Assembly (NCBI RefSeq): GCF_009914755.1
Contig: NC_060937.1
Reading direction: 5' to 3' (one strand)
DNA from: the human T2T-CHM13v2.0 reference genome, Homo sapiens
DNA: 64,000 bases
Shown: in pieces, positions 1 through 64,000 of the stretch
Position numbering within the stretch: position 1 is the first letter of the stretch
Layout of the letters: each line of letters starts with the position of its first letter
Made by a program: the position numbers and the translations under genes
The notes under the pieces: generated by a model
Databases searched by the model: none
Told to the model about the DNA's origin: nothing
The model's input: only the letters and a program-made list of their open reading frames with translations

Positions 1-140
1 GGCTGAAGCGGGACAATTGCTTGAGCTGGGGTGGTGGAGGTTGCAGTGAGCCGAGATCGCGCCACTGCACTCCAGCCTGGGTGACACACCAAGACTCTGT
101 CTCAAAGACAAAACAAAACAAAACAACAACAACAACAGAA
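1..140 (+). mobile_element. Alu, 3' part of right monomer with A-rich tail (cut by window edge)
   Basis: ggaggttgcagtgagccgagatcgcgccactgcactccagcctggg...ctctgtctcaaa followed by an (aaaac)n/(aac)n tail. Confidence 0.95.
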
Positions 141-1768
141 TAACTGCTGCATATATCCCCCTTACGAAGCAATGTGAAAATGTCTTTAGGATGTTATGCA
201 ATAGTAGAGTTACACACAAGTATATCAAATCACCCTCCTCAATGACTATAATAGGCTATATCCATTCTGTTACATATATGTAAGTCCAGTGAAGCTTATA
301 AATATTTAGTAATTATAAAATTGGTAAATCAGAGTTTAAATAAAATAATAAATTATATATTATATCAAATATCTTCATGTATAAACTACTGTTTGGCTTA
401 AAGATGTGATCATGCAGCAGTACTCAAGTCTTGAAACACAAATGACATATATTTGATACCCATTTGATACATGTTTTTATTAAAGACACATACATATTCA
501 TAACAAATGCATGCAAAGTCAGAAAAAAGTGTAAATCACATGTATGAGATTTTGTAGAAAAAAATCCTAGGAAAATACATATAATATGTTCTATATCACA
601 TTTCAAGTAAGTGTGTTTGTGTGTATTTGTTTAGTTTTAAATTTATACATGAATATATATATATATATTTTAAGGCGTCTGCTTCCATCAAATTTACTGT
701 ATGAAATATAATTTATATTTTTAACTTAGCACTCTTGGAATAAGCATGCTTTTATACTAAAAAATAAAATTGAAGGAAAAATAAATAATTTTCTAAATGA
801 ATTGGAACATTATTAGTAGGATTTGCCAAACTAATAAGATGTTGTATGTAGCTATCTTTTGGAAAAGTCAACTAGAAACACAAATAGAAATTAATATGAG
901 ACACTTCTATTGGGAATTGCAAGCATGTATTATATCCAGTGGGAAAGTGAGAGAAAGAAAAATACTTGAAAGAACTTTGAAAAATGAGGATACCTGACTA
1001 ATAAAACGTATTTTCTTTCTGTCAATCCTTCTCAATTATTGCGGTAAAACTTGAATTATTCAGGTAGAATTTATTCCTATCACAATTCTATTTTCAACTA
1101 GCAAGGTTAATATGAGAAACAGGAAATAATTGAATGCCTCCATTTATTAATTTTTATTTGGTAGTCTAACTTGCTAGGTTTGCAAAGTGTTCAGACTGAG
1201 TGCTATATATCAATTTAAGAATGCTCCCTGGATTCTTTTCCAGTGCATTTATAGTGCCAAGGATGCATTGATCAAATGCACAAACCAATAAAGTTACTTT
1301 AAAAGAATATCATTAATCCAGAGTTGTGACATGATAAAGTTCCAGGCAAAAAGAGAAAGAATTACTCTGTTATGTATTTTTAAAAGATGATTTATGAAAT
1401 AAGTCAAATGATGCTACACTAGGAATAAATATTTTTAAAAGAAATGCTTTCTCACTTTAATTTTAATGGCTTTTTGAGGCCCCAAACCAATTATCGTTTA
1501 AGTAAAAAATCATTATATAATATAAAATATAGAACCAATGAGATAAAAAAATACTCATAAAACCACTACACCAACAGAATTACTTAGCAGAGTGAATAAT
1601 TATTACTGTTTTTTCCCATCTCACAGAGATGCAATCACAGAAAATAAAATTGTGTGTACTTTGTTTGTGTGCTTTGGGTTTATATAGACTTATATGTAGT
1701 TTCCATGTTGCCACATAGTCTTTATTGACTTCAATTTAAATGGATACAGACACAAGCTAAAGTAAATA

Positions 1769-3054
1769 CAAGGGGACTTCAAAAAGTGTGTGGAAAATGG
1801 AATTAAAAGATAAAATAAAAATACAAACTTTATTTATTAACATAAACTCCATCAAGTTCAAGACACATTTTAAGCAATAATGTTAGTCATTTAGTTCATT
1901 CCTTAAGAATTGAAGGTCCTGGGAATTTGGCCATGTCAATGCAGTCTTTTCTGCGTTATTGCCCAAAGATAAATGGACAGCCTTTAAATATATATTTTTA
2001 AGATTAGGAAACAAAAAGAAGTCATAAGGAGCCAAATCAGGACTATAAAGTGGATGCCTAATAATTTCCCCTGGAAACTCACACAAAATTGCCCTTGCTT
2101 GATGAGAAGAATGAGCTTGAGTATTGCCATGGTGGAGAATGACTCTCTGGTGAAGGTTTCCTGGGTGTTTTTTCACTGAAACTATGGCTAACTTTCCCCA
2201 AAACACTTTCATAATAAGCAGATGTGATCATTCTTTTGCCCTTCAGAAAGTCAACAAGCAAAATGCTTTGAGCATCCCAAAAACCTATTGCCATAATCTT
2301 TGTTATTGACCAGTCACTTTTGCTTTGACTGTGTCATTCCCACCTCTTGCAGGCATTGCTTTCATCATGCTTTGTCTTCAGGATCATTCTGATAAAGACA
2401 TGTTTCATCTCCTGTTACAATTCTTTGAAGAAATGCTTTAGAATCTTGATTCTGCCTGTGTAAAATTTCCATTGAAAGTTCTACTTTTTTCTGGAGCTAA
2501 TGTGGGCACAACAGTTTTGGCACCCATCAAGAGAAAAGTTGGGCCAACTTTAATTTTTCAATCAGAATTGTGTAAGCTGAATTGATTGAGAATTGTTTGG
2601 TGTTGGCTATTGTTTCTGCTATTAATTGTTGGTCCATTTCCATTAGAGAACAAAGAAGATAAACTTTTTTCCCCGCAAATTGCTGTGGATGGTCGCCACT
2701 GCAGGCTTCAACCTCAATGTTGTCTTGTCCCTTCTTAAAATGAGTTATTCATTTGTAAGCTGCTGATTTCTTTGGGACATTGTTCCCATAGGAAACTTTT
2801 CATAAAACATCAATAATTTGATCATTCTTCCATCCAAGCTTCAGCATAAATTTGATGTTTGTTCTTGTTTCAATGTTAGTTGCGTTAGTATTTTCTTATA
2901 GGGGCTCTTATCCTTCTTAATACCTCAAACTAGATCCCAATTCAGACATGTAATAAGAAGTTAGTGTGACTTTATTTTGGTGCAAAAAGATTTGAAATCC
3001 ATGCATTGTGTTTTTCATAATACGAATTTTACAGAACTTTATGAAGATCAGTGG
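1769..3054 (-). mobile_element. Full-length HSMAR2 mariner DNA transposon, inactive
   Basis: Degenerate TIRs (caaggggacttcaaaaagtgtgtggaaaatg at 1769; inverse copy ending 3054), each flanked by TA; length ~1.29 kb. Minus-strand ORF pieces 2079-2294 (FWDAQSILLVDFL) and 1883-2212 (HPLYSPDLAPYDFFLFPNLK) are mariner transposase motifs. The frame is broken and the HDN motif reads HGN. Confidence 0.92.
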
Positions 3055-3885
3055 TATACTATGACCCATTGATCCATTGTCCTGTTATTGGATGTTTGAA
3101 TGTGTTTGCAATTATGGGTAACATCATTTAAAACGTCTTCTTTATTTTAATGTGCTATTTTCCAAATCACGTTTTATATATTATTAAATTTGAATTTAAT
3201 ATTGAACAAAATTGTATAAATAGTTTTTTAAGGCAATATTGCCGTATGTTTCCAAAATTGGATGCTTCCGTTTAAAAGCTTTATTAAGGCACACTTAATT
3301 TCTACTTTACTTCCTTAGCATTTTTTAATCAATGATATTAAACTTATTTTATCAATAAGTTGTTTAGTAATGGTACTTATTACTCTGTTCATTCTTAAAA
3401 TTATTTTTTGTGTTACAATTAAACTACTACCTTATTTTGTGATAAACTAATTATGTGAAACAATTCAAAATATACCAACCTATTATAATTTACTCAGTTG
3501 TGTTCTTTTTATCCTCAATATAAGTAGTGCCGATGTTTTTTAAAATTTAAAACATAATATTTGCTGCCTAAACGTAACATTTTATAATAATATTCACTCT
3601 ATATAAATAAAAAGAGACTATGATACATTATTAGCTATAATTTCCCACCAATAATATCTTCATTGTTAATGTGATATCTGGATCAGTCTGACAGAATTAT
3701 ATCTGGTTTGAAATATAAACCTTTGTATTTTCTTCACAGATGTAAGTAAAGCTTTAAAAAATTGTTTGATTTCTGGCTACATAATGTTTCTTTTATGTGA
3801 TTGAAAAATTCAGGTTGAAGTACTTTATATTCACTGAATGCGCATGCCACAATGTCTTATTTTTTCTCCTTGCTGACATCAAATT

Positions 3886-4210
<325 letters not shown>

Positions 4211-4384
4211 GACATCAAATTATTTTTAAGCATACTTACTTACATGAAGAAGGGAGAGAGAAGTGAGTGTCCTGAGCTGCAAACAACTTTTAAAATATAG
4301 AAAATGCCAGAAATATTTGATCAAAATGTGTTGATCATCAGACTTATAAAATTGTTTTTCTGAAAAATATATTTTAATTACTTC

Positions 4385-4541
4385 AGTGTTCATTTATTCA
4401 ACAAGTACTTATTGCGTCTGTACTATATGTCAGGTATTGCTAAGACATAAGACAAGTAATTGCCCTCATGGAGCTTACATGAATGAGACAGATATGAAAT
4501 AAACTAATGATGTAGACAGTAACAGATAATAGAAACTGAAG

Positions 4542-4575
<34 letters not shown>

Positions 4576-4640
4576 TGGGGGATAGGAATCAGAGAATAAT
4601 TTCACATATGTGGTTGTTGAAAGCTTCCCTATGGAGATGA
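4385..4640 (-). mobile_element. Degenerate L2 3' fragment, interrupted by (TG)n
   Basis: cattattcaacaagtacttattgcgtctgtactatatgtcaggtattgct and ccctcatggagcttaca resemble the antisense L2 3' end. Confidence 0.55.
4544..4572. repeat. (TG)n microsatellite
   Basis: Direct reading. Confidence 0.95.
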
Positions 4641-5713
4641 CATTTATAAGCAATACTTGTCAGAACTCTTATGTACAGTTAGCAGATGGTAACATTTAAG
4701 TCCCACACAATGCTGAAGCATGCCATTCATAATGGAGTGGCTGGCATCTTGGCTATGAATAACCTGTGCCAGAAATTTTTAGAGAATCCTTGGGGTGTGC
4801 AATGTATGGGTTGATTATGTACTTTTCCTTTTATAGATTCTGAAGCTTAGGGAAAAAGAGAAAGAGGGCATGCAAACGAGGGTCAGGTTACCTTCATTTG
4901 GTGTACAAGACAAGAAATTCCTTCACTTAATACTCCAAACTCATAACAGCATCTGACCTAATTCTGAGTCTATTTTTTTCAGTATTATAGAAAGAATGGT
5001 CTCTCCGGTGCTGTTTACAAGCACAAACTCTCTGTTCTCTTCTAGACGCAGTTTCACACAATATTATTTCTTTCTCCTGTGTTATAATTCTCTCCCTTTG
5101 TATCACATACTTTTTACAAAACCAAATAAACTGTCATAATCTTGCGTGAATAATTTGCCTAGCTGTTGTCCTATCTTTTCTGTCCCTTTACATAAGGTTT
5201 TTCTGTCCCTCTATACATTTTCCTGGGAATTACAAGATAAACACAATTTTAAGCTTTTTCAATTGTGAATATTCCTCCCATAGTTTCTTTTTACACTTGG
5301 ACTTCCTGACAGAGAAAAATATCATTTTTAGGAATGAGTCTGATGATCATATCATTTTAGCAATCTTTCCTTCTATCAACATTAAATTTTATTCACGCAG
5401 TGTTAGACACCTCTTTATTTGTACTATTGACCTTAAGTTACTTGATAAATGCGTCTTATTCAATTTATTGTTCACACTACTAAGCCTAGAACATGTATAT
5501 AATGGGAGTTCCATAAATATTTATTCGATGATAGATTGCTTAAATGAATGAATGAATAAATGTTAATTGGCTAGATATTAGCCATACAGCCTAATAATCA
5601 TTTAATTCAATCCAACAATTGAGAACCTACCATCTGTGAGGCACTCTGATATGACCTGCTAGTACAAAGGCAAACAAATGAAGAACCTTATGACGGCTTT
5701 TCTCATTATTTTA

Positions 5714-6086
<373 letters not shown>

Positions 6087-7954
6087 TTACCTAGCACCAC
6101 AGAGGACAGAGTAATGTATTTAACTGAAATGGTTAAATAGGGTCTTTTGGAGTAAATGATGTTTGCAAAATATCTTAGAGAAGTAGACATTCTCCAGGCA
6201 GATTAAGATCAAAGTCATATAGACAGAAAAAAAGAACTTGTTAAAAAATGATGAATAAAACAATTGTATAGAAAGTAAGAGGGCATTAGAGTCAGATGAT
6301 TCCAGAAATAAATTATTAGTATAAGTTATTGATATTTTCTTGGGGATAAGTGGGCTTTATTGAAAAGTGACTTGGTCACATGTACATATTTTTAAAAAGG
6401 GATTATTCTGAGAGCAATGTGGAAGGAGAAGGATTAGAAATTAGAGAAAGTGAAGAATTAGAAATAATTTACTATTTATCAGGCATTCTGCTAAAATTTT
6501 TAATTTATTACTTTGCATTTAACCCTAGTAGTTAAAATGTAACTTAATTTTACAGATGAGTAATATGGACGATAAAAAAAGTACCAAAAACATACAGGAA
6601 GTTCGTGGAGTTTAAATTTGAACTCTGTTATTTTTATTCTGTTTTATTCTGTGAATTTAGGCTATATAATTTAAACAATGCACTATAATATTTCCCACAA
6701 AATAATCATAGACATTTAGAGAGTATCTCACATGAACTTGACACTACACTACACTTTTAAATATATTTTCTCATTTAGTGTACATGCATACTCAATTGAA
6801 AGCCATTTTTCTTATTTTGTGGATGAGCAAGCTTCAGATGTGCAAGATGGATAATACAACCAGATTTATACAAATGGTCAAATACAGAAAAAAAAGTTGT
6901 CTGATTTCTAATTCCAATGCTTATTCTACTCTAAGATATTACGGTAATTCTTATGAATTGCCGTACTAAATAGAAAGCAGAGGTCTAGAAAATAGATAAG
7001 AATTAGAAAAAGAAAGTGTGCATTTGTTTAGTAAAATCAGATTGTTATTTGGGTGAATATTAGAAAACAGGTAAGAAATAAGAAATAATAGCATGAATGG
7101 AATCAACGAAATGTAAGAGCTGTCTATGAAAAATGCACTCAAATAAAAATAAATACATTTTATCACATTTCCTTTGTGTTGTTGAAATTAGCAAGTGATG
7201 TAAAACATTGTAAATTGATGTAAAAATTGTAAAGTTGATGTAAAACTAAGCATATTTGATATAATTTTATTTTCAAAGAAGAAAACAAGACTTTCTGGTA
7301 TTTCTAGACCATTTTTCATTGATTTACTGTTTTTCAGCAAGATAGATACAAGAGTATACTTGTGACCAACCCATATGACTATTGAAACATAAACCATTCT
7401 GCTCAATTAATTGCATTTTCTTAAAAGAAAAGACATATAAAATGGATTTAAGAGAGAAATTTCAACTTCTAGCTAAGCTAGTGGCATTTCCCACAACACC
7501 AGTGAAAATTCAAATATTTATATGCCTGTTAACAAGAACAAAAGCTCTGCATATTATCGATGTAACTCTTAGTTGTAGTTTTCTATGATTGATAATTAAA
7601 ATAATTTTACAACTTTGGTGCTTAATCATATTATATGTATTTGACATTTCATATATGAAAAGCTTGACTAACAGCAATTAGTGGAAGTCAATTTAATAAT
7701 TATAAGTTATTTATAAGTGTCAAATCCCAAATGTAAAAATGAATAAATTATGAGTGTACAAGCAAGTTAAATAAGTCTTTAATTTTGACATGATCAATAT
7801 ATTGAAGCTTTAAAAATTTTTGTCTGAATATTTATAAATAGTGTCCCAGGAGCAAAGTAAATCAGGTTTCAGAAGAAGGGCATGTTACCATATGAGTGGT
7901 AATTTTGAATTAAATTGAATGTCATAGTCCACTGTTCCACCACGTGTTCCCACG

Positions 7955-8335
7955 TGAATATAGACACAAAATTCATCAACAATACACTAGCAAACAGAAT
8001 CCAGCAATATATAAAATGACTTATATTCTCTGAACGATTGAGACTTATCTAAGGAATGCAATGTTGGATTAATATCTGATAATCAATTACTGTAATACCA
8101 TACCATAATAATTGAAAACAAGACAAAAAGCACATAACAATCTCAGGAGACACAAGAAAAAATCATTTGACTAAATCCATTCCCCTCTTATGATAAAGAC
8201 CACTCAACACACTAGGAATAGAATGAAATTTCCTCAATATGATAAAAAGCCTCTGCAAAAACTCACAGGTTGCATAATCTTAATGGTGAAAGACTAAATG
8301 TTTTGCCCTAAGTTCAGGATCAAACAAGGATGTCT
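7955..8335 (+). mobile_element. Old L1M ORF2 fragment, truncated at the inverted-repeat boundary
   Basis: tagcaaacagaatccagcaatatataaa, aaatcatttgactaaatcc, ttaatggtgaaagactaaatg and caaggatgt are L1 RT-region motifs; similarity stops at ~8335. Confidence 0.75.
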
Positions 8336-8784
8336 AATTGTATATTTACTGAGACCTGGTATTCTCAAATAGGCATCCTGTTTGTCTGCTGGCATTAGGT
8401 CTTATCCATGCAAACTTCATTGCTCTGATCTTTATGCCCAAAGAGATTAGCTCATATCTATAGGCCACAAAATTGGTGTTACCCAGGCTTAAAATACCTG
8501 ATGATGATGAATGCCTTTGCAGAAATGCCTTCTCAGAAAAGAGATGAATGTCTTCTTAGAAAAGAGAGTAGTGTTCAGGGAAAACAGAGCTTGAAGAAAA
8601 TAGAGAAAAATAAAGTATTTCATAAATGTGAGACTAAGATAAGCTCATGTGCTCTTCTCTATTCCTGTCCAATGAGAATTCTTGTAGAAAATTAGAAAAA
8701 GAAGACCAAAGAAAGTATTTGCTTTCTCTGGAGTTAAAATTTTTAACAAATAACTGGACCTACTAAATTTCTCTTAAATATTCT

Positions 8785-10270
8785 TTTTTAAATTTATTTT
8801 TTAACTTTTATTCTAAGTTCAGGGGTAAATGTGCAGATTTATTACATAGGTAAACTTGTGTCACAGGTTTGTTGTACAGATTAGTTTTTGTCACTCAGGT
8901 ATTAAGCCTAGTGCTCATGAGTTATTTTTCCAAATCCTCTCCCTCCCTCCATCCTCTGACAGCTTCTAGAGTCTGATGTTCCCCTCTATTTGTCCATGTG
9001 TCCTCATCATTTAGCTCCACTTATAAGTGAGAACTTCTGGTATTTGGTTTTCTGTTGCTGCGTTAGTTTTCTAAGGACAGTGACCTCCAGCTCCATCCAT
9101 ATTCCTTCAAAGGACATAATCTTGTTTTTGTTTTTTATGGATGCAGAGTATTCCATGGTGTATATACACAACATTTTCTATATCTGATCTGTTATTGCTG
9201 GACATTTAGGTTGATGCTATGTCTTTGCTGTCACGAGTAGTGCTGCAATGAGCATACGTGTGCATGTATCTTTATGATAGAACAATTTATTTTCCTTTGG
9301 GTGTATACCCAGTAATGGGATTGCTGGGCTGAATGGTAGTTCTGTTCTTAGGTCTCCAAGGAATTGCCACACCATTTGCCACAATGGTTGAACTAATTTA
9401 CACTCCCACCAACAGTACCATTTGGCACAATGGTTGAACTAATTTACACTCTCACCAACAGTGTATAAGTGTTTCTTTTTCTCTGCAAACTTGTCAGCCC
9501 TTGTTATTTTTTGACTTTTTAATAATAGCCATTCTTACTGGTGTGAGAAGGTATCTCCTTACAATGCAGAAGATATTGGGTGCCAATATCCAATATTTTC
9601 AAATTGAAGAAATTGCAACCCAAAATTTCATATCCAGCCAAACTAAGCTTAATAAGAAAAGGAGAAATAAGATCCTTTTCAGACAAGGAAATGCTGAGAG
9701 AATTTGCTATCATTTAACCTGCCTTACAGCACCTTTGGAGAGAAGCACTAAATATGGAAGTGGAAGACCATTACCAGCCACTACAAAAACACACTTATGT
9801 TCACAAACCAGTGACAATATGAAGCAATCATATAAACCAATCTGCATAGTAAATAGCTTACATTATGATAACAGGATCAAATCCACACGTATCAATATAA
9901 CCTTGAATGTAAACAAGCTAAATGCCCCAATTCGAAGGTACATATTTGCAAGTTTGATAATGAAGCAAGACCCAGTGGTATGCTGTCTTCAACAGACCTA
10001 TCTCACATGCAGTGACACCCATAAGTTCAAAATAAAGAGATGAAGAAAAATCTACCAAGCAAATGGAAAACAGAAAAAAACAGGGATTGCAATTCTAATT
10101 TCAGACAAAATAGACTTTAGCAAAGATAAAAAAAGATAAAGAAGGGCATTACATACTGGTAAAGGGTTCAATTCAACAAGAAGACCTAACTATCTTAAAT
10201 ATATATGCAGCCAACACAGGAGCACCCAAATTCATAAAGCAAGTTATTAGAAACATTCAAAGAGATTCAA
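8785..10270 (-). mobile_element. Older L1PA element with inverted 5' segment (3' end on minus strand 8785-~9560; ORF1 end/ORF2 endonuclease on plus strand ~9560-10270)
   Basis: T-rich tail then antisense L1PA 3' UTR; ORF 9501-10043 contains ITLNVNKLNAPIRR and QDPVVCCLQQTYLTCSDTHKFKIK (L1 ORF2 endonuclease N-terminus); degenerate TSD ttaaatattcttt / tcaaatagtcttt. Confidence 0.85.
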
Positions 10271-10504
10271 ATAGTCTTTGAATACTCTGGAGGAAGTGAA
10301 GAAAGAGGGATCGTGATTTAGTATTTTTGAATAAACTTGATTTGATTTTCTATCTTTTTGACACACACCTTTAAATAAAAGCTTGTTAAATAAAACTGCA
10401 CTTGTACAACTTAAAGATAAACTGAGGTATGCCAAACATGATCTTGATTCAGGTAATAGTATATTTTTCTCCTTTATGTTAATATTTAATTAATTAATTA
10501 CTTA

Positions 10505-10585
10505 CTTTTTTAGAGACAGGGTCTCACTCTGTTGCCCAGGCTGGAGTGCAGTGGAGGAATCCTCGCCCACTGCATCCTTGAGCTC
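10505..10585 (-). mobile_element. Alu/FLAM monomer fragment
   Basis: ttttttagagacagggtctcactctgttgcccaggctggagtgcagtgg. Confidence 0.85.
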
Positions 10586-10726
10586 CCACATAGCTTCATG
10601 GTAATATTCATACTATTTTTTCAATACTGTTTTTCTATTCTCTCTATTACCTGTGAGTTTTCATATCACAGATTTTTGGAATCAGATAAAATGGGGAGGG
10701 AAAATAAGTTATGCTCCCTGAGCCTA

Positions 10727-11311
10727 TGTCAGTGGTCCCTAAGACTTATCCCAGGACTGGCAATTTGCTAGGAAGGCTCAATGAACTCAGCATATAGTTA
10801 TATTCATGTCTATTATTCAATGCAGCAAAAAGATACAAAGATAAATCCACAAAAGTAAAAGGTGAATGCAGCAAACTTTACAAGAAACTAGGTACAAGTA
10901 TCCAAAAGTCCTCTCACAGTGGAGTCACACAGGCCTATATCCTCCAACAATGAGTTATGACAATATATATGAAATATTGTCTTATCAATATTTTATGAGT
11001 TCATTCATTAGCATATTCTAATTAGCTCATTAGAGACTCGGTGCCCAGGGTTTTTACTGGGGTTGGTCACGTAGGCACTTTTTGCTTTGTATATGTCAAA
11101 ATTCTTGGTTCTCAGAAGGTAAGTAGGTATTCGGCATAAACCATACTGTTTGCAAAAAAAGTTTAGGTATAATAGTTTCTCTTATAAATTTTGGGAATGG
11201 TAGGAACTCTACTGTAATCCATGTTCCCAGATCAGCTAACAGACAACCATAAGAGCAGTCCTTTCTAAGGATATCAGTCTCCAAACTACTACATTAACTC
11301 TTTTCTGCGCA
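10727..11311 (-). mobile_element. MER21-family LTR
   Basis: Reverse complement begins tgcgcagaaaagagttaatgtag...gagactgatatccttagaaagg, matching the recalled MER21 start. Confidence 0.7.
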
Positions 11312-11548
11312 ATCTTTATTTGAAAATTAGAATAAATGCTTATGTTAGAATACAGTTTATTATAAATAATACAAACATAGCATGCCTGTGGCAGGGTTAC
11401 TTATATAATGCTGTGTTTACTATTTTTATATTTTTTATTCATATATGTCATTTCCCTGTGTATATTCACCAACAAGAATTGAAGAAAAGTCAACTGTTTA
11501 TTCTTTTCCTTCAGTTAATTCTTACATCCAATTCATGGATTAGTACTT

Positions 11549-11938
11549 TGTTATCAGTCATTTCAGACTGTCATAACAAAATATTGTAGTCTGAGTTGCT
11601 TACATGGTAGCAATTTATTTTCTTACAGTTGTGGAGGCTAGAAGTCTGAAACCTGGATGTCTGGATGTCAGCATAGTCAGGTTCTGCCTCTCTTTCTGGC
11701 TTATAGACTGCTGCTGCCTTTTCACTGGGTGCTCACACGACTTCCTTTTTGTGCATGCAAAGAAGGCAAGCTATATGTAGTCTATGCTTGAAAGGACACT
11801 GACACAATTATAAGGGCTCCATCCTTGTGTCCTCATCTGCTCTAACCTCCAGAGGCTTTATATCCAAATTCTGTCACACTGAGGGTTAGGGCTTCAACAT
11901 ATGAGTTTGGGGGAGGGGCAATCATTCAGTTTATAATA
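11549..11938 (-). mobile_element. MLT1A/B-type MaLR LTR
   Basis: aatttattttcttacagttgtggaggctagaagtc; gagggttagggcttcaacatatgagtttggggg. Confidence 0.8.
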
Positions 11939-13326
11939 GTTTAATTTTTCTAACTTTATATTGAATCAGTTGATTAACAAAATCATTAACTTGTCTGGGA
12001 TCATACTGAGAGTATCCTTTTTCTAAATTCCTGTCATCTTGTTATTGTTATGCCATTAAAACCTTTGAGAAATATATTATAATTGAACATATATAAAAAG
12101 TTAGAAAAACAATACAGGATAATAGAGAGTGGAAGGTAAATACGTTGTTTAAGCAAAATTAACAGAGCTAGCTATTGTCAGAAAGTGATTTCCAAAGTAA
12201 AAGAAAGCTTTTCTTAAACTCCAGATGTTGAATTTGAAGATCTAATGCAAGTCTCACAAATTAATATTGATGTGAAACCTACGGCAGTCACTTAACCTCT
12301 TTAAATGTCATTGTTGTTACCTGTTAAATTGAAATAATAATTAGACTCGCATCACCTTTGAAGTCCCAATTACCCATGCCTTTACTTTCTAATTGTTTTA
12401 GAGTTTCACTTGTGTGTGTTTGGGGGGAGGGTAAAATTCTGGTTTATTTCTGTTAACATCTCCCTCTGCAGCTCTGTAGACATTTCATTTTCTGCTTGCC
12501 CCATTCTCCTAAATTATTTACTTTGCTGCAACCACTTTAAAGCTTTTACAATTATGTTGAAATATTCTACCAATGTTTACTAACATTCTTATCTTTGTAG
12601 GCTTCTAATTAAAAAAATTCTCTCATTGTACTAATAAAAATTGGTGAATAAAACGCTTTCTATTAAAACCTTTGCTGTTTAATAGCAAAGAGAAGAAACA
12701 CACGTAAACAATATTTGAAATTGAAGTGACTTTATATCATATGTTATGTACATTAATATGACAAGGAAATTACAAAAAAAAAGTCAGATTGAGATTCCAG
12801 ATATGTGATTTTGTTCTAGAGAAAACAGAATTTGAAACAAATGGGATGTTTATGCTATTCTGGTACAGCACTAAGTTTTATATGGGCCTAAGGTATAGAG
12901 CATAAGTTAAGGAATAAATGAGAGGCCCATTGGAGGAATGATGAGTATTTAATTTTGGTATAAAAAGTTGTAGAAATGGAAGACAAAACTGGAAATTTAC
13001 TTACAAATTTTATAGTTCTCTCACATATTTACTGTATTTACCATTATTGAGAACTAGGTTAAACAAAATGCACAGATTCTATGAATTGCAACCCATTCAG
13101 TTTTCATGCTCATGATATGGCCTTAGATTTCAAATGTCAAAACAGAAAAGCATTATTATGTTTATTCAAAATGTACATTTATTTTCATGTCAGGTTTACT
13201 ATCTTGAAAAAAAAAAACGGCTATGATTATTTCCTTCTCTATATCCAAACCCCTTTCCATGTGACTTAGCAGATTCTCCTAAGAAATGTGGTGAACTTTC
13301 TCACCCTTTCATAAGGGCTGGCCTTG

Positions 13327-13904
13327 TGTGATGGTTAATATTAAATGGCAACTTAATGCGATTGTAGGATGCAAAGTATTGTCTCTGGGTATATGTGGGT
13401 GTTTCTGGGTGTTGCCAGAAGAGATTAAGATTTGAGTCAGTGGACTAGGAGAGGAAGACCCATCCTCAGGAAGACCCATCTACAGTGTGGGTGGGCACCA
13501 TCCAATTAGCTGCCAGACTGGCTAGGAAAAGGCAGAAGAAGGTGGAAGAAGCTGACTTGCTGAGTCTTCCAGCCTTCATCTTTCTCCCATGCTGGATGCT
13601 TCCTGCCCTCAAACATCTGACTTCAAGTTCTTTGGCTTTTGGACCCTTGGACTTACACCAGTGATTTGCCAGGGGCTCTCAGGCCTTTGGCCACAGACTG
13701 GAGGCTGCGCTATCGGCTTCCCTGCTTTTGAGGTTTTGGGACTTGGACTGAGCCACGACTGGCTTCCTTGCTCCTCAACTTGCAGATGACCTAATGTGGA
13801 ACTTCACCTTGTGATTGTGTGAATCAAGTCTCCTTAATAAACTCCCATTCAGATATACATATATCTGATTAGTTCTATCCATCTAGAGAACCCTGACTAA
13901 TATA
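13327..13904 (+). mobile_element. MLT2A (ERV-L) solo LTR nested in an older MLT1 remnant (~13220-14290)
   Basis: Starts tgtgatggttaatatt, ends ctagagaaccctgactaatata; 5-bp TSD ccttg/cctgg; MLT1-like sequence resumes after it (gagtgtggcagaagtgac). Confidence 0.85.
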
Positions 13905-14499
13905 CCTGGGACGTGCTTCAGTCAGTAGAGTGTGGCAGAAGTGACAGGTTGTCAATTCTGAGCCTCCCTCAAGTTATCTAGTATATTTTTGCCCTTTTTC
14001 TTGGGTTTCTGAAGAGCAAGCCCAATCTAGGATGGTGGTGCATAAGAAAATATGTGAGGTAGAGCTGAGTCAACTCTTTCATCTCTACCAGGTTTCCAGA
14101 TACACAGAAAAACCTAGCCAAGATTAGCAAAGCCAATCTGCCATTGATCCTCTAACTGACCTCTAAAAATTGAGCAAAACTCTCTTAGTCATTTTCCAGC
14201 TGACCTACTGATTTGCCAGCTAAATAAATGCAGCTATTTTACGCCACAATATGTTTTGAATTGTATGTTACATAGCAATGACTGTTACATTATCAGATGG
14301 AAAGTGCTATTATTCAAAGTACATTTTTTGTACTAGTATTTCCATTACCTAATATAGGGATTGGAATGTGTATATGCACAAAATGGAAATGAAATTACAA
14401 GTACTTAATAAAATAAATGAATAAATACAACAATAAAATAAAATAAATAAAAAATTATAAGTACTTAAAAACATAAAGAAATTGTCATAAAAAATCCTT

Positions 14500-14840
14500 A
14501 AAAGATGGTTACCAGAAGCTGGGAAGGGTAGTTGGTGGGTGAGAGGAAGGAGGGGAGATGGTTAATGTGTACAAAAAATAATTTAAAAGAATAAATAAAA
14601 CCGTAGTTGATAGCACACCAAGGGCACTATAGTCAATAGTAATTTAATTTGACATTTAAAAATAACTAAAAGAGTATAATTGGATTGTTTCTAACACAAA
14701 AGTTAAATGCTTGAGGGCATAGATACCCAATTTTCCACTATGTGATTATTACACATTGCATGCCTGTACCAAAATATCTCACATACCCCATAAATATGTA
14801 CACTGACTATATACCTAAAAAATTCAAAATTAAAAAAATC
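14500..14840 (+). mobile_element. L1MA 3' end
   Basis: atggttaccagaagctgggaagggtag...gtgattattacacattgcatgcctgtaccaaaatatctc plus A-rich tail. Confidence 0.85.
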
Positions 14841-14888
14841 TAATTAGAAATTGCTTAAAGATATTAATGAAACAGCAAACAAAGGGTT

Positions 14889-15262
14889 TGTATTAGTTTC
14901 TTCTCACACTGCTATGAAGAAATACCTGAGACTGGGTAATTTATAAAGGAAAAATGTTTAATTGATTCACAGCACTGAATGGCTGGGGAGGCCTCAAGAA
15001 ACTTACAAAACGTCATGGCAGAAGGCAAAGGAAAAGCTGACACCTTCTTCGTATGGTGGCAGGACAGAGTGAGTACAAGAAGGGGAAATGCCAGATGTGT
15101 ATAAAACCATCAGATCTTGTGAGAATTCACTCACTACCGTGAGAACAACAGCGGGGAAACCGCCCCCATGATCCAATTACCTCCACCTGGTTCCACCCTT
15201 GACACATGGGGATTATGGGAATTACAAGAGATTTCAAGAGGACACAAAGCAAAACCGTATCA
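14889..15262 (-). mobile_element. MSTA/THE1-type MaLR LTR
   Basis: aaatacctgagactgggtaatttataaagg; cccccatgatccaattacctcc. Confidence 0.88.
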
Positions 15263-15500
15263 GGGGCACTCTTCATTATTAATTGTAATTTTTAATAAAA
15301 GTATTACTTCCGCGTGGTGCATTTTTTTATACACTGGTATTTGTTTAATCCTCCTTGCATAGCCCACTGCTTAGAATATAGTAAAAGCATTGTAAGTACA
15401 TGTTCGTTTTAATAAATAATGTTAAAATATTGAAGGTGAATGAGTCTTACATAATTTACTAATTTAATTTCTCTTATTTTAAAATCTTATTATATTCATT

Positions 15501-15854
15501 CAGTCCTCCCTCCATATTTATGGGTTCTGCATCCATGGATGTAACCAAGCTCTGATTAAAAAAAACTTATAAAATGCAATAAAAATAACTCAAATAAAAA
15601 ACAATACAATAAAACAACTATTCATATAGTTGTATATATAAACATATATAAATAGCATTATATATGTAAATGTATTACATATATAATGTAATATATATAG
15701 CATTACATATATAAATAGCTTTACATATAAATATAGCATTACATAAAATAAATATAGCATTGCAAATACTACACCATTTTTGTATCTATAAGGAGAATTT
15801 TGTATCTATTAGGGGTCCTAGAACCAATCACTACATGATATCAAAGGATAACTG
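15501..15854. mobile_element. MER2-type (TcMar-Tigger) non-autonomous element with internal TA-rich expansion
   Basis: cagtcctccctccata...gggttctgcatccatggat and gggtcctagaaccaatc...ggataactg termini. Confidence 0.7.
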
Positions 15855-15941
15855 CATGGTTTAAATGGTAACTTTTCATTAAACAAAATAGTCAGTGACC
15901 TAGAGTAATTAATCACATCTCTGTTTGTGTGTTTGTTTATA

Positions 15942-15944
<3 letters not shown>

Positions 15945-15976
<32 letters not shown>
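15945..15976. repeat. (TG)n microsatellite (mirror (CA)n at ~53474-53505)
   Basis: Direct reading; same length in both arms, as the translated THTH run is identical. Confidence 0.95.
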
Positions 15977-15978
<2 letters not shown>

Positions 15979-18900
15979 CTTCAAGCAAAATGTGTTCCAT
16001 GTATCACAACCTATGTAAATGTTTAGTTTAAATAGGTATTGTAACTGAAAGCCAGTGAAATAAATAATGAAGTATTTCTGATTGATTATTTTTTAGAAAT
16101 ATTAAAATAGTCATTTAAAACCTAATTCAACAAGAAATAGCCAGATGTTCAGAAATGAATAAAGAAATTTCATAGGATGACTTTTAAAAATTGGTTTCTG
16201 TATCCAATTTCATTAAAATGTTTGAACAACAAAACTCATATTTTCATAGAAGATATAGCATCATTTTGTTAAAAATTACCCAACTTCAAAAATTGTCTCT
16301 TATGAATAATAATAAGTGTACAATTTACTTTCTAATGTTACAAATGCTGCAATGTATAAGAAAGCTTGAACGTATAAAGAAAACAGAAAATTTATATTTG
16401 AAAAAAAGGAAATTTGTATCTATGTCAGTATAATTTTTAGGTTTAATTAAATAAAAATAAGCTGGTGAAAAATAAAACCACACTGACTTATTTTGAATTC
16501 ATATATATGCCAAACTATATCATTATAAGAAAAATATTAAACAAAAACATAAAACTGACCAATTTATCATGTGCAGAGCACCATCTCAACAAAGTTATTT
16601 ATTAAAGCTGCATGAATTCCAAATACCCATATGAGGTATAATTGTAGCTGCTAATAAGTAACTACATATAATTCAAAACTATTATAACCTAGCTGTCTAA
16701 TGAGACAGTAATTTCTTCCTCTGACAGCTTCATTTTAAAGAATTCACATTATTTATGCTCCATCATGGATTATAAACTATGAAAAGGTTAAATTATAATG
16801 AGTGCCGATTTTATTTCACTGCAAAGGGCAGAGAATTTATAAAGAATGCATATTAATTTAATTACTCCTCTAATAATAATACTATGCACATGTGAAGAAG
16901 ATTAGCTCAGAAGAAAGTAAGTCTGAAAGCCCAATGGAAGACAAAGCAATATGAAGAGGCTATAATAAATTGTTAAATGGAATTTGACTTTGACTCTTGA
17001 CTTAATAACAGCAACATATTAGCTTAGGTAAATGCATCAATCATGATTTTTTTTCATGTAGGATGTATCAGTCAGGATAGAATGGTTGTGTTGTGCTAAC
17101 AATGGATATGACACGACTGAATTATATCTCTCAGTTCCAAGCATTCTCAATCTTCCAAAGGTTATCTTAGCATTTTAGTTAGGTTCCTTTGGTCTCCAGG
17201 GCACCTACTCATAAACGTATATTCACATGGACTGGATCTGGATAATCAAGGATGAGGAATTAAACGCTTCTGCCCAGAAATGAGAGCTATTACTTTTGCT
17301 CATATTCATTGTCACAAGCAATTCATTTCACTATGGCCTAACTTAAAAAATACAGGAAAGTTCACTCTTTCCAGCTGCCAGAAAAGGAAGAGAACCTGAT
17401 GTGTGGTTTACTTGTGATATCATTTACTCTTCCATGTTTTAGAAATTTTGCTATATACTTAAGTTTGTTAGGGATAACATACTTAATTGAAGAATACAAT
17501 TTTAAAGTTAATCACCCAATGGTGATGAAAATCATGCACAATATTGCATGATTCTTTCAAAGTGAACATTTCTTGAAAGTTCCATGACTTTAAAACAGAC
17601 AGCCTAGAGCTGACGGCATTAATTTGCCATTTGGCACTTTAAATTGACTATTAGTAATCTTTGATTTTCAAAAGATAAGTGTCTTTTTTTACAATTAAAT
17701 CAACGCATTTTTGAAAATCAGATTTAAAAGTTGTAGTTATGACAGAAAAAGGCATTTAAAAAAATTTTCTTAGGAAAACGTAATTGCAATAAAGTTAAGA
17801 CGGCACTTTAAGAACATTTGCTTTTCAAATATAGTCAATCAAAAGTTTTATCCAAATGCCTTAATATTATTACAACCACCAACCTATTGCAAAATGTACT
17901 GATTTAATTAAATGGTAAGAGAATCATTTAAAATTGCTCCTGAAAAATCTACAATTTAGAAAATAAATAATTTATCATTACTGCATATTAATTGAAAATC
18001 ATTTTTATTTGTGACATTATGTAATTATGTACTTGAGTTAAATTTTTCAAAAAAATCTTTGGTGAACCTGTATTAATTTATAATGTGAAAAATTATGGTT
18101 TCATATTCATACTATAGAAAACTTCCTGTAGTATCATAGCCCAATGATATGCATGAACAAGATATTAAAGCCAGCTGCAAAATTAACCTTTGCTCTTATG
18201 TAATATAGCAAAACATTCACTATTTAGAGGTGAAAAGCCTGCCTCTACTTATTCTAATTTCATCGTATACTATATTGTTGATACTGGCAATTATCTTCTT
18301 TCTCTATTATATTTCAGAAATTGTATCTATAAAATAGTTTCCGTTTATTGTGGACTACGAGAAGTCTACTTTAAAGATAGCATTCGTAATTTAGTTGTTT
18401 TTTGAACTTTTATTATAAATATTAATCCAAAATCTTATAAACTCTGGATTTCAATACTATTCAACTAACTTATATTCTACATATTCTTCATTGCTTGAAC
18501 GGAATGGTAAAATTAACAACAATAACAGCAATAAATTATAGTAACAAAAGGAGAAGAGAAAAAAGTGAAGGATATATGATGGGTAAGATGAAGAAAAAAA
18601 TTGAACTTGCCAGTCATCAATGACGAACTTTTCTTCTGTGCTCTATGGGTTAAGAAAATCATCTATATGAATTTTAGTTGGACCTTATAAATTATTTTGT
18701 TCAGTGTATTAACATTTAAATTTATTAAAGTTTTAATGTATGCTCTACTATTAACTAAGCATTTAAAACATGCATCCAGAATGAAAACTTTCCTTATAAT
18801 TTCTTCACATGGAAGAAAACTAACCTTTTTGGTAAATTATACAGCACACTCTTTCTATCTATATCCTACTAATCTGACAAATTATCGAACTTTCAATCAG

Positions 18901-21489
18901 AAAACCACCACATAAACCATAATATTGAATTCAGTAAAGTTTTTGATGTTAAAACAAGTGGAGAACCAACTAAAGAAATGAATTATTAATGTAATGAAAG
19001 TTTCTGACAGGTGGTAAAAGCCCTAGTGTTATGAAGATCAATGTACAGACATCCTTCAGATGTCAAATCTTGTTCCTAACAGAAACATAAACATGTTTGG
19101 GAAATATGTATTAAGGAACAAAAAATTACTTTATCCACATCTAGGCTTTAGAATATATCTTTTAGCTAAAAAACGAAAATATAGATAATACAATCTATAA
19201 TATGTTCACATAAAATAGGATTGTATTTTGTATTTTCATTGAATGTATTTTTATTTTATATTTTTCTCCATTTTAAAAGACACAAAAATACTCAACAAAA
19301 ATAAATTTAAAAAATATTTCCCAAAAGAAAGTTTAATAATAAATACTAGAAAACATATATAAGGCTTTTATTCCTATTTCAAAGCATTTTATGTTTTCAG
19401 GTTTAAAAAAAAGTCATAAAAAGTGTACATTTTTCCAGAATTTTTGAATTTGCACTTTTACAAGACTAGAATGGCATCCTTCATTAGAGTAATTTTACAT
19501 GGTTGAGATATTTGTTTAAAAAATTGAAGTTATAAAGAGCATTAGAAACAGCAATAACTCTTGATTAATATCCACAATCCTACTATCAACTTGTTAGTCT
19601 GGTAGATGAATCAGTAAAATTCAGAAGTTTTTATAAATTACTGGGAAGAAACCCAATTCTATTGCAAAGCAATAAAGAATTAGATTTAGTGATATTTTTA
19701 AAAAATAACTTTCCTGAGCCTTTTCAATATATCTTAAATGTGTTATTTAGCCCTTCCAATAAGCCCATTTGTAGATATTATCTTCATTTAGCTGTTATTA
19801 TAACAACTGTTAAAGTCATATTTAACATTACTGTCTTATTTCATCCTCACAGCATCTCAATGAGAGGATTGGTATTAATTTCCTCATCATTTGATTGACT
19901 GATAATCAGCTTTCATCATTTCATAGGTGAGAACACTGAGGCATAAAGAGGCTAGAAAACTTGCCTGTGTCACACAGCTAATTTTTGGCCACATAGGCTT
20001 GAAGTTCTGCCTAGGAATGACATTATTCTTCTCTGAATAGTAATCTTTACTTAGACTCTTAAATATCCTCCACAATTTTAAAAAGCATTTGCCTTAATCT
20101 CTTTCTCCTTCTTATCGCTCTATCCTTCCCCACTCCCCTTCTTTCTGTATGAATGGATAAGTCTGAGTTTGATTTTAGCACATTTAGCACTTTGAGTTAT
20201 CTTTATGACATGGAATACCTAGGAGTGTTTAGAATAAAGGATCAATAAACAAATATAATATCCTTCTGAGTTCTACTCACATTCTTTAGATACAAATGTC
20301 TAAGAACAAGTTTTGATGCCTGTCAATAGTTATGCCCTTCTGAGTTAGAAAGACGTAATATAATCAAATATTTTTTCATATATTTTATAAACTCAATACC
20401 AAGAACAAACAAATGAAAGAAAAGTTTATTAATATATCCTATCCTTATCCATGCATTGGATATTTTAAAATATACTCTTTTCTCATTTTAGACTACTTGC
20501 CCAGAAATATATCTATCTTCTAAAATTATATTCATAAGTAATTATTAACATACTTCAGGAACAAGGATCAAAGTATATCACCTTGTTTTCTGCTGAGAAG
20601 TAAGTCCTGAAAATGTAATGGTGGCATTCTAGTCCAGGAAGCAACGCTTCTGCTTTTTCCACAGTAAGCAGTTATCAGTATTTCTGAGCAGCCACAGTGA
20701 TTACAGACACACTCTGATAAAGGTTTCACTATTTTCAGACTCTGGCCTGATAAGTCAAGATATCGAGTTTTGTCAAACTGCTGAGATATTTAGAAAGTCA
20801 GCAATCAGATTCACTAAGTAATCCTTTATAATAGCAACAAGACTCCTAGGACACTTTCTTTTTTGAGTAGGTTTAGGTGAATCATCTGGTTTAGCTTGAC
20901 CTCTTGTCTTCTTGTACCAGCTAAGACAGATTCCTAATTTAAAAATACCTGGGGAGTAAAATCGGTAGCATCTGGAAGGGAAGGCTTTGTAGCATCTGGA
21001 GTGATGAGAGCTTTTGATCCCCATTTCCCTGTAGGTCTCTGACTTTGCAATTACATTTGAAGGACTTCTCTGTTGAATAATAGTCCCAGTCAAGGTGATA
21101 TAATCATAGACAGGGGGAGAGGAAACAAGGGAGGAATAAAAAACCAAAATCTTCGAATGGAGACTTTGATTTTCTTTGTTATTATAATACAATAAAATGA
21201 TTGTTTTTCCTGGCTTAAACACTCTTACTTATTTCAGTTAGGTGCCTTGACTCTTATTAGGCATTTCACAAATAATCTTTATCTGTTGTGTTTTTAAATT
21301 GTATAACCCCTGCCAAGTTGAAAGCACACACCTTAACAAAGAATTTAGGCAACTAAACCTTTCTAACAGCTTCATCAACCATGGAGGTTGGCCATTCTAG
21401 TCATTTCCACATTTGATTGCTTTATTTTATAATTATAGAAAAAGTTTCCGTTAATCATTGGCATGTTTTCAGTGACAAGTAGCAAGGAC

Positions 21490-22150
21490 AAAAATCAAAG
21501 GAAAAAAAAATGATGGGAAGGGCGTAGTGTACCCAGGGATTGCTTTACTGAGGAGCAGGTATGTGAACAAAGAACTGCAAGACGCCAGGTAGCTAGGCAG
21601 GTATATGTCTGGGAAATAAACTTTTGAGATGAAGAGAAGAGCAAATTCAAAGAACTGGAGGCAGAAGTGTGCCTGACATTTTTGAGAAAGATTGAGGTTA
21701 GTGAAACTGAGCCGAGTGAACAAGTGGCAGAATGGGAGGAATTGAGATAAAGGCTCGGGAGGAAACAAAAGCGCTGGATGTTCTGGGATCTTGTAAGGAC
21801 TGTGGCTTTTACTGTGAGAAGGTGTGAAGCAAAGGAGGGGCAAGATCTACTTTTGAAGAGAATCACTCAGACTGCTGGATGGAAAATAGACTGAGGAGAG
21901 GTGATAGCACAAAAGAAGAGTGACAGTTCAGAAGGCAATCAGTGACCCAGAGATGCTGGAGACTTGGGCCAAAGAAGTAGTAGCTGAAGTTTTGAGATGT
22001 AGATGGATTGTTGATATAATTTGGAATTTTCTATGAATATATGAATAGATTTGATGACCAACTAAATGTGGGGACACAAAGCCTAGGGTGATTCCAAGGT
22101 TTTTGGCCTGAGAAACTGGAACAATGAAGTTTCCATTTATTGAGATAATG
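21490..22150 (-). mobile_element. L2 fragment
   Basis: ggaggcagaagtgtgcctg, gtaaggactgtggcttttactgtgag, gattccaaggtttttggcctgagaaactgg and ttccatttattgagat are typical antisense L2 motifs. Confidence 0.8.
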
Positions 22151-22225
22151 TTGTTGGATTGTCCTAAAAATATACATTATCCATGGTGATTAAAATGATG
22201 CCGAGAAAACTGGTGCTTAAAATTA

Positions 22226-22520
<295 letters not shown>

Positions 22521-24111
22521 TTACTTTCACAAGTGTGTCTGTTAGCATTGAAGAAATAAGCCCCCTTGAGTGTGTTTTACCATGAGTGATAAATATTTTA
22601 TACTTGTATTTATTCGTAAAGCAACTCAAGACATGAATGTGTATTTTTTTCTAATAGAAAACAAAATATGACCTACCTCAGACAAATGTAAAATATAAGT
22701 TATCTGTGCTGTCTTTTGCATCTTTTTCTAGAGTTTTTTCAAAGAAACATTATGCTTGAAATGGACTTTTCTATAGCAGCTTATTTCTTTGTTTTATCTA
22801 GTGAAAATTAAGTTCAATATATATATTTGAATTGATAATACACATAAAACACTGTTTTAGGTGCCAGGTAAATTTTTGTTAAAGAAACCATTTAATCAAG
22901 TGTCCACTGTAATAGAAGCATAGATTAGGTAAGTATGACATTACATGTTTCTTGGATCCAAGAAATAGAAAAAATAAGACCTGCAGTATTCCGGTTCAAA
23001 GTATTCCTATTACAAACCTACTGACATAATGAACAGAGGACTTTATATGACAAGACTTCACCTTGATAGATACAGATCCATTTGTGGTCTCTTACACAGC
23101 AGTGTTCAATGACAATTTTGAACAATTTAAAAATCAGGCCTCATTATTACCTTCTGATTTTAAACAAGTAATTAAACTGCTTTCAGTTTTTATTTCTTCA
23201 GATGTAAAGAAAAGAAACTAAGGGATATCCAGTCAATAGAACAAATTGAACCAATATTAAAGGATTGTTTTCCCCATCTCATTTGTCTAATTTCAGATTA
23301 AAATACTGAAGCAAATAATGAAGGAAAATAAGTTTTAATACATATTTGCATCTGAGACTACCTAAGATGGGCTAATCAGCTACTCTGGATTGACCAATTC
23401 TTATTCCCAAGGTTTCTGGGAGCCTGACAAGACTTTTGGGCCAATGCTATGAAATATATGGAATAGAAACAAATAATGTTTTGTGATCATAGATCTGTGA
23501 GTTGTTTTGGGAGCAGACCATACCATCCTAGCTATTTATTAACAGTAATTGAATGTGTGATTTTAAACTTATGTTTAGTGAAGCCTGAAAAGTTTTGATA
23601 GATAAGGCTTGGTCACATAGCTGGAATGTGCTTACACAGCCAGCTTATATAAGAAATCAGGGCAGTCTTTGGACTTCCTGGTACAAAGTGCATTGCAGGT
23701 ACGCTGGTGATGGTTTCAGACATGGAGGTCCAGGAAACCCAACAGTATGAGGAAGAATACGTCTGTGCCTTAGCTGTCAGGACACATTTCAGTGCATATC
23801 CTTTTCCTGATACTGCTGTACCGAGTACCTTGCCTATATAGGAAAGCTGTTCCACAAGTATGAAACCTTGTGGGCCCAGTGATTTGCCTTATAGTCATTA
23901 ATGCACAATTAAAGCTAAAACCAAGGCAGGTAAATTCCAGGTTCCAGAAATAAAAATCGAATCTAAGTCAGAAGAGTAGGTAAAGCTAACATTTCTCTAG
24001 ATCTTAAGAATTGGACATGGGTTTCTGAAGTTTGAATGCCTCTTATGAGGAGAGAAAGAATGTAATTGTCCCACAGTCAGACATCATGGCTATGATTTTA
24101 GGATCCCATCC

Positions 24112-24575
24112 TGTAAGACAGTTGTCTGGATGGGCTTGGACCAAACCAGTTTTATTCCCTTTCTTTCTTGTAGTTCTCAAGAATAACTGTAGAATGTGCT
24201 GGGAATGCAACACCTTGAGATTATGGGAAGATGCCTGAAACAGCCCAGGATCTCTTCTAATTCCCCCTGGATATGGGATGACTTTTATTCTGGGGATCTC
24301 ATTGCCCCAGAATAAAAAACTTAGGATGGGCTGTTTTTCAGACTCCCTCAGCTACAGTGCAAGGGGGCACACACACAGGAGACTCCATCTGCCCCAAGCA
24401 GTGTTTCTGAAGCTTAGGGGACTGGCTCACATTGATTCTCAGGGTTCTGTTGTCCCTTTCTGCCTATCTGTAAGTATTAATAATAAACTCACTCCATGTA
24501 ACTTGTATACATGGGTGTTCTGTCTCACCAGACCCAGACAAGTTGGCAACCAGTGCACAGTGAACCTGCTTCACA
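24112..24575 (+). mobile_element. Solo ERV LTR (LTR47-like)
   Basis: TG...CA termini, 5-bp TSD catcc/catgc, AATAAA near 3' end, motif aataactgtagaatgtgctgggaatgcaaca; subfamily name from memory. Confidence 0.65.
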
Positions 24576-27500
24576 CATGCTGATTTGGCCTTTTATAGAG
24601 GAGAAAATATATGAACCCAGCAGCCACCCCAAAAATTGTCTGCTGAAACATCATGTTTCCAGATAAAAGAATCATTTAATGACTTGCAAGGTACTCTCAT
24701 TGTGTCTCAACTTCTCCACACTGACCATTGTAACTAGTTAGTATCTATTGTAATTGTCAGGATATCCTTCTGTTCCTTAAATATGCCACTCTGAATTTGA
24801 AGAAGAAAGTTTAAGGAAGAGGAAGAAGTGTTAACTTTATTTGTCCTGTGGTGTGTGGTGTGTGTATGTGTGCGTGTGTGTGTCTGCACACACAAGTGTG
24901 ATTGTCTATGTCTTGCTGAGTTTTACAGAGATTAATCTTTTGTGATCACCAGGTTGTATGGCAGAATTTGACACATGTTATTCTATTTAGCTGTTCTATG
25001 GTAACCTGGTGTGGTTAGTATAATCTCTATGTTAAAGATCAGTAAATGGAAGCAGACAGAATTTAAGAGGCACCTCACAGATGACATAACTTGTTAGTGA
25101 TTTGGCTATGACTGGGATCCAATTCCAAAGTTTTACTAATTTACCATTCTATTTAAGGATAGGAGGGAGTTACTCGAATCCATGTACTGGCTCAACAATA
25201 TTTTCAGAGAACTAATGTTGCTTCTGTTCTAAAACTGAAAAATCCAGTATGCAAAATATGGCAAATACATTGAAAAAGACACTGGAAATTAGCCAGTGAG
25301 TTTGAAGGATTGAAATGCTGTACCTTGTTTTAGTTAGGGGAGTATTGCTATTGCTATTTTGTTCATTTTTTTGAACTCAAAGATATTCTGTAGCTAGTTT
25401 TATTCTGTTGTTAAGACTGTAACAGAGCCAAAGAAGGAAAAAGCATACAGAGTGCTGCTTTGTTGTTTAAAATAATTCACTTTTAAATATTAGGGCAGAG
25501 AAAACAGGAGACATAGCCCTTTGGGTAAAAATAATCAATAAGAATTATACTTCCTTCATGGACAAGTGTGTAGATACTGAAAGTAGCCAGTTTAAATGAA
25601 TCATGGTGTCTAGGTTTTGCTCCTATGAATGACAAAGTCTGATTCTATGAGTAGTATTCCAATCTTTTAATTTTAAAAAATAACTATTTTAGCTCAAGAG
25701 GAAGGTATGTCAGTAGGACTGATGATCTTCCTATTTTCAACAGAATGATGAACCTCTAAAGTTGATTCAAGCTCTTGCACTCTTATTAAAAAGCTCTTGA
25801 CAAAAAGTACCAAGTTTTGAAGCAATCCTACCCTTATGGAGTGATTTAAGAATCTTGGTTTAGAATTATTGGATGCCTATTTTTAGAAGTTCCCTTCTCA
25901 TGTATCTTTATTGATTCAAAGTGTCATTACATTTCTGGAGCTGTAAGGAAATTGTCTGCTCACAATTCAAGGATTCAAGAATGTTCTACTACAGAAAAAA
26001 TCTTGGGTAGTTCAGCTTTTCATTTTCATTGGAACTGAGGGAAATTGCTCAAGTGAAATATAAAGTGCTGAGTTTAAAAAATAGCCTTAAGGTTTTACTA
26101 AGTAGACACTTCATGTATAGTTGACAGAGTTTCTAGGCAAATATTTAAGTTCATCTAACTACAGGTTATCTATAAGTGGGGAAGAAAGGGAGATGATTTT
26201 GTTTGTGCGTACAAGACAAACACAAAGTAAATATATATATATATTTCAATAAATTAATGAAAATAAATGGCAGAACAACATAAGCTGATAAACATCAATG
26301 CAGCATTATATATATTATCTTTCAAACATATGATCAAGGATGACATTGAATTTCTATAACAATTGCTCTAGCATGAGCTTTAGCTAACAAAATGCACACC
26401 TGCCATACTGGAGCAACCTGGGACCCACTGGTGCATATTGGCTAGATAACAGCCTTATTCATGGCCAAGTGAAGCAATGGTGAGATTAGAAATGCAGCCT
26501 CTATCACTATGCAGTGATAGACATAAAGAACCCTAACATAAATTTACAAATTGTTATGGCATCATTGTTATTAGCAGTGCAAAAAAGAAGTATACAACAC
26601 ATACCTGTGGTTTTAATTGCATTTTATATTTGAACAATTTGTCTATATTTTTCAATCATGTAACTAACAAAATACTTCTATTTCAGTAAATCAAAATGGA
26701 AAGAGGAGAGAATATATGGACAGAAATATTTTTACATTAGCACAAGAAGCTGCATGGCAGATTTAGAAAGAAGAGTGATTTCTCAGCAAAATACTAGTAT
26801 GGGCAACAAGGTGAGAATAAAAGCTTCAAAAAACTGGCAACTGCTTATGAAAACTGCTATGAGTTATGCAATAAGATTCAAAAGGTATTCTACATGCAAT
26901 AAAATTTTAAAATCTCTGATTGAAGGAGTGTGTTTTTGTGATATTTGAGTGAGCTGTCAACAAAGATGTAAGTACTCTACAGTAACTAAGCAGACAGTTA
27001 GAGGTTCACACACTTAAGGATGAGCAGCTCAGTTATACAAAAAAAAAGTCTAAGGACTGAGTAATTTTATAATATAGCTAGACTTCAGGTTTAGCAAGGA
27101 GCAAATAAAGCCATAAAAAGTTGATAGCTGGAGAGATTAAAGTTGGAGGCAGCAGGTTGTAGAAAAGAGAGCTGAGAAGTATAAATTTTTGAAAAGGACA
27201 GATAGAAAGTAATGTCAATGTGTTATCTAAGTGCTTATACTTACACCAACAAAGCTTGTTAATTTTAGGAAAAATATAAAAGTAGAGAAGTAAGTAATGG
27301 GTTAAGGTAATACCAGTAAGATGTAACAAATAAAGCTTGAAATGTAGTGTCCTAGTTCAATAAATACTCATTTCTAACTCACATAAAGACTGACTTCTAA
27401 ATCATTTACTGAGTTCAGGTGTCACATTTAATGTCACACCTAAAGATATCAAGTCTTGAATTCTATTTTTAGGAAAACTGACATCCTAATAGGGGATGGG

Positions 27501-28049
27501 TAAATAGCAAGTGTATTATAAATCAATTAGATTTAGAAATAGATAAAAACAAAAGATACAATAGGAAATAAACTAGGCAATTTCTGAACATTTAAATATA
27601 TTTACCTTGAAGAAAATATGCAAATTTTTGACATAGTATTGAGGGGAAAGTAAGTTTCCTTGTCATGAACAGATGTATCTGTGAATAGCCTGTGGTGAAA
27701 TCATGTGGCAAAAGGGGAATATGTTCTGACTGATGGGATATGCAGCAGCACAAGACAATTCTTTTTCCAGTCCCCTCTACTAGATGCCTCTACTCTCTCA
27801 TGGTTTTGCCTCTGAGAGAGATAGATCTGAAATAATAATAGTAGTTTAGAGTGAAATTAACTAATACCTAACTACAACTGCAACTAATACCCCAGATAGA
27901 GCTTCCTGAATGGAAAAAGTCAAGACATCCCCTAACACTTGGAGATAACAATTTATAAAATGATTTTCTCTACCCTAATAGAGAAACCTTACAACTTACC
28001 ACAACATTAATCAGACTTCTGTCTAATAACAGGGGATCTGAGTTGGAAT

Positions 28050-28938
28050 AACTGAGACTCAGACTTTTTAAATGTCTCTAGAGAAACTTCAGGACAAGAA
28101 ACAAAAGGCACTAAAAGGAAATGTTAGCCTTTGACACTTACAGCAACAACAAACAGTAAACACAGCCTAACTCTTAGATAAACATAAAACCTCACACTAA
28201 AGATCTATTTGCTTCAGTTCCTTTTACCAACACATCATGTTTAGCTTTCAACCACAAATTACAAGCACATTATGAGGCAAAAGAAAACACATAATGAAGC
28301 GATAAAGCAAGTATCAGAAACAGACTCAAATTAGATTTTGGAGTTATCAGACAGGTAATTTAAAATAACTATGATTAATATGTTAAAAGCTCTAACAGAA
28401 AAAGAGAACAACACACAGGAACAGATGGGTAATGAAATAAAGAGAAATGAAAAGTCTAAGAACGGATCAAAGGGAGATGCTAGAAGTCAAAAACACTGTA
28501 TCAGAAATAAACAATGCCTTTGACAGACTCATCAGGGAACAGAACATGGCTAAGGAAAAAATAATTAAGGTATGTCTAATAAAATTTCTCAGACTGATAA
28601 ACAGAGAATAAAATGAAAGAATTAAACAAATGAACAGAATATGTGAGAACAGCGGGCCAGTTAGAAAAGGTACCACAAATGCAAAATTAAACATCAGAAG
28701 GAGAAGAGAGAGGAAAAAAAAAACAAAAAACAGAAGAAATACTTGAGGTAATAATGACTGAAAATGTTCAACTGTGAATATGACTCAAAGCCATAGGTCC
28801 ACTAAACTAATAAAACACTAAGACGGTTAAACATTTTAAAACATTTTAAAAATCGAAACATGAGCATAACATACTCAAACTTGCAGAATTTCAAAGGGAA
28901 AAAGAAAATCTGAAAAAATTCAGAAGAAAAACACCTGT
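28050..28938 (+). mobile_element. Old L1M 5'/ORF1 fragment, ending abruptly at the cassette junction
   Basis: ttggagttatcagacagg, tttaaaataactatgattaatatgttaaaagctct, aaataaacaatgcctttgacagactcatcag. Confidence 0.75.
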
Positions 28939-29378
28939 AGTTCTGAGTCTTCTCTTTCATGTGGTTACTTTGGAATGTTCACGGCACATAATACAATCGG
29001 TATATTTACTGATTGTGTATTGGTGAATTGGTGCTGGCTCTCAGTTCCCGCCTCGCGGCGGGGGGGGCCTGACCACCCCTGCGATGGGTGTCCTAAGAGC
29101 CAGGGGGGGAAGAGGGGCTGGCTGTCAGTCCCCGCCTCCCGGGGGGTGCCTCCCGCCCCTACGATGGTGGTTCCAAGAGTCTGGGGGGGAAGAGGGGCTG
29201 GCTTTCAGTACCCGCCTCGCGGGGGGTGCCTCCCCCAGGTGCGATGGGGGTCCTAAGAGCCAGGGGGTGAAGAGGGGCTGGCTCTCTGTCCCCTCGTCGC
29301 GGGGGTTGCATCCCCCCCCTGTGATGGGGGTCCCAAGAGCCAGGGGGGGAAGAAGGGCTGGCTCTCAGTCCCCGCCTC

Positions 29379-29911
29379 ACTAGCAGGGGAGTTGCTGCCA
29401 AGGCCCTCAAACATGGGGGCCATCCTTTAGAAACCCTGTCTAGTTGTTTAGAGACATAGGCCACCGACCTCATCCAGGGCCCCACAGTTTGGGTTAAAAG
29501 TCCACCTGCCATCTTTTCTCTCTCTGACACATACAATGGAAAAGGCTTTGTCAGATCGGGTAACCCCAGGGCTGAAGCTGCCAGAAGTTTTTCCTTTAAC
29601 TCATGAAAGACTTGCTGTTGTTAGGATCCCCCTTCCAAAGGTTCCCGGTCCCCGACCCCTTTGTGACCTCATACAAAGGCTTGGCTTATACTGCAAAGTT
29701 TGGGATCCACAGTCTACAAAACCCCACAGCTCCTGAGAATTCTCTCGCCTGCCTTCGGCCCTTAGGCTCTGGTAGATTGCAAATAACATGCTTTCTTTCT
29801 GTTCCCGGGTGGCTTCGGACCCCTGTCGGATCGGAAATCCCAAGTAAGGTACCTGCCCTGGGCAGATTTGAGCTTTCTTCTTGGACACCTAATACCCACA
29901 GTCCTCCAGGT
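29379..29911 (-). mobile_element. HERV-E-like (class I) pol fragment, copy 1
   Basis: Minus ORFs [17 protein letters not shown] (RT) and LTQTVGPWMRSVAYVSKQLDRVSKGWPPCLRALAAT (tether/connection domain). Confidence 0.88.
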
Positions 29912-29977
29912 AGGTCCTAAAGATCTTGGGATCCGCGATGGGGGTCCTAAGGCAGGGGGGGAAGAGGGGCTGGCTCT

Positions 29978-30578
29978 CACCCACCCCAAAATGGGCGGCC
30001 TTTATGTTCAGGTTTTGCCCAAGAGTCAGCTTATTTGCTTCTTCTACTATCAGGGCAGTTGCTGCCATGGCCCTCAAACAGGGGGGCCATCCTTTAGATA
30101 CCCTGTCTAGGTGTTTAGAGACGTAGGCCACCGGCCTCATCCAGGGCCCCACAGTTTGGGTTAAAAGTCCAGCTGCCATGTTTTCTCTATCTGACGCATT
30201 GAATGGAAAAGGCTTTGTCAGATCCGGTAGCCTCAGGGCTGGGGCCTCCAGAAGTTTTTCCTTTAACTCAAGAAAGACTTGCTGTTGTTGGGATCCCGAT
30301 TCCATAGGTTCCCAGTCCCCGCCCACTTTGTGATCTCATACAAAGGCTTGGCTAATACTTCAAAGTTTGGGATGCACAGTCTACAAAATCCCACAGCCCC
30401 TAAGTATTCTCTCACATGCTTTCTGCCCTTAGGCTGAGGTAGATTGCAAATGACCTGCTTTCTTTCTGTTCCTGGGTGCCTTCGGACCCCTGTCGGATAG
30501 TAAATCCCAAGTAAGGTACCTGCCGTCAGCAGATTTGAGCTTTCTTCTTGGACACCTAATACCCACAGTCCTCCAGGT
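29978..30578 (-). mobile_element. HERV-E-like pol fragment, copy 2
   Basis: ELKEKLLEAPALRLPDLTKPF...GWPPCLRAMAATALIVEEANKLTLGQNLNIKA. Confidence 0.88.
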
Positions 30579-31206
30579 GGGTCCTAAAGTTCATAGGATC
30601 CGCGATGGGGGTCCCAAGCCAGGGAGGGACGAGGGGCTGGCTCTCAGTCCCCGCCTCGCGGGGGGGTGCCTCCCCCCCCCCTGCGATGGGGGTCCTAAGA
30701 GCCAGGGGGGAAGAGGGGATGGCTGTCAGTCCCTCCCTCGTGGGTGGTACCTCCGCCTTCTGCGATGGTGGTCCTAAGAGCCAGGGGGAGACGAGGGGCT
30801 GGCTCTCAGTCCCCGCTTCGCGAGGGGTGCCTCCCCCCCCCGCGATGGGGGTCCTAAGAGTCTGGGGGGAAAGAGGGGCTGGCTCTCAATCCCCGCCTCG
30901 CGGGGGTGCCTCCCCCAGGTGCTATGTGGGTCCTAAGAGCCAGGGGTGAAGAGGGGCTAGCTCTCTGTCCCCTCGTCACGGGGGTTGCATCACCCACCCT
31001 GCGATGGAGGTTCCAAGAGCCAAGGGGGTAAGAGGGGCTGGCTCTCAGTCCCTGCCTCGCGGGGGTTCCTCCCCCCCTGCGATGGGGGTCCCAAGAGCCA
31101 GGGGGGGAAGAGGGGCTGGCTCTCAGTCCCCGCCTCGCGGAGGGTGCCTCCCCCACCACTGCGATGGGGGTCCCAAGAGCCAGGGGGGGAAGAGGGTCTG
31201 GCTCTC

Positions 31207-31805
31207 CACCACCACAAAATGGGGGGCCTTTATGTTCAGGTTTTGCCCAAGAGTCAGCTTATTTGCTTCTTGTACTAGCAGGGCAGTTGCTGCCAAGGCC
31301 CTCAAACAGGGTGCCATCCTTTAGAAACCCTGTCTAGTTGTTCAGAGACGTAGGCCACCGGCCTCATCCAGGGCCCCACAGTTTGGGTTAAAAGTCCACC
31401 TGCCATCTTTTCTCTCTCTGACGCATACAATGGAAAAGGCTTTGTCAGATCGGATAGCCCCAGGGCTGAAGCTGCCAGAAGTTTTTCCTTTAACTCATGA
31501 AAGACTTGCTGTTGTTGGGATCCCCCTTCCAAAGGTTCCCAGTCCCCGCCCCCTTTGTGACATCATACAAAGTCTTGGCTTATACTGCAAAGTTTGGGAT
31601 CCACAGTCTACAAAACCCCACAGCTCCTGAGAATTCTCTTGCCTGCCTTCGGCTCTTAGGCTATAGTAGATTCCAAATAACCTGCTTTCTTTCTGTTCCC
31701 GGGTGGCTTCGGACCCCTGTCGGATCGGAAATCCCAAGTAAGGTACCTGCCGTCGGCAGATTTGAGCTTTCTCCTTGGACACCTAATACCCACAGTCCTC
31801 CAGGT
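31207..31805 (-). mobile_element. HERV-E-like pol fragment, copy 3
   Basis: SKEKAQICRRQVPYLGF; LGLSDLTKPFPLY; CLRALAATALLVQEANKLTLGQNLNIKAPH. Confidence 0.88.
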
Positions 31806-31871
31806 GGGTCCTAAGGATCTTAGGATCTGCGATGGGGGTCCTAAGGCAGGGGAGGAAGAGGGGCTGGCTCT

Positions 31872-32472
31872 CACTCACCCCAAAATGGGCAGCCTTTATG
31901 TTCAGGTTTTGCCCAAGAGTCAGCTTATTTGCTTCTTCTACTATCAGGGCAGTTGCTGCCACGGCCCTCAAACAGGGGAGCCATCCTTTTGAAACCCTGT
32001 GTAGGTGTTTAGAGACGTAGGCCACCGGCATCAGCCAGGGCCCCGGAGTTTGGGTTAAAAGTCCAGCTGCCATGTTTTCTCTATCTGACCCATTGAATGG
32101 AAAAGACTTTGTCAGATCGGGTAGCCCCAGGGCTGGGGCTGCCAGTAGTTTTTCCTTTAACTCATGAAAGACTTGCTTTTGTTGGGATCCTGATTCCGTA
32201 GGTTCCCGGTCCCCGCCCCCTTTGTGACCTCATACAAAGGCTTGGCTAATACTGCAAAGTTTGGGATGCACAGCCTATAAAACCCCGTAGCCCCTAAGAA
32301 ACCCTCACCTGCTTTCTGCCCTTAGGCTCCAGTAGATTGCAAATGACCTGCTTACTTTCTGTTCCCGGGCTGCGTTCTGACACCTGTCGGATAGTAAATC
32401 CCAAGTAAGGTACCAGCCGTCGGCAGATTTGAGCTTTCTTCTTGGACACCTATACCCACAGTCCTCCAGGTG
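31872..32472 (-). mobile_element. HERV-E-like pol fragment, copy 4
   Basis: PVAYVSKHLHRVSKGWLPCLRAVAATALIVEEANKLTLGQ; 1894 bp downstream of copy 2. Confidence 0.88.
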
Positions 32473-33894
32473 GGTCCTAAGGTTCATAGGATCCACGATC
32501 GGGGTCTCAAGCCAGGGGGTACAAGGGGCTTGCTCTCAGTCCCTGTCTCACGGGGGGTGCCTCCCCCCTTGCGATGGGGGTCCTAAGAGCCAGGGGGGAA
32601 GAGGGGATGGCTGTCAGTCCCTCCCTCGTGGGGGGTGCCTCCCCCTCCTGCGATGGTGGTCCTAAGAGCCAGGGGGGGAAGAGGGGCTGGCTCTCAGTCC
32701 CCGCCTCGCGGGGTGTGCCTCTCCCCCGGCGATGGGGGTCCTAAGAGCCCAGGGGGGGAAGAGGGGCTGGCTCTCACTACCCTCCTCACGGTGGGTGCCT
32801 CCCCGCCTGCGACTGTGGTCCTAAGAGCCAGGGTGGAAAGAGGGGCTAGCTCTGAGTTCCCGCCTCGCGGGGGGTGCCTCCCCACCCTGCGATGGGGGTT
32901 CCAAGTGTCAGGGGGGAAGAGGGGGTGGCTCTCACTCCTCGGCTCGCGGAGGCTGCCTCCCCTCACTGAGATGGGGGTCCTAAGAGCCAGTGGGGAAGAG
33001 GGGCTGGCTCTCAGTCCCTGCCTCGCGGGGGGTGCCTCCCGCCTCTGCGATGGTGGTCCTAAGAGCCAGGGGGGAAAGAGTGGCTGGCACTCAGTCCCGG
33101 CCTCGTGGGGGGTGCCTCCCCTCCTGCGACGCGGGTCCTAAGAGCCAGGGGTGGAAGAGGGGCTGGCTCTCACTACCCTCCTCGCAGTGGGTGCCTCCCT
33201 GCCTGCGATTGGGGTCCTAAGAGCCAGGAGGGAAAGAGGGGCTAGCTCTGAGTCCCCGCCTCGCGGGGGGTGCCTCCCCACCCTGCGATGGCGGTCCCAA
33301 GTGTCAGGGGGGAAGAGGGAGTGGCTGTCACTCCTCGGCTCGTGGGGGCTGCCTCCCCCCCCTGCGATGGGGGTCCTAAGAGCCAGGCGGGAAGAGGGGC
33401 TGGCTCTCAGTCCCTTCCTCGCGGGGGGTGCCTCCCGCCTCTGCGATGGGGGTCCTAAGAGCCAGGGGGGGAAGACGGGCTCGCTCTCAGTCGCCGCCTC
33501 GCGGGGGGTGCCTCCCGCCCTGCGATGGGGGTCCCAAGAGCCGGGGGGGAAGAGGGGCTGGCTCTCTGTACTCGCCTCTCGATGGGTGCCTCCCCGCCTG
33601 CGATTGGGGTCCTAAGAGCCAGGGGGGAAAGAGGGGCTAGCTCTGAGTCCCTGCCTCTCGGGGGGGTGCCTCCCCACCCTGCGATGGCGGTCCCAAGTGT
33701 CAGGGGGGGAAGAGGGGGTGGCTGTCACTCCTCGGCTCGCGGAGGCTGCCTCCCACCACTGCGATGGGGGTTCTAAGAGCCAGGGGGGAAGAGGGGCTGG
33801 TTCTCAGTCCCTGCCTCAGTGGGGGTGCCTCCCCCTCTGCGATGGGGGTCCTAAGAGCCAGCTGAGGAAGAGGGGCTGGCTCTCAGTTCCCGCC

Positions 33895-34453
33895 TTTTTT
33901 TTTTTTCTCAGTGTTTTAGACGCCCAGCTGCACAACTTGATTGCCTTACAAATGACCTGCTTCCAGGATGCGGAAATTCCTAATTTCTTCTGTGACCCTT
34001 CTCAACTCCCCCATCTTGCATGTTGTGACACCTTCACCAATAACATAATCATGTATTTCCCTGCTGTCATATTTGGTTTTCTTCCCATCTCTGGGACCCT
34101 TTTCTCTTACTATAAAATTGTTTCCTCCATTCTGAGTGTTTCATCATCACGTGGGCAGTATAAGGCCTTCTCCACCTGTGGGTCTCACCTGTCAGTTGTT
34201 TGCTGATTTTACGGAACGGGCGTTGGAGGGTACTTCAGTTCAGATGTGTCATCTTCCCCGAGAAAGGCTGCAGTGGCCTCAGTGATGTACACGGTGATCA
34301 CCCCATGCTGAACCCCTTCATCTACAGCCTGAGAAACAGGCATATTAAAAGTGTCCTGCGGCGGCCGCACAGCAGCACCGTCCAATCTCCGTATCTTCTT
34401 ATCTGTTCCATTCCTTTTGTAGTGTGGGTTAACAAAGGCAGCAAGGTCAAATA
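33895..34453 (+). pseudogene. OR7E156P: Olfactory receptor family 7E pseudogene, 3' half only (TM4-TM7)
   Basis: FFCDPSQL, SYYKIVSSIL, YKAFSTCGSHLSVVC then TGA at 34204-34206; frameshift before MLNPFIYSLRN. Family assignment is firm; the specific symbol comes from recalled locus context and is unverified. Confidence 0.8.
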
Positions 34454-34454
34454 A

Positions 34455-37150
34455 GAATGATATCACAGGGCGAACACCCAAAGTGATATTAGGAGTAATA
34501 CTCCCTAGGATATAGAATATACTGTCACAGAGTATACACAGATGGGGTATACCCACTGTGATATTAGAAGCAATATCTCCCTAATGTATGAGGAAAAATA
34601 TCACAGGGTGTGCACACTGTGTGATATGAGGAGTAATATTTACCCTGGATATTACGACTAATATCAAGGGTGTACATACACGGGGTACACGCACTGTGAT
34701 ATCAGGATTTGTATCTCCCTAGGATATTAAGAATACTATCACAGGGTATACACTATGTGTGTACATCCACTGTGATATTTGAAGTAATATCTCTCTATGA
34801 GATTGCAAATAACATCAAAGCGTGTACACCCCTGTGACACATTAGGAGTAACACCCTTCTAGGGTATTACAGATAATGTCACAGCGTGTACACCTCTGTG
34901 ACGTTTTGTACACACTTTGTGACATTAAAAGAAACATCCCCCTAGGATATTGTGAATAATAACACAGGAGGGGTACACACATGGTGTACACCGCCTGTGT
35001 CATCAGGAGTAACATTCCCCTAGGATATTATGAATAATATCACAGCAGGTGTACACACATGGTGTACGCCCCATGTGACATTCGGAAGAGCATGCCCCTA
35101 GGATATTAGGAATAGTATCACAGGCGTTGAATACGCATTTTTAATGTGTAATGTCACCCCCGGTGACATTAAAAATAACATCCCCCTTGGATATTATGAA
35201 TAATAGGACCGGGAGTACACCCCGTGTGACATTAGGAATAACACCTCCCGAGGATATAACGAATAATATCAGAGGGTGTCCATGCATTGTGACCTTAGTA
35301 GTAACATCTCTTTAGGATATTACAAATAGTATCACAGGGTGTACAGGCATTGTGACATTAGTAGTAACATCCCACTGGGATATGACGAGTCATATCACAG
35401 GGTGTACACCCCGGTGACAATAATAACAACATTCCCCTAGAATATTACGAATAATATCACAGGAGGTACAGCCCCTGTGATTTACAAGTAACATGTCTAT
35501 AGAATATTACAACTCATATCACTGTGTGACTCTGTGTACACCCCGTGTGACTTTAGCAGTAACATCCCACAAAACTATGATGAAAAATATCACAGGGTGA
35601 ACACCCCCTGTGACCTGAGGAATAACGTAGTTTTAGGATATTATGAATGATGTGACAAGGTGTACACACCCTGTGACGTTAGGAGCAATATCCGTCTAGG
35701 ATGTTAGGAAGACTATCACACGGAACACACCCCCTGTGACATTAGGATATGACAAATAATATCACAAGGTGTACACGCATCGTGACATTAGTGCTAATAT
35801 CCCTCTGGCACACTATGAATAATATCACAGGGTGTACATCCCTGTGACATTAGGAGTAACATCCCCCTAGAATAGTAAGAATAATAACACGGGGTGTACA
35901 CCCCCTGTGACATGAGGAGTATCATCTCCCTAGAATATTATGAACAATGTCACAGGGTGTTATCGTCTGTTCCAATAGGAGTATAGACCCCTGGGAAATT
36001 ATGAATACTATCACAGGGTGTACAGCCCTGTGACATTAGCAGTAACATCTTTCTAGAATATCACGAATAATAGCACAATGTGTACACCCCCTGTGTCATT
36101 AAAAGTGAAATTGCCGTGGGATATTACAAAATAGAACACAGGGAGGACACCCCGTGTGACATTAGAAGTAACATCCCCCGAGGATATAACCAATAAGATC
36201 AGAGAATGTACCTGCATTGGGACATCAGTAGTAACATCTCTTCAAGACAATACTAATAATATCAAAGGGTGTACACACATTGTGAAATTAGTAGTGAACT
36301 CCCGCTAGGATATTAGGAATTTTATGACAGGGTCTACAGGCCCTGTGACATTAGCAGTAACGTTTTCCTAGAAGATTACGAAGAATATTAAAGGGTGTAC
36401 AGGACCTGTGAATTACGAGTAACATTTCCATAGCATATTGCACGTAACATCACTGTGTGTACACGCCATGTGACATTAGGGGTAACATCCCACAAAATTA
36501 TAACGAATAATTTCACAAGCTGTGCACTCTCTGTGACATTAAAAGTAACACTTCCCTAGAATATGACGACAATATCACGGAGTGTACACCCTCTGTGATA
36601 TGAGGAGTGACATCTTATGAGGATAATACGAGTAATTTCACAAGGTGTACAAACTCTGACATAAGGGGTGACATCCCTCTAGGACATTATGGATAATATC
36701 AAAAGGAACATACCCCGTGTGACAATAAATGCAACCTCCCATTAGGAGAATAAGAAACACCACAAGGTGTACACACAATGTGACATTATTATTAAGGTAA
36801 AGCTAGGATATTGGGAATAACATCACAGTGTACAGAGTCCTGTGACATCAGGTTTAACATTCCCCTGCAAAATTACGAATAATACTGAAGGGTGTATACC
36901 CCCTGCGACTTTAGAAGCTGCATCTTGCTAGAATATGGAAGATAATGTCCCAGGGTGTGAACCGAGGGTGACAGTATAGAAAGGATCCTAGGAAAAATCC
37001 GGGAGTAATATCACCCCACTATCGCCCCCTGGATATGACCATCCACATCGCGGGGGGCACCCGCCCCCCTGCGATGGGGGTCCTAAGAGCCGGGGGGCGG
37101 AGAGGGGTTGGCTCTTACTCCCTACATTGCGGGTGGTGCCTCACCCCCCT
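34455..37150. repeat. AT-rich SATR1/SATR2-type satellite (~65-90 bp units), grading into the GC-rich unit at ~37040-37150
   Basis: Recurrent aatatcacagggtgtacacccctgtgacattaggagtaacatccccctaggatatt; this satellite type is known beside OR7E duplicons. Confidence 0.85.
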
Positions 37151-37601
37151 GCACTATTCACAATAGCAAAGACTTGGAACCAACCCAAATGTCCTTCAAT
37201 GATAGACTGGATTAAGAAAATGTGGCACATATACACTGTGGAATACTATGCAGCCATAAAAAGGATGAGTTCATGTCCTTTGTAAGGACATGGATGAAGC
37301 TGGAAACCGTCATTCTCAGCAAGCTATCACAGGGACAAAAAAAGCAAACGCCTCATGTTCTCCCTCATAGGTGAGAATTGAACAATGAGAACACTTGGAC
37401 ACAGGAAGGGGAACATCACATACTGGGGCCTGTCATGGAGTGGGGAGAGGGGAGAGGGATAGGATTAGGATATATACCTAATGTAAATGACGAGTTAATG
37501 GGTACAGCGGTGTTGGTATAACATGGGACATGTATACATATGCAACAAACTTGCACGTTGTGCTCATGTACCCTAGAACTTAAAGTATAACAAAAAAAAA
37601 T
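37151..37601 (+). mobile_element. L1PA 3' end, fused directly to the satellite with no TSD seen
   Basis: gcactattcacaatagcaaagacttggaaccaacccaaatg...ccctagaacttaaagtataa plus A tail. Confidence 0.93.
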
Positions 37602-38274
37602 AAATATATATATATATTTAAAATGAAGCTGGTTAGGTTTTAAAAGGCTCCTCAATGATAATTACTTATATAGCTGAAGAAATGGGAGACAAAAGGAGGG
37701 CTTCTCTGCCTCCCCAGGGTCTTGGTTTGCCTGGAGGATGGAAGGAAAATATAAGAAACACTTGCAGATAGCATACAGTCTGGCTTTGAATGATCAGATG
37801 TGAATATGTTTCTTGGGATTTGAGGGAGGTTGGACAAGGGGTAGGTGTGGAAGTGCAGAGTGAGTTGGAGAAAGAAGTCTGGCAAAGAAGTTGTAATGAC
37901 TCAGGAAAGGGAATAGGGTTGTCTCTTTCCCTATGGGTAGAGGTAGATATTTTAGGAAAAAAGAGAGAGAGAAAAAAAGGATAAAATTTTGTTATGATCC
38001 CCCCAAAACTTGTTATGTAAGATATATATCTACTGATAGGACATTTTGAAAATTAGTATCAGCTTTATATTTGGGCACATGATTTCACTGAGATGGTTCT
38101 TTGGCAGAGCAGATTAAAATGATGTTCCTGAAATGAAACTCGAGTCTCCAAAATAATTGGCTCATTTTAAGCAAAATATTATTGATGATCAACAGTGACT
38201 GGCACATAATAATTGTTTAAATATTTGTTGGCTAAGTCAGGGAATGAATGATATGCTTTGGCAATTACTGACAG

Positions 38275-38282
38275 TATATAAA
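38275..38282 (+). promoter_or_regulatory. TATA box of the KRTAP gene
   Basis: TATATAAA 86 bp upstream of the ATG. Candidate upstream AP-1 (TGACTCA, 37897-37903) and LEF/TCF (CTTTGAA, 37784-37790) sites are weaker calls. Confidence 0.75.
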
Positions 38283-38360
38283 GGTCTCAGGGAAGTAGAA
38301 GACGTCCACACCTCAGAAGCATCTTCTTGAAACCCATCTCAATTCTCTCCTCTTGACAAC

Positions 38361-38774
38361 ATGTGTTGCAACTACTACGGCAACTCCTGTGGCTATGGCT
38401 CCAGCTATGGCTGTGGCTATGGCTCCAGCTATGGCTGTGGCTATGGCTCTGGTTATGGCTATGGCTATGGCTCCAGCTATGGCTGTGGCTATGGAACTGG
38501 CTACAGCTGTGGCTATGGCTGTGGCTATGGCTCTGGTTATGGCTGTGGCTATGGCTCCAGCTATGGCTGTGGCTATGGAACTGGCTACAGCTGTGGCTAT
38601 GGCTCTGGCTACAGCTGTGGCTATGGCTCTGGCTCTGGCTGTGGCTATGGAACTGGCTTCGGCTGTGGGTATGGCTGTGGTTATGGAACTGGCTATGGCT
38701 GTGGATGTGGCTCTGGCTCTGGCTACTGTGGCTACCGGCCATTTTGCTTTAGAAGATGCTATTCTTCCTGCTAA
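38361..38774 (+). CDS. High-glycine/tyrosine keratin-associated protein, KRTAP21-1-like, 137 aa, single exon
   Basis: [15 protein letters not shown]-terminus and [22 protein letters not shown]-terminus match recalled KRTAP21-1; (GYGxxYxC)n core; true ATG (acaacATG), TAA, TATA box and AATAAA present. It is longer than the canonical gene and has no KRTAP neighbours in the window, so a paralog is likely. Confidence 0.88.
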
Positions 38775-39055
38775 AACATCACTGTCAGAGGACAATTTGC
38801 TTCTAAAATGACACGGCTAAAGATAATACTGATTCAAGGATTCATACTCCAAGATTTCTATATCCAAGAATTACATGCTTGACAGAGTCTTGGACCTCTA
38901 GCCTCACATTTCTTTGAATGAAATCATGGCCATAGGATCCACGGTGTCATCTGACTGTTTTCCAAATGTTATCTTTTGCTCCCTTAATCTCTGACTCTCT
39001 GTTATGACTGTGTTAATGATCATAACATCTACAATTGGGGAAGTCAATCATTTGT

Positions 39056-39061
39056 AATAAA
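39056..39061 (+). terminator. Polyadenylation signal of the KRTAP gene
   Basis: AATAAA ~280 bp after the stop codon. Confidence 0.65.
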
Positions 39062-39079
39062 AATGGTTCTTTATTCCAA

Positions 39080-39351
39080 AAAAAAATGTTTTAGTACAAA
39101 AGAGTCAAAAAGCTAAAATAAAATATAGTTTATAAAGCAAAAAATTATCAGTAAGCTAAGTTTAATGTATTATTGAAGAAATAAAATGTATTTTATACAT
39201 TTACCCTAATGCCTAATGTTTAAGACATCTACTGTAGTGTACAGTAATATCCCAGGCCTTCACATTCACTCACTAATCACTCACTGATCCACCCAGAACA
39301 ATTTTCAGCCCTGTAAGTGCCATTCGTGCTAAGTGGTCTATATAGGTACTG

Positions 39352-39385
<34 letters not shown>

Positions 39386-39670
39386 TTATACTGTGTTTTT
39401 ACTGTATCTTTTCTAGATTTCAATAAGTTGAGATACACAAATATTTATTATTGTGTTACAATTGCCTATATTATCCAATATGGTAACATGCTGTGCAGGT
39501 TTGTATTCTAGAAGCAATAGGCTATACCTTATAATCTAGGTGTGTTCTAAGCTATATCATACAGGTTTATGTAAGTACACTGTGAAATCTGCATGGCAAA
39601 CATCATTGCCTTATGATACATTTCTCAAATTTTCAGAACATATCCCTGTTGTTTAGCAGCACGTGAATGT
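39080..39670. mobile_element. Tigger3/MER7-type DNA transposon fragment with internal (TTA)n
   Basis: cagtaagctaagtttaatgtattattgaagaa; ggccttcacattcactcact; terminal catatccctgttgtttagcagcacgtgaatgta. Confidence 0.75.
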
Positions 39671-40334
39671 ATTTGATTTATTGTCTTGATGTCCCTTTGC
39701 TTTCCCCATGTGTTACCATCAACTGCCTAATGAAACAGCCTGGGATTGTGTAATGACTAACTTAGTGCTTTGAGTTTAATTCTTTTTCAGCCACTGTGGT
39801 ATGTTGATTACTATATTAATAATGTGTCTCCTTTATGTGTTTTTAAATAGTTACTTGGTCATGAACTATTTATAAGCTTTGGAAACATGATTTCATTTAT
39901 TCTGCAGGATAACTTCAGGAAGTGGGTATTAATTCTCACTGTATAAGTGAAGACATTAAGCACCAGAGTTTAAGTAGCTTGGTAAGTGTTATTCCAGTAA
40001 TTAAATAGGCATAAATAGAGTTCAACTTTCTCAGTTCTATCTATAATTTCTCTCTATGTATGGGCTTATTTATATCAACCAGTATACACCTTGGTTTCGG
40101 CAATCAGTTATTGACTTTCTTTAAAGAAGGAAGAGAAGAAAAAAAAGGGAAGAAAAAAAAACCATAACCCTCTTTTACTATCGGACACCACATTTTTCTC
40201 TTCCACATTATCTTCTTTAAAGAACTGCATGTTGCAGAGTCCATGAGTGCAAGTGCTAGAAAGGCCAGGTAGAAATATTAAAAGTGATGCAGTTCAATAC
40301 TGACAGTGATGAAATACAGAATGTATGGACCCTA

Positions 40335-40706
40335 ATACACCGTGGAATACTATGCAGCCATAAAAAAGGATGGGTTCATGTCCTTTGTAGGGACATGGAT
40401 GAAGCTGGAAATCATCATTCTCAGCAAACTATCACAGGGACAAAAAACCAAACACTGCATGTTCTCACTCATAGGTGGGAAATGAACAATGAGAACACTT
40501 GGACACCGGAAGGGGAACATCACACACTGGGGCCTGTCATGGGGTGGGGGGAGGGGAGAAGGATAGCATTAGGAGATATACCTAATGTAAATGATGAGTT
40601 AATGGGTGCAGCACACCAACATGGCACGTGTATACATATGTAACAAACCTGCACGTTGTGCGCACATACCCTAGAACTTAAAGTATAATAAAAAAAAAAA
40701 AGAGAG
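40335..40706 (+). mobile_element. 5'-truncated L1PA (about PA4-PA6)
   Basis: L1PA 3' UTR plus poly(A); perfect 17-bp TSD agaatgtatggacccta at 40318-40334 and 40707-40723. Confidence 0.95.
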
Positions 40707-41510
40707 AGAATGTATGGACCCTATAATCTCAAGGAGGGGCGGCAACCTGGTTGAATATTTTTTCAAGCCAGTTTAGGGAAAGATTGATAAGGTTTCCAAT
40801 TTTTCAAAAGGACCCATAATTCAAATTTTTATATGAAATCTAATTTTTAATTTGAGTTGGAAATTAAAATCAATGTGTTATTTATGTTATGATCTCCACT
40901 TTTGGTTCTATGAGATTATTACTTGTTTAACTCTCTGTAATCTGAATTCTGCCACCCACAAGCCATATTAATGGAGATCGTGAATGACTTACATATTGTC
41001 TTTTGAATACATATTAATTTGCATCTTAATTGACCTGCAAGCAGTTTAAAACTCTTCAGGTGTGTTTATCAAAAGATTCCTTCATATGACTTTTTATCTT
41101 TCTCTACTCTTTCATCAATCTCATTTATTATTAAATTTCGGTTATCAGCTGCCATGCCAATAACTGCCAACTCTAAACACTTATCACAGTTTACTATGCA
41201 AGCTTTATAGGAATATTAATATACTTCCTATTCACATATTCAGTATACATCTTAAGTATTAATTCCCCAAACATATGATTGTCGTTCAGGAGACTTTCTT
41301 TGAACCTCAATAAATGTCATTACACTTTACAGCACTATATTTTTGTTTCATAGAACTTCACTGTTTTATTAATCATTTCTTTGGATAATATCATATATCT
41401 TCTACAAAAGCATAATTTCTATAGGGAAGACAATTTTATTTCTTATTTTTACTATGACATTTTAGCATCTACTATACTGGCCAGCACGCCACACATTTGT
41501 CAATAAATAA

Positions 41511-42638
<1,128 letters not shown>

Positions 42639-43817
42639 AAACTCAATAAATATTTTTGAATGAATAACTCCACAGTCCAAGTTATTTTAATCACTATACA
42701 AAATCTCCAGAGTTTCTTCCATATTTCTGAACATGGTAACTATGTATCAAGAGACAAACCACAAATTTAAAGAAGGTGTGGTCAAATTTTATAAGTGTTT
42801 ATAACATTTGTAAATGTTTGGCATCTAGAATACATGTATAATTCCAACAAATAAATAAGAAAAAAATAAATAATCCAGTGGGATATTGGGCAAAATATTG
42901 AAACCAAAGTGTCATAAAAGAGGAAATATTACTTTTTAATACACGTGGAAAATGTGTACCCACCTGAGCAATCACATATGCAAATGAAAGTTAAAACAAA
43001 ATACAACGAGGCAAAAAAAATTCCCTTGCTTAAGCCTAATGTAAACAAACAAAAAAAATTCATCAAAAGACTATTAGTTTCTATACAGTCAAGGATAATG
43101 TCCAAAATCTGGAGCCGGGAACTGATTCAGTGAGGAAACCACGCTCACCACCATTAAAGATAAGTTGCTATAACTTACATGGGTGTCACTATTGTTTCAG
43201 TAACTTGATCTTGCCCCTACTGCTATTGCTACCAGTGAGAATTTTATAGTGCTTAAATGTATCATTATATCATAATTAAAATTCTGGGGAGTGGGTTAAC
43301 CTAATTGATAGAGCTTAGGTCATCGGGCATACCCTAGCTGCAACAGAGACTGAGATAATGATTACCGTTATCTTCAGCTTCTATAGTAGGTGGCAAGCTC
43401 CGCATTGCAACAACAGGCACAAAATAAAAGGTTTCTCAATCATATAAAGGTGATTAAGATACTGAGCAGCCAAAATGCACATATGTACATAAACAGACAC
43501 TCTCATTACACATATGCCCAAAGAGATTTATTTCAGTATTCTATATAATATTAAAAAGTTGAAGAAAATCTAAATATTGGCCAATACAAAAATGCTTGAA
43601 TAAATGGTGACATGTTATTGGCAGACGTTATTATTAGCAGCCATAAGTCAGTCTCTATATGCCACTTTCTCTGGCATTCTACTATGGAAAATAAACAAAC
43701 ACTTTCAAAGTTTCTCTTTTGCCTTTTAGTCCATGTAAATTATATCTTGGTTAGTAATATTTGAAGAGAGATCTCCTGTGAGGTTTATGAGAAAGTTATT
43801 TCTCTTCCTATAAAGAC

Positions 43818-43835
43818 GTGTGTGTGTGTGCGTGC

Positions 43836-43872
<37 letters not shown>
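43818..43872. repeat. Compound (TG)n(CGTG)n(TG)n microsatellite
   Basis: Direct reading; about 55 bp of alternating purine-pyrimidine. Confidence 0.95.
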
Positions 43873-43874
<2 letters not shown>

Positions 43875-45127
43875 GAGGGGCTGTACATAGGAGACCAGCC
43901 TAGTTCTTGCTTAATAGTGAGGGCATAATATGGTGAATTGAAGCAACTACCTTTCAGTTATGAGGCTACGGGTCTAAGAATGAATGTGAGGATTGCTGAT
44001 GGAAAGAAGTGAGCCTGGCTTACAATAACATTATTTAGTGACTGACTCTCTGTCCAAATCTTTATTATTTGAGAAAACAACCCCTAAATTTAAATGGAAG
44101 GTTGTCGGGAATTTCTATTAAGTAAACTGAAAGTATCCTTAACTTACTCAACATTTATTTCATAGAATATTAAACAGCACTTGATTATGCTGGACCCAAA
44201 TGCATCAATGGGAATAAATCTTAAAAGTATAATGTTGAGTAAGAAACCACTATGTTTGGAATAAGTATAATATGATGAAATGTATTAATTAAGAAAAATT
44301 ATAAAACATTTCTGAATATTGTTCAAGCATACATATTTAATGATAATGTGAAATATGAATAAGAAAGTTGCACAGCGACACCAGAGAGGGAAAGAATAAA
44401 ATAGAAATCGTTCAGGAGAGGAAAATTTTGACTCCCTCTTTAATACTCAGAAATAATATAAAGCAAGTTTAATTAAAATTGTTGAATATGGAAGTAAATA
44501 CGTGGATGTCTATTATATTATTCTATTTTGTTTTGTATGTTAGGCATATTTCAAACTTAAAAACTTTTAGAGTGCTTTCCAAAGTAATGTGCAATTAAAT
44601 TCTTAGAGAAATACTGTAAAGAAAGTAGTATTTTCTCATACTACAGAGTAAACTACTGAGCCTCACTGACATGAAGTAATTTGCACAATTGTTTCTACTC
44701 CAATTGAAGTATTTTACAAATTGTTATGTCACAACCTGGGATTTTTCTTTTGCGTTATCATCATAGATATTCAGGAAATATCTACTCATATGTTCATAAA
44801 ATTGCCTTAAAATGTTTTTTACCAAAGAGACAAATGTTTTCATAGCCTTCATTCTTCGAAAAACCATCTATAACTTTAAACTCATGGTAATGTGTTTCAA
44901 GGAATACGTGAAATATGAAATTTTCCCACAGATTAAGTGGTAAAGATGAGAGCTCAGTGGTGGATAAAGGACAATAATAAATAGCTATTTTTGTATTTCT
45001 CCTTTTTTACATATTGCTTTTCTTCACTATAAATCAAATATACATTAAGTATTTTATTAAAATAAGTGAAACACTAGAATCTAAATATCTACAAAAATTA
45101 AGTGAAGAAATATATCAGAACCCATTG

Positions 45128-47939
45128 TAGGTTGAGCATTCTGAATCTGAAAATATGAAATGCAAAACACTTCAAAATCTGAAACATTTTAAGTGCTAAT
45201 ATGATGCCACAAGTGGAAAATTCCACACCTAACTTCATGTGATAGGTTGCAGTCAAAAGGCACGACCCACAGTTTATTCAGCATCTCCAAGGAAAAATGA
45301 CCATCTTAGCCCACTTCAGCTGTGATATATCTTCTCCATGCCCTTCTACGAAGGGTAATAAAATGGCACATGCACAGGCTGGATGTGTGTTCCCACCAGT
45401 GCCCTACATGGGGCCAAGACCTACGTGCATTACTGACTGTGCTTTTTCTTGCTTATTCTCTGCTCTTTGGTGTAAAGACATTACTGAAAATGTCAAAAAG
45501 GTCTGCAAATACCTCTGTGGGTAATGGTAATAAGAAAAAATAAAAGCGTTTCTGTTTATCTATATAAGAGAAAGTCAAGTTGCTAGAGAAACTGGACAGC
45601 AGTGTACGTGTGAAACATCTTACAGAAGAATATGGTGGTAGAATAACTGTCATATATACCCATGGAGAAACACAAGGATAGACTGCTGAAGATCTGTGCT
45701 GAAAGTGATGAGCAGAAGATATTGAAAAATACGAAACACTGCATAAAGCTAAAAATAAATATGTAAGTTGTGTAACCAAAGTGGATATGTTAGCATCCCT
45801 GAAGAAACACATATATACACCTGAAGAAACTTAAGGGTAAACTGCTGAAGATCTGTGCTGAAAGTGATCAGCAGAAGATAATGAAAAATACAAAAACGCT
45901 GAATAAAGCTAAAAATAAATATGCTTTATTTATAAAGCATGCCACTTAATGGTGTGTGGATCATGACATTAGCAAAGATCTATTACAATGAACTAGAAAA
46001 TTGAAGAGAACTCTGAATATTAAACAGATTGGTTGCAAAAATTTAAGAAAAGTCATGGCATTACATTTTTAAAGATTTATGGGGATAAAGCATCTGCTGA
46101 CCATTAGGCTGTAGATAAATTTATTAATGAGTATACCAAGATTATCGCTGATGAAGACCTGATGCCAGAACAAGTCTATAATGCTGATGAAACATTCATT
46201 TCTGTTTTGGTGTTGTTGCTCTAGAAAGACATCGACTAGAGCTGATAAGACAGCCACTATAGGAATTAAGTATGCCAAGGACAGAATAAGTGGCTGGGAT
46301 GTACTAATGCAACAGGCAAACATAAGTATAAACTTCCTGTGATAGGAAAAAGCTTGCATCCTCACTCTTTTCAAGGAGTAAATTTCTTAGTCCATTATTA
46401 TGCTAACAAGAAAGCATGAATCATCAAGGCGTCTTCTTTGACTGGTTTCACAAACATTTTGTACCAGCAGCTCAAGCTCACTGCAGCGTCGCTGGACTGG
46501 ATGATGATTGCAAGATTTTGTTATTCCTTGACAACTGTTCTCCTCATCCTCCTGTTGAAATTCTCATCAAAAATAATTTTATGCCATGTGTTTTTCCCCA
46601 AACATGACTTCATTAATTCTGTCATATCACCAAGATATTGTTAGATCAATAAAGAGTAAATATAAAAACACTTTTTTTGAAGAGCATGCTAGCAGCAGTG
46701 AACAGAGATCTGACTGTAGAAGGTTTTCAAAAGAAGTTTAGCATGAAGGATGCCATCTACGCTGTTGCCAATGCTTAGAATAAAGTGACTAAAGACACAG
46801 TTGTGCATGTCTGGAATAGCCTCTAGTCTGTAACCATGTTTAGTGATGATGATGAATAAGGTGGTGGGTTTGAAGGATTCCACATATCAAGTGAGGGAAA
46901 AAAAACGATGTCTGATCTCCTTACATATGCAAAAAATACCTTCAGAGTCCCTCAGTAAGCCGGAAGAAGTGGAATTTAGGAAGTTTTTAACAGTGATAAT
47001 GAGAATGCAGATTTTCATTCATTGACTGATGATCAAATAGCCAAAATGGTTCCGAATCAACGTGATCATGAAAATAGTGATCTTGAAGATGATTTATACG
47101 TTGCAGAAAAAGAGCCCACGACAACATGGTGAAAATAAGTGATGAGCTTATTGAAGGCCTAAAACAGTGTGCACTCATAACAGAAACAGAAATCTTCTCA
47201 GTTCATAAAATCAGAAAGTGACTTCTAAGACAAAGAATGTTGTTAATGAGACAGATGATTCTGGAGGAAGCATTTAAAAAAGCCATCCAGCTGAATGTCT
47301 CCTCATCCCTACAGGATCCACTTCCTGGTTGGCGACTGTTTCTAGTGTTTTTTTCTCACCTATAAAAGATAAAATACTGTCTACAGTAACCTTTTAATCA
47401 AAACACAGCTTCTTAGGTGGAGACTGAAAGCCTGCTCTTCTTTTTTGTTGCTGTTGTTTAACAGCTGTTAAAGGTATTCTGGTGAAGCGGGTGTGCTGAT
47501 TAGTTACCCTAAACCTATTATTTTTTCACTGTATTAATATTATGTCATATTTATTATGGTTAAGTGCTTATGTGTGAAAAAAATATAAGAAAATGCTTAT
47601 CAGTAGTTATAAATTCAGAGTTAGGAATGATGGTCTTGCCAAAAAAAAAAAAGCCCCACAGACTGTTCACGTGGGTGGCTGAGATAGTAGCACTTTTGGT
47701 TTCTGATGGTTCACTGTACAAGAACTTTATTTTATGCACAAAATTGTTAAAAATATTATGTAATGTTAGCTTCAGACTATCTTGGTAAAGTGCTTATGAA
47801 AAATAAATTTTGTGTTTACATTTGTGTCTCAACCTCAAGACGTCTCGTTATGTGTATGCAAATATTTCAAAATCCCAAACAATTCAAAATCTTACACACT
47901 TCTGGTTCCAAGAATTTTAGACAAGGAATAGTTAATATG
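45128..47939 (+). mobile_element. Near full-length Tigger4 (Zombi) pogo-family DNA transposon, decayed transposase
   Basis: Termini taggttgagcattctgaatctgaaaat and ttttagacaaggaatagttaatatg+TA; YNADET encoded at ~46177; ORF 46416-46607 WFHKHFVP...ILLFLDNCSPHP (pogo/CENP-B DDE domain); ~2.8 kb. Confidence 0.88.
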
Positions 47940-49571
47940 TATGAATAAACAGCACTTAAGAGAGAAAACGAAATTAAATAAAAGCTGAAAGAAGAATAAA
48001 GAAATTTTACTTCACTAAGAAAAATAAAAATAGCAGAGAAGAAATGTGATGTGTTACTGTGCTAACCTAGAGTTAGAGTTATGCTACCATTGCAATGACT
48101 TTCAGGAATATTTGATGATATCAACAAGGTATTGCTTCTGCAATACATGGAAAAGGCTACAGAGATAGTTTCGGCTTAATTGAAGTGGAGCTAACATTGT
48201 TAGTTTTACTAACAATGGAAGTGATATGCATGATATTAGAATTATATAATTGTTCTGCAGGTTTTGATTGCATGCTCTATGTCACCAATTTTTAATATTA
48301 CAAAAGTATAAGAGTGGGAAAAGTACAAATGGGCATTATTTTTTGTGTGTGCTTAATGTGTTGCCAAAATGTAAGGGCTGGTGATTGGTAATTCTATCAA
48401 AAAGAACACACACACTGCATACATACATATCCTGGAAAGAGAAGATTTAAAAGAAAAGTGAAATTAAGATCAATAGAGTCTGTGCTAAATAACAGTTGAC
48501 ATAACAGACATTGTATACTATTTCAAATAATAATTTCCATAATAGCTATAAGATAGGTTACCATTATTATTCAAATTTTAGAGATAAGGAAACTGAATTA
48601 TGGTTTTATTTAGCACTGGAGAAAGCACAGACAGTAAGTAGTAGATATTTATGTAAAACAATATTCATATGTTATCTAGAGCCCACAGTTTGAACATAAT
48701 ATCATAAAGGATTAAGTTGGAAAAATTAAGAACTATTAGAAGGTGATGACAGTCATAGGTTTACATCATATTCTTATAATTTATTAATTTTTCTTCCATA
48801 TTTATGTGTATTTTCTGAACCCGTTTCCTTATCTTAAAAATGGAAGTGTTAATACTAGTCTTGTAAGAGTTATTCTATCTTTCCCACAATTTTATCATGG
48901 ACAGGAAAAAAAAACTGATAGCTACATATAAACGCATGAAAAATGAAATGATATTCATTGTTCAAATATTTTATCACATGTGTACACCTCTTGTTAAACT
49001 TTATTTTTTCACAGAAAATGATACAAGTTATTATTAAATTTGTTGCTTAATCAATGTCTTATAAGCTTAACGTATAAGTTTGTAGTTGGCCATTTTATTC
49101 TCTATTTTATTGAGAATTATTCACTAACCATGCAGTAGTATTGTTAGTACCTTTCTTTTTGATCATATGAATGATCTTTTAAAAAGCGAAGATAGAGTTT
49201 TGTGGATTAAATACCATTCAAATTATAATTTATTGTTTTATTTCACTGGCACTGCTAGAAAACTAGTAGGTTTAACTATGTAAAGACGCTCCATGTTTTT
49301 CATATTTTAACTAAATGTTATATTTAGTTTAACTATATAAATATTAACTTCCTAATACCCCAATATATTACTCACAAGCCATGAATGAACATACTTTACA
49401 TGGTAGTCATTAAAAAACAACTTTTACAAGTAGACTCAGATGCCAGTATGTAATTCCCAAAAGGCTAAGAGGCTAAGAACTTGGTCTTGTGTACTGCTGT
49501 ATTACTAATGGCCGAGAAAATGCCTGGGACTCAGTGAACACTCCATAAATATTGATCCTATGAGCGTGACA

Positions 49572-49656
49572 GTGTGTGTGTGTGTGTGTGTATGCACGCA
49601 TGTGTCTGCGTGTGTGTGAGAGACAGAGAGAAGGAGAGAGAGAGAAAGAAGAGAGA
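49572..49656. repeat. (TG)n/(GA)n compound microsatellite
   Basis: Direct reading. Confidence 0.9.
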
Positions 49657-49946
49657 TCAACTTCCATCTCATTATTTCAGGCAAGAGCCACCATAAACAA
49701 TGTGTACTAAGTCGTAAGAAGAAATGGAATTAGAGCTTTATTTTAGAATAAGTACTCACTGATATTAAGCAATGTCAAACATACAGAAGATTAACATAAT
49801 GTTCAGGATTTGAGTAAAAATAAATCAGAAGAACTGGGAAAAGAATATATCTGCTTAAGTTTTGAATCCCTACAAAACAAAGTAGCAGCTTACATATATC
49901 AAAGTCTGGCTGTTTAGTAACTATTTTCTACTTCTGTTTAATTTTT

Positions 49947-49948
<2 letters not shown>

Positions 49949-49982
<34 letters not shown>
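49949..49982. repeat. (TG)n microsatellite
   Basis: Direct reading. Confidence 0.95.
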
Positions 49983-49986
<4 letters not shown>

Positions 49987-52900
49987 TGTAGCCTTAAATT
50001 TGCAGAATAACTTAGGACAATTTTACACTGTTATCAAATTAATGCAGCAAATGAGGAAAAAAGTCAGTGTATCTACATCAAAAAGCAAGGGTTATTTTTA
50101 ACATCAATAGTAATGAAATGTTTAAATGCATTGTTTAAAATTCAAAACAGAAGTGATAGGTGCCCATTTTTAATGAGAGGAGGCAAATGAACATTTGGGA
50201 ATTTTCCAACAATTCCACAATTAAAGAATATATAAAAACTAGATATTGAAAATGTGTATATCATCAGGGTGTTTGACTAAAATGTACTGTCTGTCTTGAT
50301 GAACCAGAGCAAGGAAGTGTTTCAGGAGTTCATCAGTGTTGAACAGTTGCTGACAACTTTGTTCTAATTTCTGAAAACAATTGTTTGCTAAATTATGGGG
50401 TACCTGATGAATAGCTTTAATTAGATTCGCATCAAGAAAAAAGAATAAAAAAGAACATATTCTTTAACTACATCTGGCCAGATGTATTATATCTATAATT
50501 TTAGAAGATAGATATATTACTGAATTCAATATTATGGTTTATGTGGTGGTTTTCTGATTGAAAGTTCGATAATTTGTCAGATTAGTAGGATATAGATAGA
50601 AAGAGTGTGCTGTATAATTTACCAAAAAGGTTAGTTTTCTTCCATGTGAAGAAATTATAAGGAAAGTTTTCATTCTGGATGCATGTTTTAAATGCTTAGT
50701 TAATAGTAGAGCATACATTAAAACTTTAATAAATTTAAATGTTAATACACTGAACAAAATAATTTATAAGGTCCAACTAAAATTCATATAGATGATTTTC
50801 TTAACCCATAGAGCACAGAAGAAAAGTTCGTCATTGATGACTGGCAAGTTCAATTTTTTTCTTCATCTTACCCATCATATATCCTTCACTTTTTTCTCTT
50901 CTCCTTTTGTTACTATAATTTATTGCTGTTATTGTTGTTAATTTTACCATTCTGTTCAAGCAATGAAGAATATGTAGAATATAAGTTAGTTGAATAGTAT
51001 TGAAATCCAGAGTTTATAAGATTTTGGATTAATATTTATAATAAAAGTTCAAAAAACAACTAAATTACGAATGCTATCTTTAAAGTAGACTTCTCGTAGT
51101 CCACAATAAACGGAAACTATTTTATAGATACAATTTCTGAAATATAATAGAGAAAGAAGATAATTGCCAGTATCAACAATATAGTATACGATGAAATTAG
51201 AATAAGTAGAGGCAGGCTTTTCACCTCTAAATAGTGAATGTTTTGCTATATTACATAAGAGCAAAGGTTAATTTTGCAGCTGGCTTTAATATCTTGTTCA
51301 TGCATATCATTGGGCTATGATACTACAGGAAGTTTTCTATAGTATGAATATGAAACCATAATTTTTCACATTATAAATTAATACAGGTTCACCAAAGATT
51401 TTTTTGAAAAATTTAACTCAAGTACATAATTACATAATGTCACAAATAAAAATGATTTTCAATTAATATGCAGTAATGATAAATTATTTATTTTCTAAAT
51501 TGTAGATTTTTCAGGAGCAATTTTAAATGATTCTCTTACCATTTAATTAAATCAGTACATTTTGCAATAGGTTGGTGGTTGTAATAATATTAAGGCATTT
51601 GGATAAAACTTTTGATTGACTATATTTGAAAAGCAAATGTTCTTAAAGTGCTGTCTTAACTTTATTGCAATTACGTTTTCCTAAGAAAATTTTTTTAAAT
51701 GCCTTTTTCTGTCATAACTACAACTTTTAAATCTGATTTTCAAAAATGCGTTGATTTAATTGTAAAAAAAGACACTTATCTTTTGAAAATCAAAGATTAC
51801 TAATAGTCAATTTAAAGTGCCAAATGGCAAATTAATGCCGTCAGCTCTAGGCTGTCTGTTTTAAAGTCATGGAACTTTCAAGAAATGTTCACTTTGAAAG
51901 AATCATGCAATATTGTGCATGATTTTCATCACCATTGGGTGATTAACTTTAAAATTGTATTCTTCAATTAAGTATGTTATCCCTAACAAACTTAAGTATA
52001 TAGCAAAATTTCTAAAACATGGAAGAGTAAATGATATCACAAGTAAACCACACATCAGGTTCTCTTCCTTTTCTGGCAGCTGGAAAGAGTGAACTTTCCT
52101 GTATTTTTTAAGTTAGGCCATAGTGAAATGAATTGCTTGTGACAATGAATATGAGCAAAAGTAATAGCTCTCATTTCTGGGCAGAAGCGTTTAATTCCTC
52201 ATCCTTGATTATCCAGATCCAGTCCATGTGAATATACGTTTATGAGTAGGTGCCCTGGAGACCAAAGGAACCTAACTAAAATGCTAAGATAACCTTTGGA
52301 AGACTGAGAATGCTTGGAACTGAGAGATATAATTCAGTCGTATCATATCCATTGTTAGCACAACACAACCATTCTATCCTGACTGATACATCCTACATGA
52401 AAAAAAATCATGATTGATGCATTTACCTAAGCTAATATGTTGCTGTTATTAAGTCAAGAGTCAAAGTCAAATTCCATTTAACAATTTATTATAGCCTCTT
52501 CATATTGCTTTGTCTTCCATTGGGCTTTCAGACTTACTTTCTTCTGAGCTAATCTTCTTCACATGTGCATAGTATTATTATTAGAGGAGTAATTAAATTA
52601 ATATGCATTCTTTATAAATTCTCTGCCCTTTGCAGTGAAATAAAATCGGCACTCATTATAATTTAACCTTTTCATAGTTTATAATCCATGATGGAGCATA
52701 AATAATGTGAATTCTTTAAAATGAAGCTGTCAGAGGAAGAAATTACTGTCTCATTAGACAGCTAGGTTATAATAGTTTTGAATTATATGTAGTTACTTAT
52801 TAGCAGCTACAATTATACCTCATATGGGTATTTGGAATTCATGCAGCTTTAATAAATAACTTTGTTGAGATGGTGCTCTGCACATGATAAATTGGTCAGT

Positions 52901-53471
52901 TTTATGTTTTTGTTTAATATTTTTCTTATAATGATATAGTTTGGCATATATATGAATTCAAAATAAGTCAGTGTGGTTTTATTTTTCACCAGCTTATTTT
53001 TATTTAATTAAACCTAAAAATTACACTGACATAGATACAAATTTCCTTTTTTTCAAATATAAATTTTGTTTTCTTTATACGTTCAAGCTTTCTTATACAT
53101 TAGAACATTTGTAACATTAGAAAGTAAATTGTACACTTATTATTATTCATAAGACAATTTTTGAAGTTGGGTAATTTTTAACAAAATGATGCTATATCTT
53201 CTATGAAAATATGAGTTTTGTTGTTCAAACATTTTAATGAAATTGGATACAGAAACCAATTTTTAAAAGTCATCCTATGAAATTTCTTTATTCATTTCTG
53301 AACATCTGGCTATTTCTTGTTGAATTAGGTTTTAAATGACTATTTTAATATTTCTAAAAAATAATCAATCAGAAATACTTCATTATTTATTTCACTGGCT
53401 TTCAGTTACAATATCTATTTAAAATAAACATTTACATAGGTTGTGATACATGGAACATATTTTGCTTGAAG

Positions 53472-53508
<37 letters not shown>

Positions 53509-54187
53509 TATAAACAAACACACAAACAGAGATGTGATTAATTACTCTAGGTCACTGACTATTTTGTTTAATGAAAAGTTACCATTTAAACCATGCAGTT
53601 ATCCTTTGATATCATGTAGTGATTGGTTCTAGGACCCCTAATAGATACAAAATTCTCCTTATAGATACAAAAATGGTGTAGTATTTGCAATGCTATATTT
53701 ATTTTATGTAATGCTATATTTATATGTAAAGCTATTTATATATGTAATGCTATATATATTACATTATATATGTAATACATTTACATATATAATGCTATTT
53801 ATATATGTTTATATATACAACTATATGAATAGTTGTTTTATTGTATTGTTTTTTATTTGACTTATTTTTATTGCATTTTATAAGTTTTTTTTAATCAGAG
53901 CTTGGTTACATCCATGGATGCAGAACCCATAAATATGGAGGGAGGACTGAATGAATATAATAAGATTTTAAAATAAGAGAAATTAAATTAGTAAATTATG
54001 TAAGACTCATTCACCTTCAATATTTTAACATTATTTATTAAAACGAACATGTACTTACAATGCTTTTACTATATTCTAAGCAGTGGGCTATGCAAGGAGG
54101 ATTAAACAAATACCAGTGTATAAAAAAATGCACCACGCGGAAGTAATACTTTTATTAAAAATTACAATTAATAATGAAGAGTGCCCC

Positions 54188-54561
54188 TGATACGGTTTTG
54201 CTTTGTGTCCTCTTGAAATCTCTTGTAATTCCCATAATCCCCATGTGTCAAGGGTGGAACCAGGTGGAGGTAATTGGATCATGGGGGCGGTTTCCCCGCT
54301 GTTGTTCTCACGGTAGTGAGTGAATTCTCACAAGATCTGATGGTTTTATACACATCTGGCATTTCCCCTTCTTGTACTCACTCTGTCCTGCCACCATATG
54401 AAGAAGGTGTCAGCTTTTCCTTTGCCTTCTGCCATGACGTTTTGTAAGTTTCTTGAGGCCTCCCCAGCCATTCAGTGCTGTGAATCAATTAAACATTTTT
54501 CCTTTATAAATTACCCAGTCTCAGGTATTTCTTCATAGCAGTGTGAGAAGAAACTAATACA
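54188..54561 (+). mobile_element. MSTA/THE1-type LTR (mirror copy in right arm)
   Basis: Reverse complement of 14889-15262. Confidence 0.88.
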
Positions 54562-55544
54562 AACCCTTTGTTTGCTGTTTCATTAATATCTTTAAGCAAT
54601 TTCTAATTAGATTTTTTTAATTTTGAATTTTTTAGGTATATAGTCAGTGTACATATTTATGGGGTATGTGAGATATTTTGGTACAGGCATGCAATGTGTA
54701 ATAATCACATAGTGGAAAATTGGGTATCTATGCCCTCAAGCATTTAACTTTTGTGTTAGAAACAATCCAATTATACTCTTTTAGTTATTTTTAAATGTCA
54801 AATTAAATTACTATTGACTATAGTGCCCTTGGTGTGCTATCAACTACGGTTTTATTTATTCTTTTAAATTATTTTTTGTACACATTAACCATCTCCCCTC
54901 CTTCCTCTCACCCACCAACTACCCTTCCCAGCTTCTGGTAACCATCTTTTAAGGATTTTTTATGACAATTTCTTTATGTTTTTAAGTACTTATAATTTTT
55001 TATTTATTTTATTTTATTGCTGTATTTATTCATTTATTTTATTAAGTACTTGTAATTTCATTTCCATTTTGTGCATATACACATTCCAATCCCTATATTA
55101 GGTAATGGAAATACTAGTACAAAAAATGTACTTTGAATAATAGCACTTTCCATCTGATAATGTAACAGTCATTGCTATGTAACATACAATTCAAAACATA
55201 TTGTGGCGTAAAATAGCTGCATTATTTAGCTGGCAAATCAGTAGGTCAGCTGGAAAATGACTAAGAGAGTTTTGCTCAATTTTTAGAGGTCAGTTAGAGG
55301 ATCAATGGCAGATTGGCTTTGCTAATCTTGGCTAGGTTTTTCTGTGTATCTGGAAACCTGGTAGAGATGAAAGAGTTGACTCAGCTCTACCTCACATATT
55401 TTCTTATGCACCACCATCCTAGATTGGGCTTGCTCTTCAGAAACCCAAGAAAAAGGGCAAAAATATACTAGATATCTTGAGGGAGGCTCAGAATTGACAA
55501 CCTGTCACTTCTGCCACACTCTACTGACTGAAGCACGTCCCAGG

Positions 55545-56122
55545 TATATTAGTCAGGGTTCTCTAGATGGATAGAACTAATCAGATATATGTATATCTGA
55601 ATGGGAGTTTATTAAGGAGACTTGATTCACACAATCACAAGGTGAAGTTCCACATTAGGTCATCTGCAAGTTCAGGAGCAAGGAAGCCAGTCGTGGCTCA
55701 GTCCAAGTCCCAAAACCTCAAAAGCAGGGAAGCCGATAGCGCAGCCTCCAGTCTGTGGCCAAAGGCCTGAGAGCCCCTGGCAAATCACTGGTGTGAGTCC
55801 AAGGGTCCAAAAGCCAAAGAACTTGAAGTCAGATGTTTGAGGGCAGGAAGCATCCAGCATGGGAGAAAGATGAAGGCTGGAAGACTCAGCAAGTCAGCTT
55901 CTTCCACCTTCTTCTGCCTTTTCCTAGCCAGTCTGGCAGCTAATTGGATGGTGCCCACCCACACTGTAGATGGGTCTTCCTGAGGATGGGTCTTCCTCTC
56001 CTAGTCCACTGACTCAAATCTTAATCTCTTCTGGCAACACCCAGAAACACCCACATATACCCAGAGACAATACTTTGCATCCTACAATCGCATTAAGTTG
56101 CCATTTAATATTAACCATCACA
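55545..56122 (-). mobile_element. MLT2A solo LTR (mirror copy)
   Basis: Reverse complement of 13327-13904. Confidence 0.85.
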
Positions 56123-58128
56123 CAAGGCCAGCCCTTATGAAAGGGTGAGAAAGTTCACCACATTTCTTAGGAGAATCTGCTAAGTCACATGGAAAGGGGT
56201 TTGGATATAGAGAAGGAAATAATCATAGCCGTTTTTTTTTTTCAAGATAGTAAACCTGACATGAAAATAAATGTACATTTTGAATAAACATAATAATGCT
56301 TTTCTGTTTTGACATTTGAAATCTAAGGCCATATCATGAGCATGAAAACTGAATGGGTTGCAATTCATAGAATCTGTGCATTTTGTTTAACCTAGTTCTC
56401 AATAATGGTAAATACAGTAAATATGTGAGAGAACTATAAAATTTGTAAGTAAATTTCCAGTTTTGTCTTCCATTTCTACAACTTTTTATACCAAAATTAA
56501 ATACTCATCATTCCTCCAATGGGCCTCTCATTTATTCCTTAACTTATGCTCTATACCTTAGGCCCATATAAAACTTAGTGCTGTACCAGAATAGCATAAA
56601 CATCCCATTTGTTTCAAATTCTGTTTTCTCTAGAACAAAATCACATATCTGGAATCTCAATCTGACTTTTTTTTTGTAATTTCCTTGTCATATTAATGTA
56701 CATAACATATGATATAAAGTCACTTCAATTTCAAATATTGTTTACGTGTGTTTCTTCTCTTTGCTATTAAACAGCAAAGTTTTTAACAGAAAGCGTTTTA
56801 TTCACCAATTTTTATTAGTACAATGAGAGATTTTTTTTAATTAGAAGCCTACAAAGATAAGAATGTTAGTAAACATTGGTAGAATATTTCAACATAATTG
56901 TAAAAGCTTTAAAGTGGTTGCAGCAAAGTAAATAATTTAGGAGAATGGGGCAAGCAGAAAATGAAATGTCTACAGAGCTGCAGAGGGAGATATTAACAGA
57001 AATAAACCAGAATTTTACCCTCCCCCCAAACACACACAAGTGAAACTCTAAAACAATTAGAAAGTAAAGGCATGGGTAATTGGGACTTCAAAGGTGATGC
57101 GAGTCTAATTATTATTTCAATTTAACAGGTAACAACAATGACATTTAAAGAGGTTAAGTGACTGCCGTAGGTTTCACATCAATATTAATTTGTGAGACTT
57201 GCATTAGATCTTCAAATTCAACATCTGGAGTTTAAGAAAAGCTTTCTTTTACTTTGGAAATCACTTTCTGACAATAGCTAGCTCTGTTAATTTTGCTTAA
57301 ACAACGTATTTACCTTCCACTCTCTATTATCCTGTATTGTTTTTCTAACTTTTTATATATGTTCAATTATAATATATTTCTCAAAGGTTTTAATGGCATA
57401 ACAATAACAAGATGACAGGAATTTAGAAAAAGGATACTCTCAGTATGATCCCAGACAAGTTAATGATTTTGTTAATCAACTGATTCAATATAAAGTTAGA
57501 AAAATTAAACTATTATAAACTGAATGATTGCCCCTCCCCCAAACTCATATGTTGAAGCCCTAACCCTCAGTGTGACAGAATTTGGATATAAAGCCTCTGG
57601 AGGTTAGAGCAGATGAGGACACAAGGATGGAGCCCTTATAATTGTGTCAGTGTCCTTTCAAGCATAGACTACATATAGCTTGCCTTCTTTGCATGCACAA
57701 AAAGGAAGTCGTGTGAGCACCCAGTGAAAAGGCAGCAGCAGTCTATAAGCCAGAAAGAGAGGCAGAACCTGACTATGCTGACATCCAGACATCCAGGTTT
57801 CAGACTTCTAGCCTCCACAACTGTAAGAAAATAAATTGCTACCATGTAAGCAACTCAGACTACAATATTTTGTTATGACAGTCTGAAATGACTGATAACA
57901 AAGTACTAATCCATGAATTGGATGTAAGAATTAACTGAAGGAAAAGAATAAACAGTTGACTTTTCTTCAATTCTTGTTGTACAGGGAAATGATATATATG
58001 AATAAAAAATATAAAAATAGTAAACACAGCATTACATAAGTAACCCTGCCACAGGCATGCTATGTTTGTATTATTTATAATAAACTGCATTCTAACATAA
58101 GCATTTATTCTAATTTTCAAATAAAGAT

Positions 58129-58710
58129 TGCGCAGAAAAGAGTTAATGTAGTAGTTTGGAGACTGATATCCTTAGAAAGGACTGCTCTTATGGTTGTCTG
58201 TTAGCTGATCTGGGAACATGGATTACAGGAGAGTTCCTACCATTCCCAAAATTTATAAGAGAAACTATTATACCTAAACTTTTTTTGCAAACAGTATGGT
58301 TTATGCCGAATACCTACTTACCTTCTGAGAACCAAGAATTTTGATATATACAAAGCAAAAAGTGCCTACGTGACCAACCCCAGTAAAAACCCTGGGCACC
58401 GAGTCTCTAATGAGCTAATTAGAATATGCTAATGAATGAACTAATAAAATATTGATAGACAATATTTCATATATATTGTCATAACTCATTGTTGGAGGAT
58501 AGGCCTGTGTGACTCCACTGTGAGAGGACTTTTGGATACTTGTACCTAGTTTCTTGTAAAGTTTGCTGCATTCACCTTTTACTTTTGTGGATTTATCTTT
58601 GTATCTTTTTGCTGCATTGAATAATAGACATGAATATAACTATATGTTGAGTTCATTGAGCCTTCCTAGCAAATTGCCAGTCCTGGGATAAGTCTTAGGG
58701 ACCACTGACA
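58129..58710 (+). mobile_element. MER21-family LTR (mirror copy)
   Basis: Reverse complement of 10727-11311. Confidence 0.7.
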
Positions 58711-59166
58711 TAGGCTCAGGGAGCATAACTTATTTTCCCTCCCCATTTTATCTGATTCCAAAAATCTGTGATATGAAAACTCACAGGTAATAGAGAGAAT
58801 AGAAAAACAGTATTGAAAAAATAGTATGAATATTACCATGAAGCTATGTGGGAGCTCAAGGATGCAGTGGGCGAGGATTCCTCCACTGCACTCCAGCCTG
58901 GGCAACAGAGTGAGACCCTGTCTCTAAAAAAGTAAGTAATTAATTAATTAAATATTAACATAAAGGAGAAAAATATACTATTACCTGAATCAAGATGATG
59001 TTTGGCATACCTCAGTTTATCTTTAAGTTGTACAAGTGCAGTTTTATTTAACAAGCTTTTATTTAAAGGTGTGTGTCAAAAAGATGGAAAATCAAATCAA
59101 GTTTATTCAAAAATACTAAATCACGATCCCTCTTTCTTCACTTCCTCCAGAGTATTCAAAGACTAT

Positions 59167-60652
59167 TTGAATCTCTTTGAATGTTTCTAATAACTTGCTT
59201 TATGAATTTGGGTGCTCCTGTGTTGGCTGCATATATATTTAAGATAGTTAGGTCTTCTTGTTGAATTGAACCCTTTACCAGTATGTAATGCCCTTCTTTA
59301 TCTTTTTTTATCTTTGCTAAAGTCTATTTTGTCTGAAATTAGAATTGCAATCCCTGTTTTTTTCTGTTTTCCATTTGCTTGGTAGATTTTTCTTCATCTC
59401 TTTATTTTGAACTTATGGGTGTCACTGCATGTGAGATAGGTCTGTTGAAGACAGCATACCACTGGGTCTTGCTTCATTATCAAACTTGCAAATATGTACC
59501 TTCGAATTGGGGCATTTAGCTTGTTTACATTCAAGGTTATATTGATACGTGTGGATTTGATCCTGTTATCATAATGTAAGCTATTTACTATGCAGATTGG
59601 TTTATATGATTGCTTCATATTGTCACTGGTTTGTGAACATAAGTGTGTTTTTGTAGTGGCTGGTAATGGTCTTCCACTTCCATATTTAGTGCTTCTCTCC
59701 AAAGGTGCTGTAAGGCAGGTTAAATGATAGCAAATTCTCTCAGCATTTCCTTGTCTGAAAAGGATCTTATTTCTCCTTTTCTTATTAAGCTTAGTTTGGC
59801 TGGATATGAAATTTTGGGTTGCAATTTCTTCAATTTGAAAATATTGGATATTGGCACCCAATATCTTCTGCATTGTAAGGAGATACCTTCTCACACCAGT
59901 AAGAATGGCTATTATTAAAAAGTCAAAAAATAACAAGGGCTGACAAGTTTGCAGAGAAAAAGAAACACTTATACACTGTTGGTGAGAGTGTAAATTAGTT
60001 CAACCATTGTGCCAAATGGTACTGTTGGTGGGAGTGTAAATTAGTTCAACCATTGTGGCAAATGGTGTGGCAATTCCTTGGAGACCTAAGAACAGAACTA
60101 CCATTCAGCCCAGCAATCCCATTACTGGGTATACACCCAAAGGAAAATAAATTGTTCTATCATAAAGATACATGCACACGTATGCTCATTGCAGCACTAC
60201 TCGTGACAGCAAAGACATAGCATCAACCTAAATGTCCAGCAATAACAGATCAGATATAGAAAATGTTGTGTATACACACCATGGAATACTCTGCATCCAT
60301 AAAAAACAAAAACAAGATTATGTCCTTTGAAGGAATATGGATGGAGCTGGAGGTCACTGTCCTTAGAAAACTAACGCAGCAACAGAAAACCAAATACCAG
60401 AAGTTCTCACTTATAAGTGGAGCTAAATGATGAGGACACATGGACAAATAGAGGGGAACATCAGACTCTAGAAGCTGTCAGAGGATGGAGGGAGGGAGAG
60501 GATTTGGAAAAATAACTCATGAGCACTAGGCTTAACACCTGAGTGACAAAAACTAATCTGTACAACAAACCTGTGACACAAGTTTACCTATGTAATAAAT
60601 CTGCACATTTACCCCTGAACTTAGAATAAAAGTTAAAAAATAAATTTAAAAA
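59167..60652 (+). mobile_element. 5'-inverted L1PA (mirror copy)
   Basis: Reverse complement of 8785-10270; identical 180-aa ORF at 59394-59936. Confidence 0.85.
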
Positions 60653-62989
60653 AGAATATTTAAGAGAAATTTAGTAGGTCCAGTTATTTGTTAAAAATTT
60701 TAACTCCAGAGAAAGCAAATACTTTCTTTGGTCTTCTTTTTCTAATTTTCTACAAGAATTCTCATTGGACAGGAATAGAGAAGAGCACATGAGCTTATCT
60801 TAGTCTCACATTTATGAAATACTTTATTTTTCTCTATTTTCTTCAAGCTCTGCCCTGAACACTACTCTCTTTTCTAAGAAGACATTCATCTCTTTTCTGA
60901 GAAGGCATTTCTGCAAAGGCATTCATCATCATCAGGTATTTTAAGCCTGGGTAACACCAATTTTGTGGCCTATAGATATGAGCTAATCTCTTTGGGCATA
61001 AAGATCAGAGCAATGAAGTTTGCATGGATAAGACATAATGCCAGCAGGCAAACAGGACGCCTATTTGAGAATACCAGGTCTCAGTAAATATACTGATTGT
61101 ATTATGTGCCGTGCTCTCGACATAGGTGTACTGAAGAAAGGGATATAGGCATAGATGAGAAGGAGAAAATAATCAGTGTAAGAGGAAAATCAGTAAGAAT
61201 ATGGAAAAACTAAACCAAAACAAAGGGAAACTTCTGCTATGGAATTCTCCTTGTACTGCCTTTACCTACTTCATGCTCTTTTCTGTCAAAGATTAAAGAA
61301 GGCCTTTTACAATTAAATAGCTATGGCCTAAAAACAAATTAAAATTTGCTGACAATATAATATTTACTTCTAATTATGATTTACATAATTTATTAAACAA
61401 ATATTTTTCAAGCTACCACATTTTGCTAGGTAGTAAGAACACAATGTTAAGCGAAATTTGGTTCATTTAACCATGTATTGGTTTTAAGAAATCAAAATAG
61501 ATCACCTTAACACAAATTATTTGGCTGATACTAACGCTGCCATATAAAAGTGTTCTGTTTTTTTAGTGGGTGTTTTCATAAGAAAATTAATAATATATTT
61601 CTATTGTGTTTTTAATATGCTGAAAAATGCATTTGAAAGAGGAAAACAGTTTCCTTCACAAAAAAATGAGAAGATAAGTGAGATGAAAACTTGTAATTAA
61701 GATGACCTTGGTTCTAAAGTTATTAACTAAATAATGGATTTATTCAGGACTTAAGATATAATACAGTTCCTTGGATTAAGAATGTTTGCCATCATTAATT
61801 ATTCCATAATTGAGGTCACTGGACTTGGAAATGTACTATGTCAAAATTAATTCACCAATACAATATCTAAAATCCTTTAATTCTGTACTTGGAAGTTTGA
61901 AAATATGTGTTTCGAGATCTTGAAATCCTTAAATTGAGTATTATGTGTATGTATAAATGCAAATAGTATACAAGTCATAAAATTGAATATAAATATTGGC
62001 TAAAGTTTAAAGAAAAATGATAAATTAAATTGTTTGGTAGCTGGTTATGATAATGTTTTTGCTTTTAGATTTTATAATCATAGAGAATATTTAGTTTACT
62101 ATGTCATCTTCTAATTTGGAAATTTTTTTTAATTATGGAGAAAGTACGGGGAATTTTATCTGACTTATACTTTGCTCTTAATTATAGTATGCATAATGTT
62201 CTTAAAAACTGTTAACTAAGGTTAGGTTAATGTGCTAATAGGTTATTTGATAAACCATTATTATTATAATTTTAGATAGTTATTAATCTATTCTTGCTCA
62301 GACTTCTTTGATTAAAACATCCCTTTAGATATGATTGTATATGTTTAGATCACTATGCCATTTGAACTTTATTAAATTAAGAGAATTTCAGGTACAAGCT
62401 AATATGTTGGGTTGATTGAAAAAATGACTACAAGTCTCAAATTTTCCATATTAATGTCATCTGCAAATCCTCTCATCAAGAGTTTGAATGTATTTTCTCA
62501 CTCTTAGTTAGCCTAGGCTGGCTTCTTTCTTTCCTTGAACTAAGAAAATTTATAGTATGCTAGTTTCAAGTGTAGTCCTCGAGTCTTCACACATTTCCAT
62601 TTTCTATTGAAACCAACATGAGAACAAGTCTGTGCTAACTTGTTAAAAAATAAGAGTGCAGGTGGATCAGAAATAAATTGTCCAACTGAGGACATCCTTG
62701 TGCAGTTAGACCACAGCCAAATCAATTCATGGCAGACACAAGCCTAAGGCCAGATTAACTGAGTCTGCCCTAGCAATCTCACATAACTACCAGTAATAAG
62801 AAATAATAATTGTTCTCGTTTTAAGTCACTGAGATTTGTGGTATTTTATTACAGAGTGATATTTAACTGGTATGACTAGGAAACCTATTTTTTTGTATAA
62901 ATATTATATTGATAATAAAAATTGGAAAATTATTTTGGAAATAGCTTCTGAAAGTGCAATAGTGAGATTCTGCTGACATATTTGTTATT

Positions 62990-63620
62990 AAGCACAAGCC
63001 TTAATTTCATTAAAATTTGCATGTAAGATGGATTTTAAATTAGAAATTGTTTGTCAAAGAACTGTAATAGATTCTAATAAATGATATGTATAGAATGAAA
63101 AACTCAATAAATAAAACTAAGAACGTAATGCATGGATTTAAAACACATTATACATAGTTAATAAGATAGCTAATAAACTGAAAAAAAGAAAGAAATGTCC
63201 AGAATAAAGAAATAGTATGGAGTCATAGGAGGTAGAATCAAAATGGCAAACACACTGCTAATTGAGTGCCAGAAAAAGAGGGGGAAGAAAATAAATCAGC
63301 ATCAATATTTGATGACCTATTGCATGAAAGGCTCATGAAATTGATGTAAGACATGAAACTATGAATATAAAAACCACTATAAATACTAAGCAGGATAAAT
63401 AGCAAAAGAAAAATATTCTGAAGCATTACACTATACAACTATCAAAAATCAAATATGAGAATAAAAATAATAAAAACAGCCATGAAAAGTTACATAAGGT
63501 AAAAAAGACTAATTATTTTAATGCTAATTGGTTTTAAAAATGAAGAAACTGATCTTTCAATGTCATGTGTAATTTATTAAGGCAGATATTCCAAATAAGA
63601 GAACAGGGATTAAAACCCAT
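62990..63620 (+). mobile_element. Highly decayed L1M ORF1-region fragment
   Basis: A-rich; aattgagtgccagaaaaagagg...aatatttga and taagcaggataaat resemble old L1 ORF1. Confidence 0.45.
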
Positions 63621-64000
63621 TTATACCTGCCTCAAAAGTTCATGTGTTTTCCACTGCCCTACCTTCCCCCACTTCACATATTCCCAGCTTCCACAGATTA
63701 CGGGACTTAAATTGGTTTATTTACTTGTACAAAAGCTGAATAAATGATAAGTTTTTACGTCTTTGTATTTTTCTGGTTGTTGTCCATCTTGAATACATGT
63801 AATCTAATTGTACGCTACATGACTTAAAATTCTGTGCAGAGAGACATCAAGTAAGAGCTGTGACTAATTAAATCTAAAATGGTTTAATAAAACATAAAAT
63901 TCTCATTATGATCATGATTATAATCACCTTCATCATCAAAAAATAGAAGTGCAGTGCCTGTATGAACATGATATATCTTGTTAGGGTTATAATATGCAAA

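What the first reader, a model, noticed from the sequence alone, without database searches (positions are those of the whole stretch)
28980..29029. Two templated snippets from 32 kb away sit where the satellite/OR7E/KRTAP cassette begins
Seen: 28980-29012 (cacggcacataatacaatcggtatatttactga) is the reverse complement of 61081-61113 at 32/33 positions. That template straddles the outer end of the right arm: 13 bp lie inside the arm and 20 bp in the unique flank. Three bases later, 29016-29029 (tgtattggtgaatt) is an exact 14-bp reverse complement of 61849-61862. Both lie in the ~90 bp between a truncated L1 (ends ~28938) and the first satellite unit (29032). Established: short templated junction insertions copied from near another breakpoint are a signature of FoSTeS/MMBIR or polymerase-theta joining. 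Inference: arrival of the cassette and formation of the inverted duplication were one coupled event.
Basis: partly seen in the sequence, partly recalled or inferred. Interest (0 to 1): 0.85.

Follow-up and report, generated by a model that had tools for sequence, protein, structure and literature searches.

The report
Copied snippets mark one complex duplication
Short stretches copied from nearby breakpoints sit at both ends of a 21-kb duplicated block on human chromosome 13, indicating that this block and the inverted repeats behind a known human inversion polymorphism most likely arose together in one template-switching repair event.

Summary
28980-29012 is the reverse complement of 61113-61081 at 32 of 33 bases. 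Allowing 3 mismatches, the 33-mer occurs only at those two places in the 3.1-Gb genome. 29016-29029 is an exact reverse complement of 61862-61849. That 14-mer occurs 56 times genome-wide, so it counts mainly because it lies 736 bp from the first template.

Four new points:
- The "cassette" is the left 21.4 kb of a second inverted duplication. Its partner lies 62 kb to the right, outside the window.
- The other edge of that block lies 42 bp from the inner end of the right arm. Those 42 bp hold a third templated snippet, 25 bp copied from 20506-20530, and an 18-bp perfect palindrome.
- The 3-base filler fits a snap-back hairpin.
- The 10.6-kb arms are the inverted repeats of the published polymorphic inversion HsInv0340.

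In the published ancestral orientation, the arm copy, the three snippets and the block form one contiguous insert. A single template-switching event is the best reading, at about 0.7. The kind of event is known, and no outgroup genome could be checked.

The parts
7954..8339 (+). Old L1 fragment at the left edge of the insert. It is cut off at 8339, on its 3' side.
   Evidence: 11 of 11 fetched relatives align to about 7954-8335/8337 at 70-75% identity. Their downstream continuation matches nothing next to any breakpoint. That this is the reverse-transcriptase region of L1 is my recollection.
8340..18937 (-). Left arm A', an inverted copy of 50517-61093. It is one inverted repeat of inversion HsInv0340.
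   Evidence: Self-BLAST gives 99.47% over 10,598 columns, with 36 substitutions in 10,577 aligned sites. Only 2 copies exist in the genome. Aguado 2014 Table 1 lists segmental duplications of 10.6/10.6 kb.
8340..8352 (+). The 13 bases shared by the start of the left arm, the end of the 33-mer, and the reverse complement of 61081-61093.
   Evidence: Exact matches.
18938..28938 (.). Single-copy spacer Z. It is probably the natural neighbour of the arm sequence, read here in reverse, and carries two LINC00395 exons.
   Evidence: No second copy in the 214-kb self-BLAST. The 25-bp snippet shows copying that ran from the arm into Z on one strand. No dispersed repeat spans 18937|18938, so continuity could not be tested that way.
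20506..20530 (-). Template of the third snippet.
   Evidence: 25 of 25 exact reverse-complement match to 50494-50518. The 23-mer is exact at only these 2 places in the genome. Context.
27934..28938 (+). Old L1 fragment, cut off at about 28936-28938.
   Evidence: Alignments to 11 relatives end between 28721 and 28945. Six relatives stay alike with each other beyond that point while the window does not. That this is the ORF1 end region is my recollection.
28939..28979 (.). Orphan filler of 41 bases with no source found.
   Evidence: The 42-base pattern 28938-28979 is unique in the genome at up to 3 mismatches. No exact match longer than 13 bases in any sequence held.
28980..29012 (+). Templated snippet s1, 33 bases.
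   Evidence: 32 of 33 to the reverse complement of 61113-61081. 2 places in the genome.
29013..29016 (+). Filler TTG(T), explained as snap-back copying.
   Evidence: 29007-29016 also equals the + strand 61091-61100. 28993-29002 and 29007-29016 fold as a 10-bp stem with a 4-base loop. The 93-base junction folds with z -2.95; 1 of 200 shuffles folds as well.
29016..29029 (+). Templated snippet s2, 14 bases. The first 3 bases could be microhomology.
   Evidence: Exact reverse complement of 61862-61849. 56 places genome-wide. Null 37 of 20,000 near the first template.
29030..50474 (-). Block B': satellite, OR7E156P, KRTAP21-1-like gene and about 8 kb of low-copy flank. It is an inverted copy of window-scale 112550 to about 135800, outside the window.
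   Evidence: Extended self-BLAST: 33285-37620 at 98.46% and 38462-50474 at 99.02%. Homology ends at 50474. A third copy on the same chromosome spans the partner's edge, so the right-hand copy is the source.
50469..50486 (.). 18-bp perfect palindrome at the block's inner edge. Its first 6 bases belong to the block.
   Evidence: It is one of 6 perfect palindromes with arms of 8 or more in 64 kb, 3 of which are AT runs.
50475..50516 (.). The 42-bp junction between the block and the right arm: 3 bases, a 9-base fold-back, 7 orphan bases, then the 23-25-base snippet.
   Evidence: The fold of 50455-50530 has z -2.26; 6 of 200 shuffles fold as well.
50494..50518 (+). Templated snippet s3, 25 bases. 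The last 2 (TT) overlap the start of the right arm.
50517..61093 (+). Right arm A, the source copy, continuous with single-copy sequence to its right.
61081..61113 (-). Template of s1. It contains a small palindrome at 61081-61096 (6-bp stems, 4-base loop) across the arm edge at 61093|61094.
   Evidence: The hairpin alone is weak: z -1.58, and 15 of 200 shuffles fold as well.
61849..61862 (-). Template of s2, 736 bp beyond the s1 template, in single-copy sequence.

Best explanation
The two snippets are real templated junction insertions. With a third one that I found, they tie the 10.6-kb inverted arm copy (A') and the 21.4-kb block (B') together as one composite insert, made in one repair or replication event with repeated template switching.

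In the published ancestral ('Inv') orientation of HsInv0340, the sequence between the two truncated L1 copies (8339 and 28938) reads as one block. It holds, in order:
1. The inverted arm copy, copied from 61093 down to 50517.
2. A 1,568-bp skip forward on the same template strand, then 25 more bases (20506-20530).
3. Seven orphan bases and a palindromic fold-back.
4. A direct copy of the segment that starts 62 kb to the right of the arm and runs into its satellite.
5. Fourteen bases from 61849-61862.
6. A 4-base snap-back.
7. Thirty-three bases from 61081-61113.
8. Forty-one orphan bases.

This block sits beside the unbroken sequence Z-arm-flank.

Inferred mechanism: a break between two convergent L1 copies lost at least several kb. 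Both 3' ends were then extended on ectopic templates to the right of the break. The two extensions started within 20 bases of each other, at 61093 and 61113. Short low-processivity copies and snap-backs alternated with long break-induced-replication-like tracts, and the two extended ends were finally joined. Later recombination between the arms flipped the interior to give the present orientation.

The matches, their uniqueness and the adjacency are shown. The order of steps, the enzymes and the single-event claim are inferred.
For: - s1 is unique: 2 places in the genome at up to 3 mismatches. Its template lies in sequence that is single-copy to the right of 61093.
- s3 is a 25 of 25 exact match, and the 23-mer is exact at only 2 places in the genome. 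It abuts the arm with a 2-base overlap. Read from the arm, it continues on the same strand and in the same direction into Z.
- The block's homology ends at 50474, 42 bp from the arm start at 50517.
- s1 overlaps the first 13 bases of the arm copy. s2 lies 736 bp from the s1 template; the null is 37 of 20,000.
- An 18-bp perfect palindrome and a 10-bp-stem hairpin sit at the two junctions.
- A third copy at chr13:45.666 Mb is collinear with window-scale 110510-113004 across the partner's edge at 98.04%. So the right-hand block is the source and the left one the derived copy.
- The arms are the repeats of HsInv0340, and the paper infers 'Inv' as the ancestral orientation (Table 2; section 13).
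- Substitution divergence is alike: 36 of 10,577 for the arms and 26 of 8,130 for the block's low-copy part, Fisher p 0.90.
- Mismatches cluster next to junctions. Six changes specific to the derived block lie in its last 450 bp, against 0 specific to the source there (Poisson 6e-4). Three arm mismatches lie within 60 bp of 8340.
- Published work lists microhomology, templated insertions and raised point-mutation frequency as signatures of such junctions (passages of PMC4352052). It also describes short fold-back inverted insertions at breaks (abstract of PMC11724301).
Against: - No outgroup or other human haplotype could be examined, so one event against two is an argument from parsimony.
- The divergence clock is unreliable here. 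Chimpanzee shows both orientations by inverse PCR, so the repeats predate the human-chimpanzee split. The 0.34% arm divergence must then reflect gene conversion. Equal divergence therefore says little about timing.
- The mismatch clusters at the edges could be a conversion edge effect rather than error-prone synthesis.
- The cassette part of the block is more diverged: 26 of 3,701 substitutions across 33900-37600, and 45 of 4,000 across 38800-42800.
- The excess of 18 derived-copy changes over 8 source-copy changes is not significant (binomial p 0.076).
- s2 alone is weak: 585 of 20,000 random queries match somewhere in the window, and 13-base chance matches are common.
- Microhomology is absent or only 0-3 bases at several joins.
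- The 41-base and 7-base fillers have no source.
- The hairpin in the template is not significant.
Confidence: 0.7

Rival explanations
1. Two separate events. The arm copy formed first with a multi-part filler (s3, s2, s1 and the orphan bases). The 21.4-kb block was inserted later into that filler, or the order was the reverse.
For: The cassette part of the block is two to three times more diverged than the arms. Gene conversion makes the ages unreadable. The palindromic filler could be fragile.
Against: The second break would have to fall inside a filler of about 100 bp. s3 joins the arm copy to the block through only 7 bases and a fold-back. The low-copy part of the block has the same divergence as the arms.
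Confidence: 0.18
2. The 33-mer is a remnant of a once longer arm copy that reached past 61113 and was later broken up by further rearrangement. It is not a fresh templated insertion.
For: The 13 shared bases occur at 8340 and at 29000 as direct repeats around 20.6 kb. That resembles a staggered cut.
Against: The order is wrong for a simple remnant, because the 33-mer lies 20 kb to the right of the arm copy, with Z between them. Both of its edges are sharp. It would also need several breaks that coincide.
Confidence: 0.05
3. Chance matches or an assembly artefact.
For: The 14-mer has 56 copies genome-wide, and 2.9% of random queries match within the window.
Against: The 33-mer and the 25-mer are each exact or near-exact at only 2 places in 3.1 Gb. 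The hub's annotation places exon 1 of the curated transcript NR_002171.2 from 28995, so independent cDNA-based sequence covers part of s1 and all of s2. Inverse PCR in the literature confirms the repeat structure.
Confidence: 0.02

Closest known systems
Templated insertions at junctions of complex rearrangements formed by replicative template switching (FoSTeS/MMBIR), as described for PLP1 and MECP2 duplication-inverted triplication structures
   Same: Short inserts are copied from nearby sequence in cis. There are several switches in a row, inverted copies, little microhomology, and point changes near junctions. These signatures are listed in PMC4352052 (passages read).
   Different: This is a fixed or near-fixed ancient germline product, not a patient allele. 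The templates lie at or near the other breakpoints of the same structure, and two long tracts of 10.6 and 21.4 kb are joined head to tail in one insert. The enzymes are unknown.
Polymerase-theta-type end joining with snap-back and in-trans templated extension
   Same: The inserts are 14-33 bases long. A 4-base snap-back sits on a 6-bp palindrome and a 9-base fold-back forms an 18-bp palindrome. Orphan bases alternate with templated bases. The three modes are named in the abstract of PMC4912351 (search listing only). Fold-back insertions of about 5-34 bp at breaks in yeast are described in the abstract of PMC11724301.
   Different: The templates are 30-32 kb from the junction in which they sit. 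The event also made tracts of 10-21 kb, which I recall to be beyond what this polymerase makes.
HsInv0340, a polymorphic human inversion mediated by 10.6-kb inverted segmental duplications (Aguado et al. 2014, PMC3961182; Giner-Delgado et al. 2019, PMC6748972)
   Same: Same chromosome, same repeat size (10.6/10.6 kb) and same genes: OR7E156P lies inside and LINC00395 is truncated. The hg18 breakpoint intervals are mirror-symmetric in arms of the size and spacing seen here. That follows from my own arithmetic.
   Different: The passages I read concern orientation, frequency and gene effects. They say nothing about how the repeats arose, about the second duplication, or about the junction snippets. 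I did not open the supplements.

Membership tests
Templated junction insertion (template-switch signature) | The insert is identical or nearly identical to another sequence, with sharp edges and no flanking homology. | tested here: met
   s1 32 of 33, s2 14 of 14, s3 25 of 25. The flanks differ at once on both sides.
Templated junction insertion (template-switch signature) | The source is not a dispersed repeat. | tested here: met
   s1 occurs at 2 places at up to 3 mismatches. The s3 23-mer is exact at 2 places, and at 6 places with up to 2 mismatches against 3 for the control. s2 occurs at 56 places, so for s2 alone this is not met.
Templated junction insertion (template-switch signature) | The template lies in cis near another breakpoint of the same rearrangement. 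| tested here: met
   The s1 template spans the arm edge at 61093|61094. The s2 template starts 736 bp past the end of the s1 template, 755 bp from the arm edge. The s3 template is 1,568 bp from the arm/Z join.
Templated junction insertion (template-switch signature) | Microhomology at the switch points. | tested here: inconclusive
   2 bases (TT) at s3|arm, up to 3 (TGT) at snap-back|s2, a 6-bp palindrome at s1|snap-back, and none seen at 8339|8340 or 28979|28980.
Templated junction insertion (template-switch signature) | Raised point-mutation density next to junctions on the new copy. | tested here: inconclusive
   Six changes specific to the derived copy against 0 specific to the source in the last 450 bp. 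Three arm mismatches lie within 60 bp of 8340. A gene-conversion edge effect is an equally good cause, given.
Polymerase-theta-mediated end joining | Dependence on the polymerase. | not testable with these tools
   Sequence alone cannot show which enzyme acted.
Polymerase-theta-mediated end joining | The template lies within a short distance of the same break end. | tested here: not met
   For s1, s2 and s3 the templates are 30-32 kb from the junction that holds them. Only the 4-base and 9-base fold-backs are local.
Inverted repeats of HsInv0340 | Inverted segmental duplications of 10.6 kb on chromosome 13 that flank OR7E156P and cut LINC00395 when flipped. | tested here: met
   Arms of 10,598 and 10,577 bases. 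Gene positions come from the hub's table. Aguado 2014 Tables 1 and 2 were read.
   2 places in the genome.

The most novel reading that the evidence does not exclude
The locus preserves a base-level record of both ends of one chromosome break priming on the same 33-base patch of an ectopic donor. One end started the 10.6-kb inverted copy at 61093. The other end copied 61113-61081 on the same template strand, as if both had annealed to one exposed single-stranded patch, before it went on to copy 21 kb from 62 kb away. In this reading one chromoanasynthesis-like event in an ape ancestor created three things at once: the inverted repeats of a recurrent inversion that is still polymorphic in humans and chimpanzees, a second 21-kb repeat pair, and the exon arrangement of the testis lncRNA LINC00395.
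Probability: 0.3. Interest if true: 0.6.

Novelty: new member of a known kind. Interest (0 to 1): 0.45.

Why it matters
How the inverted segmental duplications that drive recurrent human inversions first arise is rarely visible, because their edges are usually eroded or lie in repeats. Here three genome-unique snippets and two fold-backs survive at the edges. They link two repeat pairs to one origin. They also give a clear prediction for ape assemblies: all pieces present together or all absent.

The junction has functional neighbours:
- The curated OR7E156P transcript starts inside the 33-mer, at 28995.
- LINC00395 has exons in the block, in Z and in the arm copy, with the rest of the gene reaching beyond the window's left edge into the left flank.
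- That gene can therefore exist only in the 'Std' state of the structure. The published inversion breaks it.

Tried and rejected
- Dispersed-repeat origin of the 33-mer: rejected.
- Source for the 41 orphan bases: none found in the genome at up to 3 mismatches, nor in any held sequence beyond 11-13-base chance words.
- Continuity of the L1 cut at 8339 with Z, or with any other breakpoint: not found. The same holds for the L1 cut at 28938.
- A repeat spanning 18937|18938, to test natural continuity: none exists.
- Reading the structure as a simple inversion with duplicated ends (staggered breaks): I worked through the three orientation states reachable by recombination between the repeat pairs, and none fits.
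- Dating by divergence: abandoned after the literature showed the repeats in chimpanzee.
- First sensitive BLAST of breakpoint flanks against the 214-kb region: no hits.
- Literature searches on the two pseudogene names gave only cancer and expression papers.
- Searches for 'LINC00395' and for 'OR7E', 'segmental duplication', 'inverted', '13q21' gave the inversion papers. No paper I read describes the junction snippets or the second duplication.
- Supplements of those papers were not opened, and bioRxiv supplements are closed. They may hold breakpoint or ancestral-state detail.

Full report
**Observation**

- 28980-29012 is the reverse complement of 61113-61081 at 32 of 33 bases.
- The one mismatch is at 28999. 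It is a CpG site and corresponds to 61094, the first base outside the right arm.
- 29016-29029 is an exact reverse complement of 61862-61849.
- Self-BLAST gives the arms as 8340-18937 and 61093-50517, 99.47% identical over 10,598 columns. The template therefore straddles the arm edge, 13 bases inside and 20 outside.
- The old L1 to the left stops resembling its relatives at about 28936-28938.
- Tandem Repeats Finder starts the 80-bp GC-rich satellite at 29033.

**Is it more than chance?**

The whole assembly could be searched.
- The 33-mer with up to 3 mismatches occurs at two places in 3.117 Gb, itself and the template. The reversed control gave 0.
- A 97-base BLAST-type search of 28939-29035 gave the same two places.
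- The sequence to the right of 61093 is single-copy. The arm part has exactly two copies. The other 38 of 40 listed hits fall on a dispersed repeat at 60021-60663.
- The 14-mer is much weaker. It occurs at 56 places genome-wide, against 30 for the reversed control.
- In a null test, 585 of 20,000 random 19-base queries had an exact match of 14 or more somewhere in the window. Only 37 of 20,000 had one within 1 kb of the first template. Thirteen-base chance matches are common.
- The 14-mer therefore counts only through its position and orientation beside the first template.
- The 42 bases 28938-28979 are unique in the genome at up to 3 mismatches.
- The search tool warns that it scores only its best candidates.

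**What the surroundings show**

I fetched 50 kb to the left and 100 kb to the right of the window and repeated the self-comparison.
- The "cassette" is not a lone insertion. About 29030-50474 is the left copy (B') of a second inverted duplication. Its partner (B) lies at window-scale 112550 to about 136250.
- Identity is 98.46% over 33285-37620 and 99.02% over 38462-50474.
- The satellite/OR7E part has at least a dozen relatives on other chromosomes at 89-96% identity.
- 42400-50474 has only three copies: B', B at 99%, and a third copy D at chr13:45.668 Mb at 98%.
- D is collinear with window-scale 110510-113004, across the edge of B at 112550, at 98.04% identity. The flank-to-B continuity is therefore ancestral, and B' is the derived copy.
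- B' begins inside the satellite. In B the satellite runs on to a truncated L1 at about 136253.

**The other edge of the block**

B' stops matching B at 50474, and the right arm starts at 50517. The 42 bases between them consist of:
1. three bases;
2. nine bases that, with the last six bases of B' and those three, form an 18-bp perfect palindrome at 50469-50486. It is one of only six perfect palindromes with arms of 8 or more in the window, three of which are AT runs;
3. seven orphan bases;
4. 23 bases that are an exact reverse complement of 20530-20508 in the spacer Z.

With the first two bases of the arm, the match is 25 of 25. The 23-mer is exact at only these two places in the genome. With up to 2 mismatches there are six places, against three for the control.

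Read outward from the arm, this snippet lies on the same strand and in the same direction as a copy that ran down the arm to 50517 and on into Z, skipping 18938-20505, which is 1,568 bases. So the sequence beyond the inner end of the arm copy is again arm-neighbour sequence. That sequence is then tied to the block by seven bases and a fold-back.

**The three-base filler**

29007-29016 also matches the + strand at 61091-61100. The template carries a small palindrome, with 6-bp stems and a 4-base loop, at 61081-61096 across the arm edge. In the junction, 28993-29002 and 29007-29016 fold as a 10-bp stem. The 93-base junction has z -2.95, and 1 of 200 shuffles folds as well. The simplest reading is a 4-base snap-back after the 33-base copy. 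Its last three bases (TGT) then serve as microhomology for the 14-base copy. The hairpin in the template alone is not significant (z -1.58).

**Literature**

Searching 'LINC00395' led to Aguado et al. 2014 (PMC3961182; Tables 1 and 2, section 13 and passages read).
- HsInv0340 on chromosome 13 is a validated polymorphic inversion between inverted segmental duplications of 10.6/10.6 kb.
- OR7E156P lies inside it, and LINC00395 is truncated by it.
- Its frequency is 0.01 in CEU.
- Both orientations are seen in chimpanzee by inverse PCR. Gorilla shows 'Inv', in disagreement with the gorGor3 assembly.
- The authors infer 'Inv' as the ancestral orientation.
- Giner-Delgado et al. 2019 (PMC6748972, passages) and Puig et al. 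2015 (PMC4576756, passages) repeat the gene effect.

By my own arithmetic, the hg18 breakpoint intervals are mirror-symmetric in arms of the size and spacing seen here. LINC00395 is intact in the hub's annotation, so this window is the 'Std' state.

Two consequences follow.
- Recombination between the arms flips the interior without changing any junction sequence. "Reverse complement" for s1, s2 and the block therefore describes this haplotype only.
- The repeats predate the human-chimpanzee split. The 0.34% arm divergence must then have been held down by gene conversion.

**Reconstruction (inferred)**

In the 'Inv' orientation, Z, the arm, the flank and B form one unbroken stretch. Everything between 8339 and 28938 becomes a single composite insert. 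It holds, in order:
1. the inverted arm copy;
2. the 25-base continuation;
3. seven bases;
4. the palindrome;
5. a direct copy of B;
6. the 14 bases;
7. the snap-back;
8. the 33 bases;
9. the 41 orphan bases.

The insert lies between two old L1 copies that face each other, each lacking its 3' part. L1 insertions normally keep their 3' ends (recalled knowledge). This implies that several kb were deleted at the recipient site.

The two syntheses started within 20 bases of each other on the same template strand, one at 61093 and the other at 61113.

This pattern of short templated pieces, fold-backs and orphan bases alternating with long tracts matches what the literature ascribes to replicative template switching (PMC4352052, passages). 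It also matches fold-back or templated insertion at breaks (PMC11724301, abstract; PMC4912351, search listing only). Which enzymes acted cannot be told from sequence.

**Timing evidence and its limits**

| Comparison | Substitutions | Divergence |
|---|---|---|
| Arms A'/A | 36 of 10,577 | 0.340% |
| Low-copy part of B'/B, 42300-50474 | 26 of 8,130 | 0.320% |
| Cassette part, 33900-37600 | 26 of 3,701 | 0.70% |
| Cassette part, 38800-42800 | 45 of 4,000 | 1.1% |

- The first two rows do not differ (Fisher p 0.90).
- The cassette part is also about twice as diverged from D: 96% identity against 98% for the flank.
- With D as outgroup, 18 changes are specific to B' and 8 to B (binomial p 0.076).
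- Six of the B'-specific changes, and none of the B-specific ones, lie in the last 450 bp next to the 42-bp junction (Poisson 6e-4, a post hoc test).
- Three arm mismatches lie within 60 bp of 8340.
- These patterns fit error-prone synthesis starting at the junctions. They also fit weaker gene conversion at the edges of homology. Because the repeats are known to be old, I give the equal divergence little weight.

**Verdict**

There are three corrections: what the cassette is, the orientation, and the existence of a third snippet. A single complex event has confidence of about 0.7. Two events that reuse the same filler have about 0.18.

The arms and the inversion are already in print. In the passages and listings I read, the origin of the arms, the second repeat pair and the junction anatomy were not described. 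Supplements were not opened. This is a well-preserved new example of a known kind of event, of moderate interest.

Noticed in passing
G000 chr13:45666301-45676500 (L042, L043) and chr13:45681972-45684850: A third copy (D) of the block's low-copy flank, at 98% identity, extends past the edge of B. In D the OR7E part matches on the opposite relative strand to the flank part, so D carries an internal inversion or rearrangement relative to B and B'.
   Followed up: partly
window 28995-29909 and 29469-29578, 20949-21069, 18611-18642: By the hub's table, exon 1 of the curated OR7E156P transcript starts inside the 33-mer. LINC00395 starts on the other strand in the block, about 470 bp away, and has exons in Z and the arm copy, with the rest of the gene reaching into the left flank beyond the window. 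The rearranged structure thus supplies a divergent promoter region and a gene that spans three junctions. The published inversion breaks that gene.
   Followed up: partly
window-scale 136253-136700 (L017): At the outer end of the right-hand block, the satellite abuts a younger-looking L1 that is cut off on its 3' side. The satellite/OR7E unit was therefore itself inserted into an L1 at that place.
   Followed up: no
window 34200-37100: The OR7E part has at least a dozen near-full-length relatives at 89-96% identity on chromosomes 2, 3, 4, 8, 9, 10, 13 and 14, and many older ones at 64-84%. It is a dispersed duplicon.
   Followed up: no
window 29033-33895: The satellite has an 80-bp unit with higher-order periods of 159, 317 and 396 bp. 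It is interleaved with 0.6-1.9-kb repeated blocks. The left copy's array is about 4.9 kb and the right copy's about 7.1 kb.
   Followed up: no
window 40800-41800: Twenty substitutions between the two block copies fall in this 1 kb, the densest stretch of the comparison. The cause was not examined.
   Followed up: no
window 22948-22965: An 18-bp perfect palindrome that is not an AT run, inside Z and away from any junction.
   Followed up: no

What the first reader, a model, noticed from the sequence alone, without database searches (positions are those of the whole stretch)
37780..39090. Orphan, intact, elongated KRTAP21-1-like gene with complete promoter outside any KRTAP cluster
Seen: uninterrupted 137-aa ORF, TATA box at the expected distance, AATAAA, and no other KRTAP in 64 kb. 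Retained upstream sequence argues for DNA-level duplication, not retroposition. Established: high-Gly/Tyr KRTAPs normally lie in the 21q22.1 cluster, and I recall KRTAP21-1 as about 79 aa. Inference: a lineage-specific, possibly functional hair-shaft protein gene that may be under-annotated. I recall LOC-type models at 13q21.31, unverified.
Basis: partly seen in the sequence, partly recalled or inferred. Interest (0 to 1): 0.72.

Follow-up and report, generated by a model that had tools for sequence, protein, structure and literature searches.

The report
Hair-protein gene retroposed with its promoter
This is an already annotated human hair-protein gene on chromosome 13, one of three near-identical copies of a 1.3-kb piece of chromosome 21 that holds the KRTAP21-1 gene and its promoter; the piece was likely pasted there through an RNA copy by a LINE-1 jumping gene in an ape ancestor, and whether it makes protein in hair is untested.

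Summary
In detail: 137-aa ORF at 38361-38774, TATA 38275, AATAAA 39056. The gene is annotated (LOC112267897), and it is one of three chr13 copies: a 109-aa intact sibling 86 kb away (LOC647264; 'KRTAP21-3' in Wu 2008's supplement) and a start-less copy at 45.68 Mb. Only window 37621-39077 matches chr21 KRTAP21-1. It starts right behind the tail of a sense L1 3' end and stops 16 nt after the first AATAAA, in an A9 tract. AAAATG lies at both junctions, and the A tract interrupts an old repeat. These are marks of L1-machinery retroposition that carried 680 nt of promoter (about 0.8). No L1 sits at the chr21 site, so a 3' transduction with a lost source (0.5) and insertion into an existing L1 tail (0.3) remain open. 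Later DNA duplication made the three copies. Published tables list chr13 copies in chimp and orangutan, none in macaque. The extra length is repeat-unit gain. I saw no expression data, and signs of selection are weak. Known gene, apparently undescribed origin; the closest precedent is AMAC/SVA.

The parts
29022..37150 (.). OR7E156P-bearing block of ~80-bp and ~63-bp tandem repeats. It fits the '13q-63Mb Xiao' duplicon of PMC2700803 (assignment inferred from position and make-up). It joins the L1 fragment directly.
37151..37590 (+). 3' end of a primate L1 (family name from recall), cut on its 5' side at the tandem-repeat block. The AATAA found after the L1 end in 14 of 21 readable genomic hits is changed in all three chr13 copies.
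37591..37619 (+). Decayed L1 A-tail turning into (TA)n; its length differs among the three copies
37620..37625 (+). AAAATG, left copy of the candidate target-site duplication; its last 5 nt also match the start of the chr21 piece (microhomology)
37621..38300 (+). 680 nt of KRTAP21-1 upstream/promoter DNA from chr21. It keeps CTTTGAA (37784), TGACTCA (37897), two TAATTG motifs and the TATA box; their labels as LEF1-, AP-1- and homeodomain-like sites are recalled.
38275..38282 (+). TATA box TATATAAA, identical in chr21 and all three chr13 copies
38361..38774 (+). LOC112267897 ORF, 137 aa, 13.6 kDa, G 37%, Y 22%, C 15%, S 15%
38390..38724 (+). In-frame coding tandem repeat (12-nt unit; 84-nt higher period, 3.7 copies). 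This ORF is 84 nt longer than the sibling's.
39056..39061 (+). AATAAA, the first one after the stop on chr21
39078..39086 (+). A9 tract where chr21 homology ends (chr21 reads T-A5-T here); inferred remnant of a poly(A) tail
39083..39088 (+). AAAATG, right copy of the candidate target-site duplication
39087..39670 (+). Old dispersed repeat (Tigger-like by recall) that begins mid-element at the A tract; its left part was not found
33285..50474 (.). 17-kb segment duplicated with C13:63.04-63.06 Mb (98.3%); 37073-50474 is also shared with C13:45.67-45.68 Mb (94-97%)
8340..18937 (+). Left arm of a 10.6-kb inverted repeat (matches inversion HsInv0340)
50517..61093 (-). Right arm of the same inverted repeat; the gene lies in the invertible spacer

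Best explanation
The gene is a copy of a 1.3-kb stretch of chromosome 21 (KRTAP21-1, 680 nt of its promoter and its 3' UTR) that was likely written into chromosome 13 through an RNA intermediate by LINE-1 machinery in an ape ancestor, and was then likely multiplied to three chr13 copies by ordinary DNA duplication. Inferred steps: (1) a transcript that started upstream of the KRTAP21-1 promoter ran through promoter and gene and was cut at the gene's own AATAAA. The likeliest source is an L1 that once sat just upstream on chr21 and is not in this genome (3' transduction, about 0.5 of the 0.8). (2) The RNA was reverse-transcribed into an A-rich site inside an old DNA-transposon-like repeat on chr13. 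(3) Segmental duplication with the OR7E/satellite block made the other copies. (4) Slippage of the in-frame 12-84-nt repeat lengthened the ORF without breaking it. Because promoter and TATA came along, the intact copies would likely be transcribed in hair-follicle cortex like the parent and add a longer glycine/tyrosine-rich matrix protein (about 0.4; untested).
For: Shown: chr21 homology runs only from 37621 to 39077. The right end is 16 nt after the first AATAAA past the stop and is followed by A9, A8 and A4-C-A4 in the three copies; only 2.5% of positions in the 30-kb chr21 stretch lie 10-30 nt after an AATAAA. The left end sits directly behind the tail of a same-strand L1 3' end. AAAATG flanks both ends, and removing the insert leaves TTT/AAAA, the L1 endonuclease consensus (consensus recalled). 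The A tract cuts an old repeat mid-element: other genomic copies continue upstream. The order L1, tail, unique sequence, AATAAA, poly(A) is the definition of a 3' transduction, and donor L1s are often missing at source loci: only 3 of 6 human calls had one (PMC4862182 section 14; passages). Only 4 close copies of the upstream piece exist among 5 of 5 candidates. Timing: 36 of 775 differences from chr21 in distal upstream plus 3' UTR; chr13 rows for chimp (3 of 6 KRTAP21 rows) and orangutan (1 of 3), none of 5 for macaque. The RefSeq model runs to 39760, past the inherited poly(A) site, as expected if the GU-rich downstream element stayed behind on chr21 (inferred).
Against: No L1 3' end lies at the chr21 junction or in the 14.3 kb upstream. 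The chr21 junction reads CC/AAAT, a poor endonuclease site for a source L1. The L1 carries 17 changes in 434 nt shared by all three copies, against 6-14 expected if it arrived with the insert (P 0.0003-0.26 depending on assumptions), which leans towards an older L1. No sibling transduction was found. The A tract is short, and chr21 itself has A5 one base further on, so a DNA join by microhomology needs only one substitution plus slippage. The candidate duplication is only 6 nt and mostly A. The left flank of the original site was not found. For function: one of three copies has lost its ATG, the ORF would survive neutrally with probability 0.36-0.60 per lineage, and I saw no expression or protein data.
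Confidence: 0.8

Rival explanations
1. Same RNA route, different order (this share lies inside the 0.8 above): the L1 was already on chr13, and a 5'-truncated cDNA of a read-through or orphan-transduced KRTAP21-1 transcript inserted at the end of its tail, duplicating AAAATG with 5 nt of microhomology.
For: Removing the insert gives a perfect TTT/AAAA site and a 6-nt duplication. The L1 looks older than the insert. No L1 at the chr21 junction.
Against: Landing by chance in the tail of a same-strand young L1 is rare a priori (inference). No upstream L1 promoter was seen in 14.3 kb of chr21. This L1 fragment also changed faster than its flank after the copies split (16/439, partly a small inversion, vs 197/11344), so the age test is inconclusive. 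The loss of the L1's own AATAA in all three copies would favour read-through.
Confidence: 0.3
2. DNA-level templated insertion, the first reader's idea in its most tenable form: 1.3 kb of chr21 was copied into a chr13 break by repair synthesis, using A-rich microhomology at both ends.
For: Both junctions have about 5 nt of microhomology with chr21; the promoter is retained; the gene has no intron whose loss could prove an RNA step.
Against: It needs the right end to fall by chance at the poly(A) site (2.5% background), the left end to fall at an L1 tail, and a T-to-A change plus A-run growth shared by all three copies.
Confidence: 0.15
3. Separate question (function): the intact chr13 copies are silent or neutrally drifting duplicates whose ORFs have simply not yet been hit.
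For: Neutral survival is 0.36-0.60 per lineage, and repeat changes come in multiples of 3. One copy has lost its ATG, and the sibling has a 9-nt deletion just before the TATA. The insert is not significantly more conserved than its flank among chr13 copies (P 0.19 and 0.69). No paper on the locus was found.
Against: The non-repeat ORF ends differ from chr21 at 1 of 142 sites vs 36 of 775 outside (P 0.03, though part of that is constraint on chr21). The three copies show 0 substitutions there, with about 2.9 expected from flank rates (arithmetic; P about 0.06). Copies are listed as intact in chimp (2 intact, 1 partial) and orangutan. RefSeq has a curated model that extends into chr13-specific sequence (hub table).
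Confidence: 0.5

Closest known systems
KRTAP21-1 (high glycine-tyrosine keratin-associated protein, 21q22.1)
   Same: Parent gene. N-terminus identical, C-terminal 34 aa differ by one Y-to-C change, single exon, promoter 97-98% identical near the start.
   Different: On chr13; 137 aa vs 79 aa through repeat gain, with YGSSY units; downstream poly(A) context replaced.
LOC647264 / 'KRTAP21-3' of Wu et al. 2008 (PMC2528016, supplement 1)
   Same: Sibling copy in the same duplicated block, intact, flank 0.6% divergent.
   Different: 109 aa here, 300 nt (99 aa) in hg18; 9-nt deletion before the TATA. In my term searches of the main text the chr13 location was not mentioned.
AMAC (SLC35G) genes spread by SVA 3' transduction (Xing et al. 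2006)
   Same: A whole gene moved by retrotransposon machinery in apes. Seen only as a table row in PMC3123540; that the promoter was carried and the source element lost is recalled, as the paper was not held.
   Different: Here the partner is an L1, there was one retroposition event, and further copies came from DNA duplication.
L1 3' transductions and gene retrocopies (TIGER, PMC4862182)
   Same: Layout L1, unique sequence, AATAAA, poly(A); donor often absent at the source.
   Different: In that survey of 280 events only 2 touched exons, and both turned out to be plain retrocopies; none carried a gene with its promoter.
Xiao/DA OR7E duplicons and inversion HsInv0340
   Same: The upstream block and the 10.6-kb inverted repeat match these described features (PMC2700803, PMC3961182).
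   Different: 'Keratin' has 0 occurrences in PMC2700803; PMC3961182 only names LOC647264 as lying in the inverted region.

Membership tests
HGT-KRTAP, subfamily 21 | Gly/Tyr-rich composition (family mean G 34.3, Y 21.1, C 17.9, S 11.5%) | tested here: met
   G 37.2, Y 21.9, C 15.3, S 15.3% vs the table in PMC4180150
HGT-KRTAP, subfamily 21 | Pfam KRTAP domain above cut-off; closest relative is KRTAP21-1 | tested here: met
   PF11759 30.1 bits vs 21.1; upstream DNA 96% identical to the chr21 79-aa gene, 77% to its neighbour
HGT-KRTAP, subfamily 21 | Single coding exon with TATA promoter and poly(A) signal | tested here: met
HGT-KRTAP, subfamily 21 | Location in the 21q22.1 tandem cluster (typical, not required) | tested here: not met
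   C13:62.97 Mb
HGT-KRTAP, subfamily 21 | Expressed in hair-follicle cortex and built into the shaft | not testable with these tools
   no expression or proteome data available
L1-machinery retroposition (TPRT) | Copy ends just after a poly(A) signal in a non-templated A tail | tested here: met
   16 nt after AATAAA, A8-9; chr21 has T-A5 there, so the tail is only partly non-templated
L1-machinery retroposition (TPRT) | Target-site duplication at an endonuclease-type site | tested here: inconclusive
   6-nt A-rich AAAATG at both ends of the chr21 piece; the outer left flank was not found
L1 3' transduction | Same-strand L1 3' end and tail directly 5' of the unique piece | tested here: met
   37151-37619
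L1 3' transduction | Donor L1 upstream of the source locus | tested here: not met
   None at the junction or within 14.3 kb in this genome. Absence is common, but it keeps me from filing this as a proven transduction.
L1 3' transduction | L1 and carried piece are the same age | tested here: inconclusive
   17 shared changes vs 6-14 expected; P 0.0003-0.26
Segmental duplication | At least 1 kb at 90% identity or more between copies | tested here: met
   17 kb at 98.3% and 12 kb at 97.4%

The most novel reading that the evidence does not exclude
An L1 3' transduction carried a complete tissue-specific gene with its working promoter out of the keratin-associated protein cluster. It founded an ape-specific, hair-expressed family of longer, length-polymorphic glycine/tyrosine proteins on chr13, one member of which sits inside a recurrent human-chimp inversion and is invisible to standard tryptic hair proteomics.
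Probability: 0.2. Interest if true: 0.72.

Novelty: new member of a known kind. Interest (0 to 1): 0.48.

Why it matters
Retrocopies normally lose their promoter. A copy that carries 680 nt of upstream DNA is a rare natural test of whether retrotransposons can move a ready-to-work gene, and of whether a short KRTAP promoter is enough for hair expression outside its cluster. It is also a caution: a retained promoter in an intronless gene does not prove DNA duplication. If expressed, these copies add length-variable hair matrix proteins to apes that the KRTAP surveys I read list only in supplementary tables. If silent, this is a well-dated retroposed duplicate of modest interest.

Tried and rejected
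(1) Window in the canonical cluster: rejected, it is C13. (2) Large DNA duplication from chr21: rejected, homology is 1.29 kb only. (3) Finding the left half of the original target site: two genome-wide patterns gave no chr13 hit (0 matches at up to 1 mismatch; 9 matches at 3 mismatches, none on C13), and none was found in the chr13 DNA I held (window plus two 30-kb stretches). Wider chr13 surroundings were not examined, so the extent of the duplication beyond those stretches is open. (4) A paralog without the insert: the downstream unique flank has only the three copies (3 of 3 candidates), and the satellite-L1 junction likewise. (5) Dating the L1 against the insert: inconclusive; the 27 comparison L1s were the top hits of 40 scored from 9408 candidates and are biased young. 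(6) The L1 at the far end of the satellite block in the sibling locus is a separate, opposite-strand element. (7) The 138-aa (+1 frame) and 151-aa (minus strand) ORFs overlap the same repeat and are treated as by-products. (8) Telomere-repeat hits in the protein search are low-complexity noise. (9) Literature: LOC112267897 0 papers; LOC647264 1; KRTAP21-1 with chromosome 13, 1 listing, not read, unrelated by title; KRTAP/retrotransposition/chromosome 13 at 3 of 4 terms, 11 listed, none on this by title; KRTAP promoter search 0; KRTAP21-1 hair proteomics 6, of which one sheep paper was read in passages. Xing 2006, Cordaux and Batzer 2009, Pickeral 2000 and Szak 2003 were not held, so an older genome-wide transduction list could already include this event. 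No fold or complex prediction was run: low-complexity protein, and no claim depends on it.

Full report
Observation. The sequence shows TATATAAA at 38275-38282, an open frame of 137 aa at 38361-38774 and AATAAA at 39056-39061. The protein is 37% Gly, 22% Tyr, 15% Cys, 15% Ser and passes the Pfam KRTAP cut-off. The hub table names it LOC112267897 (NM_001395920.1), so the gene is known.

Copies. A DNA search of the genome found four close loci: the window, C13:63.05 Mb (-), C13:45.68 Mb (-) and C21:29.12 Mb (-) (5 of 5 candidates with the upstream piece, the fifth being a 77% neighbour on chr21). The chr21 locus encodes 79 aa, which fits the 240-nt KRTAP21-1 row in Wu 2008. The 63.05-Mb copy encodes 109 aa and lies at LOC647264. 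The 45.68-Mb copy lacks the A of its ATG. The chr13 copies share 12-17 kb of flank, with 0.58% and 1.74% substitutions, so they arose from each other by DNA duplication. The window copy's share ends at 50474, 43 nt before an arm of a 10.6-kb inverted repeat that matches the polymorphic inversion HsInv0340 (PMC3961182, passages; PMC6748972, passages).

How the gene left chr21. Homology with chr21 covers only window 37621-39077. The right end lies 16 nt after the first AATAAA downstream of the stop, and is followed by A9 (A8 and A4-C-A4 in the other copies) where chr21 has T-A5-T and then a GU-rich stretch. Only 2.5% of positions in the 30-kb chr21 region lie 10-30 nt after an AATAAA. The next base belongs to an old dispersed repeat that starts mid-element: most of the 10 other genomic copies I aligned continue upstream with shared sequence. 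The left end abuts the decayed tail of a same-strand L1 3' end at 37151-37619. AAAATG stands at both ends (37620-37625 and 39083-39088). Together these are the marks of target-primed reverse transcription of an RNA that began at least 680 nt upstream of the gene's own start. I put the RNA route at 0.8.

Which RNA route. The layout L1, tail, unique sequence, AATAAA, A tail is that of a 3' transduction, and donors are often missing from source loci (3 of 6 human calls had one; PMC4862182 section 14). The L1's own AATAA, present in 14 of 21 readable hits, is changed in all three copies, which would favour read-through. Against this, no L1 lies at the chr21 junction or within 14.3 kb upstream, and the chr21 junction is a poor endonuclease site. 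Excising the insert from chr13 leaves a perfect one with a 6-nt duplication. The L1 has 17 changes in 434 nt shared by all copies, where 6-14 are expected if it came with the insert (P 0.0003-0.26); a separate L1 at 40335-40690 has 11 in 351. I weigh transduction with a lost source at 0.5 and insertion into an existing L1 tail at 0.3. A DNA-templated insertion with microhomology at both ends remains at 0.15. The outer left flank was not recovered; the L1 is joined to an OR7E/satellite block in all three copies, which fits the 13q-45.9Mb and 13q-63Mb Xiao duplicons. Those were reported in chimp but not in the orangutan release of the time (PMC2700803, first quarter and passages), so the block may have arrived later and removed the flank (inference).

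Age. The distal upstream and 3' UTR differ from chr21 at 36 of 775 sites. Wu 2008's supplement lists 1 of 4 human and 3 of 6 chimp KRTAP21 rows on chr13, two of the chimp rows about 89 kb apart on opposite strands as here, and 0 of 5 macaque rows outside chr3 (first 30 of 43 places seen). Khan 2014's supplement lists 1 of 3 orangutan rows on chr13, 0 of 4 for gorilla, and one unplaced gibbon row (first 30 of 115 places seen). These are draft assemblies, so absence is weak evidence. An origin in the ape ancestor fits.

Length. The elongation lies wholly in the coding repeat. This copy is 84 nt longer than the sibling and has a 59-nt exact run at period 84. The sibling is 330 nt here but 300 nt in hg18, and listed ape copies are 243-282 nt. 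Length is therefore a variable repeat trait, and 137 aa may be specific to this haplotype (inference).

Function. The promoter motifs and TATA are kept, so hair-cortex transcription like the parent's is the likeliest activity (inferred, about 0.4 for protein in hair; HGT-KAP expression in cortex from PMC6680380, passages). The RefSeq model ends at 39760 in chr13-specific sequence, 26 nt after an AATGAA, which hints at real transcripts, but I did not see the supporting reads. Evidence for selection is weak. The ORF ends differ from chr21 at 1 of 142 sites (P 0.03 against 36/775, partly due to constraint on the parent). There are no substitutions among the copies there (about 2.9 expected). However, the insert is not significantly better conserved than its flank (P 0.19, 0.69), neutral survival is 0.36-0.60 per lineage, and one copy is dead. 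Trypsin yields no useful peptide.

Novelty. The gene is annotated, and its sibling was tabulated in 2008. My term searches of three KRTAP surveys' main texts found no mention of chromosome 13 or retroposition (PMC2528016, PMC10029157, PMC4180150; passages), and the library searches found no paper on its origin. Older transduction surveys were not held. The kind of event is known from AMAC/SVA (table row in PMC3123540; details recalled). Verdict: a new member of a known kind, a promoter-carrying retroposed gene, here tied to L1; interest 0.48.

Noticed in passing
window 8340-18937 and 50517-61093: 10.6-kb inverted repeat at 99-100% complementarity; matches HsInv0340, reported as polymorphic in human and chimp and as disrupting LINC00395.
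   Followed up: yes
window 33895-37076 vs C13:45,681,667-45,684,850: The 3.2-kb 63-bp-satellite block is inverted in the 45.68-Mb copy relative to the two 13q21 copies.
   Followed up: no
window 39090-50474 vs C13:63.04-63.05 Mb: Divergence is patchy: 10-16 changes per 1.2 kb in the first 3.6 kb, then 1-3 per 1.2 kb over 6 kb, which suggests gene conversion between the two 13q21 copies.
   Followed up: partly
window about 37507-37520: A tiny inversion with 6 extra bases inside the L1 fragment is shared by the two 13q21 copies and absent from the 45.68-Mb copy.
   Followed up: partly
window 40318-40723: A second, independent L1 3' fragment with a clean 17-nt target-site duplication, present in all three copies.
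   Followed up: partly
L027 (C13 about 63,054,650): The sibling LOC647264 has a 9-nt deletion directly before the TATA box and has lost one TAATTG motif.
   Followed up: no
window 38395-38811 (+): A 138-aa Ala/Met/Val frame overlaps the gene; in the 45.68-Mb copy the loss of the ATG leaves this frame's ATG as the first one downstream.
   Followed up: no
L023 (C21:29,108,700-29,110,200): A 1.4-kb array of the same Gly/Tyr/Cys-type repeat at 75-79% identity, next to KRTAP21-2; probably the expanded KRTAP21 pseudogene listed by Wu 2008.
   Followed up: no
PMC3961182 Table 2: It places LOC647264 inside the inversion, whereas current RefSeq gives that name to the copy outside it, so older records under that name may refer to this gene.
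   Followed up: partly

What the first reader, a model, noticed from the sequence alone, without database searches (positions are those of the whole stretch)
50469..50518. Inner junction of the right arm is a patchwork: perfect 18-bp fold-back palindrome plus a 25-bp templated insert
Seen: 50469-50486 tacatctggccagatgta is a perfect palindrome. 50494-50518 tataattttagaagatagatatatt is the exact reverse complement of 20506-20530, which lies 1.57 kb past the inner end of the left arm. It overlaps the arm start by 2 bp of microhomology (tt, 50517-50518). Inference: a broken end folded back, copied 25 bp, jumped 1.57 kb on the same template via microhomology, then copied the arm. The alternative is a longer duplication followed by a 1,568-bp deletion that left only ~25 bp.
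Basis: partly seen in the sequence, partly recalled or inferred. Interest (0 to 1): 0.8.

Follow-up and report, generated by a model that had tools for sequence, protein, structure and literature searches.

The report
Patchwork scars at an inverted-repeat junction
The odd 50 bases are real and look like scars of a copying accident in which DNA synthesis hopped between nearby templates while building the inverted repeat behind a known human chromosome 13 inversion.

Summary
Observation confirmed. The arms are 8340-18937 and 50517-61093 (10.6 kb, 99.5%). The 18-bp palindrome and the 25-mer (reverse complement of 20506-20530) are exact. The 25-mer occurs only twice in the genome.

New here:
- The DNA left of the junction (29022-50474) is a truncated inverted copy of a segmental duplication 62 kb downstream. 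Its homology to two parent copies stops at 50474, inside the palindrome. The parents read tacatc-aa-gatcta there, so the perfect palindrome arose at the junction.
- The right arm's outer junction is also a patch. 61081-61113 is the reverse complement of 28980-29012 (32/33). It is 13 nt shared with the arm end plus 20 nt beyond it. Its source lies 9 bp from the duplication's other boundary and is not collinear with the arm, so no simple deletion explains it.
- The repeat pair mediates the published recurrent inversion HsInv0340, seen in chimpanzee, gorilla and orangutan data, so the structure is old.

Best reading (about 0.62): one serial template-switching event of MMBIR/FoSTeS type. A later 1,568-bp deletion (about 0.2) needs ape or pangenome haplotypes to exclude. 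The fold-back step is only partly supported, because 3 nt (tgg) are unexplained. Which arm is the copy is unresolved. This is a new example of a known kind, of moderate interest.

The parts
8340..18937 (+). Left arm of the inverted repeat.
   Evidence: 99.46% over 10,598 columns against 61093-50517; 35 substitutions and 8 indel entries, spread along the arm. The innermost 436 bp are identical.
50517..61093 (-). Right arm of the inverted repeat.
   Evidence: The arm occurs only twice in the genome.
50469..50486 (.). Perfect 18-bp palindrome: 6 nt inherited (tacatc), then tggcca, then gatgta.
   Evidence: As single-stranded DNA it folds into a 7-bp stem with a 4-nt loop, -3.9 kcal/mol; 7 of 200 shuffles fold as well.
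50475..50493 (+). 19-nt filler between the end of the duplicated block and the 25-mer.
   Evidence: the only exact place in the genome; one 1-mismatch place on chr10, and the control pattern also gave one. No similarity to the left locus beyond 20530 (1119 of 2000 shuffles score as high).
50494..50518 (-). 25-nt templated patch. Its last 2 nt (tt) are shared with the arm.
20506..20530 (+). Source of the 25-nt patch.
18938..20505 (+). 1,568 bp that the right-hand copy skips or lacks. It is ordinary unique DNA.
   Evidence: no other copy in the genome. There are only 9 short hits (48-80 nt, 78-88%), 8 of them on about 19913-19982, an old dispersed-repeat core. The 'MIR' label for that core is recalled, not tested; no poly-A tail or target-site duplication visible.
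29022..50474 (+). 'SD A': a truncated inverted copy of a downstream segmental duplication. It holds OR7E156P and the KRTAP21-1-like gene.
   Evidence: 38462-50474 against window coordinates 124536-112550 at 99.0%, and 97.4% to chr13:45.668-45.680 Mb; the left edge is at 29021/29022; the right edge is at 50474 against both parents; the two parents share at least 55 kb at 97.7%, extending past both edges of SD A.
28980..29012 (+). 33-nt element: 20 nt followed by a 13-mer (gtatatttactga) that is also the first 13 nt of the arm.
   Evidence: It lies 9 bp from the left edge of SD A.
61081..61113 (-). Second copy of the 33-nt element, straddling the right arm's outer end: 13 nt inside the arm and 20 nt beyond it.
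   Evidence: 32 of 33 identical; the one difference is cg against ca; only these 2 places in the genome at up to 3 mismatches.
29013..29021 (+). 9 nt between the 33-nt element and SD A.
   Evidence: not part of the repeat unit of SD A.
29016..29029 (+). Possible 14-nt patch spanning the S1|SD A junction. It equals the reverse complement of 61849-61862.
   Evidence: Borderline by the control.
50486..50498 (+). Possible 13-nt patch spanning the filler|25-mer bond. It equals the reverse complement of window coordinates 111713-111725, which lie 825 bp beyond the parent's breakpoint and are collinear with it.
   Evidence: the same 13-mer is also in the second parent. Borderline by the control.
7949..8336 (+). 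Old dispersed repeat, cut off at the left arm's outer edge. The 'L1 ORF2-like' label is recalled.
   Evidence: 1,932 first-look candidates; other copies continue for hundreds of bases; profile positions 97-482 of 973 match, with no continuation anywhere in the window.

Best explanation
The 50 bases are the scar of a multi-step template-switching event (MMBIR/FoSTeS-like, or iterative polymerase-theta-type synthesis). That event, in a great-ape ancestor, built the derived arm of the 10.6-kb inverted repeat together with the neighbouring 21-kb inverted copy of a downstream segmental duplication.

Read on the + strand in the present (O1) orientation, the chain is as follows.
1. Unique DNA runs to about 29012-29021.
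2. Synthesis copies the downstream duplication backwards for 21.4 kb, down to its position 112550 (29022-50474).
3. Synthesis stops at an imperfect inverted repeat in that template. It adds 19 nt that include a de novo perfect palindrome.
4. It copies 25 nt (20530 to 20506).
5. It slips 1,568 nt on the same template through a 2-nt match.
6. It copies the arm (18937 to 8340).
7. It moves through a 13-nt match to 29012 and copies 20 more nt (to 28980).
8. It rejoins unique DNA at 61114.

Shown: the segments, their sources, orientations and overlaps, and the fact that the parent copies lack the perfect palindrome.

Inferred: that all this happened in one event, the order and direction of synthesis, the enzymes, and which arm is the copy. 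The spacer flips recurrently, so the event may instead have happened in the O2 orientation, with the derived arm next to 8339.
For: 1. The 25-mer is exact, collinear with the arm, and present only twice genome-wide. It joins the arm through a 2-nt overlap.
2. A second patch sits at the other end of the same arm. 61081-61113 is the reverse complement of 28980-29012 (32/33), with only 2 places genome-wide. The 13-mer occurs only at 8340, 29000 and 61093(-) in the window. This patch is not collinear with the arm, and its source is 9 bp from the other boundary of SD A. That ties the arm copy and SD A to one process.
3. Homology of SD A to both parents ends at 50474, inside the palindrome, and the parents continue differently. 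The junction sequence was therefore made at the junction.
4. SD A is truncated at both ends relative to a parent pair sharing at least 55 kb, so it is a derived insert.
5. Two further junction-spanning 13-14-mers match places within 1 kb of other junction points. In the control, 90 of 4,000 random bonds do so. By my binomial, 2 of 7 unexplained junction bonds gives p about 0.01.
6. In the O1 reading all segments between 29021 and 61114 are inverted relative to their sources.
7. Substitutions cluster near two junctions (post hoc, my Poisson arithmetic). Six A-specific and 0 B-specific changes fall in the last 447 bp before 50474, against 34 and 33 over 11,690 columns (p about 0.002). Three of the 35 arm substitutions fall in the outermost 59 bp (p about 0.001).
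8. Microhomology, templated insertions and raised point-mutation frequency are named as the signatures of such junctions in passages of PMC4352052. Short (about 5-34 bp) foldback inverted insertions at breaks are described in the abstract of PMC11724301.
Against: 1. No ancestral or alternative haplotype was seen, so the single-event claim and the 'never had the 1,568 bp' claim are inferences.
2. Three nt (tgg) at the palindrome's centre have no template, so a simple snap-back of the inherited end does not give the observed sequence.
3. The two 13-14-nt micro-patches are individually within chance (2.25% per bond). A different weak alignment of the filler to the parent's continuation competes with one of them (166-386 of 5,000 shuffles).
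4. The substitution clusters have other explanations: weaker gene conversion at repeat edges, and conversion of parent B by parent C, which would be counted as A-specific. The arm's inner 436 bp show no change at all.
5. In the O1 reading, the old repeat that is cut exactly at 8336-8339 is an unexplained coincidence. Gorilla and orangutan are O2.
6. In the O2 reading, the 13-nt overlap is the coincidence instead.
7. SD A against its parent differs at 0.58% of sites and the arms at 0.33%. This could mean two events, although rates vary several-fold along SD A.
Confidence: 0.62

Rival explanations
1. Longer duplication followed by deletion. The inverted copy originally spanned 8340-20530 (12.2 kb). 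Later, an ordinary 1,568-bp deletion with 2-bp microhomology removed 18938-20505 from that copy and left a 25-bp island.
For: The island is collinear with the arm and the overlap is only 2 nt. Both facts fit a simple end-joining deletion. The structure is old, being present in chimpanzee, gorilla and orangutan data, so there was time for a deletion.
Against: One deletion end would have to fall within 25 bp of the edge of a 12.2-kb copy, about 0.2% for a random endpoint (my arithmetic). The same arm's other junction has a patch that no deletion can make. The hg18-based table already lists 10.6/10.6-kb repeats, so at least two human assemblies agree, although that does not date the loss.
Confidence: 0.2
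2. End joining of broken pieces rather than long-range replication. Two or more double-strand breaks were joined by alternative end joining. The polymerase made short trial copies (25 nt, 20 nt, a snap-back palindrome) from single-stranded DNA near the ends before final ligation. The large blocks were already-duplicated fragments.
For: The patch sizes (13-33 nt), the snap-back-like palindrome and the 2-13-nt overlaps fit iterative synthesis at break ends. The abstract of PMC11724301 describes about 5-34-bp foldback insertions that need polymerase delta on one end and end joining on the other.
Against: This reading still needs a source for two inverted blocks of 10.6 and 21.4 kb, which replication-based copying supplies directly. 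The templates of the patches lie 1.6 kb to tens of kb from the joined ends in the final structure.
Confidence: 0.1
3. Insertion into the left copy. The duplication ended at 20530, and the 1,568 bp (18938-20505) were inserted later into the left arm region.
For: A 2-nt repeat (aa/tt) flanks the segment.
Against: The segment has no other copy in the genome, no poly-A tail and no target-site duplication. It contains an old dispersed-repeat core in its middle. It looks like resident ancient DNA.
Confidence: 0.03
4. Chance or assembly artefact.
For: 18-bp palindromes occur about 0.75 times per 64 kb in shuffles.
Against: The 25-mer and the 33-mer are each found only twice genome-wide, while their control patterns found nothing. 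The palindrome straddles an independently defined breakpoint. The published hg18 geometry has the same 10.6-kb repeats.
Confidence: 0.01

Closest known systems
MMBIR / FoSTeS complex rearrangement junctions. Sources: Hastings et al. 2009, PMC2621351, seen only as a search listing with the start of the abstract; PLP1 complex rearrangements, PMC4352052, passages read.
   Same: Several junctions lie in cis. Microhomology is 2-13 nt. Short templated inserts come from nearby DNA. Large blocks are copied in inverted orientation. There may be a local excess of point changes.
   Different: This is a fixed, evolutionarily old product shared with apes, not a de novo patient allele. The single-event origin therefore cannot be observed. 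Later gene conversion and recurrent inversion have overwritten part of the record.
Short foldback (snap-back) inverted insertions at double-strand breaks. Source: PMC11724301, abstract read.
   Same: A very short inverted copy of the sequence next to the break (here 6-9 nt) sits at the junction.
   Different: The palindrome has no spacer, and its axis lies 3 nt beyond the last inherited base. The central tgg is not explained by folding back the inherited end.
Large fold-back inverted duplications. Source: Hermetz et al. 2014, PMC3907307, seen only as a search listing with the start of the abstract.
   Same: An inverted duplication with microhomology at the junction.
   Different: Here the 10.6-kb arms are 31.6 kb apart, and the gap is partly filled by an unrelated 21-kb duplicated block. 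There is no terminal deletion or chromosome-end context.
HsInv0340, a recurrent NAHR inversion between 10.6-kb inverted segmental duplications on chr13. Sources: Aguado et al. 2014, PMC3961182, tables and passages read; Giner-Delgado et al. 2019, PMC6748972, passages and Supplementary Data 6 read.
   Same: It is the same repeat pair: chr13, SDs of 10.6/10.6 kb, OR7E156P inside, and LINC00395 truncated by the inversion.
   Different: In the passages I read, those papers treat the repeats as given and genotype the inversion. The base-level anatomy and origin of the repeat junctions are not discussed there.

Membership tests
MMBIR/FoSTeS-type serial template switching | Two or more breakpoint junctions in cis, joining segments copied from different nearby templates. 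| tested here: met
   The junctions are at 29021|22, 50474|75, 50493|94, 50516|17, 61093|94 and 61113|14. The sources are mapped.
MMBIR/FoSTeS-type serial template switching | Microhomology at the switches. | tested here: met
   There are 2 nt (tt) at the 25-mer|arm switch and 13 nt at the arm|33-mer switch. The other junctions have 0-6 nt or filler.
MMBIR/FoSTeS-type serial template switching | Short templated insertions whose templates lie nearby. | tested here: met
   There are two: 25 nt with its template 1.57 kb from the arm's end, and 20 (+13) nt with its template 9 bp from the other boundary of SD A. Each occurs only twice genome-wide.
MMBIR/FoSTeS-type serial template switching | Raised point-mutation rate near the junctions. 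| tested here: inconclusive
   Clusters lie at 50028-50456 (6 A-specific against 0 B-specific) and at 8375-8398. They are post hoc and unpolarised for the arms. Edge effects of gene conversion could also produce them.
MMBIR/FoSTeS-type serial template switching | All junctions arose in one event. | not testable with these tools
   This needs ape or outgroup assemblies, and none is reachable here.
Fold-back / snap-back inverted insertion | The inserted bases are the reverse complement of the bases at the broken end. | tested here: inconclusive
   gatgta mirrors the inherited tacatc. However, the 3 nt tgg and their mirror cca are absent from both parents.
P-nucleotide-type hairpin opening | The palindrome axis lies exactly at the end of the inherited sequence. 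| tested here: not met
   The axis is at 50477|50478, whereas inherited sequence ends at 50474.
Simple end-joining deletion inside a longer duplication | The island is collinear with the arm, with short microhomology at the deletion. | tested here: met
Simple end-joining deletion inside a longer duplication | A haplotype or species exists with the undeleted copy. | not testable with these tools
   No ape or pangenome sequence is available. The genome holds no third copy.
HsInv0340 inverted-repeat pair | chr13 inverted SDs of 10.6 kb, flanking OR7E156P and cutting LINC00395. | tested here: met
   The arm length is 10,598 columns. The gene table of the window places OR7E156P between the arms and LINC00395 across the left arm. 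The published table and text agree.

The most novel reading that the evidence does not exclude
One replication accident with at least five template switches, in an ancestor of the great apes, created three things at once. The first is the 10.6-kb inverted repeat that has since flipped recurrently in humans and chimpanzees (HsInv0340). The second is the inverted OR7E/KRTAP duplicate. The third is the juxtaposition from which LINC00395 is spliced, with exons in SD A, in unique DNA and in the left arm. The locus would then be a fully readable base-level fossil of MMBIR that built an evolutionary segmental duplication and a genetic toggle for a testis lncRNA.
Probability: 0.3. Interest if true: 0.6.

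Novelty: new member of a known kind. Interest (0 to 1): 0.42.

Why it matters
How inverted segmental duplications arise is mostly inferred from patient rearrangements. Old, fixed examples rarely keep readable junctions. Here both junctions of the derived arm and one boundary of the neighbouring duplicated block keep short templated patches. The parent copies of the duplicated block serve as an internal outgroup for one side of the palindrome. If ape assemblies confirm a single event, the locus links a replication-based origin to a repeat pair that now drives a recurrent, population-differentiated inversion. According to the cited papers, that inversion is almost only African and disrupts LINC00395. 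If they instead show an undeleted arm, the 25-mer is just the remnant of a deletion.

Tried and rejected
1. Filler against the left locus beyond 20530: no similarity (1119 of 2000 and 397 of 2000 shuffles score as high).
2. Filler as a copy from elsewhere in the genome: the 19-mer is unique.
3. Filler as a garbled continuation of the parent copy: the best local alignment is 10 of 11 with one gap; 166-386 of 5,000 shuffles and 205 of 5,000 random window pieces score as high. Not significant, so kept only as a remark.
4. 1,568 bp as a transposon insertion: rejected.
5. Right flank 61094+ as the missing half of the cut old repeat: my by-eye resemblance was not borne out (one search gave no hit; one search gave background scores 20-24; one search gave no profile hit).
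6. Repeat copy at window coordinates 69918-70789 as the missing half: rejected, because it spans the break position itself.
7. Inversion-with-staggered-breaks models: worked through on paper. They leave the 25-nt and 33-nt patches unexplained.
8. Dating and one-event-versus-two by divergence: 0.33% for the arms against 0.58% for SD A and its parent. Not informative, because rates vary several-fold along SD A and the repeats are homogenised. The repeat is shared with apes.
9. A 13-mer shared by 27626-27638 and 61834-61846: chance, with no extended alignment.
11. Pfam scan to label the old repeat: not run, because the translation has stops. The L1 label is therefore recalled.
12. Literature: searches for LINC00395/OR7E156P (19 papers, 15 listed) and HsInv0340 (4 papers) found no description of the junction anatomy in the passages I read. 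Six of the 18 supplementary files of PMC6748972 were not searched.
Full report
WHAT IS THERE

The window holds a 10.6-kb inverted repeat. The left arm is 8340-18937 and the right arm is 50517-61093. They are 99.46% identical over 10,598 aligned columns. A second alignment gives 35 substitutions and 8 indel entries spread along the arms, and the innermost 436 bp are identical. The arm has only these two copies in the genome.

- 50469-50486 is a perfect 18-bp palindrome.
- 50494-50518 is the reverse complement of 20506-20530.

With up to 3 mismatches, the 25-mer has 2 matches in the window, and 0 of 100 shuffles gave 2. Genome-wide it has 2 places at up to 2 mismatches, against none for the control pattern. 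Its source lies 1,568 bp (18938-20505) beyond the left arm's inner end, in the arm's orientation. It overlaps the arm by 'tt'.

An 18-bp perfect palindrome is not rare in itself. The window has 5 of at least 18 bp, 3 of which are TA runs, and block shuffles give 0.75 per 64 kb. Its position is what matters, as the next section shows.

THE SPACER SIDE OF THE JUNCTION IS ITSELF A DUPLICATED BLOCK THAT ENDS INSIDE THE PALINDROME

A whole-genome search with 50380-50560 found two more copies of the first 95 bases only.

Mapping with fetched flanks shows that window 29022-50474, here called 'SD A', is an inverted copy of window coordinates 112550 to about 136215, here called 'B'. SD A holds OR7E156P and the KRTAP21-1-like gene. 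B lies 62 kb to the right of the junction. Identity is 99.0% over 12,018 columns and 98.5% over 4,343 columns. SD A is also 96-97% identical to chr13:45,668,344-45,689,194, here called 'C'.

B and C share at least 55 kb at 97.7%, and that homology runs past both ends of SD A. SD A is therefore a truncated secondary copy.

Homology of SD A to both B and C stops at 50474. All three copies read ...ctttaactacatc. The window then continues tggccagatgta..., whereas B and C continue aagatctaagc....

The consequences for the palindrome are these.
- Only tacatc is inherited.
- The other 12 nt arose at the junction.
- The axis lies 3 nt beyond the last inherited base.
- The parents carry an imperfect inverted repeat at the same spot (tacatc-aa-gatcta, 5 of 6 complementary).

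The 19-nt filler 50475-50493 has no other exact copy in the genome. The search found one 1-mismatch place, and the control pattern also found one. The filler does not resemble the left locus beyond 20530.

THE OTHER END OF THE RIGHT ARM IS A PATCH TOO

61081-61113 equals the reverse complement of 28980-29012 at 32 of 33 positions. The single difference is cg against ca. Genome-wide these are the only two places at up to 3 mismatches.

The element has two parts.
- A 13-mer (gtatatttactga) that is also the first 13 nt of the arm. It occurs in the window only at 8340, 29000 and 61093(-).
- 20 nt that lie outside the arm at 61094-61113.

The source, 28980-29012, ends 9 bp before the left boundary of SD A at 29022. 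This patch is not collinear with the arm, so a longer duplication trimmed by deletion cannot produce it. It also links the arm copy physically to the boundary of SD A.

Two further short matches span junction bonds.
- 29016-29029 is the reverse complement of 61849-61862.
- 50486-50498 is the reverse complement of window coordinates 111713-111725. That place is 825 bp beyond B's breakpoint and collinear with it. The 13-mer is also present in C.

In a control, 90 of 4,000 random bonds in unique DNA had a spanning 13-mer that matched within 1 kb of a junction point. Two of 7 otherwise unexplained junction bonds doing so gives p about 0.01 by my binomial. This is suggestive, not firm.

MOST LIKELY MECHANISM

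The anatomy has several junctions in cis, overlaps of 2 and 13 nt, templated patches of 25 and 20-33 nt from nearby DNA, and two large blocks copied in inverted orientation. This is the pattern attributed to serial template switching. Passages of PMC4352052 name microhomology, templated insertions and raised point-mutation frequency as the signatures. PMC8421209 and PMC11724301 were read as abstracts.

In the present orientation, the whole stretch 29022-61113 reads as one composite insert.
1. B is copied backwards.
2. Synthesis stalls at B's imperfect inverted repeat. A 19-nt filler with the new palindrome is added.
3. 25 nt are copied from 20530 to 20506.
4. A 1,568-nt slip follows.
5. The arm is copied from 18937 to 8340.
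6. A 13-nt match leads to 29012.
7. 20 nt are copied, to 28980.
8. Unique DNA resumes at 61114.

All the pieces are inverted relative to their sources. What is shown is the segments, their sources and their overlaps. What is inferred is that this was a single event, the direction of synthesis and the enzymes.

A prior argument also favours switching over a later deletion. A random deletion endpoint would fall within 25 bp of the edge of a 12.2-kb copy about 0.2% of the time (my arithmetic).

Possible further support comes from substitution clusters, which are post hoc.
- Six SD A-specific and 0 B-specific changes lie in the last 447 bp before 50474. Overall the counts are 34 and 33 in 11,690 columns.
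- Three of the 35 arm substitutions lie in the outermost 59 bp.

These clusters can also come from weaker gene conversion at repeat edges, or from conversion of B by C.

WHAT DOES NOT FIT OR STAYS OPEN

- The central tgg has no template, so 'the broken end folded back' is at best 3 unexplained nt plus a 9-nt mirror. P-nucleotide-type hairpin opening fails its defining test, because the axis is not at the inherited end.
- As single-stranded DNA the palindrome folds only weakly: -3.9 kcal/mol, and 7 of 200 shuffles fold as well.
- A weak alternative alignment of the filler to B's continuation exists. Between 166 and 386 of 5,000 shuffles score as high.
- An old dispersed repeat in the left flank is cut at 8336-8339, exactly at the left arm's outer edge. 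Other copies continue, and no continuation exists in the window or in the 194 kb examined. The L1 label for this repeat is my recognition, not a tool result; a Pfam check was not possible.
- That cut suggests the 8339|8340 bond may itself be a rearrangement junction.

WHAT IS KNOWN

The repeat pair is the published polymorphic inversion HsInv0340. The published record, from tables and passages I read, is as follows.
- It is on chr13, with SDs of 10.6/10.6 kb.
- OR7E156P lies in the inverted region, and the inversion truncates LINC00395 (PMC3961182).
- It is almost restricted to Africa, with MAF 52% (bioRxiv 10.1101/501981).
- PMC6748972 treats it as a recurrent inversion (a supplementary figure legend seen).
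- Its Supplementary Data 6 lists chimpanzee experimental O1+O2, panTro5 O1, gorilla experimental O2, gorGor5 O2, ponAbe2 O2 and rheMac8 ND. The ancestral status is given as 'ND (Recurrent)'.

The window carries the O1 orientation, because LINC00395 is contiguous in the gene table.

Two consequences follow.
- The structure predates the human-chimpanzee split and probably the gorilla split. The 99.5% identity therefore reflects homogenisation, and divergence cannot date or separate the events.
- The spacer has flipped repeatedly, so the orientation at origin is unknown. If it was O2, as in gorilla and orangutan, the derived arm sat next to 8339. That would explain the cut old repeat, and the 33-nt element at 28980-29012 would then be the copy. 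The price is losing the 13-nt microhomology explanation and the uniform orientation of the pieces.

I could not decide between these two readings. In both, the 25-mer sits at the inner junction of the derived arm copy, and in both the 33-nt patch remains non-collinear.

VERDICT

Template switching is the best explanation (about 0.62). A later deletion remains possible (about 0.2). The fold-back step is only loosely supported.

The repeat and its inversion are already known. In the passages and tables I read from the four papers that name HsInv0340, the junction anatomy is not described. Six supplementary files of PMC6748972 were not searched.

This is a new, unusually legible member of a known kind of rearrangement scar. 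Interest is moderate.

Noticed in passing
window 29022-50474; window coordinates 73914-136215 (outside the window); chr13:45,630,002-45,689,194: There is a three-copy architecture. A block of at least 55 kb is shared at 97.7% between 13q21 and 13q14. A truncated 21-kb inverted secondary copy of it (SD A) lies 62 kb upstream of its parent. SD A and its parent therefore form a second, larger inverted repeat pair (about 99%) interleaved with the 10.6-kb pair.
   Followed up: partly
7949-8339: An old dispersed repeat (recognised by me as L1 ORF2-like) stops exactly at the left arm's outer edge. Other genomic copies continue for hundreds of bases. No continuation was found in the 194 kb examined.
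   Followed up: yes
18611-18642, 20949-21069, 29469-29578: The LINC00395 exons listed in the gene table lie in the left arm, in unique spacer DNA and in SD A respectively. The transcript is therefore spliced across two rearrangement boundaries and can only be contiguous in the O1 orientation. The annotated 5' end of OR7E156P (28995) lies inside the 33-nt element 28980-29012.
   Followed up: no
22948-22965: This is the only other non-TA perfect 18-bp palindrome in the window (tttcttggatccaagaaa), with a BamHI site at its centre. The published HsInv0340 BamHI probe row seen ends in the same tttcttggatcc.
   Followed up: no
29022-33895: There are arrays of about 80-bp tandem units, only 80-93% alike between copies, at the left end of SD A and in both parents. 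The exact left breakpoint in the parent therefore cannot be placed.
   Followed up: partly
38700-50474: Differences between SD A and its parent are very uneven. By my count from the position lists, there are about 46 in 38.7-43.0 kb, about 9 in 43-49 kb and 15 in the last 1.4 kb. This hints at gene-conversion tracts between the two copies.
   Followed up: no
37601-37620; window coordinates 125299-125360: A TA run of about 20 bp in SD A corresponds to a TA run of about 60 bp in the parent copy.
   Followed up: no
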